From positions 1,024,001 to 1,088,000 of the forward strand of contig OY762654.1 of the NCBI GenBank assembly GCA_963666205.1: a stretch of 64,000 nt of DNA, in the 5' to 3' direction. The stretch's first letter is position 1, and every line of letters begins with the position of its first letter. The notes beneath the pieces were generated by a model that searched no databases, was not told the DNA's origin, and saw nothing but the letters and a program-made list of their open reading frames with translations. The position numbers were made by a program, and so were the translations under genes. Positions 1 through 64,000 of the stretch are shown here, piece by piece. This stretch comes from Synergistales bacterium. Lineage in GTDB: Bacteria; Synergistota; Synergistia; Synergistales; JAFGMB01.

Positions 1-2125
1 CGGTAAGGCATGGGCTCTTTCAAGACTCCTTCAGGAAGGCATCAATGTACCTGAAGGTATATGCATCACATCCGAAGTCTACAGTCTGTTTATGGCTCAG
101 ACAGGTCTTGGGGACATAGTTCAGCTGGAACTTAACAGAAAGTCCTTCGATGAGATGCGCTGGGAAGAGATCTGGGATGTGTCACTGAGGATAAGGAACC
201 ATTTCCTCCGGGTGGAAATGCCTCCTGAGATAACATCACTTCTGGAAGAAAATATCCATTATTATTTCGGAACATCGCCCACCGTCGTCCGTTCTTCCGC
301 CCCCTCTGAAGACTCTGCAGCCACTTCCTTTGCAGGTCTCCATGAATCAGTGGTCAATGTCAGGGGCGGGAAAGACATAATCGCTGCAGTAAGGAGGGTA
401 TGGGCTTCCCTCTGGTCCGACGGAGCCATCCTTTACCGCAGGGAACTCGGCCTTGATGTACATAAAAGCACCATGGCTGTGGTTATACAGGAGATCATAA
501 AAGGAGAAAGGTCCGGAGTCGCCTTTACCGAAGCTCCGGACAACAGCCGTAATTCCATACTCGAGGCAGTATGGGGGCTTAACCAGGGTTTTGTGGATGG
601 AACGGTTGAACCTGACAGATGGTTCTTCCTGAGAGAAACAGGCAAAACCATATCCCATACCCCTCCTTCTCAGAGAGACAGGATAGTCATCCCCTCTGGA
701 GATGGGACCATGATAATGACCCTTGATGACGAGAGGTCGAAGACACCCCCCCTTTCCGACGAAGAAGCAGAAAAACTTTTAAAACTGGGAATGAGGGTGG
801 AGGATATTTTCCTTGCACCCCAGGACATGGAATGGACCATAAGAGCAAACAGGACCTATCTTCTTCAGTCAAGGCCTGTCACAACCATAGGCAAGGCTGG
901 AGAAGACAGAAGGTCATGGTACCTTTCCCTCACCAGAAGCCTCGATAATCTCAGGGAACTTCAGGAAAAGATAGAAATGACTCTCCTTCCAGAGATGGAT
1001 GAAGACGCCCTGAAATTCAGGAGAATGGACCTGATCTCCCTTACAGATAATGAATTGTCACGTGAAATAACAGACCGTCTTTCAGTGTTGGAGAAATGGG
1101 AAAAGGTCTACTGGGATGATTTCATTCCCTTTGCTCACGGCGCCAGGCTCTTCGGACAGTTTTATAACGACAGGATCACCCCGAAGGACCCCTACGAGTT
1201 CGTCGATCTGCTTGCGGGTACCGAAATGACAAGTATCGCCCGAAACACAGTTCTGGAAGATCTGGCAGGGGAAATACGAAGGGACAGATCCCTCAGGGAA
1301 AAACTGGGTAAGGGGCTTGATATGCCGGCCCCCTTTCTGGCAAAGGTCCGGGAATTTGCATCTTCCTACGAAACCATACCTGGCTCATCAGAACCTGATG
1401 TCATCTCCGCAAGGATCATTCAGCTCCTCCTGGAAATGGCAGATTCCCAGCCTTCCTTCCATGAGGAGAAGGGAAAAAGGACTTCAGAAATGATGGACAG
1501 GTATCTTGCCGGCTTCCAGGGAAAGGAAAGACTTCTGGCACAGGATCTTCTGGAACTTGGAAGGGCAAGCTGGAAACTGAGGGACAACGACAACATATAC
1601 CTTGCAAGAATAAAGGTCGAGGTCGAGAGAGCTTCTTCAGAGGGTAAAAGAAGGATCCGGAACATGGGAAAGGATCCTGATCTTTACAGGGAACCTGGAG
1701 ATGTGGCCCGAGTCCTTGATGATCCGGACTACATGCCTCCTTCCCCGGAACCAAACCAGGATAATGGGGTCCCGGAAATTACTTCTGCCGTGGAGATAAG
1801 GGTAAGACAGGTGAAGGGACAGCCCGCCAGTCCCGGGATAGCAACAGGCACAGCCAGGGTGATCCGTCAGGATGGGGATCTCTTTGAATTTAAAAAAGGG
1901 GAGATCCTTGTCTGTGATGCCATAGAACCCAACATGACCTTCGTAGTTCCCCTTGCCTCGGCCATAGTGGAAAGAAGGGGGGGCATGCTCATTCATGGAG
2001 CCATAATAGCAAGGGAATACGGCCTCCCCTGTGTGACCGGAATACCCGGCGCCGTGGATATAATATCGACGGGAAAAAGGCTCACAGTTGACGGCCACCT
2101 TGGAATTATTATCATAGGGGATTGA
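1..2125 (+). CDS. PEP/pyruvate-binding (ATP-grasp) plus C-terminal swivel phosphohistidine domain protein (PEP synthase / rifampin phosphotransferase-like architecture), 5' truncated
   Basis: Frame is open from base 2 (GKAWALSRLLQEGINVPEGICIT); motifs VRSSAPSED..SFAG, DMEW, LLQSRPVT, GGMLIHGAIIAREYGLP. Confidence 0.85.
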   Translation, partial: GKAWALSRLLQEGINVPEGICITSEVYSLFMAQTGLGDIVQLELNRKSFDEMRWEEIWDVSLRIRNHFLRVEMPPEITSLLEENIHYYFGTSPTVVRSSAPSEDSAATSFAGLHESVVNVRGGKDIIAAVRRVWASLWSDGAILYRRELGLDVHKSTMAVVIQEIIKGERSGVAFTEAPDNSRNSILEAVWGLNQGFVDGTVEPDRWFFLRETGKTISHTPPSQRDRIVIPSGDGTMIMTLDDERSKTPPLSDEEAEKLLKLGMRVEDIFLAPQDMEWTIRANRTYLLQSRPVTTIGKAGEDRRSWYLSLTRSLDNLRELQEKIEMTLLPEMDEDALKFRRMDLISLTDNELSREITDRLSVLEKWEKVYWDDFIPFAHGARLFGQFYNDRITPKDPYEFVDLLAGTEMTSIARNTVLEDLAGEIRRDRSLREKLGKGLDMPAPFLAKVREFASSYETIPGSSEPDVISARIIQLLLEMADSQPSFHEEKGKRTSEMMDRYLAGFQGKERLLAQDLLELGRASWKLRDNDNIYLARIKVEVERASSEGKRRIRNMGKDPDLYREPGDVARVLDDPDYMPPSPEPNQDNGVPEITSAVEIRVRQVKGQPASPGIATGTARVIRQDGDLFEFKKGEILVCDAIEPNMTFVVPLASAIVERRGGMLIHGAIIAREYGLPCVTGIPGAVDIISTGKRLTVDGHLGIIIIGD

Positions 2126-2316
2126 AAACGATCGTCAGTATACTTTCACTGGTTAATTTACCCCTATTGACAGATACCCTCCCATAGTGTTAGATACCCA
2201 CATCTGGTATCATGCCAGAACATTGGACCTTAAATCTTTCATGGAGCGTGACCTGCTGATGTTACGCTCTTCACAGCGCATTCATCCAAAGACAATTTTG
2301 AACAGGACGTGATCAG

Positions 2317-3531
2317 ATGCAGTCCGATCTTCTTTCCAGGTACGGGTCTATAGTCGGAGAAGAAGAGGTCCAGGAACTCTATGACCTGGCCGCTCCCTTC
2401 AGGGGAAAGGAAATAGTCCATGTAAATTCCACAAAACAGGGCGGAGGTGTAGCAGAACTTCTGAATAGTTTTGTTCCCCTCATGAATGAACTGGGTATGA
2501 GATGTTCATGGGAGGTAATGGAAGGGAACCAGGAATTTTACCATGCCACCAAGACCATACATAACGGTCTTCAGGGTAACCCCGTCGAATTCACCCATCT
2601 TATGAAGAATAACTTCGAGGAGACCGGCCGCCAGAATGCACAGAGGCTGAAAAGCAAGCTGGAGAACGCCGACCTGGTTATCATTCACGATCCTCAGCCG
2701 GCATCTCTACTGCATTTCTGTGACAACCGGAAGGGTAAATGGATCTGGCGATGTCATATAGACGCGGCTACCCCCCATCCCGAGGTATGGGATTTTGTGA
2801 ACGGATGGGTCGAGGGATACGATGCCAGTGTTTTTTCCATGGAAGAATTCCTGAAACCCATGGCCCATCACCAGAAGATCATCTGTCCCTCCATCGACCC
2901 CCTGAGCCAGAAGAATGCCATGATGGATTTTCTACTTGTAGCGAGGGTCTGCCGCGATTTCGACATAGACATATGCAGACCTGTCATTCTTCAGGTATCC
3001 CGTTATGACTACTTCAAGGATCCCATAGGAGTTATACGTGCCTATAGACTTGTAAAGAAGGAATTCCCCGATGTTCAGCTGGTCCTGGCTGGAGGCGGCG
3101 CCGATGACGATCCCGAAGGTCAGAAGGTGCTGGAGGAAGTCTACAGGGAATCTGGCGGAGATGAAGACATCCATATCCTCCTTCTGCCACCGGACGCACA
3201 TCTAACCATAAATGCCCTTCAGAGGGCGGCAACCGTGGTCCTGCAGAAATCTCTCCGTGAAGGCTTCGGCCTTACAGTGTCAGAGGCATTATGGAAGAGA
3301 AAACCCGTCATCGGAGGAGATACTGGAGGGATCCGCCTTCAGATAGATCACGAATATAACGGTTACAGGGTGAAATCCTACGTTGAAGCAGCCCAGCATA
3401 TATGTACCCTTCTATCATGTGTGGATACCAGGTGTCAGATGGGAGAAAGAGCCTATGAACATGTCAGGGAAAATTTCCTGGTGACTAAATCCCTCAGGAA
3501 ATGGATGAACTTTGCAGGCAGTCTCGCATAA
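2317..3531 (+). CDS. treT: Trehalose synthase TreT-like GT4 glycosyltransferase
   Basis: HVNSTKQGGGVAE, IHDPQP, WRCHID, REGFGLTVSEALWK motifs. Confidence 0.8.
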   Translation: MQSDLLSRYGSIVGEEEVQELYDLAAPFRGKEIVHVNSTKQGGGVAELLNSFVPLMNELGMRCSWEVMEGNQEFYHATKTIHNGLQGNPVEFTHLMKNNFEETGRQNAQRLKSKLENADLVIIHDPQPASLLHFCDNRKGKWIWRCHIDAATPHPEVWDFVNGWVEGYDASVFSMEEFLKPMAHHQKIICPSIDPLSQKNAMMDFLLVARVCRDFDIDICRPVILQVSRYDYFKDPIGVIRAYRLVKKEFPDVQLVLAGGGADDDPEGQKVLEEVYRESGGDEDIHILLLPPDAHLTINALQRAATVVLQKSLREGFGLTVSEALWKRKPVIGGDTGGIRLQIDHEYNGYRVKSYVEAAQHICTLLSCVDTRCQMGERAYEHVRENFLVTKSLRKWMNFAGSLA

Positions 3532-3548
3532 CAAAAAGGATCACTTAC

Positions 3549-3585
3549 AATACAAAGCCCGGTGTATAACCCCGGGCTTTGTATT
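3549..3585. terminator. Bidirectional intrinsic terminator between convergent genes
   Basis: AATACAAAGCCCGG-N9-CCGGGCTTTGTATT perfect 14-bp stem. Confidence 0.75.
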
Positions 3586-3608
3586 CTTCATTAATCAATT
3601 ACCGTTTA

Positions 3609-5297
3609 TCAGAGAGGTTCTTCATAGGTTGAAACTGTATTTTTCCCCTTTGCCTTGGACTGGTAAAGAGCCCTGTCGACCCTCCTGGTGAGCTGATCGA
3701 TGGTATCTTCCCGACTTAATTCCGCCGTGCCGAAACTGGCCGTCACTCCACAATCCAGTTCTTGAATTACTCTCCTGAGCTTCTCCGCAAGTTTCAGTGC
3801 ACTGGGCAGCCTCATGGGAGTAAGGATCATGAATTCGTCCCCTCCCCACCTGACAAGGTAATCAGATTTTCGAATATTTGCATTTACAGACTCGGCTACC
3901 CTTTTAAGGACCATATCTCCCGCCATGTGACCCAGGGAGTCATTTATATCCTTGTAATTGTCGAGATCGAACATTATGAGGGAAAGACATGTCTGGTATC
4001 TCCTGGCCTTATCTATCTCCCGCAGAAGAGTTTCTTCAAAATATGCCCTGTTGAAAATACCCGTAAGTTTATCCGTTCTGGAAGCCTTGAGAAGTTCCAC
4101 CGTGAGACGGTGGGCAGCCTCTTCAGCCAGTATTCTTTCCGTAATGTCATGAACTATGGAATAAAGGTATTTTTTCCCATCCATTTCTATGGGCCCTGTA
4201 TAGACCTCAACATCCCTTGTTTCTCCATTACTCAGCCGGTGCCTGAACTGAAAGAACTTCTGCTCTCCCGTCTTTGCCCTGGTCATAGCCTCCCGCTGAT
4301 CCTTTTCGGAAAGGGCATTGAGATCCCATCCTTTCATCCGGAGCATTTCTTTCCGTGAATAGCCATAATAACGGCAGGCCGCCGGATTCGCATCTTTAAG
4401 ATCTCCCTTTTCAGGATCGATAACAAGCATTACAGCGTGATTATTCTGAAAAAGATTCGCATAAAGCCTCTCCATGCTCTCGAGAGCATCCTGCGTCTCA
4501 AGTCTTCCTGAAATATCCCTGGCAAAGGAAATGATCCCGGCTCTGCCCTCCAGATCATAGGGCCTTATTTCAACCTCCACAGGGAAAACCTCACCGTTCC
4601 CTTTCCTGTGATAGATCTGTTCCACTACCCTTTTACCCGACCAGGCTTGACTCAGCATCTCCTTTAACAGCGGGTGGCATTCAGGAATTACTATGTCCAT
4701 TGCTGACATGGCCAGTAACTCATCCCTTGTGTATCCATAACGTTCACAGGCCGTCCTGTTAACTTCCATGATCTCCCCTGAAAGACAACCTTCTTTCAGG
4801 GTCTGGATAAAGATGGCATTATCGCTGTTATCAAAAAGCTCCTTGTATTTTTCCTTTTCCTTCCTTAGCCTGTCCTGTAGTATTTCCTGCTCGGTAATGT
4901 CCCTTGTAATTTCAATGACGCCCCATATGGATCCATCTTCCTCCGCCAGGGGAAAGGAGGATATCTCATTCAGTCTGGGTCCTTCAACACTGCTGCATTC
5001 CATGACAGCCCTCTCCATGATCCCCTTCTCCAGGCTGACGATACAGGGACATCCCTCACAGGGAGCACTTCTACCTTTGAAGACCCTGTAACATTTTTCT
5101 TTCTCGGGAACTTCAGCTAAGCCGTGTTTTTTCATGGATACCTGGTTCACCCTGATGACGTTAAAATCCCTGTCCATTACCCTTACACCATCATGCAGAT
5201 TATTGAGAAGAGTCTCTATAAGTAAACGTTGGGTAACCGGAATATTACCTTCCTGTTTCTCCAATTCCTTTATGTGAGATTTAATATCAGATCCCAT
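3609..5297 (-). CDS. PAS-PAS-PAS-GGDEF diguanylate cyclase
   Basis: Three PAS/PAC repeats; DKLTGIFNR, FDLDNYK, RWGGDEF. Confidence 0.9.
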   Translation of the reverse strand: MGSDIKSHIKELEKQEGNIPVTQRLLIETLLNNLHDGVRVMDRDFNVIRVNQVSMKKHGLAEVPEKEKCYRVFKGRSAPCEGCPCIVSLEKGIMERAVMECSSVEGPRLNEISSFPLAEEDGSIWGVIEITRDITEQEILQDRLRKEKEKYKELFDNSDNAIFIQTLKEGCLSGEIMEVNRTACERYGYTRDELLAMSAMDIVIPECHPLLKEMLSQAWSGKRVVEQIYHRKGNGEVFPVEVEIRPYDLEGRAGIISFARDISGRLETQDALESMERLYANLFQNNHAVMLVIDPEKGDLKDANPAACRYYGYSRKEMLRMKGWDLNALSEKDQREAMTRAKTGEQKFFQFRHRLSNGETRDVEVYTGPIEMDGKKYLYSIVHDITERILAEEAAHRLTVELLKASRTDKLTGIFNRAYFEETLLREIDKARRYQTCLSLIMFDLDNYKDINDSLGHMAGDMVLKRVAESVNANIRKSDYLVRWGGDEFMILTPMRLPSALKLAEKLRRVIQELDCGVTASFGTAELSREDTIDQLTRRVDRALYQSKAKGKNTVSTYEEPL

Positions 5298-5432
5298 TTG
5301 CCCCTCCAGAATAGATTTATTTCTATCACAGCTAAAAGTATAGAGATTCCGGAAAGAGACCGTCGTTCCCTGTGAACCATAGTACAGATATCAATGGCAC
5401 CAAAGCATATGGGTCTTAAGAACTAAAAAAAT

Positions 5433-5461
5433 CGGGACCCTTGTCAAAAAGAGGGGTCCCG
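5433..5461 (-). terminator. Putative terminator hairpin between the two cyclase genes
   Basis: CGGGACCC...GGGTCCCG with A-run on + strand (U-run on -). Confidence 0.55.
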
Positions 5462-5499
5462 GAACATTTTATATAAAAATACTGCTTAGGGGCATACTA

Positions 5500-7620
5500 T
5501 CAGGAAAGGATATACCTGTCCCCTCCCTGCTGCTTTGCAGCATACATGGACTTGTCAGCCCGCTCAAGAAGGGAACTCAGGGAATCTCCCTGGCGGAAAC
5601 CGGTCACACCCATACTGGCCGTGACACCAAGATCCGATTCCTTTATGATGATAAGCAGCTTTTTCGCCAGACATGAAGCACTATTCTCCGAAACAGGTGT
5701 AATTACCAGGAATTCATCCCCTCCCCATCTGCCGAAGAAATCGGAACTCCTGAGATTGGAGACACATTTCCTGGCGAGCAGCTTCAGGACTTCGTCTCCC
5801 CTGGAATGTCCGTAACGGTCATTTACTGCCTTGAATCCGTCGAGGTCGAACATTATCAGAGACAGTTCATCACCATAGCGTCTTGATTTGTTCAGTTCCC
5901 AGTGAAGTATCTCTTCCAGGTGTCTTCTGTTGTTTACTCCAGTCAGCTTATCAGTGGTGGAAATTGCCAGAAGTTCATCATTCAGTCTTCTCGCCCTTTC
6001 CTCTGCCCTTAATTTTTCTGAAATATCATGAACCATGAGAAGAAGAACAGACCTGTTATCAAAGAAAAGCTTTGTACTGTAGATCTCAACATTATGTACT
6101 ATTCCGGATGACGTCACATTTTCAAGATAAAAATGCTTTTTTGTCCCCAGATTTACCTGGTTCAGCTGATCGTAAGGGTCGCGACTATCTGTACCAGGTG
6201 TTATATCAGAGAACCTGCGTCCGATGAGGTCGTCATAGTCATACTCATAGAATGAACAGGCAGCCGGGTTAGCATCCCGGATAAGACCTGTTTCAGGATC
6301 CACGAGAAGCATAACTGCCTCATTTTCATGAAAAAGGCTTGCATAGCGGCGTTCACTATCTCTCAGAGTTTTTTCCGAAGACTTTCGTTCTGTAATATCC
6401 CTGATTATGGAAAGGACCGTGGCTTTGCCGTTAAGGTTGAAGAGATGAGCATTTATCTCTCCGGGTATTCTCTTTCCATTTTTGGCAAGGGCAGTCACTT
6501 CAGTCAGGGCCATCCCATTAAGCATCAGTTTTTCCCTTATTACGGCAACAGTATTTTCATGTTCAGGAACAAGGACATTGAGTGGAGTCAGTTCAAGCAG
6601 CTCTTCCCGTGTATAGCCGAGTAGCTGGCAGGCAATGTCGTTTGCCTCGATGAAGGTGCCTGCCTCGCCATCCTGGGAAATATGGTTCACAAGGATGGCA
6701 TCGGATCCTTTGTCAAAAAGGAGCCTGAACCGGGCTTCGTTCTCGGACAACTTTACCTGGAGATCCCTCATCATCCTTATCTGCCCCATGTTCCTTTTCT
6801 GGACAAGGAAGGTCAGCCCAAGGGTCAGGAGTACCGTAAAAGCAGCGAACCAGAGGGTGAACTTTCGGGCAAGGATCCTGCTGTAACTGTAAAGTTCCGT
6901 ACCCGGTATGGAGGCCCTGAGCAGAAGTCCGGATCCGGTAACTGCCCTGTAAAAGGCTACCACATCCTCATCCCCGTCTTTTTCTGCAACCATACTGCCA
7001 AGGTGCTGAAGAGCGTCTTCATAGACAGGATCATCCCTCAGGATCATACGGTAATGGATATTGTCTTTCCGGATACGGTCCAGAATAGAAGAGACATCGA
7101 AGATGACAAGGTCATAACCGAGAAGATCACCCCCCTCGTAAATGGGAGTGCAGATTCTGACAGCTGTTCTGTCACCATTCCGTAAATATTCAACAAGGGG
7201 CTCCCTGCATTCCACAGTCATGGAAGGCAGGGATGGAGGTTTCTCTCCGTAGCTTGCTATCCTGTTGCCGGCAATATACCTTCTGGCAAAGAGAGCACCC
7301 TTGAGAGACTCCACACCTTCCGTCCATCCTGGAGCAGAAAACTGAACAAGTTCTTCAAGAGATACCTCTCCCATAACGAAAGACCAGGCCTTCTGACGTA
7401 TGGCCGTCCTGCTTGAAAGGGTCTGGGTATTCTGGATGAAATCCTGGATGGAGTTGTCCAGGATTATGAGGGAATTCTCAACCTTACCTGCGAAATTCTC
7501 CTCCAGGCTCATCTTCAGCTCCACCTGAAGGGGCCGGTAAACAAGAAGAAGGGAAGACGAAAGAAAGATCATTACCAGTAAAAACAGATAAAGGGAAAAT
7601 CTGCGGCCCGATGTAAACAT
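5500..7620 (-). CDS. Membrane sensor PAS-PAS-GGDEF diguanylate cyclase
   Basis: Two TM segments around an extracytoplasmic region, two PAS domains, RWGGDEF. Confidence 0.9.
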   Translation of the reverse strand: MFTSGRRFSLYLFLLVMIFLSSSLLLVYRPLQVELKMSLEENFAGKVENSLIILDNSIQDFIQNTQTLSSRTAIRQKAWSFVMGEVSLEELVQFSAPGWTEGVESLKGALFARRYIAGNRIASYGEKPPSLPSMTVECREPLVEYLRNGDRTAVRICTPIYEGGDLLGYDLVIFDVSSILDRIRKDNIHYRMILRDDPVYEDALQHLGSMVAEKDGDEDVVAFYRAVTGSGLLLRASIPGTELYSYSRILARKFTLWFAAFTVLLTLGLTFLVQKRNMGQIRMMRDLQVKLSENEARFRLLFDKGSDAILVNHISQDGEAGTFIEANDIACQLLGYTREELLELTPLNVLVPEHENTVAVIREKLMLNGMALTEVTALAKNGKRIPGEINAHLFNLNGKATVLSIIRDITERKSSEKTLRDSERRYASLFHENEAVMLLVDPETGLIRDANPAACSFYEYDYDDLIGRRFSDITPGTDSRDPYDQLNQVNLGTKKHFYLENVTSSGIVHNVEIYSTKLFFDNRSVLLLMVHDISEKLRAEERARRLNDELLAISTTDKLTGVNNRRHLEEILHWELNKSRRYGDELSLIMFDLDGFKAVNDRYGHSRGDEVLKLLARKCVSNLRSSDFFGRWGGDEFLVITPVSENSASCLAKKLLIIIKESDLGVTASMGVTGFRQGDSLSSLLERADKSMYAAKQQGGDRYILS

Positions 7621-7841
7621 CCCTATCCTTCTCTCCGTATGAAAGTATGAGCAACCCCGTTGTTCCCCAGGGCACAGATGGAAAATATCAGGTTATTTAA
7701 AGGTTAGTTGATAAGAAAACAAGGAAATTCATCCTTCCTGTTATCAATAATATAACCTTAATCATCTTTTTTCCATAACGCACCATTTTGAACAAACTTC
7801 AGAGACCTCAAACCGGGCCGGAAATTTATGTCAGCCCTGTC

Positions 7842-8538
7842 CGGTAAACCGATTTTGGATTTTAGATTTTGGATTTTAGATTAGATCCATTGAGTTTCTC
7901 CGTGGTGAAAAGCTTCTGGTGCTGTTTTTTTCTTTTATCGTGCAAAATAGATCCATCATTTTGCACAGTAGAAAAAAGATTTGAGGGCTTCCTCTGCGAC
8001 CTCTGCGGTAAACCGATTTTAGATTTTGGATTTTAGATTTTGGATTAGATCCATTGAGTTCCTCCGTGGTGAAAGGGTTTGGGTCCTGTTTTTTTCTTTT
8101 ATCGTGCAAAATAGATCCATCATTTTGCACAGTCGACAAAGTGGCCTATTTCTTGATCTCCTAGACCCGCGAAGCGTCCGCCCGTCCCCGGTTTATTCAG
8201 TGGTTTTTGGCGGATCTGCGGTAAAACAGCTTTTGATTTTGACCTGGTTTCCCTCCGTGCTACTCCGTGCCCTCCGTGGTGAAACAGGTTTTTGGGTTTA
8301 CGGTTCTAATCGTGCAAAATAGGTCCATCATTTTGCGCAGCACACCATTGTTTATGTTTTACATCTGCGTTACTCTGCGCAACCTCAGCGCTGAAAGTCC
8401 GCCACTACTTGGGTCTAATGGTTTTATACGATGGTTTACGGCGGATCCTCTGCGGTAAACCGATTTTGGATTTTAGATTTTGGATTTTAGATTTTGGATT
8501 AGATCCATTGAGTTCCTCCGTGGTAAAACAGCTTTTTA
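7842..8538. repeat. Modular intergenic repeat array R1
   Basis: CTCTGCG/CTCCGTG iterons, GATTTTR heptamer runs, hairpin D at 7938, 8102 and 8310, GTCCGCC..GGCGGA stems; internal ~164-bp tandem duplication. Confidence 0.9.
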
Positions 8539-9843
8539 TCATTCAACCATGTTCTTCCTGCGGTAGACCGGCAGTGCCGCCTCCCACATTCCCGGATGCT
8601 GTTTCCACAAAATAATACCCATAGCGACACATACCACACCGCCGCCCGCCAGGGTAAGGGGAGCACCGAACATGGAGGCCAGCCAGCCTGCGTTAAGGCT
8701 TCCAATGGGAGCGATCCCGAGTATGGAAACTATATATAGGCTCATCACCCTGCTCCTCTTGTTATCATCCACAAGGGTCTGGATGAAAGTATTGCATGAA
8801 ACCATGGAGGATACCATGAAAAGTCCAACAAAGACCATGAGGAACATGGACAGTGCCAGGGACCTGGAAAGGGAAAAGAGGGATACGGAAATGCCGAAAA
8901 AGGACATGGAAAAGGCCATGATCTTTCCAAGCCCCACAGGAGATCTTCTCAGGGCCAGACCGATAGACCCGGCAAGGGCTCCTATGCCGCTTGCGGCCAT
9001 CAGAAAACCCAGGGTCTGGGGACCGCCACTGAGTATTTCTCTGGCAAAAACGGGTAAAAGGACGAGATAGGGGATACCGGCAAAACTTATAACCACCAGG
9101 GCTACAATGGTATTTCGAATGGGAGAAAATCCCTTTACATAGACCAGTCCTTCCCTGAGCCCCTCAATGACCCTGCGGGGGGGACCGTCGCGATCTCCCC
9201 TGCATTCTCTAAGTTTCATTATCATAAGAGCGGCAAGGGTGGCAAAATAGCTCAACCCGTTGATAACAAAACATACACCCTCTCCAAATGCCGCGATGGT
9301 AAGCCCTCCCAGTGAGGGACCAAGGAGTCTGGCCACATTGAAAAGGGAAGAATTCAGGGCTATGGCATTACCAAGATCGTCGCTCTTATCAACAAGATGG
9401 ACCACAAAGGCCTGCCGTGCCGGTATTTCAAAGGCATTTACCACACCCAGCAGGGAACTGAGAATAATGATATGCCAGTATTCCACCCGTCCTGACAGGG
9501 TAAGAAAAGCCAGGATAAAAGCATGGACCATACTCAGTCCCTGGCATAAAAATATCACCTTTTTAAGGTCCATCTTCTCAAGGACGACCCCTGCGAACAT
9601 TCCCAGGAAAAAGACCGGGATCTGGCCCACAAAATCCACCGCACCCAGCATGAATGCAGAATCGGTCAATCTGTAGACTAGCCAGCTCATGGCAACTCTC
9701 TGCATCCACAGGCCGCTCAGGGAGACTACCTCTCCCATAAAGAATATCCTGTAGTTTCTATGTTTCATTGCCCGAAGGAGATGATGGGCTCGAACTTTTT
9801 TAAGATTTAAAACATCTGGAGCAAATCGTCCTGACCATGACAT
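8539..9843 (-). CDS. MFS transporter (MFS_3 / EntS-like)
   Basis: 12 hydrophobic segments; NAFEIPARQA, AIALNSSLFNVARLLGP. Confidence 0.9.
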   Translation of the reverse strand: MSWSGRFAPDVLNLKKVRAHHLLRAMKHRNYRIFFMGEVVSLSGLWMQRVAMSWLVYRLTDSAFMLGAVDFVGQIPVFFLGMFAGVVLEKMDLKKVIFLCQGLSMVHAFILAFLTLSGRVEYWHIIILSSLLGVVNAFEIPARQAFVVHLVDKSDDLGNAIALNSSLFNVARLLGPSLGGLTIAAFGEGVCFVINGLSYFATLAALMIMKLRECRGDRDGPPRRVIEGLREGLVYVKGFSPIRNTIVALVVISFAGIPYLVLLPVFAREILSGGPQTLGFLMAASGIGALAGSIGLALRRSPVGLGKIMAFSMSFFGISVSLFSLSRSLALSMFLMVFVGLFMVSSMVSCNTFIQTLVDDNKRSRVMSLYIVSILGIAPIGSLNAGWLASMFGAPLTLAGGGVVCVAMGIILWKQHPGMWEAALPVYRRKNMVE

Positions 9844-9873
9844 CCGGTATACCTATTCCTCTCCCTGTAAAGC

Positions 9874-9909
9874 TGAAGAGGGTTCCGAAACTGTCCGGAA
9901 CCCTCTTCT
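9874..9909 (-). terminator. Putative terminator hairpin
   Basis: GAAGAGGGTTCCG-N-CGGAACCCTCTTC. Confidence 0.6.
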
Positions 9910-9979
9910 GAATTCATTCCTCTGAAGAAAATAAAGACTGGACCGGGCAGATATTCCCCTCAGGATCAGCTGCAGATCT

Positions 9980-10816
9980 TCAGTGCTCCTTTGTACCCGG
10001 AACCTTGGGGTAGGGCATGGGAATATACTGTACGGAAGGTCTGCCCTTCCCCGACTGGGGATAAAGGCTCATTATGTTGCATATGTGTCCATCCAGTTCC
10101 GTATTGACGGGAAGGCCTATCTCCTTTGCCTCTTCGGGGGTGATGGGATAATCATGGGTCCAGCGGCCCTCGGTGAGCTTGGTGGCAATTTCCCTGGACT
10201 TATCCTCATCCATATTATCTATCAGGAGGTCAAAGACGAATTTGTTTGTCTGAACAATAGCCTTTCTTCCCACATCAGCAAGGATAAGGGTCTCGTCATC
10301 AATTTCTGCGATAGGCTTTTCCTCGACCACCTTTAGAATGGAAACGGCAGGGAACTGGCCTATCTGGGGATCCACCGGTCCGAGAACGGCATGTTTGTCC
10401 ATGAGGATCTCGTCTGCAGCGAGGGCGATCAGGGTTCCCCCTGACATGGCATAATGGGGTACGACCACCGTCACCTTTGCAGGATGATCATTCAGGGCCT
10501 TGGCTATCTGTTCCGCTGCAAGGAGAAGTCCGCCTGGTGTATGGATTATCAGGTCTATGGGTGTATCATCGGAGGTCATACGTATAGCCCTTAGAACCTC
10601 TTCTGAATCTTCGATGTTTATGTAATTGCGGGAAAACATTCCCAGGAATCCAACGCTTTCCTGCCTGTGGATAAGGGTTATTATCCGGCTTCCCCTGGTC
10701 TTTTCACAGGCTCTCAGGGCGGTGACCCTTCTATACTTCAGGATCAACTGGGTTAACTGGGGATAGATAAAGAAAAATATAAATAACAGGGGCCATATAC
10801 TGAACTGCTGACTCAT
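9980..10816 (-). CDS. SDH_sah-family ClpP-like serine protease
   Basis: IHTPGG, PHYAMSGGTLIALAADEI, LGPVDPQ, WTHDYPI. Confidence 0.85.
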   Translation of the reverse strand: MSQQFSIWPLLFIFFFIYPQLTQLILKYRRVTALRACEKTRGSRIITLIHRQESVGFLGMFSRNYINIEDSEEVLRAIRMTSDDTPIDLIIHTPGGLLLAAEQIAKALNDHPAKVTVVVPHYAMSGGTLIALAADEILMDKHAVLGPVDPQIGQFPAVSILKVVEEKPIAEIDDETLILADVGRKAIVQTNKFVFDLLIDNMDEDKSREIATKLTEGRWTHDYPITPEEAKEIGLPVNTELDGHICNIMSLYPQSGKGRPSVQYIPMPYPKVPGTKEH

Positions 10817-11007
10817 GGAAACACCTCTCTCTGCTTCTGGAATGGAATAAAAGATTCATAGCAATTATAACCGCTGGCGGATAAAACTCACAGGGTTCAA
10901 TTTTACTTTCGACTGCCATTGAAAAAAAGACCGGGAATATTAAGGTATAATATGGAGAAGACTGTATCACTTTAAACAGATTTTCAGATGATCTCGAAAG
11001 GCTTAAA

Positions 11008-14000
11008 ATGACTGAAACCAAAAAACATCTTCCTGGAAAAAAGAAACTGCCCCTTTCGAGGGTCTTTAAATATTTACTGCTCTTCCTCCTTATCATTTCC
11101 CTTGGCCTGGCATTTTTTATAAAGGACAGGGATATGGCCACCGGCATGATCACAAAGGCTATCATCAATGGTCTGGCTTCAGCCGGTTTTGATGGAAATA
11201 TCGAAAGAGTGACTGGAAACCCCTGGAAGGGATACCGTATAGAGGGACTGGACTTTGCTTCCGGGGATATCTTCAGTGCCTCCATCCGGACAATAGAGAT
11301 CGATCTGGATCTGCTGAAGATCTTCAACTGGGACCCCGTCGAAAAGATCGGTCTCTACGATTCAATGATAGATATCAGGGATCCCGCAAAACTGGCCCTT
11401 TTGAGATCGGAGCCATCCGGGAAAAAACTGCCCATCCCTCCCCTGCCCCTTGAGATCGAGAGTTTTGACGTCAGAATTCCAGGACATCAGGTCCTTGCTG
11501 ACAGGGGCAGTATATTATATTCCTCAAGGGCGATAGACATGGACATCTCCGGCAGAGTTGACACCCTGCCCTGGAAGATGGGAACAGTTCTTGAAATGGG
11601 AGACAGGATCCATCTCGCCAAAGGCATGTTCGACCTGGGGGCAGAAGGAAGGATCATCCTTTCGGGTGACATAAGTCCCTTAATGGATATAACCGGGACT
11701 GTGGAGAGTCTTGACCTCTACGCCCTCAGCAGCCTGGATAAAAGATTTATGGATGCAAGGGGGATCTTCAGTTCCACCCTCTACGGAAAGGGAACTCCGA
11801 GTGAACCCGAGGCTGGAGGGACATTTTCCCTGGCAGGAGGCGAAATAGGAGGAAGGTCAATGGGATCCATATCCGGCCGATGGTCCTTTGCTGAGAATAC
11901 CTTCAGAATTGATGAGATGGTCAATGAGATCCTGGGAAGCAGGATCGAAGGGGACCTTTCCATAAACACAGAGGGAGAACTGAAGCTAAAGGCACAGGGC
12001 AGGGACCTGGACCTGTCAAAAGCACAAGAACTGAAAATGGCCATCCCCGAAATGAATGGCAGGATAGACACCCTCCAGCTGAACCTGTCCGGGAAACTTC
12101 CCTGGCTGACTGGAAGAGTGGATCTTGTTTCAGGCGGTTTTTCAGTTTCGGCACAGAAATTCGATTCAATGAACCTCAATATCCTTCTGGAAGGAAAGAA
12201 GATCCTTCTGGATTCATCCCTCTCCTGGTCAGGAACCAGGGCACAGGCCGGTGGGACCCTGGACCTGTCGAAAGAACCAGCTCTGGAGTTCAGCCTCAAG
12301 GCCCCGGTCATTGACCTTGCAATTCTGCCAAAGATGGCACCGTCACTCTCTGCACTGGAACCTGAGGGGTCCATGGCCTTATCCCTGGAGGTCCGGGGCA
12401 GTATCAGGGATCCAGACATAAAGGGATCCCTTTCATCAAGGAAATTCAGTATAAGGAAGGAACCCATTGAAGATCTCAGCCTCTCCTTTTCGGTAGTTAA
12501 GGGAACTCTGAACATGGACAGGCTATATGCAAAAATGCTGGGAGGAGAATTAACGGGCAGGGGGGAAATACTGGACATATTCGCATCTCCCCTTCTGGAT
12601 CTCGGGGTCTACGGTAAAGACCTGGACCTTGAAAGGGCATCCCGTCTTGTTCCGTCCCCGCCTGAAGATCTGGGCGGAAGAGCCGATCTTGAGGCCCATA
12701 TCCGCGGCTCCCTTGAGAACCCCCTCATTGAAGGCACTTTACAGGGCAGACAGTTTAGAATGGGAGACCTCGTAAGAGTCGAAACAATAGATGCAAAGGT
12801 GTCGAAAAAAGGTCAGGAAGAACCTGTTCTCGAGATATCCACCCCCCTCGCCACAATAAGCGATGTGGTCCTGCAGGATGTAAATGCCAGCATTTCATGG
12901 AAGGCACCTGACCTGATAATACAGAATATCAGCACTTCCATTCTTGACGGGGAATTTTCAGCCGCTGGCAGGATCATTACAGCACCCTCTCCCCTTCTTG
13001 ATCTCCAGGCTTCCTTCGAGAACCTGGAACTGGAGGATCTTCCCTTTGCTGGCCTTCCTGAAACAGAGGGGACTACGAAGGGAACTCTCACCATAAAAGG
13101 GCCTCCCTCCGACCCGGAAATTTCTTTCCAGGCATTATCTCCCCTTGTCTCTTCCGGCTGTGCTGAGCTGAGGTCCATAGATCTCAGGGGAAACGCTTCC
13201 AGAAAAAAAATAGACATAACCAGTGTCAGTGCAAAGGTGGGAGAAGGCCTCCTGAAGGGAGGTATGTCCCTCATTCTCCTGGAGAAAGGGACAGATATCT
13301 ATTTCAATCTTGCAGGCAGCGGACTGGACCTTGCCTATCTGCTTCCCGGGGAGGATGGATCCTGCCCGGTGGATATTTCCGGCAATATAGACCTGCAGAT
13401 CCAGGGAGATTTTACGAAGGGTAAATTGAACGGTGAGGGAGATATCAGTTCCCAGGCTCTGGTTATTCAGAACTTTGCCCTGGAGAGCATGGATATTCCC
13501 CTGGACATCACCGCGAACAAAGCAGAGATAAAGGGAATGAAGATAAGTGCTTTCGGAGGAACCCTGTCCGGTGATCTCTCCCTGAACTTCGACGACCTCC
13601 AGTGGAACTCATCCTTTGAAGGGGCAGATCTGGATCTTGCCAGGGCAATGGACACCATTCCGGCCCTTTCAAAGAAACTCACGGGAAAAACCTTTTTTGA
13701 TGTTAAATTCAAGGGAAAGGGTTTCAATCCTTACAACCTTTTCGGATACGGTCTTCTTGAAATAAGGGAAGGGGACATAGGAGACATCCCGGCTATAAAG
13801 GCCGCCGCCGCTACAGCAGGGGAAGAGAGGATCAGGTTTCAGAGGCTGAGAAGCAACTTCCTTGCAGACGGTTTCGGTCTTACCATCCTTGGAGGAAGCC
13901 GGGTGGAAGCCCCCCGGAAATATCCTCTCTATAGGCAGATAGAAATGGATGGGAACATACAGTACGACGGAGATCTGGATCTGAAGGGAGCTGCAGAAGT

Positions 14001-14391
14001 GAATATCCAGGCTTTCAATGCCTTCATGGGAACCCTGCAGATAGCATTGAAAACAGTCCTCTCCCAGGGAGACCTGGTTCAGGACATCCTGGGAAGCCTC
14101 ACCGGAATAGGACGAAAGGACTTTCGGACCATAAACTTTGAAATAGGAGGGAACAGGACCTCTCCCGAGATAAAGAAGCTGGAAGTTGAGGGCGGTCAGG
14201 AATACCTGAGCAACCTCCTGGATATGGAAGACTCCGACAAGGACAGGCAAAAGGTCGACAACAGGCAGATCACCATAAAACTTAATTTCCCGGTCGGCCC
14301 CGGGGGCAGTAAAAAAGACGATGAAACGGGTGAGCAGCTGCAGGAACAGTTCCTTGAAGGAATACTTAAAAACCTCTTCCCCAAGGAATAA
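11008..14391 (+). CDS. AsmA/TamB-like periplasmic beta-taco protein
   Basis: N-terminal TM anchor followed by ~1100 aa of amphipathic beta repeats (G.LxxPxIxG). Confidence 0.75.
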   Translation: MTETKKHLPGKKKLPLSRVFKYLLLFLLIISLGLAFFIKDRDMATGMITKAIINGLASAGFDGNIERVTGNPWKGYRIEGLDFASGDIFSASIRTIEIDLDLLKIFNWDPVEKIGLYDSMIDIRDPAKLALLRSEPSGKKLPIPPLPLEIESFDVRIPGHQVLADRGSILYSSRAIDMDISGRVDTLPWKMGTVLEMGDRIHLAKGMFDLGAEGRIILSGDISPLMDITGTVESLDLYALSSLDKRFMDARGIFSSTLYGKGTPSEPEAGGTFSLAGGEIGGRSMGSISGRWSFAENTFRIDEMVNEILGSRIEGDLSINTEGELKLKAQGRDLDLSKAQELKMAIPEMNGRIDTLQLNLSGKLPWLTGRVDLVSGGFSVSAQKFDSMNLNILLEGKKILLDSSLSWSGTRAQAGGTLDLSKEPALEFSLKAPVIDLAILPKMAPSLSALEPEGSMALSLEVRGSIRDPDIKGSLSSRKFSIRKEPIEDLSLSFSVVKGTLNMDRLYAKMLGGELTGRGEILDIFASPLLDLGVYGKDLDLERASRLVPSPPEDLGGRADLEAHIRGSLENPLIEGTLQGRQFRMGDLVRVETIDAKVSKKGQEEPVLEISTPLATISDVVLQDVNASISWKAPDLIIQNISTSILDGEFSAAGRIITAPSPLLDLQASFENLELEDLPFAGLPETEGTTKGTLTIKGPPSDPEISFQALSPLVSSGCAELRSIDLRGNASRKKIDITSVSAKVGEGLLKGGMSLILLEKGTDIYFNLAGSGLDLAYLLPGEDGSCPVDISGNIDLQIQGDFTKGKLNGEGDISSQALVIQNFALESMDIPLDITANKAEIKGMKISAFGGTLSGDLSLNFDDLQWNSSFEGADLDLARAMDTIPALSKKLTGKTFFDVKFKGKGFNPYNLFGYGLLEIREGDIGDIPAIKAAAATAGEERIRFQRLRSNFLADGFGLTILGGSRVEAPRKYPLYRQIEMDGNIQYDGDLDLKGAAEVNIQAFNAFMGTLQIALKTVLSQGDLVQDILGSLTGIGRKDFRTINFEIGGNRTSPEIKKLEVEGGQEYLSNLLDMEDSDKDRQKVDNRQITIKLNFPVGPGGSKKDDETGEQLQEQFLEGILKNLFPKE

Positions 14392-14423
14392 TTTCCACAC
14401 CTCTTTATACAATAAATGAGAAA

Positions 14424-14449
14424 GGGCCGCTTCGTAACTGAAGCGGCCC
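14424..14449. terminator. Terminator hairpin between convergent genes
   Basis: GGGCCGCTTC-N6-GAAGCGGCCC. Confidence 0.65.
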
Positions 14450-14480
14450 CGGATATATACAGACACAGAAGCTTGAACAG

Positions 14481-15758
14481 TTATTTTTTGTTCCTTTCGT
14501 GACGGTCGAGATGGGATGGTTCGAGGGAAAGTTCCTGGCCATTGAAGAGTTTGATCAGTCCCTCGTTGGACAGACTCTTCTGGCGCGCAACATATTCTTC
14601 GTGGTGATAAAGTTCTTCAGGCCTGCTCAGGTTATCCTCAGGCTCCTTGTAGGTGGTAATGACACCCTCGTAATTCCTTAGAAGGACCGTCCTGTCTGAT
14701 CTGGACACGATGTAGTTGGGCATTACAGGGATCTTGCCCCCGCCGCCTGGAGCATCCACTATGAAATAAGGTACAGCAAGGCCTGATGTGTGGCCCCTGA
14801 GGAACTCGATTATCTCGATGCCCTTGCCGATGGAGGTCCGGAAGTGCTCGATTCCCTCGGAAAGGTCACACTGGTAAATGTAGTAGGGTCTTACCCTTAT
14901 TTTCAGCAGCTGCTGATTCAGTTCCCTGAAGATGAGGGGACAGTCGTTGACGCCCTTAAGAAGAACCGACTGGTTTCCGAGGGGCACTCCCGCATCTGCC
15001 AGCATATTGCATGCCCTTGTGGATTCCGGAGTTATTTCCTTGGGATGGTTGAAATGGACATTGATCCATATGGGATGATATTTTTTAAGCATATTGCACA
15101 GCTTCTCCGTCACTCTCTGGGGACATACCACTGGAGTTCTTGTCCCGATGCGTACAAAATCAACATGGGGAATGGCTGAAAGTTCTGCGATGGTCCATTC
15201 AAGAAGGTCTTCATCGATGGTGAATGGATCTCCTCCTGAGAGGAGTACATCCCGGAAGGTGGGTGTATTTTTCACATATTCAATGCATTTAGCGATCTGT
15301 TCCTGAGAATATGCCCTGTCAGTTTCTCCCGCATGTCTTCTTCTCGTACAGTGCCTGCAGTACATGGAACACTGGTCAGTAACAAGGAGAAGCCCCCTGT
15401 CGGGATAACGGTGGGTCAGTCCTGGCACGGGAGAATCCACATCCTCATGTAGGGGATCGCAAATGTCCGAATCTGCTATATGAGTTTCTGAAACCGTCGG
15501 GACAGCCTGCATGCGCACAGGACAGGCGGGATCATCCGGATCCATGAGGGAAGCATAATATGGAGTTATGGCCATACGGAGCCTGTTCAGGCTTTTATCG
15601 ATGACCCCTGCCTCTTCATCTGAAATATTGATTACCTGCCTGAGTTTCTCCACAGAGGTTATCCTGTTGGCTATCTGCCATTTCCAGCTGTTCCAGTCTT
15701 CATCTGAAACATCCTTCCATATGGGTACTGACCGCCTGTCTCGATATTTCTGCATCAT
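14481..15758 (-). CDS. kamA: Lysine 2,3-aminomutase (radical SAM)
   Basis: THRYPDR, CSMYCRHCTRR, LLSGGDP, DAPGGGGKIP. Confidence 0.93.
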   Translation of the reverse strand: MMQKYRDRRSVPIWKDVSDEDWNSWKWQIANRITSVEKLRQVINISDEEAGVIDKSLNRLRMAITPYYASLMDPDDPACPVRMQAVPTVSETHIADSDICDPLHEDVDSPVPGLTHRYPDRGLLLVTDQCSMYCRHCTRRRHAGETDRAYSQEQIAKCIEYVKNTPTFRDVLLSGGDPFTIDEDLLEWTIAELSAIPHVDFVRIGTRTPVVCPQRVTEKLCNMLKKYHPIWINVHFNHPKEITPESTRACNMLADAGVPLGNQSVLLKGVNDCPLIFRELNQQLLKIRVRPYYIYQCDLSEGIEHFRTSIGKGIEIIEFLRGHTSGLAVPYFIVDAPGGGGKIPVMPNYIVSRSDRTVLLRNYEGVITTYKEPEDNLSRPEELYHHEEYVARQKSLSNEGLIKLFNGQELSLEPSHLDRHERNKK

Positions 15759-15990
15759 ACTTTCCTCCCCTGTATTCTATGAAATATAATTTTATGCGGT
15801 TTGCAAAACTTGTTCAGAATAATCTTAACACAAAGAATTGTACCTATTTCCACGGATTCCAATGACACATTCATACAAACTCACCAGTGCTGATCGTTCA
15901 AGTCCAGATCATCCTCGATCTGATATGATCATATCAACACGGAGGGGACCATTAATATAACAAAATACTAAAAATAAAGGGGGAACCCCT

Positions 15991-17571
15991 ATGTATTATA
16001 AAGACCTTCTTATCTCCGGCGGAACCATTCTTACAGGAGACCCCGAAACTCCACTGGCAGGATCAATTCTCATCTCAGGAAACAGGATAGCCTCCATAGG
16101 CAGTTCCCATGAAGTGAACTGTCATCCGGGAGCAGAACAGGCCCTGAAGATCGATCTGGGCGGGAACACCCTTATTCCGGGGCTCACGGATTCCCATCTC
16201 CACCTGGCTTCAGTGGCAAAACAGATGGAGGCCCTTTCGTTGAAAGAAGCATCATCCCTGGAGGAGATGCTGGAGATCATAAGAGAGAAAGCATCCCGTA
16301 TCAACCCAGGGGATTGGATATACGGAGTGAGATTCGATGACTCTTCATGGCCCGAGAAAAGGCTTCCCAGCAGACAGGATCTCGACGGACTGAACCTGGA
16401 TAACCCAGTGATACTGGTAAGGGTCTGTGCCCATATTCATGTGGCCAACTCTATTGCTCTTAAAAAGGTCAGCCTTCCTGCTAATATAGATGTCCTTTAT
16501 GAAGACCAGGCATCAAAGATAACGGAAATGATTCAGCTTCAGATGTACGATCGCGACAGGATGAAAGATGCCATCCACCGCACATGCCTGAAACTGGCAT
16601 CACAGGGTCTGACCTGTGTCCACACATGCGGATGCAGTTCCTACGGGCTCGAGGAAGATATGGATATATACCGGGAACTGAAAAAAGAGGGAAAACTTCC
16701 CCTTAGAGTGGTCTATTACAATGATGAACTCCCCGAACCCGGCCTGGAGAGCGGGGATGGAGACGACTGGATCCGCTACGGAGGTTACAAGATGTTCCTT
16801 GACGGCTCCCTGGGAGGACGAACTGCAGCCCTCACCCTGCCCTATGAGGATCATCCCGGCAACATGGGTGTCCTCAACCATACTGCCGCAGAGGTCAGGG
16901 AACGTATGCTGGAAATGCACTCGAGAAATATTCAGGTCCAGGTCCATGCCATTGGCGATGCTGCCATTGACCAGTTCATAGAAGCCCTGGAATATGCCTA
17001 TGCCCATGGACCCCGGAGCAGTTCCAGCCTTCGTCACAGGATCGTCCATGCGCAGGTATGCCGCCCCGAACAGGTGGTGTCTCTCCGAAAACTGGAGGCC
17101 ATTTGCGACATCCAGCCAGGTTTTGTACCCAGCGACATAGACATAGCCCGCCAGAGACTCGGGAAGGAAAGGGAACCCTGGGCCTACGCCTGGAAGGACT
17201 TTCTGAAAGCAGGCCTTCTACTCACCGGATCCAGCGATGCCCCCGTAGAATCCACGGACCCCTTCCGGGGGATCTGGGCAGCCATGAACAGGACAGACGA
17301 TAATGGATCTCCCGAGGGCGGATGGAGGCCGGAACAGAAACTCACTCTGGAGGAAACGCTGCCCCTCTTCACCTCCAACCCATGGAAGGCCATTGGCCTT
17401 TCCTCCCCCTTCGGTATGCTGAAGAAGGGTTATGCTGCCGACCTTGTCATTCTCGACAGGGATATAACAATTGCACCGCCCCATACATTAAGGAATGTAA
17501 AGCCTCTCCTCACCATGGTGGGCGGCACTGTAAGCTACGGGAAACTGGAGGGATGGCCCTCCATCCTATAA
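15991..17571 (+). CDS. Amidohydrolase 3 family (YtcJ-like)
   Basis: PGLTDSHLH, KMFLDGSLGGRTA, HAIGD, RIVHAQ, SSDAPV. Confidence 0.88.
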   Translation: MYYKDLLISGGTILTGDPETPLAGSILISGNRIASIGSSHEVNCHPGAEQALKIDLGGNTLIPGLTDSHLHLASVAKQMEALSLKEASSLEEMLEIIREKASRINPGDWIYGVRFDDSSWPEKRLPSRQDLDGLNLDNPVILVRVCAHIHVANSIALKKVSLPANIDVLYEDQASKITEMIQLQMYDRDRMKDAIHRTCLKLASQGLTCVHTCGCSSYGLEEDMDIYRELKKEGKLPLRVVYYNDELPEPGLESGDGDDWIRYGGYKMFLDGSLGGRTAALTLPYEDHPGNMGVLNHTAAEVRERMLEMHSRNIQVQVHAIGDAAIDQFIEALEYAYAHGPRSSSSLRHRIVHAQVCRPEQVVSLRKLEAICDIQPGFVPSDIDIARQRLGKEREPWAYAWKDFLKAGLLLTGSSDAPVESTDPFRGIWAAMNRTDDNGSPEGGWRPEQKLTLEETLPLFTSNPWKAIGLSSPFGMLKKGYAADLVILDRDITIAPPHTLRNVKPLLTMVGGTVSYGKLEGWPSIL

Positions 17572-18588
17572 AGACAGGTCCCCCGCCTTGATCAGTCCCT
17601 TTTTCCTCATATACTCGGAAAAGAACAGGGTGAGAAGGGCGGGGAGAACAAAATGAAGAAGGATAATGCCCGTCCACGCCTTTGAACCCATAACGGCAAG
17701 GGTGCCGAACTGCCCAACCAGACCACTGGTGCCCATTCCCGCTCCTATCTTGTTATTCTCCATCCTGAAAAGCAGGGTGGCAAAGGGGCCCAGTATGGCC
17801 GAACTCAAGGTCGGCGGTACCCATATCCAGGGATTTTTCACGATATTGGGGATCTGGATCATTGAAGTGCCAAGGCCCTGGGATATAAGACCTCCCGGCC
17901 CATTTTCACGATAGCTCTGAACGGCAAAACCGATCATCTGGCATGAACAGCCCACCGTGGCCGCACCGGCGGCCAGACCGCTCAGTCCAAGGGAAATGGC
18001 CAGGGCCGCACTGCTTATGGGAAGGGTGAGGATCATCCCCATCATCACCGAAACGAGGATACCCATGGGCAGTGGGTGGAGCCTGGTGGCCATGTTTATC
18101 ACGTTTCCCAGGAAATACATGAGATCCGCTATCCACGGCCCGGCATATATACCGGCCAATCCCCCTGCGAGAATCGTTCCCGCTGGCACCAGGACTATAT
18201 CCACCTTGGTCCTCCCCCGTATAAGCTTTGATATCTCTGCTCCTGTAAGTGAAGCTATAAGGGCCCCCATGGGCTCGCCTATATGGAGAGTGGGTGCACC
18301 TCCACCAAGACCTATGGTACCCGCTCCAATGGCTCCCGTGATTATGGAAGCGAATATTCCCAGGGGTGAAGCGCCCACGCTGTAGGCAACACCGGCACCT
18401 ATGGCAGGACCCATCATGTACTGGGCAACCTGGCCAAAGGAAGCGGCCATCTCGAAACCGGTGTAATTTGCTATCTGTTTTATTATCAGGCCGATGATAA
18501 GTGAAGAAAAAAGGCCAAGGGCCATTCCATTCAGAACCTTTACTACGTAATCCTGTATATCAAGGGGTTTAACTGTTTTGCCGGACAT
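17566..18588 (-). CDS. PTS EIIC_2-family membrane transporter (stand-alone IIC-like)
   Basis: LNGMALGLFSSLIIG, LTLPISSAA, GTSMIQIPNI, GMGTSGLVG. Confidence 0.8.
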   Translation of the reverse strand: MSGKTVKPLDIQDYVVKVLNGMALGLFSSLIIGLIIKQIANYTGFEMAASFGQVAQYMMGPAIGAGVAYSVGASPLGIFASIITGAIGAGTIGLGGGAPTLHIGEPMGALIASLTGAEISKLIRGRTKVDIVLVPAGTILAGGLAGIYAGPWIADLMYFLGNVINMATRLHPLPMGILVSVMMGMILTLPISSAALAISLGLSGLAAGAATVGCSCQMIGFAVQSYRENGPGGLISQGLGTSMIQIPNIVKNPWIWVPPTLSSAILGPFATLLFRMENNKIGAGMGTSGLVGQFGTLAVMGSKAWTGIILLHFVLPALLTLFFSEYMRKKGLIKAGDLSL

Positions 18589-18617
18589 GAGGACCTCCTC
18601 GGGAATATAAATGACTT

Positions 18618-18639
18618 TACAGCTGTCTTGTCACCAGCA
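18618..18639. promoter_or_regulatory. Probable NiaR operator
   Basis: TACAGCTGTCTTGTCACCAGCA resembles the NiaR box (ACA-N2-TGTCWWGACA-N2-TGT) and lies ~30 bp upstream of the permease, just downstream of niaR. Confidence 0.6.
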
Positions 18640-18667
18640 GCTAAAAAAATATACCAGTCCGCAGGGT

Positions 18668-19189
18668 TTATATCAAGTAGTTTCTTTTTTTCAGTTCCCG
18701 AAGAATACGTTCATAGGTTTCCTCATCGGGAACTTCAATGGTGTGAAGATGCAGACCCTCCGTGAGGGATGAAAGAGGTTCTGCCCTGTCTTCCCTGACC
18801 TTCTTCATGAACTGTTCCACATCATACCTTGTGGCCACCATGAGGTTTCCCCTTATCTCCCCGTATACTGGATGCTCCACTATCACATCGAGGATCTTTC
18901 CTCCATTGTCCACGATGGTGACAAGTTCCCCTTCAATGGAATCCACCCCTTCATGTTTCGTTACAATGGTCTTTCTGAGAGAAACGCTCTCCCTGGAAGG
19001 GGTAACGAAGTAGCCCGTGGGAGTGGCTATGATAGCCTCGCCGGAAGCCCTGAGGACAGCGATATCCTGGACGATCACCTGTCTGCTCACATTGAAGATC
19101 TCTGCAAGCTCTATACCCTTAATGCACCCGCCCCTGGTTTTCAGCAGCTCCATTATGGAAACTCTACGCTCATCCGAAGTCACGGTCAT
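18668..19189 (-). CDS. niaR: Niacin-responsive repressor NiaR (HTH + 3H domain)
   Basis: VSRQVIVQDIAVLRA HTH; VEHPVYG and GLHLHTI 3H motifs. Confidence 0.9.
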   Translation of the reverse strand: MTVTSDERRVSIMELLKTRGGCIKGIELAEIFNVSRQVIVQDIAVLRASGEAIIATPTGYFVTPSRESVSLRKTIVTKHEGVDSIEGELVTIVDNGGKILDVIVEHPVYGEIRGNLMVATRYDVEQFMKKVREDRAEPLSSLTEGLHLHTIEVPDEETYERILRELKKRNYLI

Positions 19190-19323
19190 ACCCCCCTATC
19201 CATCGGGATACCTGTATTTATCCATTGCCGCAATACCCTTTAAAGTCCGGATTTAGAATAACATAAAAGCTGGAGTGCCGGTATGACCTGGTATAGAATA
19301 AGTCCAGAGAGGAGGGATATCCC

Positions 19324-20454
19324 TTGTCCACAGTAGCGCTGATGACGCAGAGAACTTACTCTGAAAAGGAACTTGAAGTCTCCATGGAAAAACTTCTCCA
19401 GGAACTTGGAGGGATGGATCCCCTTATCAGGCCCGGAGACAGGGTTCTCCTCAAACCGAACATGCTCTCGGCCAGGCCTGTCGCAAAAAGAATAACCACC
19501 GATCCCATGGTGGTAAGGATCATTGCCCGCATGGTACTGGACTGCGGAGCCAAACCCTTCATAGGTGACAGTCCCGGAATAGAACCCTTTCCCCAGGTGG
19601 CTAAAGCCTCAGGCATAGCGGAAATAGGAGAGGAACTGGGCATACCTGTGATCGAGCTGGATGATCCCGTTCCACTGAACAGGAATGACGATACAAGGTT
19701 CAGGAACATAGAAATATCCTCAAAGGTCATTCAGGCGGATAAAGTAATAAACATCCCAAAGCTCAAGACCCATGCCCAGATGCTTCTCACCCTCGGAGTA
19801 AAGAACCTTTTCGGAACAGTCGTAGCGCAGAGAAAGGCCGAGTGGCACTACAAGGTCGGGCTGGACAGGGACATCTTTGCCTCCCTTCACCTGGACATAT
19901 ACCATGCTATAAGACCTGTTATTACAATTCTTGACGGGATCTGGGGAATGGAAGGACACGGTCCCGGGAGCGGAACCCCCCGGAACTTCGGGATCCTTGC
20001 CGCTTCTGCAGACGCCGTAGCCCTGGACTGTTCCATCTGCAGAATACTCGGTGTACCCCTTGAGGACTTCCCCCTTTACCGGGAGGCAAAACGCAGAAAT
20101 ATAGGCCAGACAGACCTGGAGGAAGTTATTTACAGGGGAGATATGGATCCCCTCTCCGTAATTGAAGGAGTGGATATCCCCCGTCTCGACAGCCTTCACG
20201 TACTGCCCGGCTTCCTTAAGTTCTTTGGGAATACCATGATATCCCGTCCCGTCCAGGACCCGAACAGATGCATAGGGTGCGGGGAATGCGTCAGAATCTG
20301 CGCCGCCCATGCCATAAAGCTGGAGGGGAAAAGGCTTGACTACGATTACAGCAAATGCATCCGCTGCTTCTGCTGTCAGGAAGTATGCCCCATCAACGCC
20401 ATAGGGTTCAAAAAGGGATTCTTTCTGAAAGCGATGGAGATCTTCAGAAGGTAA
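19324..20454 (+). CDS. DUF362 protein with C-terminal 2x[4Fe-4S] ferredoxin domain
   Basis: VLLKPN, PKLKTH, GMEGHGP; CIGCGECVRIC and CIRCFCCQEVC. Confidence 0.88.
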   Translation: MSTVALMTQRTYSEKELEVSMEKLLQELGGMDPLIRPGDRVLLKPNMLSARPVAKRITTDPMVVRIIARMVLDCGAKPFIGDSPGIEPFPQVAKASGIAEIGEELGIPVIELDDPVPLNRNDDTRFRNIEISSKVIQADKVINIPKLKTHAQMLLTLGVKNLFGTVVAQRKAEWHYKVGLDRDIFASLHLDIYHAIRPVITILDGIWGMEGHGPGSGTPRNFGILAASADAVALDCSICRILGVPLEDFPLYREAKRRNIGQTDLEEVIYRGDMDPLSVIEGVDIPRLDSLHVLPGFLKFFGNTMISRPVQDPNRCIGCGECVRICAAHAIKLEGKRLDYDYSKCIRCFCCQEVCPINAIGFKKGFFLKAMEIFRR

Positions 20455-20458
20455 CAAT

Positions 20459-20720
20459 GAATCGAAAATCTAAAATCCAAAATCCAAAATCGGTTAACCG
20501 CAGAGGGTCCGCCGTAAACCATCGTATAAAACCATTAGACCCAAGTAGTGGCGGACTTTCAGCGCTGAGGTTTCGCAGAGTAACACGCAGGAAGACAAGA
20601 ACCGTAGGGTGCTGCTTTAGCGCACCGAAACGACCAAGGTTGATAGATGTCACGAAATCGTAAATTTGTACCAGGAAGGACTTTCGGATCGGAGGGCACA
20701 GAGGAAAACATAAGACATAA
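20459..20720. repeat. Modular repeat array R2 (opposite polarity to R1)
   Basis: 20470-20585 is the near-identical reverse complement of ~8366-8480; contains GTAG REP 20604-20626 and a degenerate hairpin E. Confidence 0.9.
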
Positions 20721-20805
20721 AAACCGTAGACCTTTTCACCTATATCATGAAATCCCTGCCTTATTCATTGAATAAACATAATGTACATGATAATATTTAA
20801 CCATA

Positions 20806-20833
20806 CTTCAAAAATATCATGATAATTTTGAAG
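20806..20833. promoter_or_regulatory. Palindromic operator upstream of ATPase gene
   Basis: CTTCAAAAATATCA|TGATAATTTTGAAG (1 mismatch) with extra half-sites near 20786 and 20842. Confidence 0.55.
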
Positions 20834-20865
20834 TTGACTTAAAAATTATCATAAGAGGTACCTCG

Positions 20866-22044
20866 ATGATCAAAAGATATATTGCAGATATTATCAGGGA
20901 AGATCTCCAACATAAAATGGTGTTCATAGGCGGCCCAAGACAGGTAGGAAAAACTACCCTCGCAAAAATGATAGGTGAAGATTACCCCTCTTTCACCTAT
21001 CTGAACTGGGATTTCCGCCCCCACAGAGAAGCTCTTGTAAGATCGACACTACCTGCTGAAACAAATCTCCTGATCCTTGACGAGATCCACAAATATCCTG
21101 ATTGGAAATCTCTGATAAAGGGGATCTGGGACACCAGGACAGGCGACGAATCCATTCTGGTAACTGGAAGCTCCAAGCTGGACATTTACAGAAGAGGCGG
21201 GGATTCTCTCCTTGGCAGGTACCACTATTTTCGACTTTATCCTTTGACTCTGAAAGAACTGAATTCTCAAGCTCCCGTAGGCATGGATTTCCCGGATAAA
21301 GCTCCGAAACTTGATCTGGACTTATCGGGGAAAGGATTGGACAAGCTCCTTTTTTTTGGAGGTTTTCCAGAACCTCTGCTTTCGGAAAGCGAAAGGGTAT
21401 TGAAAAGGTGGCAAAGAGAAAGATTTGAAAGGGTCTTCAGAGACGATATCAGGGAAACAGAGAACATAAGATCTCTTGCACAGATAGAGCTTCTGGCAGC
21501 TATGCTTCCATCCAGGGTGACATCACCCTTATCTCTGAATTCTCTGGCTGAAGACCTGGAAACCAGTTCAAACACAGTAAAAAGCTGGATGGATCTTCTT
21601 TGCAGAAATTATTTCACCTTTAAAATACCTCCATATCACAAGCGTCTTGAAAGGGCTCTCAAAAAAAGTTCTAAATACTATCTTTGGGACTGGTCCGAAA
21701 TAAAGGATGAAGGTGCACGTTTTGAAAACCTTATGGCAGTTCATTTGTTGAAATATGCACATTTTATCCAGGACAGCCATGGAATTTCTGTTGAACTGTA
21801 TTACCTCAGGGATACTGCTAAACGGGAAGTGGATTTTCTGCTGACTTGGCAAGACAAACCCTGGATTCTTGTCGAAACCAAGGTTAACCATGGTGATAGT
21901 TTAACCTCTCTGAACTATTTTGCAGATAAGCTTGGAGTTGATGAAAAATATGTAGTATGTCTGAATGATAAAAAAGATTACCTCGACAGGAACTCCGGCG
22001 TAAGGGTAATACCTGCAAGCAGATTTCTAATGTCCCTTGTGTGA
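20866..22044 (+). CDS. AAA_14 ATPase with DUF4143 C-terminal domain
   Basis: GPRQVGKTT Walker A, LILDEIH Walker B, VTGSS, SLLGR, GGFPE, REVDFLL..ILVETK. Confidence 0.9.
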   Translation: MIKRYIADIIREDLQHKMVFIGGPRQVGKTTLAKMIGEDYPSFTYLNWDFRPHREALVRSTLPAETNLLILDEIHKYPDWKSLIKGIWDTRTGDESILVTGSSKLDIYRRGGDSLLGRYHYFRLYPLTLKELNSQAPVGMDFPDKAPKLDLDLSGKGLDKLLFFGGFPEPLLSESERVLKRWQRERFERVFRDDIRETENIRSLAQIELLAAMLPSRVTSPLSLNSLAEDLETSSNTVKSWMDLLCRNYFTFKIPPYHKRLERALKKSSKYYLWDWSEIKDEGARFENLMAVHLLKYAHFIQDSHGISVELYYLRDTAKREVDFLLTWQDKPWILVETKVNHGDSLTSLNYFADKLGVDEKYVVCLNDKKDYLDRNSGVRVIPASRFLMSLV

Positions 22045-22047
22045 TCA

Positions 22048-22929
22048 GTCGTTTCGGTGCGCTAAAGCAGCACCCTACGGTTCTTGTCTTCCTGCGTGTT
22101 ACTCTGCGAAACATTTGCGCTTACAGTCCGCCTTAACGTCTTTGTAAGATGGTTTGCGGCGGATCCTCTGCGGTAAACCGATTTTAGATTTTGGATTTTA
22201 GATTTTGGATTAGATCCATTGAGTTCCTCCGTGGTGAAAGGGTTTTAACGGTTCAGCTTTACGGTTCTTAGGTTTAACTCGTGCAAAATAGTATCACCGT
22301 TTTGCGCAGTAGAAAAAAGATTTGAGGGCTTCCTCTGCGCTCTCTGCGCCCTCTGCGGTAAAATAGCTTTTGATTTTGACCTGGGTTCCCTCCGTGGTGA
22401 AAGGGTTTAACGGTTCAGCTTTACGGGTTTTCATGGCACAAAGCTGCGCTTTCGTGCCTCCACAAAACCTTTATCTCAGTAGCATCTGGTCCGAATGTAC
22501 GAATCTTTCATCTTACTCCTGAAGAGTTACCCCAAGGGTTTATGTCTTCCTCTGCGCTCTCTGCGCCCTCTGCGGTAAAATAGCTTTTGACTTTGACCTG
22601 GGTTTCCCTCCGTGTACCTCCGTGCCCTCCGTGGTGAAAAAGTTTGGGGTGGATGTTATAGTTACTGGTTTTATTGTTTCCATGGCACAAATCTCCGATT
22701 TCGTGCCTCCCCAAAACCTTTATCTCAGTAGCATCTGGTCTGAATGGATGTTGACATGGAACTCAACTTTATCTTACCGGCCCGAAGGTCCGCCCGTCCA
22801 CGGTTTGTTTAGATGGGTTTTGGCGGATTTCCTCTGTGCTCTCTGCGCCCTCTGCGGTAAAACAGCTTTTGACTTTGACCTGGTTTCCCTCCGTGGTACT
22901 CCGTGTCCTCCGTGGTGAAAAGGTTTGGG
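22048..22929. repeat. Modular repeat array R3
   Basis: REP, GTCCGCC stems, heptamers, hairpin D 22279, hairpin E 22435 and 22684, several iteron blocks. Confidence 0.9.
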
Positions 22930-24294
22930 TCAGGATCTCCAATAATCACATACCAGGTCTTCCAGCCTTACCAGGTTAATATCCTCTGATGATTCCAACC
23001 CCTTGAAACCTGACCTGGAGAATATATAAAATACCGTTCTGCTGCAATCCCTTCCGACTACTTTCCGGATCTTGTCAGCCTTACCTGCCAGATCCATGAA
23101 AACCCTTGAATTTGCCGGCTCACGAGTCCATTTACATTCACCAAGCACCAGGGTCTCGCCCTTTACAGCCACTATATCAACCTCATCCTCACCATCCCAC
23201 CACCTGCCCATACCTTCAGGGTTTATCCAATCTTTCAGAACCTGCCTGCAGATCTTCTCCCAGGTAAAGGAAGTATGCATAGAAAGAGTGGATGAGATCT
23301 TTTCCTGGACATCAGACCCTCTCTCCCTATAGATAAGTTCCTGATCGTCCAGCAGATACCTGAAATAAAAACGCAGATACTCATCCTCGATGAAGTACAG
23401 GGGGATCTTTTTAGGTCTTTTCAGGGAGAAGGGAAGTTCCTTGCGGATCAGTCCAAGCTCAAGGAGATTCCTCAGGTAAGTTGAAATGTTCTGATGGGGA
23501 ATACCAGTGATCTGTGCTATTTCGGATGCCCTGGTCCTGCCCTTTGCAATTGTCCTCAGGATCGAAAAATATGAAGTTGGATCCTTTTTGAACTCCTCCA
23601 TAACCAGAAAACGGCCCTCTTCCACTAGAAATTCACCAGGGCTCAGCATCGATTCCTTCAGTGCATTATTAAAAGAACCGTGTCCAGACATCTTCTTGAG
23701 ATAAAGAGGAATTCCCCCAACTGCAGAATATGTTTTTACCTGGTCTTCCATGTTCAGGTCAGGTAAAAATTTTCTTGCCTGCAGAAATCCCATAGGATCG
23801 ATACGGTATTGCCCTGTTCTTCTGCCATATATGGGACTGCTCTCTGCCAGGGTGATTCTTTCCATCATGCCGATAAAGGAACCGCAAAGCACCATCATCA
23901 CCGGCAGTTTACTGAATACCTGATCCCACCATCTCTGAAAAAGGGAAAGAAAGGAATCATCCTTGATGGGAATATACTGAAATTCGTCCCATACGATAAC
24001 CAGTTTTTCTCTGGATAATTTGATCATCTTTTCCAGAAGGGAGAACATCTCATCCCATTTAGTGACTTCCAGAGACAAAGGCAGTTCTGCTTTTTCTTTA
24101 AGGGGAATAGAGAACCTGTTGATCAGCTGCTGCGGTTCAGACATATCAGCAGTCAGGAAAAGAGCTCCGGGAAATGTGTTCTCAAGGAGGAAAGTCTTCC
24201 CTACCCTTCTCCTGCCATATATAACGACCAGCTCTGCATTTTCAGACCTGAACTTTTTTTCAAGAAATTCTTTCTCCTGTATCCGATCTATCAT
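22930..24294 (-). CDS. Archaeal-type ATPase (ATPase_2) + wHTH + DUF234 PD-(D/E)XK-like domain
   Basis: YGRRRVGKT, WDEFQY, CGS, PIYGRRT, GGIPLYL, GRWW..EVDIVA..GECKW; ATG at 24294 with GGGGGTG RBS preferred over TTG 24381. Confidence 0.88.
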   Translation of the reverse strand: MIDRIQEKEFLEKKFRSENAELVVIYGRRRVGKTFLLENTFPGALFLTADMSEPQQLINRFSIPLKEKAELPLSLEVTKWDEMFSLLEKMIKLSREKLVIVWDEFQYIPIKDDSFLSLFQRWWDQVFSKLPVMMVLCGSFIGMMERITLAESSPIYGRRTGQYRIDPMGFLQARKFLPDLNMEDQVKTYSAVGGIPLYLKKMSGHGSFNNALKESMLSPGEFLVEEGRFLVMEEFKKDPTSYFSILRTIAKGRTRASEIAQITGIPHQNISTYLRNLLELGLIRKELPFSLKRPKKIPLYFIEDEYLRFYFRYLLDDQELIYRERGSDVQEKISSTLSMHTSFTWEKICRQVLKDWINPEGMGRWWDGEDEVDIVAVKGETLVLGECKWTREPANSRVFMDLAGKADKIRKVVGRDCSRTVFYIFSRSGFKGLESSEDINLVRLEDLVCDYWRS

Positions 24295-24314
24295 ATGCGC
24301 ACCCCCAAAATCAA

Positions 24315-24357
24315 AAAATACAGAAGATATATTCTGCAAATATATCTTCTGTATTTT
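24315..24357. promoter_or_regulatory. Perfect 19-bp inverted repeat (putative operator) upstream of ATPase
   Basis: AAAATACAGAAGATATATT-CTGCA-AATATATCTTCTGTATTTT. Confidence 0.6.
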
Positions 24358-24388
24358 AAGGGCTGCTCTTATAAATTGCAAATAGTCC

Positions 24389-24770
24389 TTTCGGTGCGCT
24401 CTCTGCGGTAAACCAGCTTTTGCCTTAGGTTTTATGTTTTCCTCAGATATTCCTCCGTACCCTCCGCAGTAAAAGTGTCTACTGTTTTCAGGTTTTATGT
24501 TTCCCTCTGTGCCCTCCAGGTCTAATCTTTACCATGGCACAAAGCTGCGCTTTCGTGCCTCCACAAAACCTTAAAGTTAAGATGTAATCTATCTGAACTG
24601 TCAAAAAAGGAATAAATCCTGAATATTATGTCAAAGAAGTCTTGTTTTCCTCATGTTTTACCTCTGCGGTACTCTGCGTGACCCCTGCGCCCTCTGCGGT
24701 AAAACAGGTTTTGACTTTGACCTGGGTTTCCCTCCGTGGTGAAAGGGTTTTAACGGTTCAGCTTTACGGG
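24389..24770. repeat. Modular repeat array R4
   Basis: Iteron blocks, hairpin E 24536-24559, shared A-B linker. Confidence 0.85.
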
Positions 24771-26905
24771 GTATCTCCCCTTCGGTAATTCCCGCTCAGG
24801 TAATCATACAACCCATACACCCGCACCGGATCCTCCAATACCCTGCCCCCCATATCCGCACAGTACCTCTCCAGTTCCTGGTATAGATTCTTCCCCAGCA
24901 CATCCGGGTTAAGCTGCCTCAGAAGCTGTTCCGGGGTCTGCCAGGCACCGGGCTGACGGGCAGCATAGTAATTCCATGTAGACAGAAGGGTGAATTCCGA
25001 AGTCCATGTGTGGGCACTTTCCCTGCCGAACCAGTAATCCGCCGGTATCTCCAGATACATGCCAGCATTGCTGTAACTTTTGTCCATGGTCAGGTTATCC
25101 GTTCTGGCGATCCAGAATCCCACACCAAGGTTGTTCCACCACCTGGTCGCAGAAAACCTGGCACCCCAGTCACCGTCTATAAAGACACCGTACTCTCCAG
25201 TAAGGTCAAGGTCATAAACAGGATCATGATAACCGGCCTGGGCCCAGTACTCCCACCACCACTCATCATCCGGATAACCTCTTCCCACGGTTATCCTGCC
25301 CGTTCCTCCGAATGTCACCGGCTTATCAGCCAGGGAAGCGAAACCCTCGGGGTCCCTTTCATGGACCACGCTCATCCGGCCCCCTACCCACCATCGGCCG
25401 TCATCGCTGTAAAACCTGGCCCATGCATTTCCGCCGAACCACTGGGCATCCAGCCACCCGGCCTCACCCAGGGCAAAGAACCTGTCGTTTATCTTGTAAA
25501 GGTAACTGAGAACACCCTTCCATATGCGGGTTTCGTCATTGGTCTCGGGTTCCCAGTAAATATCTATATCGTTATCGATGGGCTGGCGGATATCCATAAT
25601 GGCCTCCCAGCCATGGCTCGACCTCATGCGGTAGATCCAGTCAACACTCCAGCGGTCCATATAATCTTCCTGGAGGGTCCTGTCGATGCGGGGTTCGTAG
25701 ACAAGCATGGCCTTGAATTCCGAATTGCCCTTATGTCCCGACCTGCCAGGACCATAGTGGACAGGCCACTTGTCACGGAAAAGATCATCCCGGACCCAGG
25801 TGATTTCAGCCCCGGCCGCATCGGTTGCACTTATGTCGCCAAGGCGCAGTAGACCGCACTGGTAACCGGGAACTTCAAGAACACTGATGGCCTCGCCTCG
25901 AAGCCTTGGCACCAGGAAAAGGCTTTCCGTATCCCATGGAAGAAGCAGGGAAGTAAGGGTCATAACCCGGGCCATGGCCTCAGCCTGGGACGTATAGCCG
26001 ATATTCTCGTAGGCCACAAGGACTCTCCTGTCACCGATGAACACCTCCACATCCCGAACACCGACCCTGTTTCCGACATACTCCACAATCTGCTCTGCAA
26101 GACCTTCCAGGTCAGTTTTCTCCCAGTCGGGAAGGGTTACATCTGAAGATTCGGGAAGTGCATATTTCTTTTTATTTTTCCCGAAAAAGGGCTTCGTGAG
26201 GTCAAAATTGTATGAAAGGCCGAAACACCACTCCTCACCCCTCTGATAACTCAGGGAAGCATCCACACCCCAGGGGGTCTTCGCCACAAATCCCGCATTT
26301 ACCTTTGAATCGACATCCTCCGCGATGATCCGTCTGGAACCTATAGTATCCTGGCTGTAATCCAGAGGGCTGTACTCAGCCTTGACCTCAAGCCAGTCAT
26401 AGGGCTGCCATGAAAGGCCGCCGAAAAAGCCGTTAAGTCTGTCGCTGCCATAACCCCATGTGAGGGCAAGCCTGTCCCATTCCCAGGTGGCCACGCTGTA
26501 ATAGGCCTGCATTATCTTCGTACCCAGAATGTCCGTAACGCCAAAGGCAACACTGGGGCGGCACTCATCCTGTTGAAACATGAGAAATTTAAGGTCAATG
26601 GCCTTGTCCTTGTATTTTCCGTAACCTTCCGATATCTGTGGCCCCGTAGCGAAACGGGTAAGGCGCAGGTTCAGTTCCATCCAGGGAAAATAACCGAGGG
26701 AAATGTAGTATGGCCTGTAGGGCTCGAACCATGAAATGCCCACCCTGCCCATACCGTCACCGGGCACCTGTGCCGTGGGGTACTCCCACAGGCCGAGGAA
26801 TCCAGCATTGGAAGGACTTGCTCCGTATGAACTGCCTGTAAAGGCTGTAATAAGTAACAGAGAAAAGACAAAGACCGTTAAAAATATCCTGCGAAAAATG
26901 ACCAA
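24764..26905 (-). CDS. YjbH/GfcD-like outer-membrane exopolysaccharide protein
   Basis: Signal peptide; GLWEYPTA, FPWMELNLR, YKDKAIDLK, FGVTDILGT, GVFIDGDWG. Confidence 0.75.
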   Translation of the reverse strand: MVIFRRIFLTVFVFSLLLITAFTGSSYGASPSNAGFLGLWEYPTAQVPGDGMGRVGISWFEPYRPYYISLGYFPWMELNLRLTRFATGPQISEGYGKYKDKAIDLKFLMFQQDECRPSVAFGVTDILGTKIMQAYYSVATWEWDRLALTWGYGSDRLNGFFGGLSWQPYDWLEVKAEYSPLDYSQDTIGSRRIIAEDVDSKVNAGFVAKTPWGVDASLSYQRGEEWCFGLSYNFDLTKPFFGKNKKKYALPESSDVTLPDWEKTDLEGLAEQIVEYVGNRVGVRDVEVFIGDRRVLVAYENIGYTSQAEAMARVMTLTSLLLPWDTESLFLVPRLRGEAISVLEVPGYQCGLLRLGDISATDAAGAEITWVRDDLFRDKWPVHYGPGRSGHKGNSEFKAMLVYEPRIDRTLQEDYMDRWSVDWIYRMRSSHGWEAIMDIRQPIDNDIDIYWEPETNDETRIWKGVLSYLYKINDRFFALGEAGWLDAQWFGGNAWARFYSDDGRWWVGGRMSVVHERDPEGFASLADKPVTFGGTGRITVGRGYPDDEWWWEYWAQAGYHDPVYDLDLTGEYGVFIDGDWGARFSATRWWNNLGVGFWIARTDNLTMDKSYSNAGMYLEIPADYWFGRESAHTWTSEFTLLSTWNYYAARQPGAWQTPEQLLRQLNPDVLGKNLYQELERYCADMGGRVLEDPVRVYGLYDYLSGNYRRGDTP

Positions 26906-26939
26906 CCACTCCCCGAAGAAAAGTCAAACAAAAAACGAA

Positions 26940-27110
26940 CCAGAACAATTTTACCGCAGAGGACGCAGAGAACGCAGAGGAAAGCGTAACCCTGAGTGAA
27001 CCATTTTTCTTTAACCTGCTGCGTATATATTTCCGAGTTCATCCGCTCAGACCTTATCCAACTTAGACTGAGGTTAATGGATGTCACATAATCATAGATT
27101 TGTGCCAGGA
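26940..27110. repeat. Modular repeat array R5
   Basis: TTTTACCGCAGAGGACGCAGAGAACGCAGAGG + ~90-100 bp element + hairpin E (reverse). Confidence 0.85.
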
Positions 27111-27149
27111 GAAACTCTAGCCATAAATTCTGGCTGGTTACTGGATTTA

Positions 27150-27527
27150 CTACAGCCCGTTGGCAAATCGGGTTATACCATCCTTAAGTTTGACTACATT
27201 GAAATTAATAAGCAATCCTAGTTTCTTGCCGCTCAGTTTCAAGTAAGAAAGGATCTGAGCCTTATGTATATCCGTTATTTTTTCAACGGATTTAAGTTCA
27301 ATAATAATCTCGTCCTCTACAACCAGATCCAGACGATAACCCAAGTCTATTTTGACTTCATCATAAATCACAGGAAGAACTTTCTGGGACTCAACTTTAA
27401 AGCCTCTTTTATTTAATTCATAACAAAGACAAGCTTCATATGAACTTTCGAGAAGACCCGGACCTAAAGCAGAATGTACTTTAACAGCGCTATCAATAAT
27501 TTCTTTGCTTATCTCATTTATCTCCAT
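27150..27527 (-). CDS. GxxExxY protein (PD-(D/E)XK nuclease superfamily, PDDEXK_3)
   Basis: LGPGLLESSYE, YRLDLVVEDEIIIELKSV, AQILSYLK, GLLINF; 125 aa. Confidence 0.92.
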   Translation of the reverse strand: MEINEISKEIIDSAVKVHSALGPGLLESSYEACLCYELNKRGFKVESQKVLPVIYDEVKIDLGYRLDLVVEDEIIIELKSVEKITDIHKAQILSYLKLSGKKLGLLINFNVVKLKDGITRFANGL

Positions 27528-27599
27528 AGGTCTGAATACCCCCCAATTCAGTCATGACAAAACCCTAACCATTCTACAACAAAATTGTTTTTGGTTTTG

Positions 27600-28105
27600 C
27601 CTCTAAGTCGTGCAAAACCGAGTCTGGTTTTGCGCAGTAGGAAAAAGATTTGCGGGTTTCCTCTGCGCTCTCTGCGCCCTCTGCGGTAAAACAGGTTTGA
27701 GGGTAGATTTTATAGTTTCCGTTTTTATTGTTTCCATGGCATAAATCTACGATTTCATGCCATACATCAACTTTGAGGTAAAGTAGTATCTAGTCCGAAC
27801 ATTCTGAACCCAGAATTGGGAAAATCCCATATTCCGCAATGTTTTAAGCTTTTCCTCCGCGGTACTCTGCGCTCCCTCTGTGTCCTCTGCGGTAAAACAG
27901 GTTTGAGGGTAGATTTTATAGTTTCCGTTTTTATTGTTTTCATGGCACAAATCTACGATTTCGAGCCTCCCCAAAACCTTTATCTTCGTAGGATATGGTC
28001 TGTCCGGACAAATATCACATGTTATTCATGAACAGTTATACCAAGGTTTTACGCCTTCCTCCGTGGTAAAAGGGTTATAACGGTTCAGCTTCACGGGTTT
28101 TACTC
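27600..28105. repeat. Modular repeat array R6
   Basis: Hairpin D 27608, hairpin E 27738 and 27944, iterons; ~79-bp tandem duplication at ~27679 and ~27884. Confidence 0.9.
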
Positions 28106-28142
28106 TTGAAAAAGGAAACTTCATGTTTCAAAGTAAACCATT

Positions 28143-28724
28143 TTATTTTACTCTCATTACAACTCCGCCATTGCCCCCAACATTTGCTGGATTTTCCGAT
28201 GCTATAAATAAACTCTTCGAAGGATCATCAAGATTCTCGCTCAGGGAACCATCATAGATCCCGCTTTCGGGAGACATCCTTTCCAGCTGTTTTCTGATCG
28301 AATAATCCGCATAGGTATTAGTAACATTGGCTGCAACATAAATATGAACATCTGGAGTGGCATAGGAAGGATCGCTTCCCGGCCCGGAAACATAGATAAA
28401 GTACGGGTTCTTTGAAGCATTATTCCAATCCTTTGGACCCGTTATACTGTGAGGTTCAGGTATACCCCTGTCCAGGTATTGGCTCAGGCTGTTTATGCTA
28501 ATTACACCCCAACCCTGCTCACTCTGGGAAAACCACTGCTGATTATCAGCATAGTACATAACTACTGCAGTCTTGAGAACTTCCAGGTTTGAGACTATCT
28601 TTGTCGCCTCGCTCTTACTGGTCGCGCTTCCGATTGTGATCATAAGAGAACCTGAGAGAATGCCTATAATGATGATTACAATGAGGATCTCTATAAGGGA
28701 AAAACCTCTGCTGCGCTTTTTCAA
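28143..28724 (-). CDS. Prepilin-type N-terminal cleavage/methylation domain protein (pilin/pseudopilin)
   Basis: RSRG|FSLIEILIVIIIIGIL class III signal peptide. Confidence 0.88.
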   Translation of the reverse strand: MKKRSRGFSLIEILIVIIIIGILSGSLMITIGSATSKSEATKIVSNLEVLKTAVVMYYADNQQWFSQSEQGWGVISINSLSQYLDRGIPEPHSITGPKDWNNASKNPYFIYVSGPGSDPSYATPDVHIYVAANVTNTYADYSIRKQLERMSPESGIYDGSLSENLDDPSKSLFIASENPANVGGNGGVVMRVK

Positions 28725-28917
28725 CTCTCAATTACCTCCCTGGCTGATTAGTATGTGGGATCTTGAACACCATTGAATAGTGTACAGACCTGTTTTCTAA
28801 CCACCAGGGCAAAAAAGCCTGTTTTCCAGGGGACAGGAAGACCAATTTCCCAGGGACTTATGGACCATTTGTATTTCTCATTCGCTCAAGTCCCCCATAC
28901 CTGGGTGTATTTAGCCT

Positions 28918-29525
28918 TATCGGTGCGCTGGAGCGCACCCTGCAAAACTTTATCTTACCGGGCCGAAGGTCCGCCCGTCCTCGATTTGTTTAGTGGGTTT
29001 TGGCGGCTTTCCTCCGTGGTAGAAAGGTTTACGGTTCTAAGGTTCCAATCGTGCAAAATAGTATCACCGTTTTGCGCAGCATGTATTATAACAAGTGGTT
29101 ATGACTTTCCTCCGTGCTACTCCGTGACCTCCGTGGTAGATAGGTTTTAGCGTTTGGGCTTTACGGGTTTTCATGGCACAAATCTACGATTTCGTGCCTC
29201 CCCAAAACCTTTATCTTCGTAGGATATGGTCTGTCCGGACAAATATCGGATGTTATTCCTGTTCAGGTATACCAAGGTTTTACGCCTTCCTCCGTGTCCT
29301 CCGTGGTGAAAGGGTTATAACGGTTCAGCTTTATGGGTTTCCATGGCACAAATCTTCGATTTCGTGCCTCTCAAAAACCTCAATCTTAGTAGTATTGGAT
29401 CTTGCAAAACATAACCAAAGATTAGTCGCAGCATATTTATACAAAAGGGGTTAAGCTTTCCTCTGCGCTCTCTGCGCCCTCTGCGGTAAAACAGGTTTTG
29501 ACTCTGATTTTGACTTTGGTTTTGA
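28918..29525. repeat. Modular repeat array R7
   Basis: REP 28922-28943, GTCCGCC stem, hairpin D 29049, hairpin E 29175 and 29345, iterons. Confidence 0.9.
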
Positions 29526-29532
29526 TAAAAAA

Positions 29533-29559
29533 AGAGGATAGCCTTTCGGCTACCCTCTC
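29533..29559 (-). terminator. Intrinsic terminator of Synergist-CTERM gene
   Basis: AGAGGATAGCC-TTTC-GGCTACCCTCT preceded by A-run on + strand. Confidence 0.65.
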
Positions 29560-29579
29560 TCAATTATCTTCTCAGCTTA

Positions 29580-30137
29580 TTACTTCAGCAGCCACACCAG
29601 CGGTAAAGCCAGCAGACCCATCAGAGGGCTTACAGCCCCGGCGTTACAACCGCCGCCACCGCCACCACCGGAAGTCTCTTCTTCTGCATTTACAAGATAG
29701 ACCTGGGAAGTTGAAAAATACAGAGAAGGATCTGTTATTGTGGCAACTCCATTCACGACCTCGATAAAATCATAATAATCAGAATGATTCTGGATCAATA
29801 TACCATCGGGATCAAGACCGGTACCCCTCACATCAATGGTTACTGTTCCAACAGGCGTAGTATCGTAGACTGCTTCCACACCCGCAAGGACGACGATCGT
29901 ATAAGTTCCGCTTACCGGCATATTAATATGATCACTGGTCACGCTGGAACTTAAAATACAAGAGGCACAGGAGTCCGTATCTGGAGAAAATATGATAGTC
30001 CCTGGATCAATGGACGTGTAAATCTCCGTATCGACATGTCCAACATGGCCTATATCATGACCTACCACAGCCATACCTACCGACGCAAAAACAAGAACAA
30101 GTGCTGCAGAAACTGCAAAAAGAACAACTTTTTTCAT
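29580..30137 (-). CDS. Synergist-CTERM sorting-domain surface protein
   Basis: Signal peptide; C-terminus SGGGGGGGCNAGAVSPLMGLLALPLVWLLK. Confidence 0.85.
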   Translation of the reverse strand: MKKVVLFAVSAALVLVFASVGMAVVGHDIGHVGHVDTEIYTSIDPGTIIFSPDTDSCASCILSSSVTSDHINMPVSGTYTIVVLAGVEAVYDTTPVGTVTIDVRGTGLDPDGILIQNHSDYYDFIEVVNGVATITDPSLYFSTSQVYLVNAEEETSGGGGGGGCNAGAVSPLMGLLALPLVWLLK

Positions 30138-30304
30138 GAATATATCCCCCTCCAGAAGAGAAATGATAAAAAATCAGTTATAACGTATACAGAAACGAAC
30201 CAACCCGGATTATAAACCTAACAACTTTATAGAGCAATATTAAAAAGATCTGAATACCGGAAATGTTACATTAGACCTATCCACCACAAAGGAAATATTT
30301 AAAA

Positions 30305-30460
30305 ACATGTTTAACCGCAGAGGACGCAGAGAAAACCGGGAGGAAAGCATAAAAACATCGCTATGTAGATTTTATTAATCTCCTGTTTTATATATACATG
30401 ACCTGATCCTACTAAGATAAAGGTTGATGTATGGCATCAAATCATCGATTTGTGCCAGGA
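30305..30460. repeat. Modular repeat array R8
   Basis: Iteron + 89-bp element + hairpin E; similar to 34059-34200. Confidence 0.8.
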
Positions 30461-30659
30461 AGCAAATATTTACAGTGGGCATCGAAGAAAATAACCTGGT
30501 TTTTTACCTGGAATATTTTAAATTGACTTAATTTTTATGTTCCATCATGTGATACCAGCGGCAGAAAAAGGTTCTCTTTTCTGCCGGCAGTCAACCTTAA
30601 AAAACAAAGAAATATTGTAATAAAACCGTAGAGTCAAAAACATTGCCCAAATTAAGTTT

Positions 30660-31490
30660 CAGTACTTGGGTTCCCTCTGCGCTCTCTGCGCCCTCTGCGG
30701 TTAGCTTAGGGTTAATAGGGGTAAAAGGTTTACGGTTCAGGTTTACGGGACCAATCGTGCAAAATAGTTCCATCATTTTGCGCAGCATAACAAGGAGTGT
30801 TAAGGGCCGAATGTCCGGCCAACCCGGCTTTAAGTTTTTTAGGAAGATCTTTGACGGAGGTTTTTGGCGGGTTTCCTCTGCGGTAAAAGAAAGATACTGA
30901 ATTTGTTTTTGACTTTGGTTTTATTGGTTAAGAGGTTTTCCTCTGTGACCTCTAGTTCGAAAGCACTACCTGGCACAAATCTACGATTTGGTGCCATACA
31001 TCAACCTCAGTCTAAGTAGCATAAGATCTGAGTGGACGTAACATCGGAATAAACACGCAGTATATGGATAAAATGGTTTGACGGGTTTCCTCAGGGTCTA
31101 CCTCTGCGAAACTCTGCGTAACCTCAGCGTCCTCTGCGGTAAAACAGCTTTTGATTTTGACCTGGTTTCCCTCCGTGTCCTCCGTGGTAGATAGGTTTTA
31201 GCGTTTTGGCTTTACGGGTTCCCATGGCACAAATCTCCGATTTTGTGCCTCCGGAAAAACTTGTTCACCAGGTTTTGTAAGTTTCAGGTTCTCGTTCTTA
31301 ATCGTGAAAAATCTAGTCTGATTTTTCGCAGCATGTTTCTTAAATCATTTGGTCTCGTTTTCCTCTGCGCTTCCTCTGCGCTCTCTGCGCCCTCTGCGGT
31401 AAAATAGCTTTTGACTTTGACCTGGTTTCCCCTCCTGCAAAGTTATCAGTCTTGCATACATACGGTTAAAATCAAGGTCTGACCCCATTC
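30660..31490. repeat. Modular repeat array R9
   Basis: Hairpin D 30755 and 31302, hairpin E 30972 and 31226, iterons; ends in a 34-bp element 31456-31489. Confidence 0.9.
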
Positions 31491-31827
31491 TTTTTTTATA
31501 CTGATAATTCTTTTCATAAATTTCACAGGACCTTTTTCCCACTTTTTTCGGGTCAGGATCTGTATTTAATCTTGACCCTATGGTAAAACTGAATAAAAGT
31601 TCAAATATTTAATATTCCATACTTTTAAGAATATACATTATAATGTTTTTCTCTTGACTTTCCTTATTTAACTGCACATAATGAAATCATTGAGAGTATC
31701 ACGAGTTAGAGAACAAACCCTTCCCCTGTAAAACTATTACAATTAAATCTGAAGAGTTAGACAGTTGAAGTCAAAATTCAATGACCTTTTCTTTCTTACT
31801 TAGAGTAATTACACTTAAACGTCGGGA

Positions 31828-34044
31828 GTGTCTAACGTGCATTTATGTTTTCGTCGTGGCATGGTATTTGCCATAGCCTTGTTCTTGTTACTGTTTTTAT
31901 CCATACCATCCTTTGCAGCAGGTGAAGGTGTATCAGGAGTTACCGGACCATCCTCTGCCCCATCGGGGTCAACCGGCAGTGATGCCGGACCTGGAGGCAT
32001 GGAAATAACCGGTCCAACCATAGACGGTTCCATATTCACCCCCGACAACCAGGGTCCCGGCCAGATCGAGTTCCTGGACATGACAGGTTCCCAGGTACAG
32101 GACGCAACAGGACAGGTCCAGGCACCGGGCCAGCAGATGGGCGTTGATGACAGTAACAAAGACTACGTCTCGGGCGCCCTTCCGTCCGTTATCACCGATA
32201 AGCTTCCCCGTTTCGGATATAACTTCTTCAGCAGACCCTCTACCGCCTTTGCACCCGTAAGGAATGTTCCGGTGGGACCCGATTACGTGGTCGGACCCGG
32301 TGACACCGTCCGCATCGACATCTGGGGGCTTGAAGAGGGCCATTACACCGTACCCGTTGACCGAAACGGTAACCTTTCCCTTCCCAGGGCAGGCGTTGTA
32401 GGTGTTACAGGCCTCACCTTCGACCAGGTGAAAATGGCCGTCACAAGTGCCTATTCCCGCTACTACAGCAATTTCCAGATAAATATAACCATGGGTCAGC
32501 TGAGGACCATAACCGTCTACGTTGTTGGCCAGACCAACCGGCCAGGCGCCTATACCCTTTCATCCATGTCCACAGTGATCAATGCCCTTATCGCATCTGG
32601 AGGTCCCAGCTTTTCCGGAAGCCTGAGGAACATCCAGGTCAAACGCAACGAACGGATAGTGTCCCGGTTCGACGCCTATGAACTTCTCCTCCAGGGCAGC
32701 AAGAAAAAAGACATCCGCCTCATGGACGGCGACGTGCTCTTCATCCCCACCGTGGGTCCCCTGGTGGGCATTACCGGCGACATAAAGAACCCTGCCTACT
32801 ACGAACTCAATGGGCAGGCAAGGATCTCCGATCTTGTGGAGATGGCGGGAGGGTTCACCAACCGCTACTTCAAGGGCCGGGTCCAGGTTGACCGCACCAT
32901 GGGCAACGAATACCGCACATCCTTCGAGAACGACCTCGCAGGGCTCAAGGAGAATCCTGCAAAGAACATACCCCTGGAGAACGGCGACCTCGTCAAGATC
33001 TACTCCGTTTCCGTCCAGGAATCCAAGATATACCTTTCCGGTGCCGTCGCCCGTCCGGGCCAGTACTCCATCCAGCTGGGCAGAACCAGGGTCGGCGATG
33101 TACTTCGCCGCGCAGGAGGCCTTCTCTACATGGCATCCAATGAGGGCGAGCTCACCCGGGTAAAGGTCACACAGGCCGGCCCCGAAACAAGCCGTTTCCG
33201 CTTCGACATATCAAAGGCCATGGCCGGGGATCCCCAGAGCAACATGATCCTCGATGTCAACGACTACATAACCATCCGCACCGTACCCGACTGGACCCTC
33301 TACCGTACCGTAAGGGTACAGGGAGAGGTGAAGTATCCCGGCGTATACACCATCCAGAAGGGCGAAAGGCTCACAGACCTCATCGAGCTTGCTGGAGGAT
33401 ACACGGATGAGTCTTTCCTTCCCGGTGCGACCTTCACTCGTGCCAGCGTACAGCGCAAGCAGCAGCAAAGGATCGACGAAATGATCGACCGCCTGGAGAA
33501 ACAGCTTTACGGCGCATCCGTTGAAGGTACAGCAACAGCCCTCACAGAAGGGGATGCCCGCATGACCCAGATGGAGACCCAGCAGCGCCAGCGATTCCTC
33601 GACAGGCTCAGGGAAACAAAGGGAACGGGCCGCATAGTGGTGAAACTGCCCGAGAACCCCAGGATGCTCAAGGGAACACCCTATGATATAGAACTCGACC
33701 AGGGAGATACCCTGGTTATTCCTAAAAGGCCCCAGACCGTACAGGTGGTGGGTTCCGTCTATAACCCCATGGCCTTCGTGTACCGTCCCGACCAGCCCTT
33801 CACATACTACGTGAAGCAGGCCGGCGGATATTCATACAATGCCGATACAAAGAGGATCTACATCATCAAGGCCGATGGAACGGCAACGAGGTCCTTTGTG
33901 AACAAGAAACCTGTGACCATCGAAGATGGAGACAGCGTGATCGTGCCGGAGAAGATCGATGTCAAGGGCAAGCTGAGGGATACCAGGGACATCGTGGACA
34001 TCGTGTACAAGGTCGCCGTCGGCGCCGCCGTGTTACTCGACTAA
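31828..34044 (+). CDS. Polysaccharide export protein with multiple SLBB domains (Wza/KpsD-like)
   Basis: RFGYNFF, DYVVGPGD Poly_export motif, repeated V.GEV..PG.Y SLBB units. Confidence 0.88.
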   Translation: MSNVHLCFRRGMVFAIALFLLLFLSIPSFAAGEGVSGVTGPSSAPSGSTGSDAGPGGMEITGPTIDGSIFTPDNQGPGQIEFLDMTGSQVQDATGQVQAPGQQMGVDDSNKDYVSGALPSVITDKLPRFGYNFFSRPSTAFAPVRNVPVGPDYVVGPGDTVRIDIWGLEEGHYTVPVDRNGNLSLPRAGVVGVTGLTFDQVKMAVTSAYSRYYSNFQINITMGQLRTITVYVVGQTNRPGAYTLSSMSTVINALIASGGPSFSGSLRNIQVKRNERIVSRFDAYELLLQGSKKKDIRLMDGDVLFIPTVGPLVGITGDIKNPAYYELNGQARISDLVEMAGGFTNRYFKGRVQVDRTMGNEYRTSFENDLAGLKENPAKNIPLENGDLVKIYSVSVQESKIYLSGAVARPGQYSIQLGRTRVGDVLRRAGGLLYMASNEGELTRVKVTQAGPETSRFRFDISKAMAGDPQSNMILDVNDYITIRTVPDWTLYRTVRVQGEVKYPGVYTIQKGERLTDLIELAGGYTDESFLPGATFTRASVQRKQQQRIDEMIDRLEKQLYGASVEGTATALTEGDARMTQMETQQRQRFLDRLRETKGTGRIVVKLPENPRMLKGTPYDIELDQGDTLVIPKRPQTVQVVGSVYNPMAFVYRPDQPFTYYVKQAGGYSYNADTKRIYIIKADGTATRSFVNKKPVTIEDGDSVIVPEKIDVKGKLRDTRDIVDIVYKVAVGAAVLLD

Positions 34045-34455
34045 AACCAAGAGCTGTTTTACCGCAGAGGTCGCAGAGAGCGCAGAGGAAACCGAAAGGC
34101 AGGCATAAAAATTTCGCTGTGTAGGTTTTTATTAATCTCCTGTTTTATACATGCATGACTTGATCCTACTAAGATAAAGGTTGATGTACTTTTGTGCCAT
34201 GGGCATAAAGAAAATCATCAATTCTAAGAGCAAAACATGTAGTTACCTCAGAGGACGCATCGGAAAATTATAAAGAATGCAATGTTGTTTACTCTTTTGA
34301 CCGTTTATTATTCTAGAAGGTTTTGGCGGATTTCATGTAGACAGGAAGTTCTAGGGGGCTAATCGTGAAAAATCTAGTCTGATTTTTCGCAGTAATACAG
34401 ATTTTACAGGTTTAACGGTTTCCTCTGCGCTCTCTGCGACCTCTGCGGTTAGCTA
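34045..34455. repeat. Modular repeat array R10 (internal polarity switch)
   Basis: ACCGCAGAGG iterons at ~34060, then hairpin D' 34363 and CCTCTGCG iterons 34422-34451. Confidence 0.85.
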
Positions 34456-34498
34456 AGGGGTTTAGGTTTCACGGTCGAGAAGGGGTTTTATTCAATTT

Positions 34499-34876
34499 AT
34501 GGAAATTAATGAAATTAGCAAAACAATTATCGACAGTGCTTTCCAAGTTCACAAAGCATTAGGACCAGGTCTCCTCGAAAGTGCATATGAAGCCTGCCTC
34601 TGCTACGAACTCAAGAAAAGAGGATTTACAGTAGAATCCCAGAAAGTTCTCCCGATAATTTACGATGGACAACAAATTGATGTTGGTTATCGCCTGGATC
34701 TTCTTGTACAAGATCAGGTCATAGTAGAACTCAAATCTGTTGAACATATAAATGAGGTACATAAAGCACAGATACTCTCGTATCTCAAACTTGGTAATAA
34801 GAAACTCGGACTACTTATCAATTTCAACGTAGCCAAAATCAAGGACGGGATAACCCGTATCGTCAACGGTTTGTAG
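34499..34876 (+). CDS. GxxExxY protein (PD-(D/E)XK nuclease superfamily), second copy
   Basis: LGPGLLESAYE, YRLDLLVQDQVIVELKSV; about 98/125 identical to 27150-27527 by manual count. Confidence 0.92.
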   Translation: MEINEISKTIIDSAFQVHKALGPGLLESAYEACLCYELKKRGFTVESQKVLPIIYDGQQIDVGYRLDLLVQDQVIVELKSVEHINEVHKAQILSYLKLGNKKLGLLINFNVAKIKDGITRIVNGL

Positions 34877-35024
34877 GTTTTTTCGTCTTATAATATCAAG
34901 GTTTTGATTTACAAAGAAAATTGTTAATTAGGTTTTATCTAGTTATGCATATTTGAGGGTTTAGTCGGTCAAAATGGGTTGATCATTTTGACCAGTAGAG
35001 ATTTTTATACAAAAAAGATGTTTT

Positions 35025-35185
35025 TAGGTTTTCTCTGCGCTCTCTGCGGTTAGACAGGATTTAGACTTTAGGGTTGCCGGTTTTATTCGTGAAAAATCTA
35101 GTCTGATTTTTCGCAGTAATACAGATTTTACAGGTTTAACGGTTCCCTCTGCGCTCTCTGCGACCTCTGCGGTTAAACAGTATTT
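35025..35185. repeat. Modular repeat array R11
   Basis: 35087-35175 is a direct repeat of 34363-34451. Confidence 0.9.
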
Positions 35186-35212
35186 GATTTTAATAGATTT
35201 TGAGGGGTAAAC

Positions 35213-36442
35213 ATGACACCAGAAGAACAACTCGCACAACAAAACAACCAGCAATATTACTACGAAGACGACGAGATCGACATCCTCGATCTGCTCATTG
35301 TCCTTGCCAAACACAAAAAACTCATCCTTGGCCTCACTACCCTATTTGCGGTTCTTTCCATCGCCTATGCCCTCCTGGCCACACCCATCTACCGGGCAAC
35401 CACAAAGATACTGCCCCCCATGGCTGGCAAACAGAGCATGGCCATGAGCATGATCGCCCAGGCAGGCGTACCCGGCTTTGCCGCCGATGCCCTTGGCATC
35501 AAGACCCCCGGAGACCTTGTGGTGGGTATCGTCAAAAGCCGTACAATCATGGATAAACTGATAAATAAATTCGACCTTCAGGCCAGGTATGAATCCGAAA
35601 ACATGGATCTCACCAGAGAGACTCTTTCCACCTCCACTTCTGCCGCAACCGATGCAAAAACGGGCCTTGTTTCCATTTCCATTGAAGACAAAGACCCTGC
35701 CTTTGCTGCCCAGCTTGCCAACAGCTACGTGGAGGAACTGCAGAACTTCATCCAGCAATTAGCCATAAGCGATGCCGCCCAGCAGCGTCTGTTCCTGGAA
35801 GAACAGGTAAAGGAAACCCAGGTAAACCTTTTGAAGGCCGAAAATGAACTTACCGAATACCAGAAAAAAACGGGGATCCTCAATGCCGGCCAGCAGGCAT
35901 CGTCCCTTATGTCTGCCATCGCCACCTTCCGGGCCCGCATATCCGCCAAGGAAGTGGAACTCCAGGCAGCAGAGACCTTTGCCTCTCCAAACAACCCCAG
36001 GATCCAGAAACTCAGGGCCGAGGTCAAGGGCCTTAAAGAACAGATCCAGAAACTGGAAGCCCAGGCAACGGAGGGCAGCGAAGAATCCTTCAACCTAAGC
36101 GAACTTCCAGATGCAGGCATGGAATACCTCCGTAAGATGAGGGACCAGAAGTTCTACGAGACCTTATACGGCATGCTCCTGAGCCAGTTCGAGCAGGCAA
36201 AGATGGCCGAAGCCCAGGAACCTGCCATCATACAGGTTATAGATGAGGCAGTGCCTCCACAGCTCAAGGCAAAACCAAAACGGAAACAGGTTGTGATCCT
36301 TGCCACGGTTCTCGGATTTTTCCTGTCCATATTTATGAGTTTTGTGATGGAATTTATTGAGAATGCAACAACGGATAACGAACGCAATGAAAAATTAAAA
36401 CTGTTAAAAAAACATTTGAGTTTAAGAAAACAGCAGAACTAA
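35213..36442 (+). CDS. Polysaccharide chain-length determinant (Wzz/GumC, GNVR domain)
   Basis: DEIDILDLL, TPIYRAT, coiled coil, IQVIDEAVPP..AKPKR, two TMs. Confidence 0.88.
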   Translation: MTPEEQLAQQNNQQYYYEDDEIDILDLLIVLAKHKKLILGLTTLFAVLSIAYALLATPIYRATTKILPPMAGKQSMAMSMIAQAGVPGFAADALGIKTPGDLVVGIVKSRTIMDKLINKFDLQARYESENMDLTRETLSTSTSAATDAKTGLVSISIEDKDPAFAAQLANSYVEELQNFIQQLAISDAAQQRLFLEEQVKETQVNLLKAENELTEYQKKTGILNAGQQASSLMSAIATFRARISAKEVELQAAETFASPNNPRIQKLRAEVKGLKEQIQKLEAQATEGSEESFNLSELPDAGMEYLRKMRDQKFYETLYGMLLSQFEQAKMAEAQEPAIIQVIDEAVPPQLKAKPKRKQVVILATVLGFFLSIFMSFVMEFIENATTDNERNEKLKLLKKHLSLRKQQN

Positions 36443-36547
36443 AGTCTGAGAGTAAAAAGTTTTGAATATCATTTCCAGAAGAATCCAAGGATAAGAGCCA
36501 TATTTCACTCGATTCAACGAATACTATCGAGAAAGGAACGTGTACTC

Positions 36548-38011
36548 ATGAATGGCTCAACATATGCAATAAAGAAGGAAGAACATGTTTTTTCGGGGTC
36601 AAGGTATGGCTATCTTCAGCAATGGATGATGCCCTTCACTTTATTGTCTTCAGATATTATGGCTTTCTTCTTCTCATGGGCAATAGCGATAGTTGTTGCG
36701 ACCCTTATGGGTAAAAACATTGCTTTAGCAGACTATCTGAATTTCCTTTATTTCATACCACTATTTCTCTTTGCCTTTTTGCTAAGCGGACTCTATTCCA
36801 GAACAAGTACAAACCCTGTAGAAGAGATCAGAAAATTATCATTGATAACGTCCTTTTCATTCTTTTTTTTGATCACAGGCATATTTATCATGCATCGGGA
36901 AAGCCTCTTCTTTTACTCAAGGTTTACAATTTCCCTGGCAGGGCTCTCATCTCTGGCAATTATTCCTCTATTGCGAAGCTTTACAAGACATCTTTGCGCC
37001 CATAACGCATGGTGGGGGACTCCAGTCCTGATCCTGGGTGCTGGAAAAACTGGACAGATGATCGCCAGAAAAATAAATGAAACACCATCTTTAGGTTTGA
37101 AATTGATTACTATTCTGGATGACGATCATGATAAACAGCTTGATACACTGTATTTCCCTGCATCAGGTCCCATTTCTGATATGCGAAATATAGCTATAAA
37201 CAACAGGCTCTGTAAAGTGCTTATTTGCATGCCTGGAGTGAGTAAAGAAAAAGTCATCTCCATCATGGACGAATGCACCAGGTATTTTAACCATGTGACA
37301 GTGATTCCGGACCTTTTTGGTATGTCTTCTCTCTGGGTAAACGCAAAAGATATTGGAGGGGTATTAGCCCTTGATATACAGAATTCTTCTCTCTCCACCA
37401 GTGCTCAGTTTATTAAGAGGACTGTGGATGTATTTTTGGTACTAACGGGTGGATTTTTGATTCTCCCTCTAATTTTAATTGTCTCTTTATTTGTAAAACT
37501 GGACTCACCTGGTCGTATCTTTTATGGCAATAAACGAGTTGGAAAGAATGGAAAAAACTTTCTTTGCTGGAAATTTCGAAGTATGAAACAAAATGCAGAT
37601 GAATTACTCAATTCCTATTTAGCTAAAGATCCCACGCTTCAAAAAGAATGGGATAAAACACAGAAACTTCAGAATGACCCTCGCATAACAAAGATCGGGA
37701 AATCGCTAAGGAAATGGAGCATTGATGAACTACCCCAACTCTGGAATGTTTTAAAAGGAGAAATGAGTCTGGTTGGACCCAGGCCATGTTTTGAAGAACA
37801 GTTGAAGATGTACGGGAATAATCAACATCTTTATACCAGCGTTAAGCCAGGTATCACAGGGTATTGGCAGATATCTGGAAGAAACTCTCTTAACTTTGAA
37901 GATCGAGTCAGACTTGAGAGATATTACGTAAGCAACTGGTCAATATGGCTTGATATATATATCCTCGCCAAAACGATAATGGTTGTAATTAAAGGCGAAG
38001 GGGCTTATTAA
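36548..38011 (+). CDS. wbaP: Undecaprenyl-phosphate sugar-1-P transferase (WbaP-like)
   Basis: KRTVD, KFRSM, DPRIT, SIDELPQLWNVLKGEMSLVGPRP, KPGITGYWQ. Confidence 0.85.
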   Translation: MNGSTYAIKKEEHVFSGSRYGYLQQWMMPFTLLSSDIMAFFFSWAIAIVVATLMGKNIALADYLNFLYFIPLFLFAFLLSGLYSRTSTNPVEEIRKLSLITSFSFFFLITGIFIMHRESLFFYSRFTISLAGLSSLAIIPLLRSFTRHLCAHNAWWGTPVLILGAGKTGQMIARKINETPSLGLKLITILDDDHDKQLDTLYFPASGPISDMRNIAINNRLCKVLICMPGVSKEKVISIMDECTRYFNHVTVIPDLFGMSSLWVNAKDIGGVLALDIQNSSLSTSAQFIKRTVDVFLVLTGGFLILPLILIVSLFVKLDSPGRIFYGNKRVGKNGKNFLCWKFRSMKQNADELLNSYLAKDPTLQKEWDKTQKLQNDPRITKIGKSLRKWSIDELPQLWNVLKGEMSLVGPRPCFEEQLKMYGNNQHLYTSVKPGITGYWQISGRNSLNFEDRVRLERYYVSNWSIWLDIYILAKTIMVVIKGEGAY

Positions 38012-38052
38012 GACGTCGCCCTCAATTAATTAAGGCTACATGGTGAACTTAC

Positions 38053-38610
38053 TTGAATAAAAAAATTATAGATTTAAGTCAAGCTGGATATGGGAAATTT
38101 AAAAGGACGAGATCCAAATGGATTGAGGCTTTATGGATTATAGTGGAATTTTGCTTTGTAACAAATCCCATACAAGTTTCAAGTAAATTACGTATTCTGC
38201 TTATCAGGATGTTTGGAGGAAAAATCGATAAAAATGTAATCATGAGGCCCAGAGTTCGGATCAAGTTTCCTTGGAATCTGGAAATCGGAAATAACTGCTG
38301 GATTGGTGAAGGTGTTTGGATACATAACCAGGATAAGGTCTACATTGGCAATAATACAGTTATTTCACAAGAGGCATTTATAACAACTGGTTCCCATGAT
38401 CATTACAAAACCATGGATTTGATCACAAAACCAGTCAGGATTGGTTCTGGTGTCTGGATAACCTCCAGAGCAATGATATTGCTAGGTGTTTCAATAGCTG
38501 ATAATGCAATAATTACACCCAACAGTGTTGTACATCGAAACATAGAAAAAGCCGGAATTTATTGCGGAAATCCTGCTGTTTTGATAAAAGAGAGGAAGAT
38601 CACAGATTAA
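38053..38610 (+). CDS. wcaF: WcaF-like hexapeptide acetyltransferase
   Basis: RIKFPWNLEIGNNCWIGE, ISQEAFITTGSHD, GNPA. Confidence 0.8.
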   Translation: MNKKIIDLSQAGYGKFKRTRSKWIEALWIIVEFCFVTNPIQVSSKLRILLIRMFGGKIDKNVIMRPRVRIKFPWNLEIGNNCWIGEGVWIHNQDKVYIGNNTVISQEAFITTGSHDHYKTMDLITKPVRIGSGVWITSRAMILLGVSIADNAIITPNSVVHRNIEKAGIYCGNPAVLIKERKITD

Positions 38611-39853
38611 TCTTCTTGTAATAAGTCTTAATTATGCACCGGAACTTGTTGGTGTTGGAAAGTATTCTTCGGAAATGTGTTCCTGGTTTGTATCGAGGGG
38701 GCATTCAGTAGATGTCATAGCCGGATTACCACATTACCCCGAGTGGGAAATACATCAAGAATACAAGAATAAAGGATTCTACACAGAAGCGATTGATGGA
38801 GTAAATATTTTAAGAGTACCCCATTTTGTTCCTCCAGCAGATAGAGTTAATGCTAAAACCAGAATTAAACTTGAAACAAGCTTTCATTTAAAATCATTGA
38901 GATATGCGTTGCCAATTTTATTCAAAAAGAAGAAATACGATGCTGTTATAGCAGTCTGCCCTCCAATGCAGTCAGGTTTGTTCCCAATGATATACAAGAT
39001 CTTTAGAAATGTCCCATGGATATTTCATGTACAGGACCTCCAGGTAGATGCCGCCCTAAATCTTGGTATTTTAAAAAATCACACTATCATTAGAAAAATG
39101 CTATTTGGGATTGAAAAAATGCTTTTTAAAAATGCTACAAAGGTTTCAACGATCACTGATGCGATGAAACAGAAGATCATTAATAAAGGTATTGATCCAA
39201 ACAAAATGGTTCTTTTCCCAAATTGGGCTGATCTGGATTTTATTAAACCTATGGATAGAAATAATCCCTTAAGAAAAGAATTTGGCTATACAGAAGACGA
39301 TACTGTAATCATGTATGCCGGTAATATGGGTGAAAAACAGGGACTCGAAATAATTATTGATGCAGCATGTCATTTTACACAAGATTCAAACATCCAGTTT
39401 GCCATGGTTGGCGACGGGACTGCAAAAAAAAGGTTAACTAAATTAACTCGAGACAAAGGGCTTACCAACCTTCATTTTTTCCCATTGCAACCTCTTCAGA
39501 AATTACCGAATCTCCTAGCCATGGCAGATATTCATCTGGTTATCCAAAAAAGGGAGGCTTGTGACTTAGTTATGCCATCGAAATTAACTAATATTTTGGC
39601 TGCTGGAAGACCTATTATAGCAACTGCAAAATATGGAAGCCACTTATATCAAGTTATTGTTGAAAACCAATGTGGTTTGGTTTTAAAGTCACACAGGACA
39701 GTTGAACTAATTGAAGGCATCAAAAATCTCACCAATCAAGCCCTGATGGTAGAACAAATGGGACAAAAATCTCGATTTTATGCCATAAACTATTTTGATA
39801 AAGAAAAGATCCTCCAAGAAATGGTATATAACATAAATCGGATAATGACCTAA
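38606..39853 (+). CDS. wcaI: WcaI-like GT4 glycosyltransferase, probable ATT start
   Basis: In-frame N-terminal INLLVISLNYAPELVGVGKYSSEM upstream of ATG 38675; PHYPEW, HVQDLQVDAA, YAGNMGEKQG, VMPSKL. Confidence 0.8.
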   Translation: MNLLVISLNYAPELVGVGKYSSEMCSWFVSRGHSVDVIAGLPHYPEWEIHQEYKNKGFYTEAIDGVNILRVPHFVPPADRVNAKTRIKLETSFHLKSLRYALPILFKKKKYDAVIAVCPPMQSGLFPMIYKIFRNVPWIFHVQDLQVDAALNLGILKNHTIIRKMLFGIEKMLFKNATKVSTITDAMKQKIINKGIDPNKMVLFPNWADLDFIKPMDRNNPLRKEFGYTEDDTVIMYAGNMGEKQGLEIIIDAACHFTQDSNIQFAMVGDGTAKKRLTKLTRDKGLTNLHFFPLQPLQKLPNLLAMADIHLVIQKREACDLVMPSKLTNILAAGRPIIATAKYGSHLYQVIVENQCGLVLKSHRTVELIEGIKNLTNQALMVEQMGQKSRFYAINYFDKEKILQEMVYNINRIMT

Positions 39854-40006
39854 TTGTGATGGATACATAAATATAGATAAAAATGCAAATTATCCCTGCT
39901 AGGAATTGGTAACTTATTTCCCTAAAAGAATATGAATTGACCTTAGGTTTTACTATTTGTAAACACAAGATTTCTCGTAGTATTAAATTATTAGTATGAG
40001 AAAGGA

Positions 40007-41125
40007 ATGGAAATGAAAGAAGAAGACGGCCGCGTAAAGATCGTGTTATTATCACCTCTCCCACCTCCATCCGGAGGTATTGCTACTTGGACAAGCTCTA
40101 TCTTAAGAAGCAGATTGACCAAGCACTATAAATATATTCTTGTTAATACCAGGATAACAAGTCAAAGAGGGACGAGTGAATCATGTTGGCAATTTCCTTT
40201 TAGTGAATTAGCTAGAAATGGAAAGATAATCTTTAATTTTCTTTATGCTATTTTTTATCATTCACCTAAGCTTGTCCATATAAACAACGCTTCATGGAGT
40301 TTTGGTGGTATTTTCAGGGATTTACTCTTAGCTACCATATCAATAATTTTTAGGAAAAAAGTAATCATTCATTTTCATGATTGTTTAGTGTATCGACCAA
40401 AGTCTTTGTTCTATAGATTTTTATTAACTCAGTTAATTAAAACTTCAACTCTGATTATCACCTTAGACAAAAAATCAGAGAAATTTATAGAGAATCTTTC
40501 GATAAAACATAAGAATTATAGTTTCTCTCTATGTAACATTCCAAATTTTATTGACAATAACAAAATATTACTAGATTCAGAAAATATGCATTCAATAAAG
40601 AATGTCAAAGTTTTATTTGTTGGAAGTATAACAAAAAACAAAGGATGTCGCGACATCCTTGAAGTTGCAAGATCATTACCAGAGATACAGTTTACGCTTA
40701 TTGGTAAGGTCCAGTCAGATATGATCGAATTGGTCAGAAAAATAGCTGAGCCCAACATTAAGTTTATCTCTGAAATATCGAATCGAGAAGTATTGAAAGA
40801 AATGCAAAAAGCCAATATTTTTTTGTTACCTTCATATAAAGAAGGATTCCCATTAGTTATTCTTGAAGCAATGGCAAACAGATTACCTGTAATAGCAACA
40901 AATGTAGGAGCTATACCTGAAGTTATCATTCAAAACAAGGGTGGATATGTGCTTAAACCAGGTGATGTTCAATCGATGAAAGAATTGTTAACAAAACTTA
41001 GATTAAACCTAGATTTAAGGTTGGAAATGGGTGAGTTTAATTTTGACTTTGTTTCTAAGAAGTTTCTTCTGTCAAACATTGAAAAATACCTTTACGAAGC
41101 ATATCAGAAAGTCCTCTCGAAATAA
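40007..41125 (+). CDS. GT4 glycosyltransferase
   Basis: SPLPPPSGGIATW, EGFPLVILEAM. Confidence 0.85.
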   Translation: MEMKEEDGRVKIVLLSPLPPPSGGIATWTSSILRSRLTKHYKYILVNTRITSQRGTSESCWQFPFSELARNGKIIFNFLYAIFYHSPKLVHINNASWSFGGIFRDLLLATISIIFRKKVIIHFHDCLVYRPKSLFYRFLLTQLIKTSTLIITLDKKSEKFIENLSIKHKNYSFSLCNIPNFIDNNKILLDSENMHSIKNVKVLFVGSITKNKGCRDILEVARSLPEIQFTLIGKVQSDMIELVRKIAEPNIKFISEISNREVLKEMQKANIFLLPSYKEGFPLVILEAMANRLPVIATNVGAIPEVIIQNKGGYVLKPGDVQSMKELLTKLRLNLDLRLEMGEFNFDFVSKKFLLSNIEKYLYEAYQKVLSK

Positions 41126-41231
41126 AAGCTAAGTACAGAGAAAATAGGTTTTCAAGAACCTTTTGGATTATAACATTGATTGATTGATTGATTTCTTGAA
41201 CAGTACCAAGAGATCGGATTAATAAAATTGG

Positions 41232-42359
41232 ATGGTGAAAGATTTGCGAAAAGTCCTCTTTTATACTGGGAGTCTGGCATCAGGGGGGGCAGAGAGACAG
41301 TTGATATACACTGCGCTATCCGCTCAATTAAATGGTTATAAGGTGCTTATAGTAATCGATCATGACCACTGCGACTACACCAAAATGTTGGAAGGTACAA
41401 ATATTGAAATCTATTGCACTCATTCGAACAAGTACAATCCAATAAAACGTTATATTAAATTAAATGGAATAATACAAGAATTTAAGCCTGAAATTTTCCA
41501 TTCATTCCTAGCAAACAAAAATTTATGGGGTATGTTATTAGCATATTTGAACAAAGTTCCGATTAAAATTGCCTCGATAAGAAACACTAATTCTTCAGCT
41601 TTTAAGGGAATTCAATTCTACAACAAATGGGCAGACAAGATAATATGCAATTCAAGGTTTGCATATGAAATTGCTCATTCCACATACGGAGTCCCAAGAA
41701 AAAAATTGGAAGTCATCTATAATTGCATCGATATGGATCGCTTCAACAATACAATGATCTCTCTAGATATAAAACATAATTTGGGACTTTTGGACAACAC
41801 CAAACTTGGTATAACTGTAGCTCGTTTTTCCAAACAGAAAAATCATCTGGGTTTTGTCAAAGCTTTTAGTAATTTTGTTGGAGAAAATTCAAGTGTTTGT
41901 CTGCATCATTTGTTTGTAGGCAATCAAAAAGATATAAAAATAGTGCAGCCGGTAAGAGCAACCGTTGATACCTTGAATTTATCTGAAAACATAACCTTTT
42001 GGGATACCAGAGAAGATATTCCAGAAATAATAAAAGCCTGCGATTTTCTTATACTCCCTTCTCTATATGAAGGTTTTCCAAATGTTGTTATGGAAGCGAT
42101 GGCTTCAAAAACATTTGTAATTGCAACAGCAGTAGGGGGTATACCAGAACTGGTTAAGCATATGGAAAATGGAATCTTAATTCCTAGCCCACGTGCAAAA
42201 GATATTGCAAAATCAATTGAATTATATCTCTCTCTTTCTGCTGAAAAAAAAGAACGAATAATTAATCAAGCATATATCGATATACAAAGCTACGGTATTG
42301 AAAACATGTTTAGACAAACTGAAGAGCTCTACACAGTATTTAATTTCTCCATAGGATAG
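41232..42359 (+). CDS. GT4 glycosyltransferase
   Basis: LASGGAERQ, EGFPNVVMEAM. Confidence 0.85.
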   Translation: MVKDLRKVLFYTGSLASGGAERQLIYTALSAQLNGYKVLIVIDHDHCDYTKMLEGTNIEIYCTHSNKYNPIKRYIKLNGIIQEFKPEIFHSFLANKNLWGMLLAYLNKVPIKIASIRNTNSSAFKGIQFYNKWADKIICNSRFAYEIAHSTYGVPRKKLEVIYNCIDMDRFNNTMISLDIKHNLGLLDNTKLGITVARFSKQKNHLGFVKAFSNFVGENSSVCLHHLFVGNQKDIKIVQPVRATVDTLNLSENITFWDTREDIPEIIKACDFLILPSLYEGFPNVVMEAMASKTFVIATAVGGIPELVKHMENGILIPSPRAKDIAKSIELYLSLSAEKKERIINQAYIDIQSYGIENMFRQTEELYTVFNFSIG

Positions 42360-42418
42360 CGCTGTCATAATCTCCCCCAAAAGGAACTTACCTAATCAAT
42401 AGCAACATTAGGAGGATT

Positions 42419-43339
42419 TTGCTCATGCCCAGAACCTTCATAAAATCACCAAAGAATCATAAAAGTCTAATCGCTATGCTTTTCAGCTATATAAAACCTT
42501 CTATTTGGCATATTTGCGAAATGCTACCAGATAGACTTTTTATTTCGCTTATATTTAGGAAGTCAATGGGTTATTTTCCGAACTTAAATCAACCCAAAAC
42601 ATATAACGAAAAGATTCAATGGTTAAAGTTAAATGACCGGAAACCTGAATATCATGAGATGGTTGATAAATACGAGGTTAGGAAGTTTGTTTCAGAAAGA
42701 ATAGGAAGCAAATATTTAATTGACTTGTATGGGTTATATAACTCTTCTGAAGAAATAGATTTTTGCCAGTTACCCAACCAATTCGTTATGAAATCGACAC
42801 ATGGCTCTCATTCAGTCTACATTTGCAAGAATAAAACTGAAGAGGATTACAACAAGATAAGAAATTTGAGCAAAGATTGGTTTAATCAAGACATTTATAC
42901 AAGATATAGAGAATGGGCCTACAAAGGTCTTAAAAAAAGAATAATTGCGGAAAAGTTATTAGTCGATTCAGAAGGGAAAACCCCAGATGATTATAAAATA
43001 ATGTGTTTTAATGGAAAACCAATGGTAATACAACATCATCAGAATCGTTTTGGGAACTATACCTTGGATTATTATGATTGTAATTGGAAACGATTAAGTG
43101 TTTATAGACCATATGCCCCAAATTCTTCGAACCCCAAACCTAAACCAATCAATCTAGAGAATATGGTGAACATAGCTAAATCTCTATCCAAAGGAATCAA
43201 GTTCGTTAGGGTAGATCTTTACAATTTAGGAGGAATAATTAAGTTTGGGGAAATGACTTTTTATCCAACAAGCGGTCTGACCCCATTAGAACCACCAGAA
43301 TGGGATATCTTATGGGGACAGTTAATTGATATTAGTTAA
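42419..43339 (+). CDS. TupA-like ATP-grasp protein
   Basis: NEKIQWLKL, VDKYEVR, KSTHGS, DYKIMCFNG, FVRVDLY, FGEMTFYP. Confidence 0.88.
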   Translation: MLMPRTFIKSPKNHKSLIAMLFSYIKPSIWHICEMLPDRLFISLIFRKSMGYFPNLNQPKTYNEKIQWLKLNDRKPEYHEMVDKYEVRKFVSERIGSKYLIDLYGLYNSSEEIDFCQLPNQFVMKSTHGSHSVYICKNKTEEDYNKIRNLSKDWFNQDIYTRYREWAYKGLKKRIIAEKLLVDSEGKTPDDYKIMCFNGKPMVIQHHQNRFGNYTLDYYDCNWKRLSVYRPYAPNSSNPKPKPINLENMVNIAKSLSKGIKFVRVDLYNLGGIIKFGEMTFYPTSGLTPLEPPEWDILWGQLIDIS

Positions 43340-43371
43340 TGGTCCCTTCTCAAAATTCAGAAGGGACCATT
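43338..43371 (+). terminator. Hairpin immediately after tupA-like stop
   Basis: AATGGTCCCTTCT-N8-AGAAGGGACCATT. Confidence 0.55.
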
Positions 43372-43372
43372 G

Positions 43373-43467
43373 TTGATGCCATACTTCTTGTATATGGAAG
43401 CGGGAGAGTTGCTTTATGCTTCAGCAATAATAGCCACCTTTTGATCTTGATTATAGTTTCGTAACTG
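43373..43467 (-). pseudogene. Possible transposase HTH (OrfA) fragment
   Basis: Translates QLRNYNQDQKVAIIAEA*SNSPASIYKKYGI, resembling an HTH_Tnp_1 N-terminus with an internal stop. Confidence 0.35.
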
Positions 43468-43663
43468 TAGCCTTGTTGGCCTTATTATAATTTTTCGAAT
43501 GATTTAGTACAACTCTTCTGGTGATCAGGAAGTATCAGTAATTATCAACTTCGAAATACATTTTTTCTTGAAAGCATAAGGATTCACAAAGATTTGACAT
43601 TCGAGAATTAGCTAATCAGCACTTCCTCATGTATAGGAAGCTTACCGAGAGGAGTAAGACGAA

Positions 43664-44995
43664 ATGGTAATATCCCTTTTCCAGAATTGTATAGTTTTAT
43701 TATGGTTTTCAATTGGTATATACCAGGTATACACAGGAAACAAGAACTTTTTACTTATTGGAATGCTAATAAGTTTAATTATCCCTAGATTTGTGTTAAA
43801 CGCAAATATAAAGATACCACCGCATTATTTCGTTTTTTTGCTCCTGGCAATCTGGACATTTTTCAATTTCATAATAAAAAAACAAAAAACCTCATTAGAG
43901 ATAGGATTTTTCATATTACCAATAACATATTTTTTCTTATTATGCCTTGTTTTTACAGGTTCATTAAATGGAATTTTATCAGTGGAACAAAGAGAATTTT
44001 TTGGAGCATCTCTATTTGGCCTGTTCATCTTTGTAGTAGAATTATTGTTATTTTCCTTATTTATATCCGAGTTTAGGCATCAGTATTATTGTCTGGTTAA
44101 ATCAATAGATATTATTTTTTTTACTTTGGTACTAGCCAATTTAGGCACTGCTATTTTTCAACTGTTTTTTGGCCAAATTAATATTTTCCAAAACCTTTAC
44201 AGCAGTCAGACTAATAATGTATTAGGTATAATGAGTAGAATGGGTGGTTTCCACAGAGCTACAGGCCTATTTCCAAGTCCCGTTAACCTAGGCGTTTTTA
44301 CGCTGCTAAGTTTTGCATATTTTATATATAGAAAGCAGTTTTATATCTCCTTATTATCTTGCTCTTTAGGTATATTGGCAGCTAGCAAAACCGCCATCAT
44401 TGGAATTCCTTGTCTCTCAATCCTTGTCTTGGTATTTATTTCCATAAAAAAAGTAACTACATTCACCACAAAAAAAAGCTCGATTAGATTTGCTATCTTT
44501 CTCAGTTTTACTTGCCCCATTTTATTAGTCTTAATTTATTTTTTGGGCCAAAGCAAGGGTGTGTATATAAATTATTACTTGAAATATTTAATAAAACCTT
44601 TCGATGCACTACATAGTCGATACACTGGTGACATCACTTTTCTAAAAATAACATATGAATCAATTAAACAACATTGGCTAATAGGATCAGGCTTTACATT
44701 TCTCCCGAGAGAAAATCTTGGTGACTCCATGTATATTTTTTGGTTGAAAACAACTGGTATTCTTGGTATGTGCATATTATTTACAGGCATTCTCACTCTG
44801 TTACACCATTTTCTCAACGGGGAAACCGGGATATTGATTTTTATTCTAGCTTTCCTGTTTAGTGGACTTGCACTTACTAATACAGATTTTTTTAGTAATT
44901 CAATTATGTCAGCCCTACTCGTAACAAGCAGTTCTAATAAACATAAAAACCTGCTTACAAACATTCATGTTGTTACGACATCTGATCAAAATTAG
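43664..44995 (+). CDS. Wzy-like polysaccharide polymerase
   Basis: ~11 TMs, RATGLFPSPVNLG, low GC, position in the cluster. Confidence 0.7.
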   Translation: MVISLFQNCIVLLWFSIGIYQVYTGNKNFLLIGMLISLIIPRFVLNANIKIPPHYFVFLLLAIWTFFNFIIKKQKTSLEIGFFILPITYFFLLCLVFTGSLNGILSVEQREFFGASLFGLFIFVVELLLFSLFISEFRHQYYCLVKSIDIIFFTLVLANLGTAIFQLFFGQINIFQNLYSSQTNNVLGIMSRMGGFHRATGLFPSPVNLGVFTLLSFAYFIYRKQFYISLLSCSLGILAASKTAIIGIPCLSILVLVFISIKKVTTFTTKKSSIRFAIFLSFTCPILLVLIYFLGQSKGVYINYYLKYLIKPFDALHSRYTGDITFLKITYESIKQHWLIGSGFTFLPRENLGDSMYIFWLKTTGILGMCILFTGILTLLHHFLNGETGILIFILAFLFSGLALTNTDFFSNSIMSALLVTSSSNKHKNLLTNIHVVTTSDQN

Positions 44996-45109
44996 ACATG
45001 CTTTAAACAATACCAAATATATTTAATTATTTATTAATATTTTTTCATAGATTTATCTGAACACAATATCTTATTGAACAAGTGACAAACAGGGGATATC
45101 TATTTCTAA

Positions 45110-46118
45110 TGACCTGCTCCCAGAAAAGTGGTCCAGTTGAAATGCGAGAAAGTTGCTAAAATTGGGCCCCTCGAGAAGGAATATTCATGAAGAAGAGATT
45201 TTGGAGAGGAATAGATCGTCTCCATATTGAAAGAACACAAAACAGGAATACCCGGTAAAGAGCTGGCAAGATACGGATTCAGTGAAAGACGGACGTGCGG
45301 GCTACTGAAAATACACTGAACGACATTGAGATACAACAGCAGGAAAGACAGGCAGGATGGACAGGAAAGGACAAGGTTTAAAGAACTCCCCTAGTATGGA
45401 AACGCGATCACTACATAAGGCTTCATACCCTGATTTACAGGTAAGGTTATGAGATAAACCATAAGAAGGGTGACCGGCTGTACTGTGAGGAAGATCTCAG
45501 GTTCAGGAAGAGAAGGAAGAAACGGTTGGCAAGACCACGATTATCAGAACCACTCGTTCTGGATAGAGCCAACCAGAGATGGTCGTTGGATTTTGTTTCC
45601 CATAACACAGCCATAGGGAGCAGGATCAGGATATTGACAGTAATAGATACATTTACGAGAAAATATCTTGCACTGGAAATGGAAACATACATAAGGAGAA
45701 GCCGTGTTTCCACGGTATTGGACCGGATAAGTATGAAGAGAGGTTATCCTGAAGAGATCCTTACCGACAAGGGACCAGAATTCACAAGTAAAGTAATGGA
45801 TGCCTGGGCTTATATCAGAGGAATAACCCACAGGTTTATAGAACCTGAGAAACCGTCACAGAACGGATATAGAGAGTTTCAACGGTAAGTTACGTTATGA
45901 ATGTCTAAACGAACAATGGTTTTTTAACCTTAAAGATACCATGAATATCATTGGCGAATGGAAGAAGACCTATAACGCGGAAAGACGTGACAACTTATTT
46001 GATAATATGACACCGTCGGAATTTGCTAAGAAAATAACGGTAAAAGAAGAAGCCCTCTGTGCTTAAAGATGTCAGGAAACTCGCATAGAAACTGGACCTA
46101 ATGCAGGAGGACAGGTCA
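45110..46118 (+). mobile_element. Degenerate IS3-family (IS407-like) element
   Basis: Imperfect terminal IRs TGACCTGCTCCC..GGTCCAGTT and AACTGGACC..GGACAGGTCA; frameshifted OrfA from 45188 (MKKRF..IVSILKEH) and OrfB relic (NQRWSLDFV, LTVIDTFTR, TDKGPEF, P.QNGY). Confidence 0.85.
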
Positions 46119-46347
46119 GGTCATCAAGAGGAGAATCTAAAATGAGAAGATTCTCTATTATTAGTCGATTTTTTATTCCTTCTGAATTCGCTCTGAAATA
46201 TGAAGGGGGAAAAGAAGTCACTGTTACATAGCAAGAATAAGAAACTTGTATCTATACTTACTTAAACATAAAAAGCAGATAATAGTGGCATGTCTCTTGC
46301 ATTATCTAATATCTAAGAAATAATATTTATCCTACAAATCGAAAGAG

Positions 46348-47613
46348 TTGACAAATTTAATGAAAAAGCTATCAAGTTTTTTGAAGATACGAAAAACTTT
46401 TATTTTATATGCATTACTTAAACTATTAATAATGGTTCTAGGCTTAATTACAAATATCTTCATTGTTAGGAAATTAAGCGTTAATGATTATGGAGTATTT
46501 TCAGTTGCACTTATGTTAATTGGCTTAATAACAACATTTGGATTTAGCTGGAGTTCGTCCTCGATACTGTATTATGGGAGCAAAGAAAAAACTAGGTATG
46601 GAAATATAAATAAGACATTTTGGACTAGGAACATAATTATATTTTTCAGCTTAATCATAATTACTACTATATTTATCTTATATTGGGAACAAATTAATAA
46701 TTACATAGGAATGAGAGTTTCTTTTGTAATACTAATTTGGCTATATGTAAGTGTCACAGAAGATTACTTAAGTCAATATTTTCTAGCTGTTAAAAGACAA
46801 TTATTGTCCAGCATGCTTTCGGTTACAGCAAAGATTATTTATATTGTTTTGATAATATTTATCCCATTTGATTTAGTTACACTTATCAAACTTAACATTA
46901 TCAGTCATGCTACAGTATTATTGTATATTTTTGGAATAAACAGAAAAGATGTAGGACGTTTTGATTTCGATAAAGAGTGGTTTAAAGAAGTGCTAAACTT
47001 TTCTTTGTGGCAATTATTTGGTTTTTCTGGGCTTTACCTGATAAATTTTGGTGATACGGCAGTTATAAAGTATTTTATGACAACTGAAGACGTAGGTATA
47101 TATAACGCTGCATATAAATTATTCATCGCAGTTGCTGGATTTGCATTTGTTATTTCTAGTTATTATGCATCCAACGTGTCAGAGTACTTTGTTAAAAATG
47201 AGCATGAAAAAATAAAGAACTTTTATTATCGAGAAAGGTTTTATATTTTTGCCCTAAGTACAATATTACATATTTTAGTCATGATTTTTGCTAAGCCTAT
47301 TATTTCAACTTTATACGGTGAAAGATATATTCAATCTGTGCCAATATTTAACATACTTATGGTCGGTAGTATGGCAAGATACTTCTCAGTGTTTTACATG
47401 TTATATTTCAACACAAATGGGAAATATAGAATCCAACAAGGCATTAATATTCTAAGAGCACTATTGAATCTGGTTTTAGATGTCATATTTATTAATATAT
47501 TTGGACTTATTGGACCAGCTTTAGCTACTACAATAGCAATCATAATCTCATTTATTTTTTCAATGGCTTACTGCGAAAAACAAATAATTACAAGCTCTCA
47601 GGGAGGGGAATAG
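46348..47613 (+). CDS. wzx: Wzx oligosaccharide flippase
   Basis: ~12 TMs, LSVNDYGVF, VGIYNAAY, FGLIGPALAT. Confidence 0.8.
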   Translation: MTNLMKKLSSFLKIRKTFILYALLKLLIMVLGLITNIFIVRKLSVNDYGVFSVALMLIGLITTFGFSWSSSSILYYGSKEKTRYGNINKTFWTRNIIIFFSLIIITTIFILYWEQINNYIGMRVSFVILIWLYVSVTEDYLSQYFLAVKRQLLSSMLSVTAKIIYIVLIIFIPFDLVTLIKLNIISHATVLLYIFGINRKDVGRFDFDKEWFKEVLNFSLWQLFGFSGLYLINFGDTAVIKYFMTTEDVGIYNAAYKLFIAVAGFAFVISSYYASNVSEYFVKNEHEKIKNFYYRERFYIFALSTILHILVMIFAKPIISTLYGERYIQSVPIFNILMVGSMARYFSVFYMLYFNTNGKYRIQQGINILRALLNLVLDVIFINIFGLIGPALATTIAIIISFIFSMAYCEKQIITSSQGGE

Positions 47614-48542
47614 TGAACACATCTTTAAGAGAATTGTTAAAGAATAGTGATTTGATAGTCAACCTATATGATTTCATACAAGAATTGTATTATAAACATT
47701 TCATCTCAGATGTTGGCTTAATTAAAAAAAGATTTAAAGAATCAGTCGGCAGGGAAGTAGAGCTTAACAATCCCATTAGATTTACAGACAAACAACAGTG
47801 GTTAAAGTTGAATTGGTATGATCCTTTAGCAGTAAAGTGCGCGGATAAGTATGCAGTAAGAGAATTTATAAAAGAAAGGATAGGGCAAAAATATTTAAAT
47901 GACCTGTACGGAATTTATGAATCAGTCAATGACATTGATATAGATAAATTACCTAATGCATTTGTTCTAAAGGGAACTCATGGTTCAGGTTTCAACATTA
48001 TCTGTAAAGATAAAACCCAAATGAATTGGCATGAAGAATTCAAAAAGATAAAAAGATGGCTTAAGAAAAATTATTATTGGCAAAACCGTGAATGGGTGTA
48101 CAAGAACATTAAACCTCGAATCGTCTGTGAGAAATATTTAACGGAGGAGAATTACTACAATAGCCTAACTGATTACAAAATATATTGTTTTAATGGAATA
48201 CCAAAATATTGTCAAGTAATTAGAGGACGAGGAGTTAATGAAACAATAGATTTTTATGATACTGAATGGGGTCATATGCCTTTTACAGGGTTAAGACCAT
48301 TGACTATGTCAGATAAAAACTACACAAAACCTAAAAAATATGAAAAGATGCTCGATCTAGCAAAAAGATTATCCGAAAACTTTCCATTTGTACGAGTAGA
48401 TTTTTATTATATTAAAGATAAGATTTATTTTGGAGAATTAACATTCTTCCCACTTAGTGGAATAGGGAGATTTGAACCACCAGAGTGGGATTTAATCGTT
48501 GGAAATCTGTTACAACTCCAAAAGCTCGATAAGTCGGGCTAG
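47613..48542 (+). CDS. TupA-like ATP-grasp protein, second paralog
   Basis: QWLKL, ADKYAVR, KGTHGSG, DYKIYCFNG, FVRVDFY, FGELTFFP. Confidence 0.88.
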   Translation: MNTSLRELLKNSDLIVNLYDFIQELYYKHFISDVGLIKKRFKESVGREVELNNPIRFTDKQQWLKLNWYDPLAVKCADKYAVREFIKERIGQKYLNDLYGIYESVNDIDIDKLPNAFVLKGTHGSGFNIICKDKTQMNWHEEFKKIKRWLKKNYYWQNREWVYKNIKPRIVCEKYLTEENYYNSLTDYKIYCFNGIPKYCQVIRGRGVNETIDFYDTEWGHMPFTGLRPLTMSDKNYTKPKKYEKMLDLAKRLSENFPFVRVDFYYIKDKIYFGELTFFPLSGIGRFEPPEWDLIVGNLLQLQKLDKSG

Positions 48543-48669
48543 TGTTTAAGATGTTAGCACAAATGGGTTCAGGCCTTGCATGAACAGTTTGACACAAGAA
48601 TTGGGGTCTACTATTGAAATCGTAGATAATTGTAGCCCCAGGTGATACCCCGGAAAAGGACTTAACTAC

Positions 48670-49533
48670 ATGAGAGATTATTTGCAGTTGATGAGAATCC
48701 AACAGTGGATGAAGAACCTTTTTATTTTCACTCCAGTAATATTTGCATTTCAGCTTTTTGATCTGCCTTCCCTTTTTTCAGCACTAGTAGCCTTTATTTC
48801 CTTTTCTCTTACCGCGAGCAGCCTGTATATTTATAACGACATTCATGATATACAGATGGACAAGCTTCATCCCCGAAAAAGATCCCGTCCCATTGCCTCA
48901 GGGAAAATAGATATTAAGCAGGCGCACAGGATCTCTGTAGTCCTTGCCGTTAGCGGCCTTGCTCTCGCAACTTTCCTTGGTGCAGGCTGCATGGCCGTTA
49001 TTCTTGTTTATCTCGTGATAAATATTGCCTATACTTTGAAGCTGAAACATATAGCCCTTATTGACATTTTCTGCATAGCCACAGGGTTTGTGCTGAGAAT
49101 ATTAATGGGAGGTTATGCAACTTCCATAGCCCTGTCTCAATGGATAATAGTGATCACCTTTCTCCTTGCTGTTTTCCTTGCCCTTTCGAAGCGAAGAGAT
49201 GACATGCTCATCTTCATCAATGGGGGAAAGGTGCGAAAATCCATTGAGGGTTACAACATCAAAATGATAGACTATGCCATGGCAATTTCAGCTGCAATGG
49301 TTCTGGCTGCTTACCTGATGTATTGCATCTCGCCAGAAGTTACATCCAGAATAGGCAGCTCATACGTATATATTACTTTCCCCTTTGTTCTCCTGGGACT
49401 GATGAGGTATCTTCAGATCACTTTTGTACTTGAAGATTCCGGTTGTCCTACGGAGATACTTCTGAAGGACAGATTTATACAGTCTACCCTGGTCGGCTGG
49501 CTTATGACTTTTCTTTTACTCATATATAAATAG
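48670..49533 (+). CDS. UbiA-family polyprenyl-phosphate phosphoribosyltransferase
   Basis: RIQQWMKN, YIYNDIHD..DKLHPRKRSRPIASG, LALSKR. Confidence 0.82.
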   Translation: MRDYLQLMRIQQWMKNLFIFTPVIFAFQLFDLPSLFSALVAFISFSLTASSLYIYNDIHDIQMDKLHPRKRSRPIASGKIDIKQAHRISVVLAVSGLALATFLGAGCMAVILVYLVINIAYTLKLKHIALIDIFCIATGFVLRILMGGYATSIALSQWIIVITFLLAVFLALSKRRDDMLIFINGGKVRKSIEGYNIKMIDYAMAISAAMVLAAYLMYCISPEVTSRIGSSYVYITFPFVLLGLMRYLQITFVLEDSGCPTEILLKDRFIQSTLVGWLMTFLLLIYK

Positions 49534-49554
49534 GTTTTACCTGGAGGATCCTTA

Positions 49555-49929
49555 ATGATAGACAGATTTGCATTTACCATTCTCTGCGGAGCCATCTTTT
49601 TTAATGCAGCTGCAAACATTCTGATAAAGTTGGGGATGCTCAACAAGGCAGACCTCTTTGATGATGGTTCGATCAGCGCTTTTGCAAGGATCCTGACAAA
49701 CCCCTTTGCCTTAATGGGCATTACGAGTTTTGGTATAGCCTTTGTGCTTTACAGCGGGGTTTTGTCGAAACTGGACCTTTCCATAGCTTACCCGATCATG
49801 ACAGGTGTGGGATTTCTCCTGGTTCTCCTGGCTTCTATTCTGTTCTTCAGAGAACAGGTTAATATTTACAGGCTCGCAGGCAGTATGGCAATTATCCTCG
49901 GGATCTGCCTGATATACATTAAGGGATAG
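49555..49929 (+). CDS. SMR/EamA small membrane protein (ArnE/F-like flippase candidate)
   Basis: 4 TMs, [11 protein letters not shown]. Confidence 0.75.
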
Positions 49930-49966
49930 GTCTTACTCTATATTTCGAAGAAGGTGTTCCTGCGAA

Positions 49967-51013
49967 ATGGCAGATAAAAGGGTACTTGTTACCGGCGGCT
50001 CAGGTTTTTTGGGCATAAATCTTATTCGGCACCTTTTTGAACAGGGATACGACATTTCAGTAATTGACTTTGCCCCCTTCACTTATGAAGACTGTAAAGG
50101 CCGGATCAGGATGATAGATGGTGACATCCGGGACATTGAAAAGGTCATGGAAGCTATGGCAGATGTGGATATGGTTGTTCACTGCGCGGCAGCCCTGCCC
50201 CTCTACAGCGAGGAAGACATATTATCCACCGACGTGCAGGGAACCAGAAATCTTATTTCCACGGCTCACAGTTATGGGATTAAGAGGTTCGTTCATATTT
50301 CATCCACGGCTGTTTACGGAGTTCCAGACACCCACCCCATATACGAATATCACCCTGTGGTCGGCGTTGGCCCTTATGGAAAGGCAAAGATCCGGGCCGA
50401 AGAGATATGCCGGGAGTTTCGCAGAGAAGGAATGACCGTACCTGTTATCAGGCCTAAATCATTCGTCGGGCCCGAAAGGCTGGGCGTATTTGCCATGCTC
50501 TACGACTGGGCTTATACGGGTCATAACTTCCCTATCCTGGGCAAGGGAAATAACCTTTACCAGCTTATGGATGTTGCTGACCTTTGTAGAGCCATATATT
50601 TTTGCCTCACCCTTCCCGATGATCAGGTAAACGATGAATTCAACATTGGTGCCAGAGAATTCACCACCCTTAAAGAGGATTTTCAGGCTGTTCTGGATGA
50701 GGCAGGTCACAGCAGAAAAATGATATCCATTCCAGTTAGACCAGCTATAGCGATCTTGAAACTTCTGGAAAAGATGGGCATGTCTCCCCTTTATGGATGG
50801 ATCTATGACACCGTGTTCAGGGAATCCTTTGTATCCATAGAAAGGGCCGAACAAAAACTGGGCTTCAACCCCAAATACTCCAATAAGGAAGCTCTGGTCA
50901 GAAATTATCGCTGGTATGTTGACCATCTGGACGATTTTAAGGGAGAGGCCGGTGTTTCACACAGGGTTCCATGGAAACAGGGGGCATTGAAAATTGCTAA
51001 ACTTTTCTTTTAA
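49967..51013 (+). CDS. NAD-dependent epimerase/dehydratase
   Basis: [23 protein letters not shown]. Confidence 0.85.
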
Positions 51014-51155
51014 GTCTGAGAGCGACAAGAAGACGGCCATAAGGGATAAAAAGGGGATTCACAACTCGAGTGCGTCAGAAGAACTCGAGTCCATACCGAT
51101 CCAGGAAACGAAGAGAATCTCTTTCGAGAAGGTGGGTTCTTCCATTTCAGTAAGG

Positions 51156-52253
51156 ATGGAAAAGTCAGTTTTTCTGATCCTTTCTCTGGCGGCTTCGGTC
51201 ATTGGCATGTATGTGGATAATCTGGATCTGGCAAATGGTATCACTCCTGTAGGAGATTGGAAATTTGCCCAGTTCGTTCTGTCTTTTCAGGAATGGGGTT
51301 TCTTGAAAAGAGGCGCTGTAGGGTCCCTGATGAAAGGTTTTCATGTACCGGCAACGAATTTATCCGTATTCGCTGTATCCTGCCTGATATTGCCTGGCTT
51401 TATATATTGCTGCATGTCCTATGTATTTTTAAAGAAAGAGCAGTTATCGAAAGATTTTTATTTCTTCTGTCTGCTGATACTGCTGAGCCCTGCTGTTTTC
51501 CTTCAGGCTGGCTATGATCTGGGACGTTATGACTATATCAATTACATTATTTTCTTTCTCTCCCTGCACTTTGCACGAAGAGGCAATATGATAATATGCG
51601 GTCTTCTCTCATCTCTGGCAATTCTTTTTATTCATGAGACTTACATATTTTTATGGTTACCGGTAATTATCTGCTACTTTATTGCTCATGATAAGAATTT
51701 ATGGTTTCGGGTTTTATGTTTTATTGTTATCCCTTCATTCATCGCCCTGATGGTGGTGATAGGATTCGGGGGATTGGACGACCAGGCAATAGTCGCAATT
51801 TATAACAAATATCCGGTTTTAGGAATGGGAAACACTCCTTCTTCTCCACTTTATGTCTGGAAATCGACCTTAATCCAAAACCTGAAGTTTACCCTTGATC
51901 ACTGGTGGAGTGCGAAACAGGTGATCAGATTCTTTATAGGAACAACTTATCCCATATTTGTGTTTGTTTATCTGCGAAAAATATACAAAGCGAATTCATT
52001 GGCGATTGACCTGTTCCTGTTATCTCCTTTTTTCTGTATTCCCTTATTTTTCGTAGGTATTGACTTTTATCGATGGATGGCAATACTTTCCTTCAACCTG
52101 ATCATTGTGGGTATTGAAAGATTAGATATGCATCAAAAAGCAACTGCCCGCCCTTTGAACATTCCACACTCTAAAAAACTCTACCTGGTTCTGATATTTT
52201 TCTTTCTGACCGGCCCTTTGGGAATTGACTGCCCATTCCCACTGCTGTTCTAA
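51156..52253 (+). CDS. Polytopic membrane protein, possible GT-C glycosyltransferase (ORF open from 50994)
   Basis: WGFLKRG, GRYD, IHE, GIDFYRW; ~10 TMs; start uncertain. Confidence 0.55.
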   Translation: MEKSVFLILSLAASVIGMYVDNLDLANGITPVGDWKFAQFVLSFQEWGFLKRGAVGSLMKGFHVPATNLSVFAVSCLILPGFIYCCMSYVFLKKEQLSKDFYFFCLLILLSPAVFLQAGYDLGRYDYINYIIFFLSLHFARRGNMIICGLLSSLAILFIHETYIFLWLPVIICYFIAHDKNLWFRVLCFIVIPSFIALMVVIGFGGLDDQAIVAIYNKYPVLGMGNTPSSPLYVWKSTLIQNLKFTLDHWWSAKQVIRFFIGTTYPIFVFVYLRKIYKANSLAIDLFLLSPFFCIPLFFVGIDFYRWMAILSFNLIIVGIERLDMHQKATARPLNIPHSKKLYLVLIFFFLTGPLGIDCPFPLLF

Positions 52254-52268
52254 ACAGCACCTTAATAA

Positions 52269-53270
52269 AATGGGGTCAGACCTTGATTTTAACCGTATGT
52301 ATTCAGTATTATGTAAATATTTTAGCCCTGCGAAAACCATGAAACCATAAAATCCAACCATCACCCTTTCTCACCACGGAGGTCACGGAGGAAGTTCGGA
52401 GGAAACACTGGAGCAAGACCAAAAGACATATTTTACCGCAGGGACTCTCCGAGTCCGCGCAGAGGCCGCAGAGAGGAGCACGCAGAGGGGATCGTTATCC
52501 TTTAACCCAGGACATCTGAGCAATCTGGAGCCATTGCTCATCTCGCAATAATAAATTTCCAGGCAAAATATAGATATTTCCCCTGTTCATTGTTTTATTG
52601 CCTTGAAAAATATACTTCATATTTTTCATTATTGTCCTAGGCTTTCAAATGCAAGGAGATGAAAAAAAATTTAGAAACAGGAGGCTTTGGCAATCTTTCC
52701 CGTGAATTTATCCATTACCTGGAAAATGATTTCATCATTTTCCTAATGTCCCGGGTTTTCAAGAAAACCTATTTACAAAGGAAAACTACAGGGACCATTA
52801 CACCCAAACCATAAATCCTGGGTGGTTAATGAACCCATGACATCTTCCAAGGGCATTTCGATGCGTTGAAGTCCGCCGCAAATCCGTCAAAGATCTTCCA
52901 AAAACTTAAAGCAGGATGGCCGGACATTCTGCCCTTTCATATAAAACCGTCAGGCCCGAGTAGTGGCGGACTTTCAGCGCGGGTCTAGAAGATCAAGAAA
53001 TAGGCCACTTTGTCGGCTGCGAAAAATAAGACTAGATTTTTCACGAATAAAACACCGGGAAAAGTTTAAGATGCGCTGAAGCACATCCTATGGATTGCTG
53101 TCGCGTAGGAAGGCACAAACCTTGAGGTAACTGTTCAGGAGTAACATCCTATTTTCGTCCGGACAGACTATCGGTGCGCTGAAGCACACCCTATGACCAA
53201 GGTTTTGGGGAATAAACATAAAAATATTATTGAGCGTTTTGGTGCGCTGAAGCGGCACCCTATGGAGGGA
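52269..53270. repeat. Modular repeat array R12 (partly degenerate)
   Basis: 34-bp element 52269-52302, iterons 52370-52490, GTCCGCC stem, hairpin D' 53017, three REP-like palindromes 53070-53263. Confidence 0.8.
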
Positions 53271-53288
53271 GAACTACGAGAAAAAAAG

Positions 53289-53316
53289 AACCTGCTCCCA
53301 TCGGGGGGAGCAGGTT
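53289..53316 (-). terminator. Intrinsic terminator of etf-lctD operon
   Basis: AACCTGCTCCC-N6-GGGAGCAGGTT with A-run on + strand. Confidence 0.7.
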
Positions 53317-53328
53317 AAAGTCTGGAGT

Positions 53329-54753
53329 TCAGCAGGAACAGCTGATGTCGAAGATCTTGCCGGGGTTCATGATGTTGTTGGGATCCAGAGCCTGCTTGAT
53401 CTTCCGCATCATTTCAACCTCTGCTTCGCTTGTTACTATGTTCAGGTATTTTTTACGTTTACATCCTATGCCATGTTCTCCAGTTATCTTTCCTCCGAGC
53501 TTTTTACAGAGGGTGTAGATGTCACGCAATGCCTGTTCTTCCGTTTCAAACCACTCTTCCATGGTGGAGTCGGGGTTTTTCAGCAGGGTCGGATGAAGAT
53601 TTCCGTCGCCTGCATGTCCAAATATAGGTATCAGGATATCGTGTTTTTCAGCGATCTTTTCCATTCCCTCTACAAATTCTGTTATGGCCGCAATGGGAAC
53701 TACCGTGTCCTCGTCTGTCATTACAGGGCTAAATACCCGGAAGGCTTCATCGATGTTCCTTCTTACGCTCCAGATCCTCTCCCTCGTGGTGTTGTTATCT
53801 GCAACATAGACTTCTATGGCATCGTTCTGGAAGCAGAGCTCACCGATAAGATCGGCATCAGCATCCACCTGCTCTTCCCGGTTGCCGTCAACTTCGATGA
53901 GGAGCATGGCTCCGGCATTATGATAGGGAAGGCTTTCATTCAGGTATTCACATGTGGTTTTCACTGAAAGATGGTCCATGTACTCTATGGATGTGGGTGT
54001 TATTCCGCATTCCATCATTATTTTGGGAACTACGCTTATGGCAGACCGGGTGTCCTTGAAGAGTACGAGAAGGTCCACCATATACCTGGGCATGGGGGAT
54101 AGCTTGAGTATTATTTTGGTCACTATTCCCAGCGTTCCCTCTGAGCCGACTATGAGCTGTTTGAGGTTATAACCGGTAACATCCTTTACCAGTTTTCCAC
54201 CCAGTTGAAGGATCTCTCCCGTTGGCGTGACTATTTCTAGGCCTATGACATATCTGCTTGTGACTCCGTACTTGATGGCTTTGCCGCCTCCTGCATCTTC
54301 GGCGACATTACCGCCGATGAAACATGACTGCAGGCTCATGGGGTAACCTGCATAAAACAATCCGCTTCCTTCTAGGGCAACATTGATCTCACTGGTAACT
54401 AAGCCTGGTTCCACCACAATTAGCATATTGTTGTAATCGATCTCCAGGATGCTGTTCATTCTTTCAAAGGAGATGACAATTCCTCCAAAGGAGGGTATGG
54501 ATCCGCCGGAAAGACCCGTCCCCCCTCCGCGGGGGGTTATGGGTATTAGCTCACGATTGGCAAGCTTTACAATTTCTGCGATCTCTTCAGCCTTTCGTGG
54601 AATTACTACGACTTCAGGCATGTGGGCATATTGAGGAGGGGTTTCGTCATGAGAATAGGTCGACATTTTCTCTTCATCGGTGATGACATATTTTTTCCCG
54701 ACTATGTCAGAAAGCTGCGACAGTATTGCAGGGGTCACCTGGTTGTATTTCAT
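53329..54753 (-). CDS. FAD-linked alpha-hydroxy-acid dehydrogenase (LctD/GlcD-like)
   Basis: [44 protein letters not shown]. Confidence 0.85.
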
Positions 54754-55775
54754 CTGGATCGGACCTCCTCAAGTTTTTCGTTCAGGGATGGGAGTACTTC
54801 AAAAAGGTCTCCCACGATCCCGAAATCGGCAACTTTGAAGATCTGTGCTTCAGGATCGGAATTTATGGCAACGATGATATCTGCGGTCTTCATACCGGCC
54901 AGATGCTGGATGGCACCCGATATGCCCACTGCAAGGTATAGTTTTGGCGTCACGGTTTTACCGCTTAACCCGACCTGATGGGGATAGCTTATCCATCCCC
55001 TGTCAACTGCATCCCTGCTTCCGCCAACTACCCCATCTAGCCTGGCTGCCAGGTCCCGAATCAGCGCGAAGTTCTCTTTCTTCTTCAATCCCTTCCCGCC
55101 TGATACGACCACGTCGGCTGACTGTATGTCGATATCCTGGTCATCATTCTTCCTGAAACCGATCCTCCGAACCCGTTTATCTTCAAGGTCCTCTTTGAAT
55201 TTCACCCTGATGATCCTGCCTGCATTGTTTTCATCAAGGGGTGCGGGCCTGGTCGAACGGGGTCTGACCGTTGCCATCTGAGGCCGGTGTTCAGGGGTCT
55301 TTATGGTGGCGAGGATATTGCCGCCGATGGCAGGCCTGGTCTGCAGGAGGTTACCGGTGTCGCCTTCGATCTCCAGACCGGTGCAGTCTGCCGTAAGGCC
55401 TGTATTGGCCCTTATGGAGACATGGGGCATAAGGGTCCTTCCCGTTGTTGTTGCTGCAGCGATAAGTATCTCCGGCTTGTATTGTTTTATCAGGTCCAGC
55501 AGTACATTGCTGTGAGTTTCAACTGTAAAATTCTCGAGTACAGGGGCTTCAACCACATAGACCTTGTCTGCGCCTCTTTTTATAAGCTGCTCCAGATCCT
55601 CATCTGACATGCTGCCGGTAAGGAGCACTGAACATAACTGTGTTTTCAGCTGGTCTGCCAGCTTTCTTCCTCTTGAAAGCAGTTCAAAGGATACCTGGCG
55701 GAGTTTTCCTTCTCCGGCTTCGGCAAGGGTCCATACTTCTCTATGGGACATTGAAAGATCCTCCTTCTGATACAT
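54750..55775 (-). CDS. etfA: Electron transfer flavoprotein alpha subunit
   Basis: [33 protein letters not shown]. Confidence 0.92.
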
Positions 55776-56573
55776 CTAGATCAGTTCCTTCATGACCAGG
55801 AAATCCACAAGTTCATGTACGGCTCTGTCCAGGCTTTCTTCATCCTTTGCTGCAAAGATCTTTCCACCCCTTGTAACCTTTGGGGTTTCGATCTTCACCA
55901 CCCGGGTGGGCGATCCGTTCAGGCCGATCCGATTTGTATCAAGGCCTACAGAATCGACTGACCATCGGGGCACTTCTGTGAGTCTGGCCTTCTGTTTTCC
56001 TCTAAGGGTGGGCAGACGGGGATAGCTTATCTCCTTTACCACTGTAAGAAGGGCGGGGAGTTCCATCTGGAGTTTTTCATAACCACCTTCGACAAGACGT
56101 TCTACCACCATGAAGCCATTATCGATCTCCTCGACAGAGCTCACATATGTCGCAAGGGATATGTCCAGAAAGGATGCTATTCCAGGGCCGACCTGCCCTG
56201 TGTCTCCGTCGGTAGCCCTTTCACCACATAGGACAAGATCATAGGTTCCGATCTTTCTGATGGCCTCCGAGAGGGCATAAGAGGTAGCCCACGTATCTGA
56301 CCCGGCAAATTCTTTCCCGGTAAGAACGATACCCCTGTCGCAACCCATGGCCATTGCTTCCTTAACTGCTTTTTCAGCTGCAGGGGGGCCCATTGATATT
56401 ACAGTTACAAGGCCTCCGAATTTCTCCTTCAGCTGAATGCCCGTTTCTATGGCGTAAAGATCAAGGGGGTTGATTATGCTTTCAACACCATCTCTTATCA
56501 TGGTTCCTGTTTTTTCATCCATTTTTACGTTGCTGGTCTCCGGTACCTGTTTGACCGGGATAATAATGTTCAA
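55776..56573 (-). CDS. etfB: Electron transfer flavoprotein beta subunit
   Basis: KQVPET, INPLDLYA, DGDTGQVGP, GLNGSPTRV. Confidence 0.92.
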   Translation of the reverse strand: MNIIIPVKQVPETSNVKMDEKTGTMIRDGVESIINPLDLYAIETGIQLKEKFGGLVTVISMGPPAAEKAVKEAMAMGCDRGIVLTGKEFAGSDTWATSYALSEAIRKIGTYDLVLCGERATDGDTGQVGPGIASFLDISLATYVSSVEEIDNGFMVVERLVEGGYEKLQMELPALLTVVKEISYPRLPTLRGKQKARLTEVPRWSVDSVGLDTNRIGLNGSPTRVVKIETPKVTRGGKIFAAKDEESLDRAVHELVDFLVMKELI

Positions 56574-56664
56574 ACTCCATTCACCTCCAGAACTCTGATG
56601 GAAAGGGTCTCGATGGTTCTGTTAATAAAGAGATTATACCGGACGGGGGGAAGATATGAGGAAA

Positions 56665-57000
56665 ACAGGTCAAAAACAAAATCAAAGTCAAGATATGTTT
56701 TACCGCAGAGGACGCAGAGTAACGCAGAGGAAATCAAACATGAGGGAACCCATGCTGCGAAAAATCAGACTCGATTTTTCACGAATAACCCCCGAATCAT
56801 AGCCCATAAAACTGTTTACCACGGAGGGACACGGAGGAAGGCATAAAGAATGGTGTGCTGCGCAAAATGATGGACCTATTTTGCACGATTAGAACCGTAA
56901 ACCTTGTAACCCTGTCTAACCGCAGAGGGCGCAGAGGAAAAGAAAATCGCACATTAACAATAGAATGATGCGCTGAAGCACATCCTATGGAAAACTAACA
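56665..57000. repeat. Modular repeat array R13
   Basis: Iterons, hairpin D' 56755, hairpin D 56858, REP-like 56967-56988. Confidence 0.88.
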
Positions 57001-57085
57001 TCAAGATAATATAGAGTTATAGGTGCTCTGAAACCCACACCAACAGGAGACGCTACCTGAAACCCGAAATCCTGACAGGAATTTT

Positions 57086-58012
57086 TCAGAAATGAAGGAT
57101 ATTACAGGCCCGCTTAAGACCATAGAGGATGGCTGCTCCGGGATGGCGGTAACAGTAGCGGAGAGCCTGGTAAAACCATGTGGTCCGGCCAACATCTTTC
57201 CAGGGGCCCTTTTGACGGTATTGAAGGTATTCTTCGGCAAAGGTGATCTTTTTCGTACTGAATAGCCAGGGTTTTCTGTTGGTAGTGAAATGAACTATGA
57301 CCGGGTCGGGCATGGGAAGATCTTTCTGGCCTGTTTCCCGGGATAAGTCGTCAAAAATATGGGTTATGAAGTTCCACCTGTTTTCGACATATAAAACATC
57401 ATTTTTAAGGATATTGTTCAAAATATCCTGGTCGTGAAAGGGCGTATCAGCAAGAAAGGTCCTATCCAGGTTAAAGGCTTTATTCTCATAGTCCTTTTCA
57501 CGCCACTGTTTAAGGTCAAAAAGAATAACCCCGGAGTTGAAATACTTGTCACAACCGGGCAAACTCTTGTATTTTTTACAAAGAAAAGGACTATCTTCGA
57601 CAGCTGCAATGGTTTTACCCTGGAGATCGAGGTCCCAGAGATCTTTCAGACTTCCCCGAACTATAGTGTCACAGTCAAGATAAAGGGCCCGGTCGATCTC
57701 TGGAAGGAGTGAGCCTATTTTGAGGCGGAAGTATGTAGGAATGCTAACATGGGTCGAAGAGGGATCCAGTGAAGATATGTGTAAGAATCCGTCTATAGAG
57801 GTTATGGAAATGTGGGTGAAGTCGAAATCCCTTATGCTCCTGAGGCTCAGGATCCTTTGCTTTTCCAGTTCGGGGAGGGATTCGGAAAGTACAAAAAAGT
57901 GTATCCTGTCATCACGGGCAGTATTTGTGAGAATTGAGGTCATGGTGACCCCCATATGGGGTATGAATGTCTGGTCTGTTGAAAAAACTATATTCATACT
58001 TGGACACACCAC
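57086..58012 (-). CDS. GT8 glycosyltransferase
   Basis: TYFRL, LYLDCD, YFNSGV, DQDILN, VHFT..KPW. Confidence 0.9.
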   Translation of the reverse strand: MVCPSMNIVFSTDQTFIPHMGVTMTSILTNTARDDRIHFFVLSESLPELEKQRILSLRSIRDFDFTHISITSIDGFLHISSLDPSSTHVSIPTYFRLKIGSLLPEIDRALYLDCDTIVRGSLKDLWDLDLQGKTIAAVEDSPFLCKKYKSLPGCDKYFNSGVILFDLKQWREKDYENKAFNLDRTFLADTPFHDQDILNNILKNDVLYVENRWNFITHIFDDLSRETGQKDLPMPDPVIVHFTTNRKPWLFSTKKITFAEEYLQYRQKGPWKDVGRTTWFYQALRYCYRHPGAAILYGLKRACNILHF

Positions 58013-58094
58013 CTGTTTCCGGGAGTTCGGAGATTCGACTGCTGAGCATTTAACCTTGATCAGTTTAGCATAGACTTTAACGAGGGCAGGGCAA

Positions 58095-58555
58095 AATCAG
58101 GATCAAGACATATTTTACCGCAGAGGAAACCGAAAGACTGAGAACCGTAAACCAAAAAACCTGTTTCACCACGGAGGACACGGAGGAGGATCTGAGGAAA
58201 ACCAGATCAAAATCAAAACACGTTTTACCGCAGAGGGCGCAGAGAGCGCAAAGGAAAGCATGAACCCTTGGTTAGAACAGACTGTTTCTGAATTCTGAAT
58301 GAGGTATGTTCGGATGATATGCTACTTTACCGATAGGTTGTTGGATGTCACGAAATCGGAGATTTGTGCCATGGAAACCCGTAAAGCCCAAACGCTAAAA
58401 CCCTTTCACCACGGAGGACACGGAGGTACACGGAGGAGACCGTTAAACCAATAAATCCTTGTGTTACTGCGCAAAATGATGGACCTATTTTGCACGATTA
58501 GAACCGTAAACCGTTTAACCCTGTCTAACTGCAGAAGGCGTAGGGGACAAAAACC
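58095..58555. repeat. Modular repeat array R14
   Basis: Iterons, 92-bp element + hairpin E 58347, hairpin D 58467. Confidence 0.9.
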
Positions 58556-58605
58556 TGGAGGTAAGGGAACCGGTTGAAATCTGCTGGCCTGCTTCGCCGA
58601 ACTCC

Positions 58606-59613
58606 TTAGACTTTGTAATAATCCCGGTACCAGGAAACGAACCTTTCAAGGCCAACTTCTATGGGGGTGTCTGGCCTATAGCCCACTTCTGCTGCGAGAT
58701 CATCGATATCTGCAAAGGTTTCCACCACGTCTCCGGGCTGCATGGGAAGAAATTCCTTTTTTGCTTCCCTGCCTGTACACTTTTCAAGAGTTGTTATGAA
58801 ATCCATAAGCTTTACGGGTTTATTATTACCTATGTTATACACCCTGTAGGGAGCATAGCTTTTTCCTGGTTCAGGAGAATTGCCGCTCCAGTCGGGATCG
58901 GGCTGGGGAGGCCTGTTCATTGTCCTTACAACACCTTCGACGATATCATCGATCCAGGTGAAGTCCCTTTTCATTTCTCCGTTGTTGAAAACCTTTATGG
59001 GCCGGTCTTCAAGGATGGCTTTGGTGAAGAGGAAATAGGCCATGTCGGGTCTGCCCCAGGGTCCATATACGGTAAAGAACCGGAGTCCGGTGCAGGGAAG
59101 TCCATATAGGTGGCTGTAGGAATGGGCCATTAGTTCGTTTGCCTTCTTGGTGGCAGCGTAAAGACTTACAGGGTGGTCTACGTTGTCTGATACCCTAAAG
59201 GGTTTGCTGGTATTTGCTCCATATACTGAACTGGAGGAAGCATAAACCATGTGCTCTACTCCATTATGGCGGCATGCTTCAAGGATGTTGAGGAACCCTG
59301 TCAGATTGCTCTGGCCGTAGGCCTGGGGGTTGGTTATGGAATACCTTACTCCGGCCTGGGCGGCAAGGTGGATAACCCTCCGGGGTCTGTCATTACTGAA
59401 CAGGCTGCTGACTGCCATGCTGTCTGAAATATCCATTCTGTGGAAGGTGAACTCCGGATAGTTTTTAAGGACTCCGAGGCGATCTTCCTTGAGGGTCACG
59501 TCGTAGTAATCGTTGAGATTGTCGATGGCCGTGATCTTGTGTCCTTCCTGCAGGAGTTTCAGAGAAACATGGTATCCGATAAAACCGGCGGCACCGGTGA
59601 CAAGTATTTGCAT
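58606..59613 (-). CDS. UDP-glucuronate 4-epimerase
   Basis: TGAAGFIG, HLAAQAGVRYS, YAATKK, FFTVYGPWGRPDMA. Confidence 0.88.
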   Translation of the reverse strand: MQILVTGAAGFIGYHVSLKLLQEGHKITAIDNLNDYYDVTLKEDRLGVLKNYPEFTFHRMDISDSMAVSSLFSNDRPRRVIHLAAQAGVRYSITNPQAYGQSNLTGFLNILEACRHNGVEHMVYASSSSVYGANTSKPFRVSDNVDHPVSLYAATKKANELMAHSYSHLYGLPCTGLRFFTVYGPWGRPDMAYFLFTKAILEDRPIKVFNNGEMKRDFTWIDDIVEGVVRTMNRPPQPDPDWSGNSPEPGKSYAPYRVYNIGNNKPVKLMDFITTLEKCTGREAKKEFLPMQPGDVVETFADIDDLAAEVGYRPDTPIEVGLERFVSWYRDYYKV

Positions 59614-59754
59614 GGGTTCCTCCTGGAAATTAAAGCATTATTGTTTATTGTAATGCATTTTGAAGAGGAAAATGAAGATTTTACCTTATTGAAACGGTTT
59701 TAATAATATAATATTACAGTTAAGGTAGTAATGGAAAACCGAAGAAAATTGAGT

Positions 59755-59776
59755 GGTGCGCTGAAGCGCACCCTGC
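59755..59776 (-). repeat. Isolated REP-like palindrome
   Basis: GCAG-GGTGCGCT-TC-AGCGCACC on - strand. Confidence 0.7.
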
Positions 59777-59829
59777 TCTAAAAGTTGTAGACCATATTAT
59801 GAAATCTTAATTTTTCTGGGGGGATAGAT

Positions 59830-61161
59830 TTGAACAGTATGAAAATAGGTGTAATAGGGACAGGTTATGTGGGGCTGGTTTCAGGACTTTGCCTGGCAGA
59901 CTTCGGCTTCACCGTTACCTGCGGTGATATAGATGTTTCAAAGATCGAGAGGCTCAACAGTGGAGAGATTCCCATATACGAGCCAGGGCTCAAGTCCGTT
60001 TACGATCGGGTAACCGAGCTCGGGAGAGTTACCTTTACCACTAATATCGATACCCTGGTAAACGACAGCGATGTGATCTTCATCTGCGTCGGAACTCCTC
60101 CTGAAGAAGACGGTTCCGCTGACCTCAAGTACGTCTGGCAGGTAGCAGAGACCATAGGAAAGAACCTGGAAACTTACAAGGTCATAGTAGATAAATCTAC
60201 CGTTCCAGTTGGTACGGCCCGAAAGGTTTATGACATCATCAAAGGTCAACTGGCTGAAAGAAATATGGATTCTGCCTTCGATGTGGTTTCAAATCCGGAA
60301 TTTCTCAGGGAAGGGAAAGCCGTCCATGATTTCACCCATCCGGACAGGATAGTTATAGGTTCCGATTCAGAGAGGGCCTGTGAGATCATGAAAAAGGTTT
60401 ACAGTCCCTTGAAGCTCAATGAGGTTCCCTTCGTGCTGACAAATCCCGAGACGGCGGAATTGATAAAATATGCCTCCAACGCTTTTCTGGCCACAAAGAT
60501 CGGTTTTATAAACGAAATAGCAAACCTGTGCGAGGCTGTTGGTGCAGATGTCCATAAGGTGGCAAAATCCATGGGTATGGACGGACGGATAAGCAGCAAG
60601 TTCCTCCACCCTGGCCCCGGTTACGGCGGCAGCTGTTTTCCCAAGGACACCATGGCCCTGGTGAATATGGCCAGAGAAAATGGTGTGGACTCCCTGGTGG
60701 TTTCTGCCGTGGTGGACTCCAATATCAGGCAAAAGGTCAGAATGGCAGAGAAGATAAAAAAGGCCTTTGGCGGAGATGTAGCAGGAAAGCAGATAGCGAT
60801 CCTGGGTTTGAGTTTCAAGCCGGAGACGGATGACGTTAGGGAATCCCCTGCCCTGGTAATAATCCCCGAGCTTCTGCAGAGGGGTGCTTTGGTACACGCC
60901 TACGATCCCCAGGGGATCGGTGAAACAAAGAAGGCTCTTACTGAGAGTGATGCAGATATTCTGTACACTGCTGATGAATATGACGCGTGCAAGGGTGCGG
61001 ATGCTGTTGTTATACTCACCGACTGGAACCAGTTCCGCAGGCTCGATCTTCAGAGGCTTAAAGACCTTATGAAAGGGAACAGGTTCTTCGACTTCAGGAA
61101 CATCTACGACCGGGAAGAGGTTGAAGGTATGGGGTTCTATTATGAAGGGGTGGGAAGGTAG
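59830..61161 (+). CDS. ugd: UDP-glucose 6-dehydrogenase
   Basis: GTGYVG, KSTVPVG, NPEFLREG, GYGGSCFPKD, FKPETDD. Confidence 0.92.
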   Translation: MNSMKIGVIGTGYVGLVSGLCLADFGFTVTCGDIDVSKIERLNSGEIPIYEPGLKSVYDRVTELGRVTFTTNIDTLVNDSDVIFICVGTPPEEDGSADLKYVWQVAETIGKNLETYKVIVDKSTVPVGTARKVYDIIKGQLAERNMDSAFDVVSNPEFLREGKAVHDFTHPDRIVIGSDSERACEIMKKVYSPLKLNEVPFVLTNPETAELIKYASNAFLATKIGFINEIANLCEAVGADVHKVAKSMGMDGRISSKFLHPGPGYGGSCFPKDTMALVNMARENGVDSLVVSAVVDSNIRQKVRMAEKIKKAFGGDVAGKQIAILGLSFKPETDDVRESPALVIIPELLQRGALVHAYDPQGIGETKKALTESDADILYTADEYDACKGADAVVILTDWNQFRRLDLQRLKDLMKGNRFFDFRNIYDREEVEGMGFYYEGVGR

Positions 61162-61910
61162 TTCGATTTTAGATTGGGGATTTTGGATTAAAAGATAGAA
61201 AACAACACCCAGAGCTTAAAAACTGTTTTACCGCAGAGAACGCAGAGGAAATCCTCAAATCTTTTTTTACTGCACAAAATGATGCACCAGTTTTGCACGA
61301 TTAGAACCGTAAACCTTTTAACCCTGTCTAACCGCAGAGGGCGCAGAGAGCGCAGAGGGAAGCATGAACCCTTGGTTAGAACAGACTGTTTCTGAATTCT
61401 GAATGAGGTATGTTCGGATGATATGCTACTTTACCGATAGGTTGTTGGATGTCACGAAATCGGAGATTTGTGCCAGGAGTCTAACTTCTAACCTGGAGGA
61501 CACAGAGGAAAACATAAAACCTAAGTCAAAATCTATTTTACTGCAGAGGATCCGCCGTAAACCATCGTATAAAACCATTAGACCCAAGTAGTGGCGGACT
61601 TTCAGCGCAGAGGAAAGCATGAACCCTTGGATTTGAAAATCTACTGCGCAAAACGGTGATACTATTTTGCTCGAGTTAAACCTAAGAACCGTAAAGCTGA
61701 ACTGTTTAAACCTTTCACCACGGAGGGCACGGAGTGCCACGGAGGTAAACCAGGTCAAAATCAAAAGCTGTTTTACCGCAGAGGGCGCAGAGGAAGGCGT
61801 AAGCCCTTGGGGTAACTGTTCAGGGATAACATCCCATATACATCCGGACAGATCATATCCTACTATGATAAAGGTTTTGGGGAGGCACAAAATCGGAGAT
61901 TTGTGACATG
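61162..61910. repeat. Modular repeat array R15
   Basis: Hairpin D 61270 and 61644, hairpin E 61451 and 61884, GTCCGCC stem, iterons; segments shared with R1, R2, R3, R7 and R14. Confidence 0.9.
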
Positions 61911-62043
61911 CTAAAGACTGGACCGGGATGTGGGGGAGAAAAACAATGACCGCCTGGAATTTCATGTTGAAGAATGTCACGTTAGGGTACACAATATAAG
62001 ATGATCTGCCTGAAAATACTATTTTTGAACATTTCATATAGAG

Positions 62044-63447
62044 GTGACTGATTTGAATAACCTGTACACCCTTATTCTTGCGGGGGGAAGCGGGACCCGG
62101 CTGTGGCCCCTTTCCCGTGAGGAACTGCCCAAGCAGTTCCTGTATCTTACCAATCACTCTACCCTCCTTCAGAATACAGTAACAAGAACCCTCGAATTTA
62201 CAGATTCCAACAAGCTTTTTGTCGTGGCTGGCCAGAACTGGAGAGCCCTGGTGGACCACCAGGTCAGACAGGCCGGCAATTTTAAAGAAAGTATAGTAAT
62301 TACCGAGCCATTGGGCCGGAATACGGGACCAGCCATCGCACTGGGTATTTCCTACCTCCTCGACAGGGCTGGAGCCAAGAAAGAAGACTCTGTCCTGATC
62401 TGTCCAAGCGACCATATCATCAATGATGTACCAGCATTTTCTTCAGCTGTGGGAAATGCTGTCAAGGCAAGCGAGAAGGGCTATATTTCCACCTTCGGCA
62501 TTGTGCCTACAGGACCGGAAACGGGCTTTGGATACCTTCATGCCGGGGACATCAACGGTGAAGGTTACTCCGAACTTGAGGAGTTCGTGGAAAAACCGGA
62601 TCTCGAAAGGGCAAAGAGCTACTTGGAGGACGGGAATTATTACTGGAACAGCGGCATGTTCGTCTTCCGGATCGGCGACATGATGGATGCCCTGAAAAAA
62701 CATATGCCCCAGCTGGGTGAAGCGGCGGAAAGGGGTTACGAGTTTCTTCTTGGTTCCTTCGAGGATATGCCCTCCATTTCCATAGATTATGGCGTTATGG
62801 AAAAACTTGAGAAGACTGCCATGGTTCCCCTGGATGCGGGATGGTCCGATGTGGGTTCCTGGGATGCGGTATATGACATTTCTGAAAAGGAGACTTCGGG
62901 CAATGCTGTTCATGGCGATGCCATTCTCAAGGACAGCACCAACAATCTGATGTTTTCCAGGGAAAGGCTGCTGGTGGGTGTGGATCTCCATGACATGCTT
63001 GTTGTGGATACACCAGATGCCCTTTTTGTAGCCCCCAAGGGAAGTTCCCAGAAGGTTCGGGATGTGGTAAAGGAACTGAGGTCAATGGGACGGAAGGAAG
63101 CAACAGAAGCACCTGAAAGCGCAAGGCCCTGGGGGACATACAAGGTCCTTACAGAGGCAGATAGGTACAAGATCAAGAAAATAGCAATTGAACCCGGCAA
63201 GAGATTGAGCCTGCAGTATCACCATCATAGAAGTGAACACTGGGTGGTTGTAAGGGGTACTGCCCTGGTCACCCTGGATGATAATGAAGTTTTTGTCCAT
63301 GAGGGAGAGAGCATCTTTGTTCCCAAGGACAGTCATCACAGGCTGGCAAACCCCGGCAAGATCCCCCTGGAGATAATCGAGGTCCAGAACGGGGAATACC
63401 TGGGCGAGGATGACATTGTCCGCATTCAGGACGATTACAAGCGCTGA
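62044..63447 (+). CDS. manC: Mannose-1-phosphate guanylyltransferase / mannose-6-phosphate isomerase
   Basis: ILAGGSGTRLWPLSR, WNSGMF, SIDYGVME, RPWG, LSLQYHHHRSEHW. Confidence 0.93.
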   Translation: MTDLNNLYTLILAGGSGTRLWPLSREELPKQFLYLTNHSTLLQNTVTRTLEFTDSNKLFVVAGQNWRALVDHQVRQAGNFKESIVITEPLGRNTGPAIALGISYLLDRAGAKKEDSVLICPSDHIINDVPAFSSAVGNAVKASEKGYISTFGIVPTGPETGFGYLHAGDINGEGYSELEEFVEKPDLERAKSYLEDGNYYWNSGMFVFRIGDMMDALKKHMPQLGEAAERGYEFLLGSFEDMPSISIDYGVMEKLEKTAMVPLDAGWSDVGSWDAVYDISEKETSGNAVHGDAILKDSTNNLMFSRERLLVGVDLHDMLVVDTPDALFVAPKGSSQKVRDVVKELRSMGRKEATEAPESARPWGTYKVLTEADRYKIKKIAIEPGKRLSLQYHHHRSEHWVVVRGTALVTLDDNEVFVHEGESIFVPKDSHHRLANPGKIPLEIIEVQNGEYLGEDDIVRIQDDYKR

Positions 63448-63449
63448 AG

Positions 63450-63545
63450 AAAAACCAGGTCAAAGTCAGAACCTTTTTCACCACGGAGTATTACAGAAGA
63501 AAACATGGGGTCTAATCGAAAATCGCAAATCTAAAATCTAAAATT
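63450..63545. repeat. Short modular array R16
   Basis: A-B linker + CACCACGGAG + AAATCTA heptamers right after manC stop. Confidence 0.7.
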
Positions 63546-63618
63546 CTCAGGTGGGTATTTTTTTGAGTGAATTTGCTTTAACCTTGAGAGGGAATAATTC
63601 CTCGATGGGTGGTTGACC

Positions 63619-64000
63619 ATGAATCTGAAGTCTCTGATGTACCGGATGCTGGATTTTATACATATTCCTGAGGAGATAAGGGATCTCCGGGGTAAGGTGA
63701 TCCTCCATGTTTCTGATACTCCTTCCTCCTTCTACCAGGCTCTTGATCGGCTGATCAAGGTGCTCGATCCGCCCTGGGTCATCCACACAGGTGACCTGGC
63801 CGACCAGATAAAGCTGGAGATCCGTCCAAACCAGAAAGAGCTTTATGCGCTGAAGCTGAGACGGCTTCGCAGCATCCTTGAATACGGCGTACATAATGAA
63901 AAACGCGAAAGTATTCTTGTTATGGGAAACCATGACTGTGAAGAGATAGTAAGGAGCCTGTTCCGAAGGAGCAGGATAATAAGCCAGACTGGAGAGGCTC
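63619..64000 (+). CDS. Calcineurin-like metallophosphoesterase, 3' truncated (not in ORF track)
   Basis: MNLKSLMY..ILHVSDTP..VIHTGDLAD..VMGNHD. Confidence 0.8.
   Translation, partial: MNLKSLMYRMLDFIHIPEEIRDLRGKVILHVSDTPSSFYQALDRLIKVLDPPWVIHTGDLADQIKLEIRPNQKELYALKLRRLRSILEYGVHNEKRESILVMGNHDCEEIVRSLFRRSRIISQTGEA

Follow-up and report, generated by a model that had tools for sequence, protein, structure and literature searches.

Integron gene cassettes are characterized by an IntI integrase, an attI site and distinct attC sites, and enterobacterial BIMEs, together with other mosaic intergenic repeats, are built from a few modules in varying order and orientation. In the REPIN/RAYT system, as presented by Bertels & Rainey (2011; PMC3116915), a low-copy gene of the nuclease/transposase type is flanked by palindromic repeats, which it putatively mobilizes. 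Furuta et al. (2010; PMC2853133) have defined a class of insertions whose recognition, in the terms of that report, requires a relative with one repeat copy at the empty site.

The locus to be compared with these systems lies in a 64,000-nt stretch of DNA, hereafter the window, of a Synergistales genome represented by one contig of 2,948,783 bases (2.95 Mb). At its center is the junction between a Wza-like export gene (SLBB and Poly_export domains; 31828-34044, + strand) and a chain-length gene, wzz (Wzz and GNVR domains; 35213-36442, +), both assigned by their Pfam domains. A compound element fills this junction, starting 17 nt past the export-gene stop and ending 37 nt short of the wzz ATG start codon, which is the gene-junction placement seen in GxxExxY nuclease cassettes elsewhere. 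It begins with an L-type arm (34061-34094, -), read on the + strand as three CGCAGAG units, and with an arm-adjacent module (34072-34188) that is 87% identical to 30316-30431, a module likewise adjoining an L-type arm. Spacer DNA for which no second copy was found genome-wide (34189-34353) leads to the first copy of a direct repeat (34360-34451, +), a complete module made up of a hairpin, a linker and an R-type arm (34416-34449), the latter having three CTCTGCG units and the terminus GCGGTTA. This is followed by gene 2, a 125-aa GxxExxY (PDDEXK_3) gene of predicted nuclease fold (34499-34876, +), and by a second hairpin, CGGTCAAAAT...ATTTTGACCAG (34966-34995, +), a modified form of the other hairpin type seen at this locus, with its stem preserved through paired changes. 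Finally, a short R-type arm of two CTCTGCG units (35033-35050, +) continues through a GTTAGACAGG linker into the second copy of the module (35084-35175, +; R-type arm, 35140-35173). No Rfam family, including rRNA, reached its gathering threshold anywhere in the window, nor was any matched at E values up to 1 in 33900-35400, and a promoter and terminator scan of the same interval gave sites that did not exceed those in shuffled sequences, with none on the + strand.

A repeat search returned the two copies as a single two-copy direct family, 92 nt long, 98% identical and 724 nt apart from start to start, with mismatches at 34362/35086 and at 34421/35145 (T versus C), of which only the second falls within the 89-nt core (34363-34451 and 35087-35175). 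Repeat search and alignment agree with the preliminary description of this DNA, in which 89-bp direct repeats differing at one base and spaced by 724 were reported, and the hairpin, linker and three iterons ascribed to each copy are seen in both. From 5' to 3', each copy contains the hairpin CGTGAAAAATCTAGTCTGATTTTTCGCAG (34364-34392 and 35088-35116), a linker of 23 nt and, recurring every 9 nt, three CTCTGCG units (34423-34447 and 35147-35171), with near-identity extending from the base of the hairpin to the arm terminus GCGGTTA. The arm reads CTCTGCG-CT-CTCTGCG-AC-CTCTGCGGT, and has both the unit design and the ACC...GGT terminus of the cassette arms described below. Within the window, CGTGAAAAATCTAGTCTGATTTTTCGCAG is present in three exact and two one-mismatch copies, as compared with zero expected. 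When the 92-mer was searched across the whole genome, only the two copies matched at full length, and a further 16 partial matches were to other modules.

Repeats of this kind break short-read assembly graphs, and the contigs of two comparison sets, X4 and X5, stop at the arrays, which might suggest that a single module was mis-duplicated in assembly. The genome is, however, a single closed-looking contig, the copies are told apart by two mismatches and by the sequence that adjoins them on either side, and X4 and X5 contigs (34428-35084 and 34464-35048) begin within the copy 1 array and extend through gene 2 as far as the start of copy 2, thereby tying the copy 1 arm to gene 2 and gene 2 to copy 2. 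These contigs are not independent of the assembly, since they probably derive from its source sample, and an assembly artefact is considered exceedingly improbable.

Gene 2 is the only family-matched ORF of at least 60 aa between the repeat copies, and it sits between the SLBB/Poly_export and Wzz/GNVR genes, as the preliminary description had it. The same description held that the repeats flank this ORF alone; this is accurate for family-matched ORFs, but the interval between the copies also contains the two-unit array (35033-35050) and the second hairpin (34966-34995), so that the ORF is not the only feature enclosed. The gene 2 protein matches PF13366 (E 6.1e-45, 152.8 bits; cut-off 22) and TIGR04256, named 'GxxExxY' (E 1.1e-46, 158 bits; cut-off 35), and carries the motif G24-x-x-E27-x-x-Y30 as well as D67, E77, K79 and Q91. 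Across 50 aligned sequences (gene 2 numbering), there is no variation at G24, E27, Y30, E77 or K79, and conservation is at least 90% at D67 and Q91. A search of PDB sequences with the protein returned no match. Its AF2 model (pLDDT 95.8) aligned in VIA-align with the Cas4 protein SSO0001 (Z 9.5; 100 aligned residues, rmsd 3.6), with 3ijm (8.1) and with Hjc (7.1), and the best Foldseek match reached only E 3.1e-3; the model predicts a PD-(D/E)XK, restriction-endonuclease-like fold. Gene 2 is, to judge from its retention of the family-invariant residues and from a pN (0.125, against the genome's gene 1) well below pS (0.75, which is saturated), a live gene.

The arms of this junction belong to a design found well beyond the present genome. 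Among the 68 GxxExxY loci, drawn from many phyla, that could be tested, inverted repeats scoring at least 30 bits within 200 nt of the ORF ends flank 42 genes, as compared with 4 of 181 control ORFs from the same loci; direct flanking repeats are not enriched (3/68 versus 4/181). In the arms of these 42 loci, ACC or TTCACC precedes about three 7-nt CRCRGAK units that recur every 9-10 nt, an organization that persists from phylum to phylum even as the letters vary. The CGCAGAG units of the window, for example, are also present in two proteobacterial loci (L041 and L060). One gene junction of a Bacteroides group is filled in four loci, by cassettes of differing iteron types, and empty in six, the empty sites having 8-80 nt between the genes and no arms. 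On such comparisons, the GxxExxY family behaves elsewhere as a mobile cassette. Proteins of the Bacteroides group are 71-94% identical in pairs of the same iteron type and 65-74% identical across types, a grouping that is uninformative with respect to recognition because gene and arms are co-inherited. Proteins with CGCAGAG arms from different phyla share 50-63% identity and do not cluster together, so arm type is not simply tied to protein clade.

Roles for the arms as the operator or iterons of a plasmid-like replicon, or as sites for a dedicated EPS regulator, were considered and rejected, because the same arms bracket GxxExxY genes in unrelated loci and phyla. No published description of the GxxExxY-arm cassette was found in literature naming GxxExxY, PDDEXK_3, PF13366 or TIGR04256, and the cassette is apparently a widespread, undescribed selfish element.

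The genome's other GxxExxY unit (26942-27760, -), with gene 1 at 27150-27527 (-), has the canonical cassette design, its inverted arms lying at 26955-26979 and 27661-27685. It is 98% identical to its counterpart in G001, the only genome of the same genus that was compared, while the flanking genes are 85-94% identical, as are 13 of 16 syntenic blocks. An arm-bounded unit that is 98% identical between species, within flanking genes that differ by 6-15%, points to recent exchange at the level of the cassette. Gene 2 itself is without the canonical design, because the arms closest to it, at 34416-34449 on the upstream side and at 35033-35050 and 35140-35173 on the downstream side, are direct, all having one orientation; its inverted partner, the L-type arm at 34061-34094, lies 405 nt upstream, beyond the roughly 200 nt within which inverted arms are placed in the family.

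The module that forms the direct repeat belongs to a family that extends beyond the surroundings of gene 2. All 33 exact CTCTGCG double iterons of the genome fall in one stretch of about 62-63 kb, and 25 of the 30 arrays detected with one mismatch allowed lie inside this same ~62-kb EPS stretch; in G001, 31 of 39 matches are located at 32-98 kb of contig C3. Eight hairpin-arm modules align over one common architecture, and the 89-nt repeat is a whole module of this multi-copy hairpin-plus-iteron family rather than a private, att-like site. The inter-unit letters CT/AC are common to all three of the 3-unit arrays in the export-wzz spacer, whereas the other ten 3-unit arrays of the window have CT/CC (nine) or TT/TC (one). 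Eight module pairs of at least 55 nt and at least 95% identity occur in the 64-kb window, the gene 2 pair included, and the seven other near-identical pairs bracket unrelated DNA. A pair at 58227-58371 and 61331-61475 (145 nt, 98.6% identical, 3104 nt apart) lies around two sugar-nucleotide genes, and a pair at 27665-27761 and 27871-27967 (92% identical, 206 nt apart) is single-copy in G001. Numerous arrays are solo or stacked one way with no nearby partner, for example at 22333, 22550 and 22832.

These observations bear directly on the model put forward in the preliminary description, namely a 724-nt circular cassette integrated at a module, or a unit that can excise and restore a single site; such a cassette would integrate and excise by site-specific recombination at the 89-nt module, in the manner of an integron cassette. 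Direct repeats do bound a single-gene unit within an operon, the repeat contains a hairpin and the gene is missing from the corresponding junction of G001; together with the filled and empty sites of the Bacteroides group, this preserves part of the proposed integrated-cassette footprint. The rest is at odds with the multi-copy nature of the repeat, with the occurrence of like module pairs around unrelated segments, and with the family elsewhere, in which arms are inverted and empty sites are free of arms. Moreover, a Pfam scan of 47 ORFs detected no tyrosine or serine recombinase or integrase in the window, where the sole recombinase-like ORF is a 120-aa rve fragment (45526-45888), and neither a transposase nor an integrase next to the repeat copies or in the interval that they enclose. 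A 724-nt skip was not seen in the contigs of X4 or X5, which cannot reveal rare forms. Integration of such a circle is therefore regarded as very unlikely.

At the export-wzz junction of G001, the same genes flank a spacer of 1125 nt that has no GxxExxY gene and is made of other modules, pieces of it matching window positions 30406-30703 (92%) and 29337-29487 (91%). The wzz-proximal module in G001 is of a different hairpin type, and neither a single 89-nt copy nor a close copy of the module is present at that junction. In more distant relatives, the export-wzz spacers measure approximately 20-200 nt and are without arrays. The comparison with G001 supports the view that gene 2 is lineage-specific DNA at the junction. 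A metagenome scan with the Wzz protein yielded no relative, and a second scan, by alignment of the export protein, yielded one distant locus (L086; 38% identity) that is of no use for the empty site. The expectation that relatives would have SLBB and wzz genes joined by a single 89-bp copy was thus not borne out in G001, in either metagenome scan or in the aligned contigs.

In X1, a relative of about 91% identity, 34628-34995 is uncovered and one contig joins 34464 to 35189, a skip of exactly 724 nt, with only 43 nt on its short side and with intervening letters that are not known; this contig resembles an allele that lacks the gene and whose gap is in step with the repeat, and is ambiguous. 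Other joints at arrays in X4 and X5 (34094 to 34423, 34094 to 35147, and some between opposite strands) rest on stretches of 27-35 nt that lie inside repeats, and are not taken as rearrangements. Depth, which is not to be read as a share of cells, was similar for gene-2 and export-gene contigs, at 15.6 versus 13.4 in X4 and 8.75 versus 7.92 in X5. Contigs of X6, which bears the same species label, gave no match to the region.

A different route to the direct repeat would be insertion accompanied by long duplication of the target, in which a resident hairpin-arm module upstream of wzz served as the target and was duplicated on both sides of the insert. The insert would then be the 632-nt segment with gene 2, and the duplication could result from staggered cuts at the two boundaries of the module, which the nuclease of the cassette itself possibly introduced. 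The A-B-A topology with 98% identical A copies is consistent with this, as are the position of the repeat's right end exactly at the arm terminus, where a cut would be plausible, and the single-copy state in G001 of the locus's second A-B-A arrangement (27665-27967); a class of this kind, with duplications longer than 30 bp, has been published for restriction-modification genes (PMC2853133). Against it, a single-copy allele has not been found at the site, where the wzz-proximal module of G001 is of the other hairpin type, and direct flanks are not enriched family-wide. In addition, the left end of the insert, GCTAAGGGGTTTAGGTTTCA, is the standard inter-module linker, and because this linker also follows the arm in the gene-less G001, 34451|34452 is not a foreign-DNA junction. 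Repeats that belong to a multi-copy family are set apart in the scheme of PMC2853133, under the heading of 'chance insertions between repeated sequences'. Overall, insertion with target duplication appears rather unlikely.

On a further reading, the A-B-A arrangement would be a true insertion footprint produced when the nuclease cuts both module boundaries and repair copies the module to both sides, which is judged unlikely. If true, however, this would make the arms target and product at once, would account for the local pile-up of repeats and the remodelling of every gene junction of the EPS locus, and could possibly account for the shuffling of polysaccharide genes between lineages at arm-bounded breakpoints.

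On another reading, the arms would act mainly at the level of RNA, where L- and R-type arms would pair into long transcript stems that are cut by RNase III, as in 23S intervening sequences, and where the two R-type copies would offer alternative stems enclosing either 321 nt or the whole spacer with gene 2. The L-type arm (34061-34094) is indeed a perfect 34-bp complement of 34416-34449, and a one-mismatch complement of 35140-35173, and a 421-nt stretch containing the doublet 34061-34449 folds at -154 kcal/mol (z -8.65). Yet a plain stem has no need of three phased units, which are nevertheless kept across phyla, and many arrays are solo or in one orientation with no partner nearby. Such a role is considered improbable as the explanation of the arms, and it is compatible with, rather than exclusive of, the account preferred here.

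That account, which is probably correct, is that gene 2 is a lineage-specific nuclease gene within a compound array of cassette arms, and that the direct repeat is the product of gene conversion or of a module being duplicated locally. The arm, with its three CTCTGCG units ending in GCGGT, would be the end-repeat of the GxxExxY nuclease cassette family, which in other bacteria consists of a 125-aa PD-(D/E)XK gene within two inverted arms, fitted precisely into the gap from one stop codon to the start codon that follows. Within this genus of Synergistota, the arms would have gained hairpin modules and then multiplied inside the EPS locus, and a short export-wzz spacer would have grown to some 1.17 kb of stacked modules, with one L-type arm just behind the export gene and three R-type arms ahead of wzz, to which this genome alone adds gene 2. 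Duplication of a whole module, or gene conversion between modules, is inferred from this context as the origin of the repeat, which would reflect concerted evolution of neighboring arms rather than site-specific integration of a circle. It counts against this account that insertion in a single step, with duplication of a module already in place, would yield an identical A-B-A picture. The nuclease may recognize the iterons and cut at the arm terminus, leading to insertion, homing and local spread, and ordinary homologous recombination across the repeat could delete the unit.

While the direct repeat itself is an ordinary by-product, the locus that contains it has wider significance, as GxxExxY proteins form a large family without known function. 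Here their arms have multiplied without the gene while remaining confined to a single polysaccharide locus, and they appear to have acquired hairpin modules and to evolve in concert. If the nuclease truly acts on the arms, gene and arms would make a compact mobile system of enzyme plus site, one that could drive the diversification of surface-polysaccharide loci.

Set against known systems, the unit resembles integron cassettes in being a promoterless-looking single gene in an operon-like array with hairpin-forming DNA, similar to a recombination site, at its border; unlike them, it has no IntI integrase or attI site, its flank copies are near-identical, and the canonical borders of its family are inverted. 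Like BIMEs, the arrays are mosaics, here of arms, hairpins and linkers, with fast turnover between close relatives, but the arm module also occurs in a protein-coding cassette of many phyla, and a single EPS locus is where the arrays cluster. The ORF-bearing 23S intervening sequences (Coxiella burnetii, S23p), as portrayed in PMC4990558, are likewise units with one small ORF, terminal inverted repeats and a long stem, about 430-500 nt in size, and have a patchy distribution that suggests horizontal transfer; the present unit differs in lying between protein-coding genes rather than in helix 25 or 45 of the 23S rRNA, in its ORF family and in having arms of phased units. With the restriction-modification insertions reported by Furuta et al. 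(2010; PMC2853133), it shares a nuclease unit, direct repeats longer than 30 bp and the lack of a transposase or integrase, and it departs from that class in that a one-copy empty site was not found and the repeat is multi-copy. Finally, as in the REPIN/RAYT system described in PMC3116915, a nuclease gene is flanked by short repeats that also form gene-less inverted hairpin doublets, here at 34061-34449. Unlike that system as described there, the gene belongs to the PD-(D/E)XK family (PF13366) instead of the HUH/Y1 (IS200-like) transposases, the repeats are three 7-nt units at 9-nt spacing instead of a REP palindrome and are gathered in one ~62-kb locus instead of being dispersed, and, in other phyla, both filled and empty sites can be seen for the unit of gene plus arms itself.

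Gene 2, a GxxExxY gene, is a lineage-specific member of a nuclease-plus-arms cassette family and lies between duplicated arm modules. As the preliminary description had noted, it sits between an export gene (SLBB/Poly_export, 31828-34044) and a chain-length gene (Wzz/GNVR, 35213-36442), the latter being followed by glycosyltransferase and sugar-nucleotide genes. In the spacer between the two (34045-35212) the first element is an L-type arm (34061-34094), that is, an array of about three 7-nt iteron units reading CGCAGAG on the + strand (CTCTGCG in R-type arms). Next come a module also present at 30316-30431 and 165 nt of unique DNA, then repeat copy 1 (34360-34451), gene 2 (34499-34876, + strand, 125 aa), a second hairpin (34966-34995) with a short two-unit array (35033-35050), and finally repeat copy 2 (35084-35175) and the wzz leader. 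The two direct copies, recovered by a repeat search, span 92 nt with two mismatches and lie 724 nt apart; over the 89 nt originally described they differ at a single base, as stated there. The reported make-up of each copy was likewise borne out, comprising a 29-nt hairpin, a 23-nt linker and three CTCTGCG units, set at 9-nt spacing and ending in GCGGTTA. The repeats had also been thought to flank the GxxExxY ORF alone, which is incorrect, as the second hairpin and short array belong to the same unit. The 29-nt hairpin has three exact and two one-mismatch copies in the window, versus none expected, and an alignment of eight hairpin-plus-array modules revealed a single common architecture. Over 34 nt the L-type arm is perfectly complementary to the arm of copy 1, and to that of copy 2 with one mismatch.

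The gene 2 protein carries every family-invariant residue and matches TIGR04256 (“GxxExxY”; E 1.1e-46) and PF13366 (PDDEXK_3; E 6.1e-45), the latter listed in one paper as a family of unknown function; another paper gives GxxExxY no more than a passing mention. Its predicted structure (pLDDT 95.8) has a PD-(D/E)XK fold; in structural alignment its closest match is Cas4 SSO0001 (Z 9.5, 100 residues, rmsd 3.6), ahead of 3ijm, which is restriction-endonuclease-like (Z 8.1), and of Hjc resolvases (Z about 7). Foldseek on its own was weak (best E 3.1e-3), and a PDB sequence search with the protein gave no match. Gene 2 is 78% identical in amino acids to the window’s other GxxExxY gene, gene 1, with a saturated pS of 0.75 and a pN of 0.125; selection has therefore maintained both genes, and gene 2 did not arise as a recent copy of gene 1. 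Within the order, GxxExxY genes are patchy, occurring in 10 of 151 genomes at E values up to 1e-10. The genus has a third such gene, with 61% identity to gene 2, outside the EPS locus of a same-genus genome, G001 (locus L087, 1690-2670). It is flanked by two gene-less arm-hairpin-hairpin-arm units built of CGCAAAG, and its arm-gene-arm order is the reverse of the canonical sense.

CTCTGCG arrays are a family and no private feature of gene 2. The pattern CTCTGCGNNCTCTGCG, with one mismatch allowed, has 37 occurrences in the window, where 0.02 would be expected. Across the genome (one contig of 2,948,783 bases), 25 of 30 arrays and all 33 exact double CTCTGCG units fall within 1,031,992-1,093,451 (genome coordinates). 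By the analysis ORF list, only one array falls within an ORF, a doubtful one of 98 aa; the others are intergenic. There is also a second type of unit, CTCCGTG with the end GGTGAA, which is equally confined (the locus holds 10 of 11 and 7 of 7 of its matches across the genome), and 31 of the 39 array matches of G001 lie at 32-98 kb of one contig, its copy of the locus. The CTCCGTG arrays (8253-8284, 22608-22640, 22889-22920, 29110-29135 and 52375-61735) adjoin CTCTGCG arrays, and their GGTGAA end is the TTCACC-type terminus found in other phyla; no cognate GxxExxY gene was found near them. Array polarity flips across the locus (7992-35171 versus 52375-69475), with both unit types in + strand orientation on the left side and in - strand orientation past about 52 kb. 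Three left-part exceptions pair as inverted doublets.

Searching species-representative genomes with the gene 2 protein yielded 73 loci from many phyla, and for each ORF the 200-nt flanks on its two sides were compared. An inverted repeat of at least 30 bits borders 42 of 68 testable GxxExxY genes versus 4 of 181 other ORFs of the same loci, and three of those four controls are themselves bordered by arms of the GxxExxY-cassette kind. Direct repeats at these flanks are not enriched (3/68 versus 4/181). Across phyla, cassette arms have ACC or TTCACC as their first letters, followed by about three CRCRGAK units, for example CACAGAT in Bacteroides, CGCGGAG in Acidobacteriota and CACAGAG in Planctomycetota; CGCAGAG, the window’s own unit, occurs in two proteobacterial loci. 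One Bacteroides-group gene junction was followed through 16 loci (L100-L113 among relatives), six of which had one flank only in the stored locus. Four loci, the query genome included, hold cassettes that measure 453-499 nt and differ in unit type (CACAGAT, CACGGAT, CACAGAG and CACTGAG), each running from directly after the stop codon to directly before the next ATG with no visible target duplication. In six loci the junction is empty, holding 8-80 nt of unrelated spacer. In three other Bacteroides-group genomes the junction flanks lie 2.3-2.6 kb apart. GerE/LuxR-type regulator genes were also seen between CGCAGAT or CACAGAT arms (L043, 5180-5758; L035, 5186-5758), and since those of L043 stand in the canonical inverted sense, genes besides GxxExxY may also sit between such arms.

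Gene 1 (27150-27527, - strand) has canonical inverted arms at 26955-26979 and 27661-27685; gene 2 lacks them, its nearest arms on either side sharing one orientation. With its arms (26948 to about 27750), the gene 1 unit shares 98-99% identity with G001, versus 76-94% per 100 nt for the adjoining YjbH gene. Among 16 syntenic blocks of at least 400 nt, 13 are 85-94% identical, one 67% and two 98%, the last being GxxExxY unit 1 (26942-27756) and a repeat-bracketed AAA_14/DUF4143 ATPase gene (20691-22084). The 98% blocks fit a recent exchange of arm-bounded units between lineages. The central glycosyltransferase/flippase/TupA-like part of the EPS locus (36355-53107) has no match of at least 400 nt in 80 kb of the G001 locus and is a typical variable core.

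In G001, the one same-genus genome compared, identity to the window is 87% for the export gene and 85% for wzz, and the 1125-nt spacer between them lacks a GxxExxY gene. Like its counterpart in the window, this spacer has an L-type arm at its start and R-type arms at its end; it differs in its interior, pieces of which match 30406-30703 (92%) and 29337-29487 (91%), upstream of the export gene in the window. At about 8870-8935 of L011 (reverse complement) the spacer has an apparent remnant of a Wza-type gene end (..DIVYKVAV..) with a terminator-like hairpin behind it, a hint that a paralogous locus once recombined with this one. One G001 arm is followed by the linker GTTAGCTAAGGGGTTTA(A)GGTTTCA, as is copy 1 in the window; the DNA to the right of copy 1 is thus family DNA rather than the edge of a foreign insert. 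Four remoter relatives with export-wzz adjacency have array-free spacers of about 22, 60, 60 and 190 nt, so the 1.1-1.2 kb spacer of the genus is an insertion complex. Metagenome scans found no close relative. Contigs of run X1, which represent a relative about 91% identical, leave gene 2 uncovered, and one links 34464 with 35189, passing over exactly 724 nt; the short side of this joint is only 43 nt, and its intervening letters are not known. This contig looks like a gene-less allele. The joint sets an arm and 13 nt of the copy 1 right flank directly before the wzz leader; it is not the clean single 89-bp SLBB-wzz site anticipated in relatives, nor was such a site found in G001, whose spacer holds other modules. 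Ordinary homologous recombination could delete the unit, since an 89-nt direct repeat offers sufficient length for it.

The direct repeat was probably made by module-level duplication or gene conversion. Its boundaries coincide with module boundaries, the copies being identical exactly from hairpin base to arm end and alignable yet diverged outside, which argues for such an origin. So do the inter-unit letters CT/AC, private to the three 3-unit arrays of this spacer (the window’s other ten have CT/CC in nine and TT/TC in one), and this sharing suggests local homogenisation. Near-identical module pairs are, moreover, common in the locus, which again favors this origin; eight of at least 55 nt and 95% identity were counted, including the repeat around gene 2. 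For example, an epimerase gene (58606-59613, - strand) and a UDP-glucose dehydrogenase gene (59830-61161, + strand) lie between the copies of a 145-nt direct pair (58227-58371 and 61331-61475; 98.6%, 3104 nt apart). A 97-nt pair of arm tail and bulged hairpin (27665-27761 and 27871-27967; 92%, 206 nt apart) is single-copy in G001, without the 109 nt of unique DNA that separates the window’s copies; A-B-A structures thus come and go on this time scale, further favoring module-level duplication or conversion. The att-like reading of the preliminary description, in which a circular cassette integrated site-specifically at the 89-bp module, is unlikely, because the window has no integrase, only an rve integrase-core fragment (45526-45888, inside the variable core), and it is not supported, the repeat being one module of a multi-copy family. 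Less probably, gene 2 may have arrived in a single insertion step in which a module already present was duplicated, matching the published “long target duplication” class (PMC2853133), although at least one tested defining feature of that class failed here.

As for mechanism, we infer that the predicted nuclease would recognize the phased units and cut at the arm terminus, and that paired arms could fold back, the gene-less doublet 34061-34449 having a folding z of -8.65. Fold-back and cutting together might then lead to insertion at gene junctions, to homing into existing arms and to local multiplication of gene-less arms. By analogy with the Coxiella IVS (PMC4990558), a role at the RNA level, with stems cut by RNase III, would be compatible with this mechanism.

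The nuclease-plus-arms cassette is apparently undescribed, no description having been found in open full text. BIME-like mosaics are among the closest concepts. The others are REPIN/RAYT systems (PMC3116915), ORF-bearing 23S intervening sequences, and insertion with long target duplication, and the present cassette departs from every one of these concepts in at least one tested defining feature.
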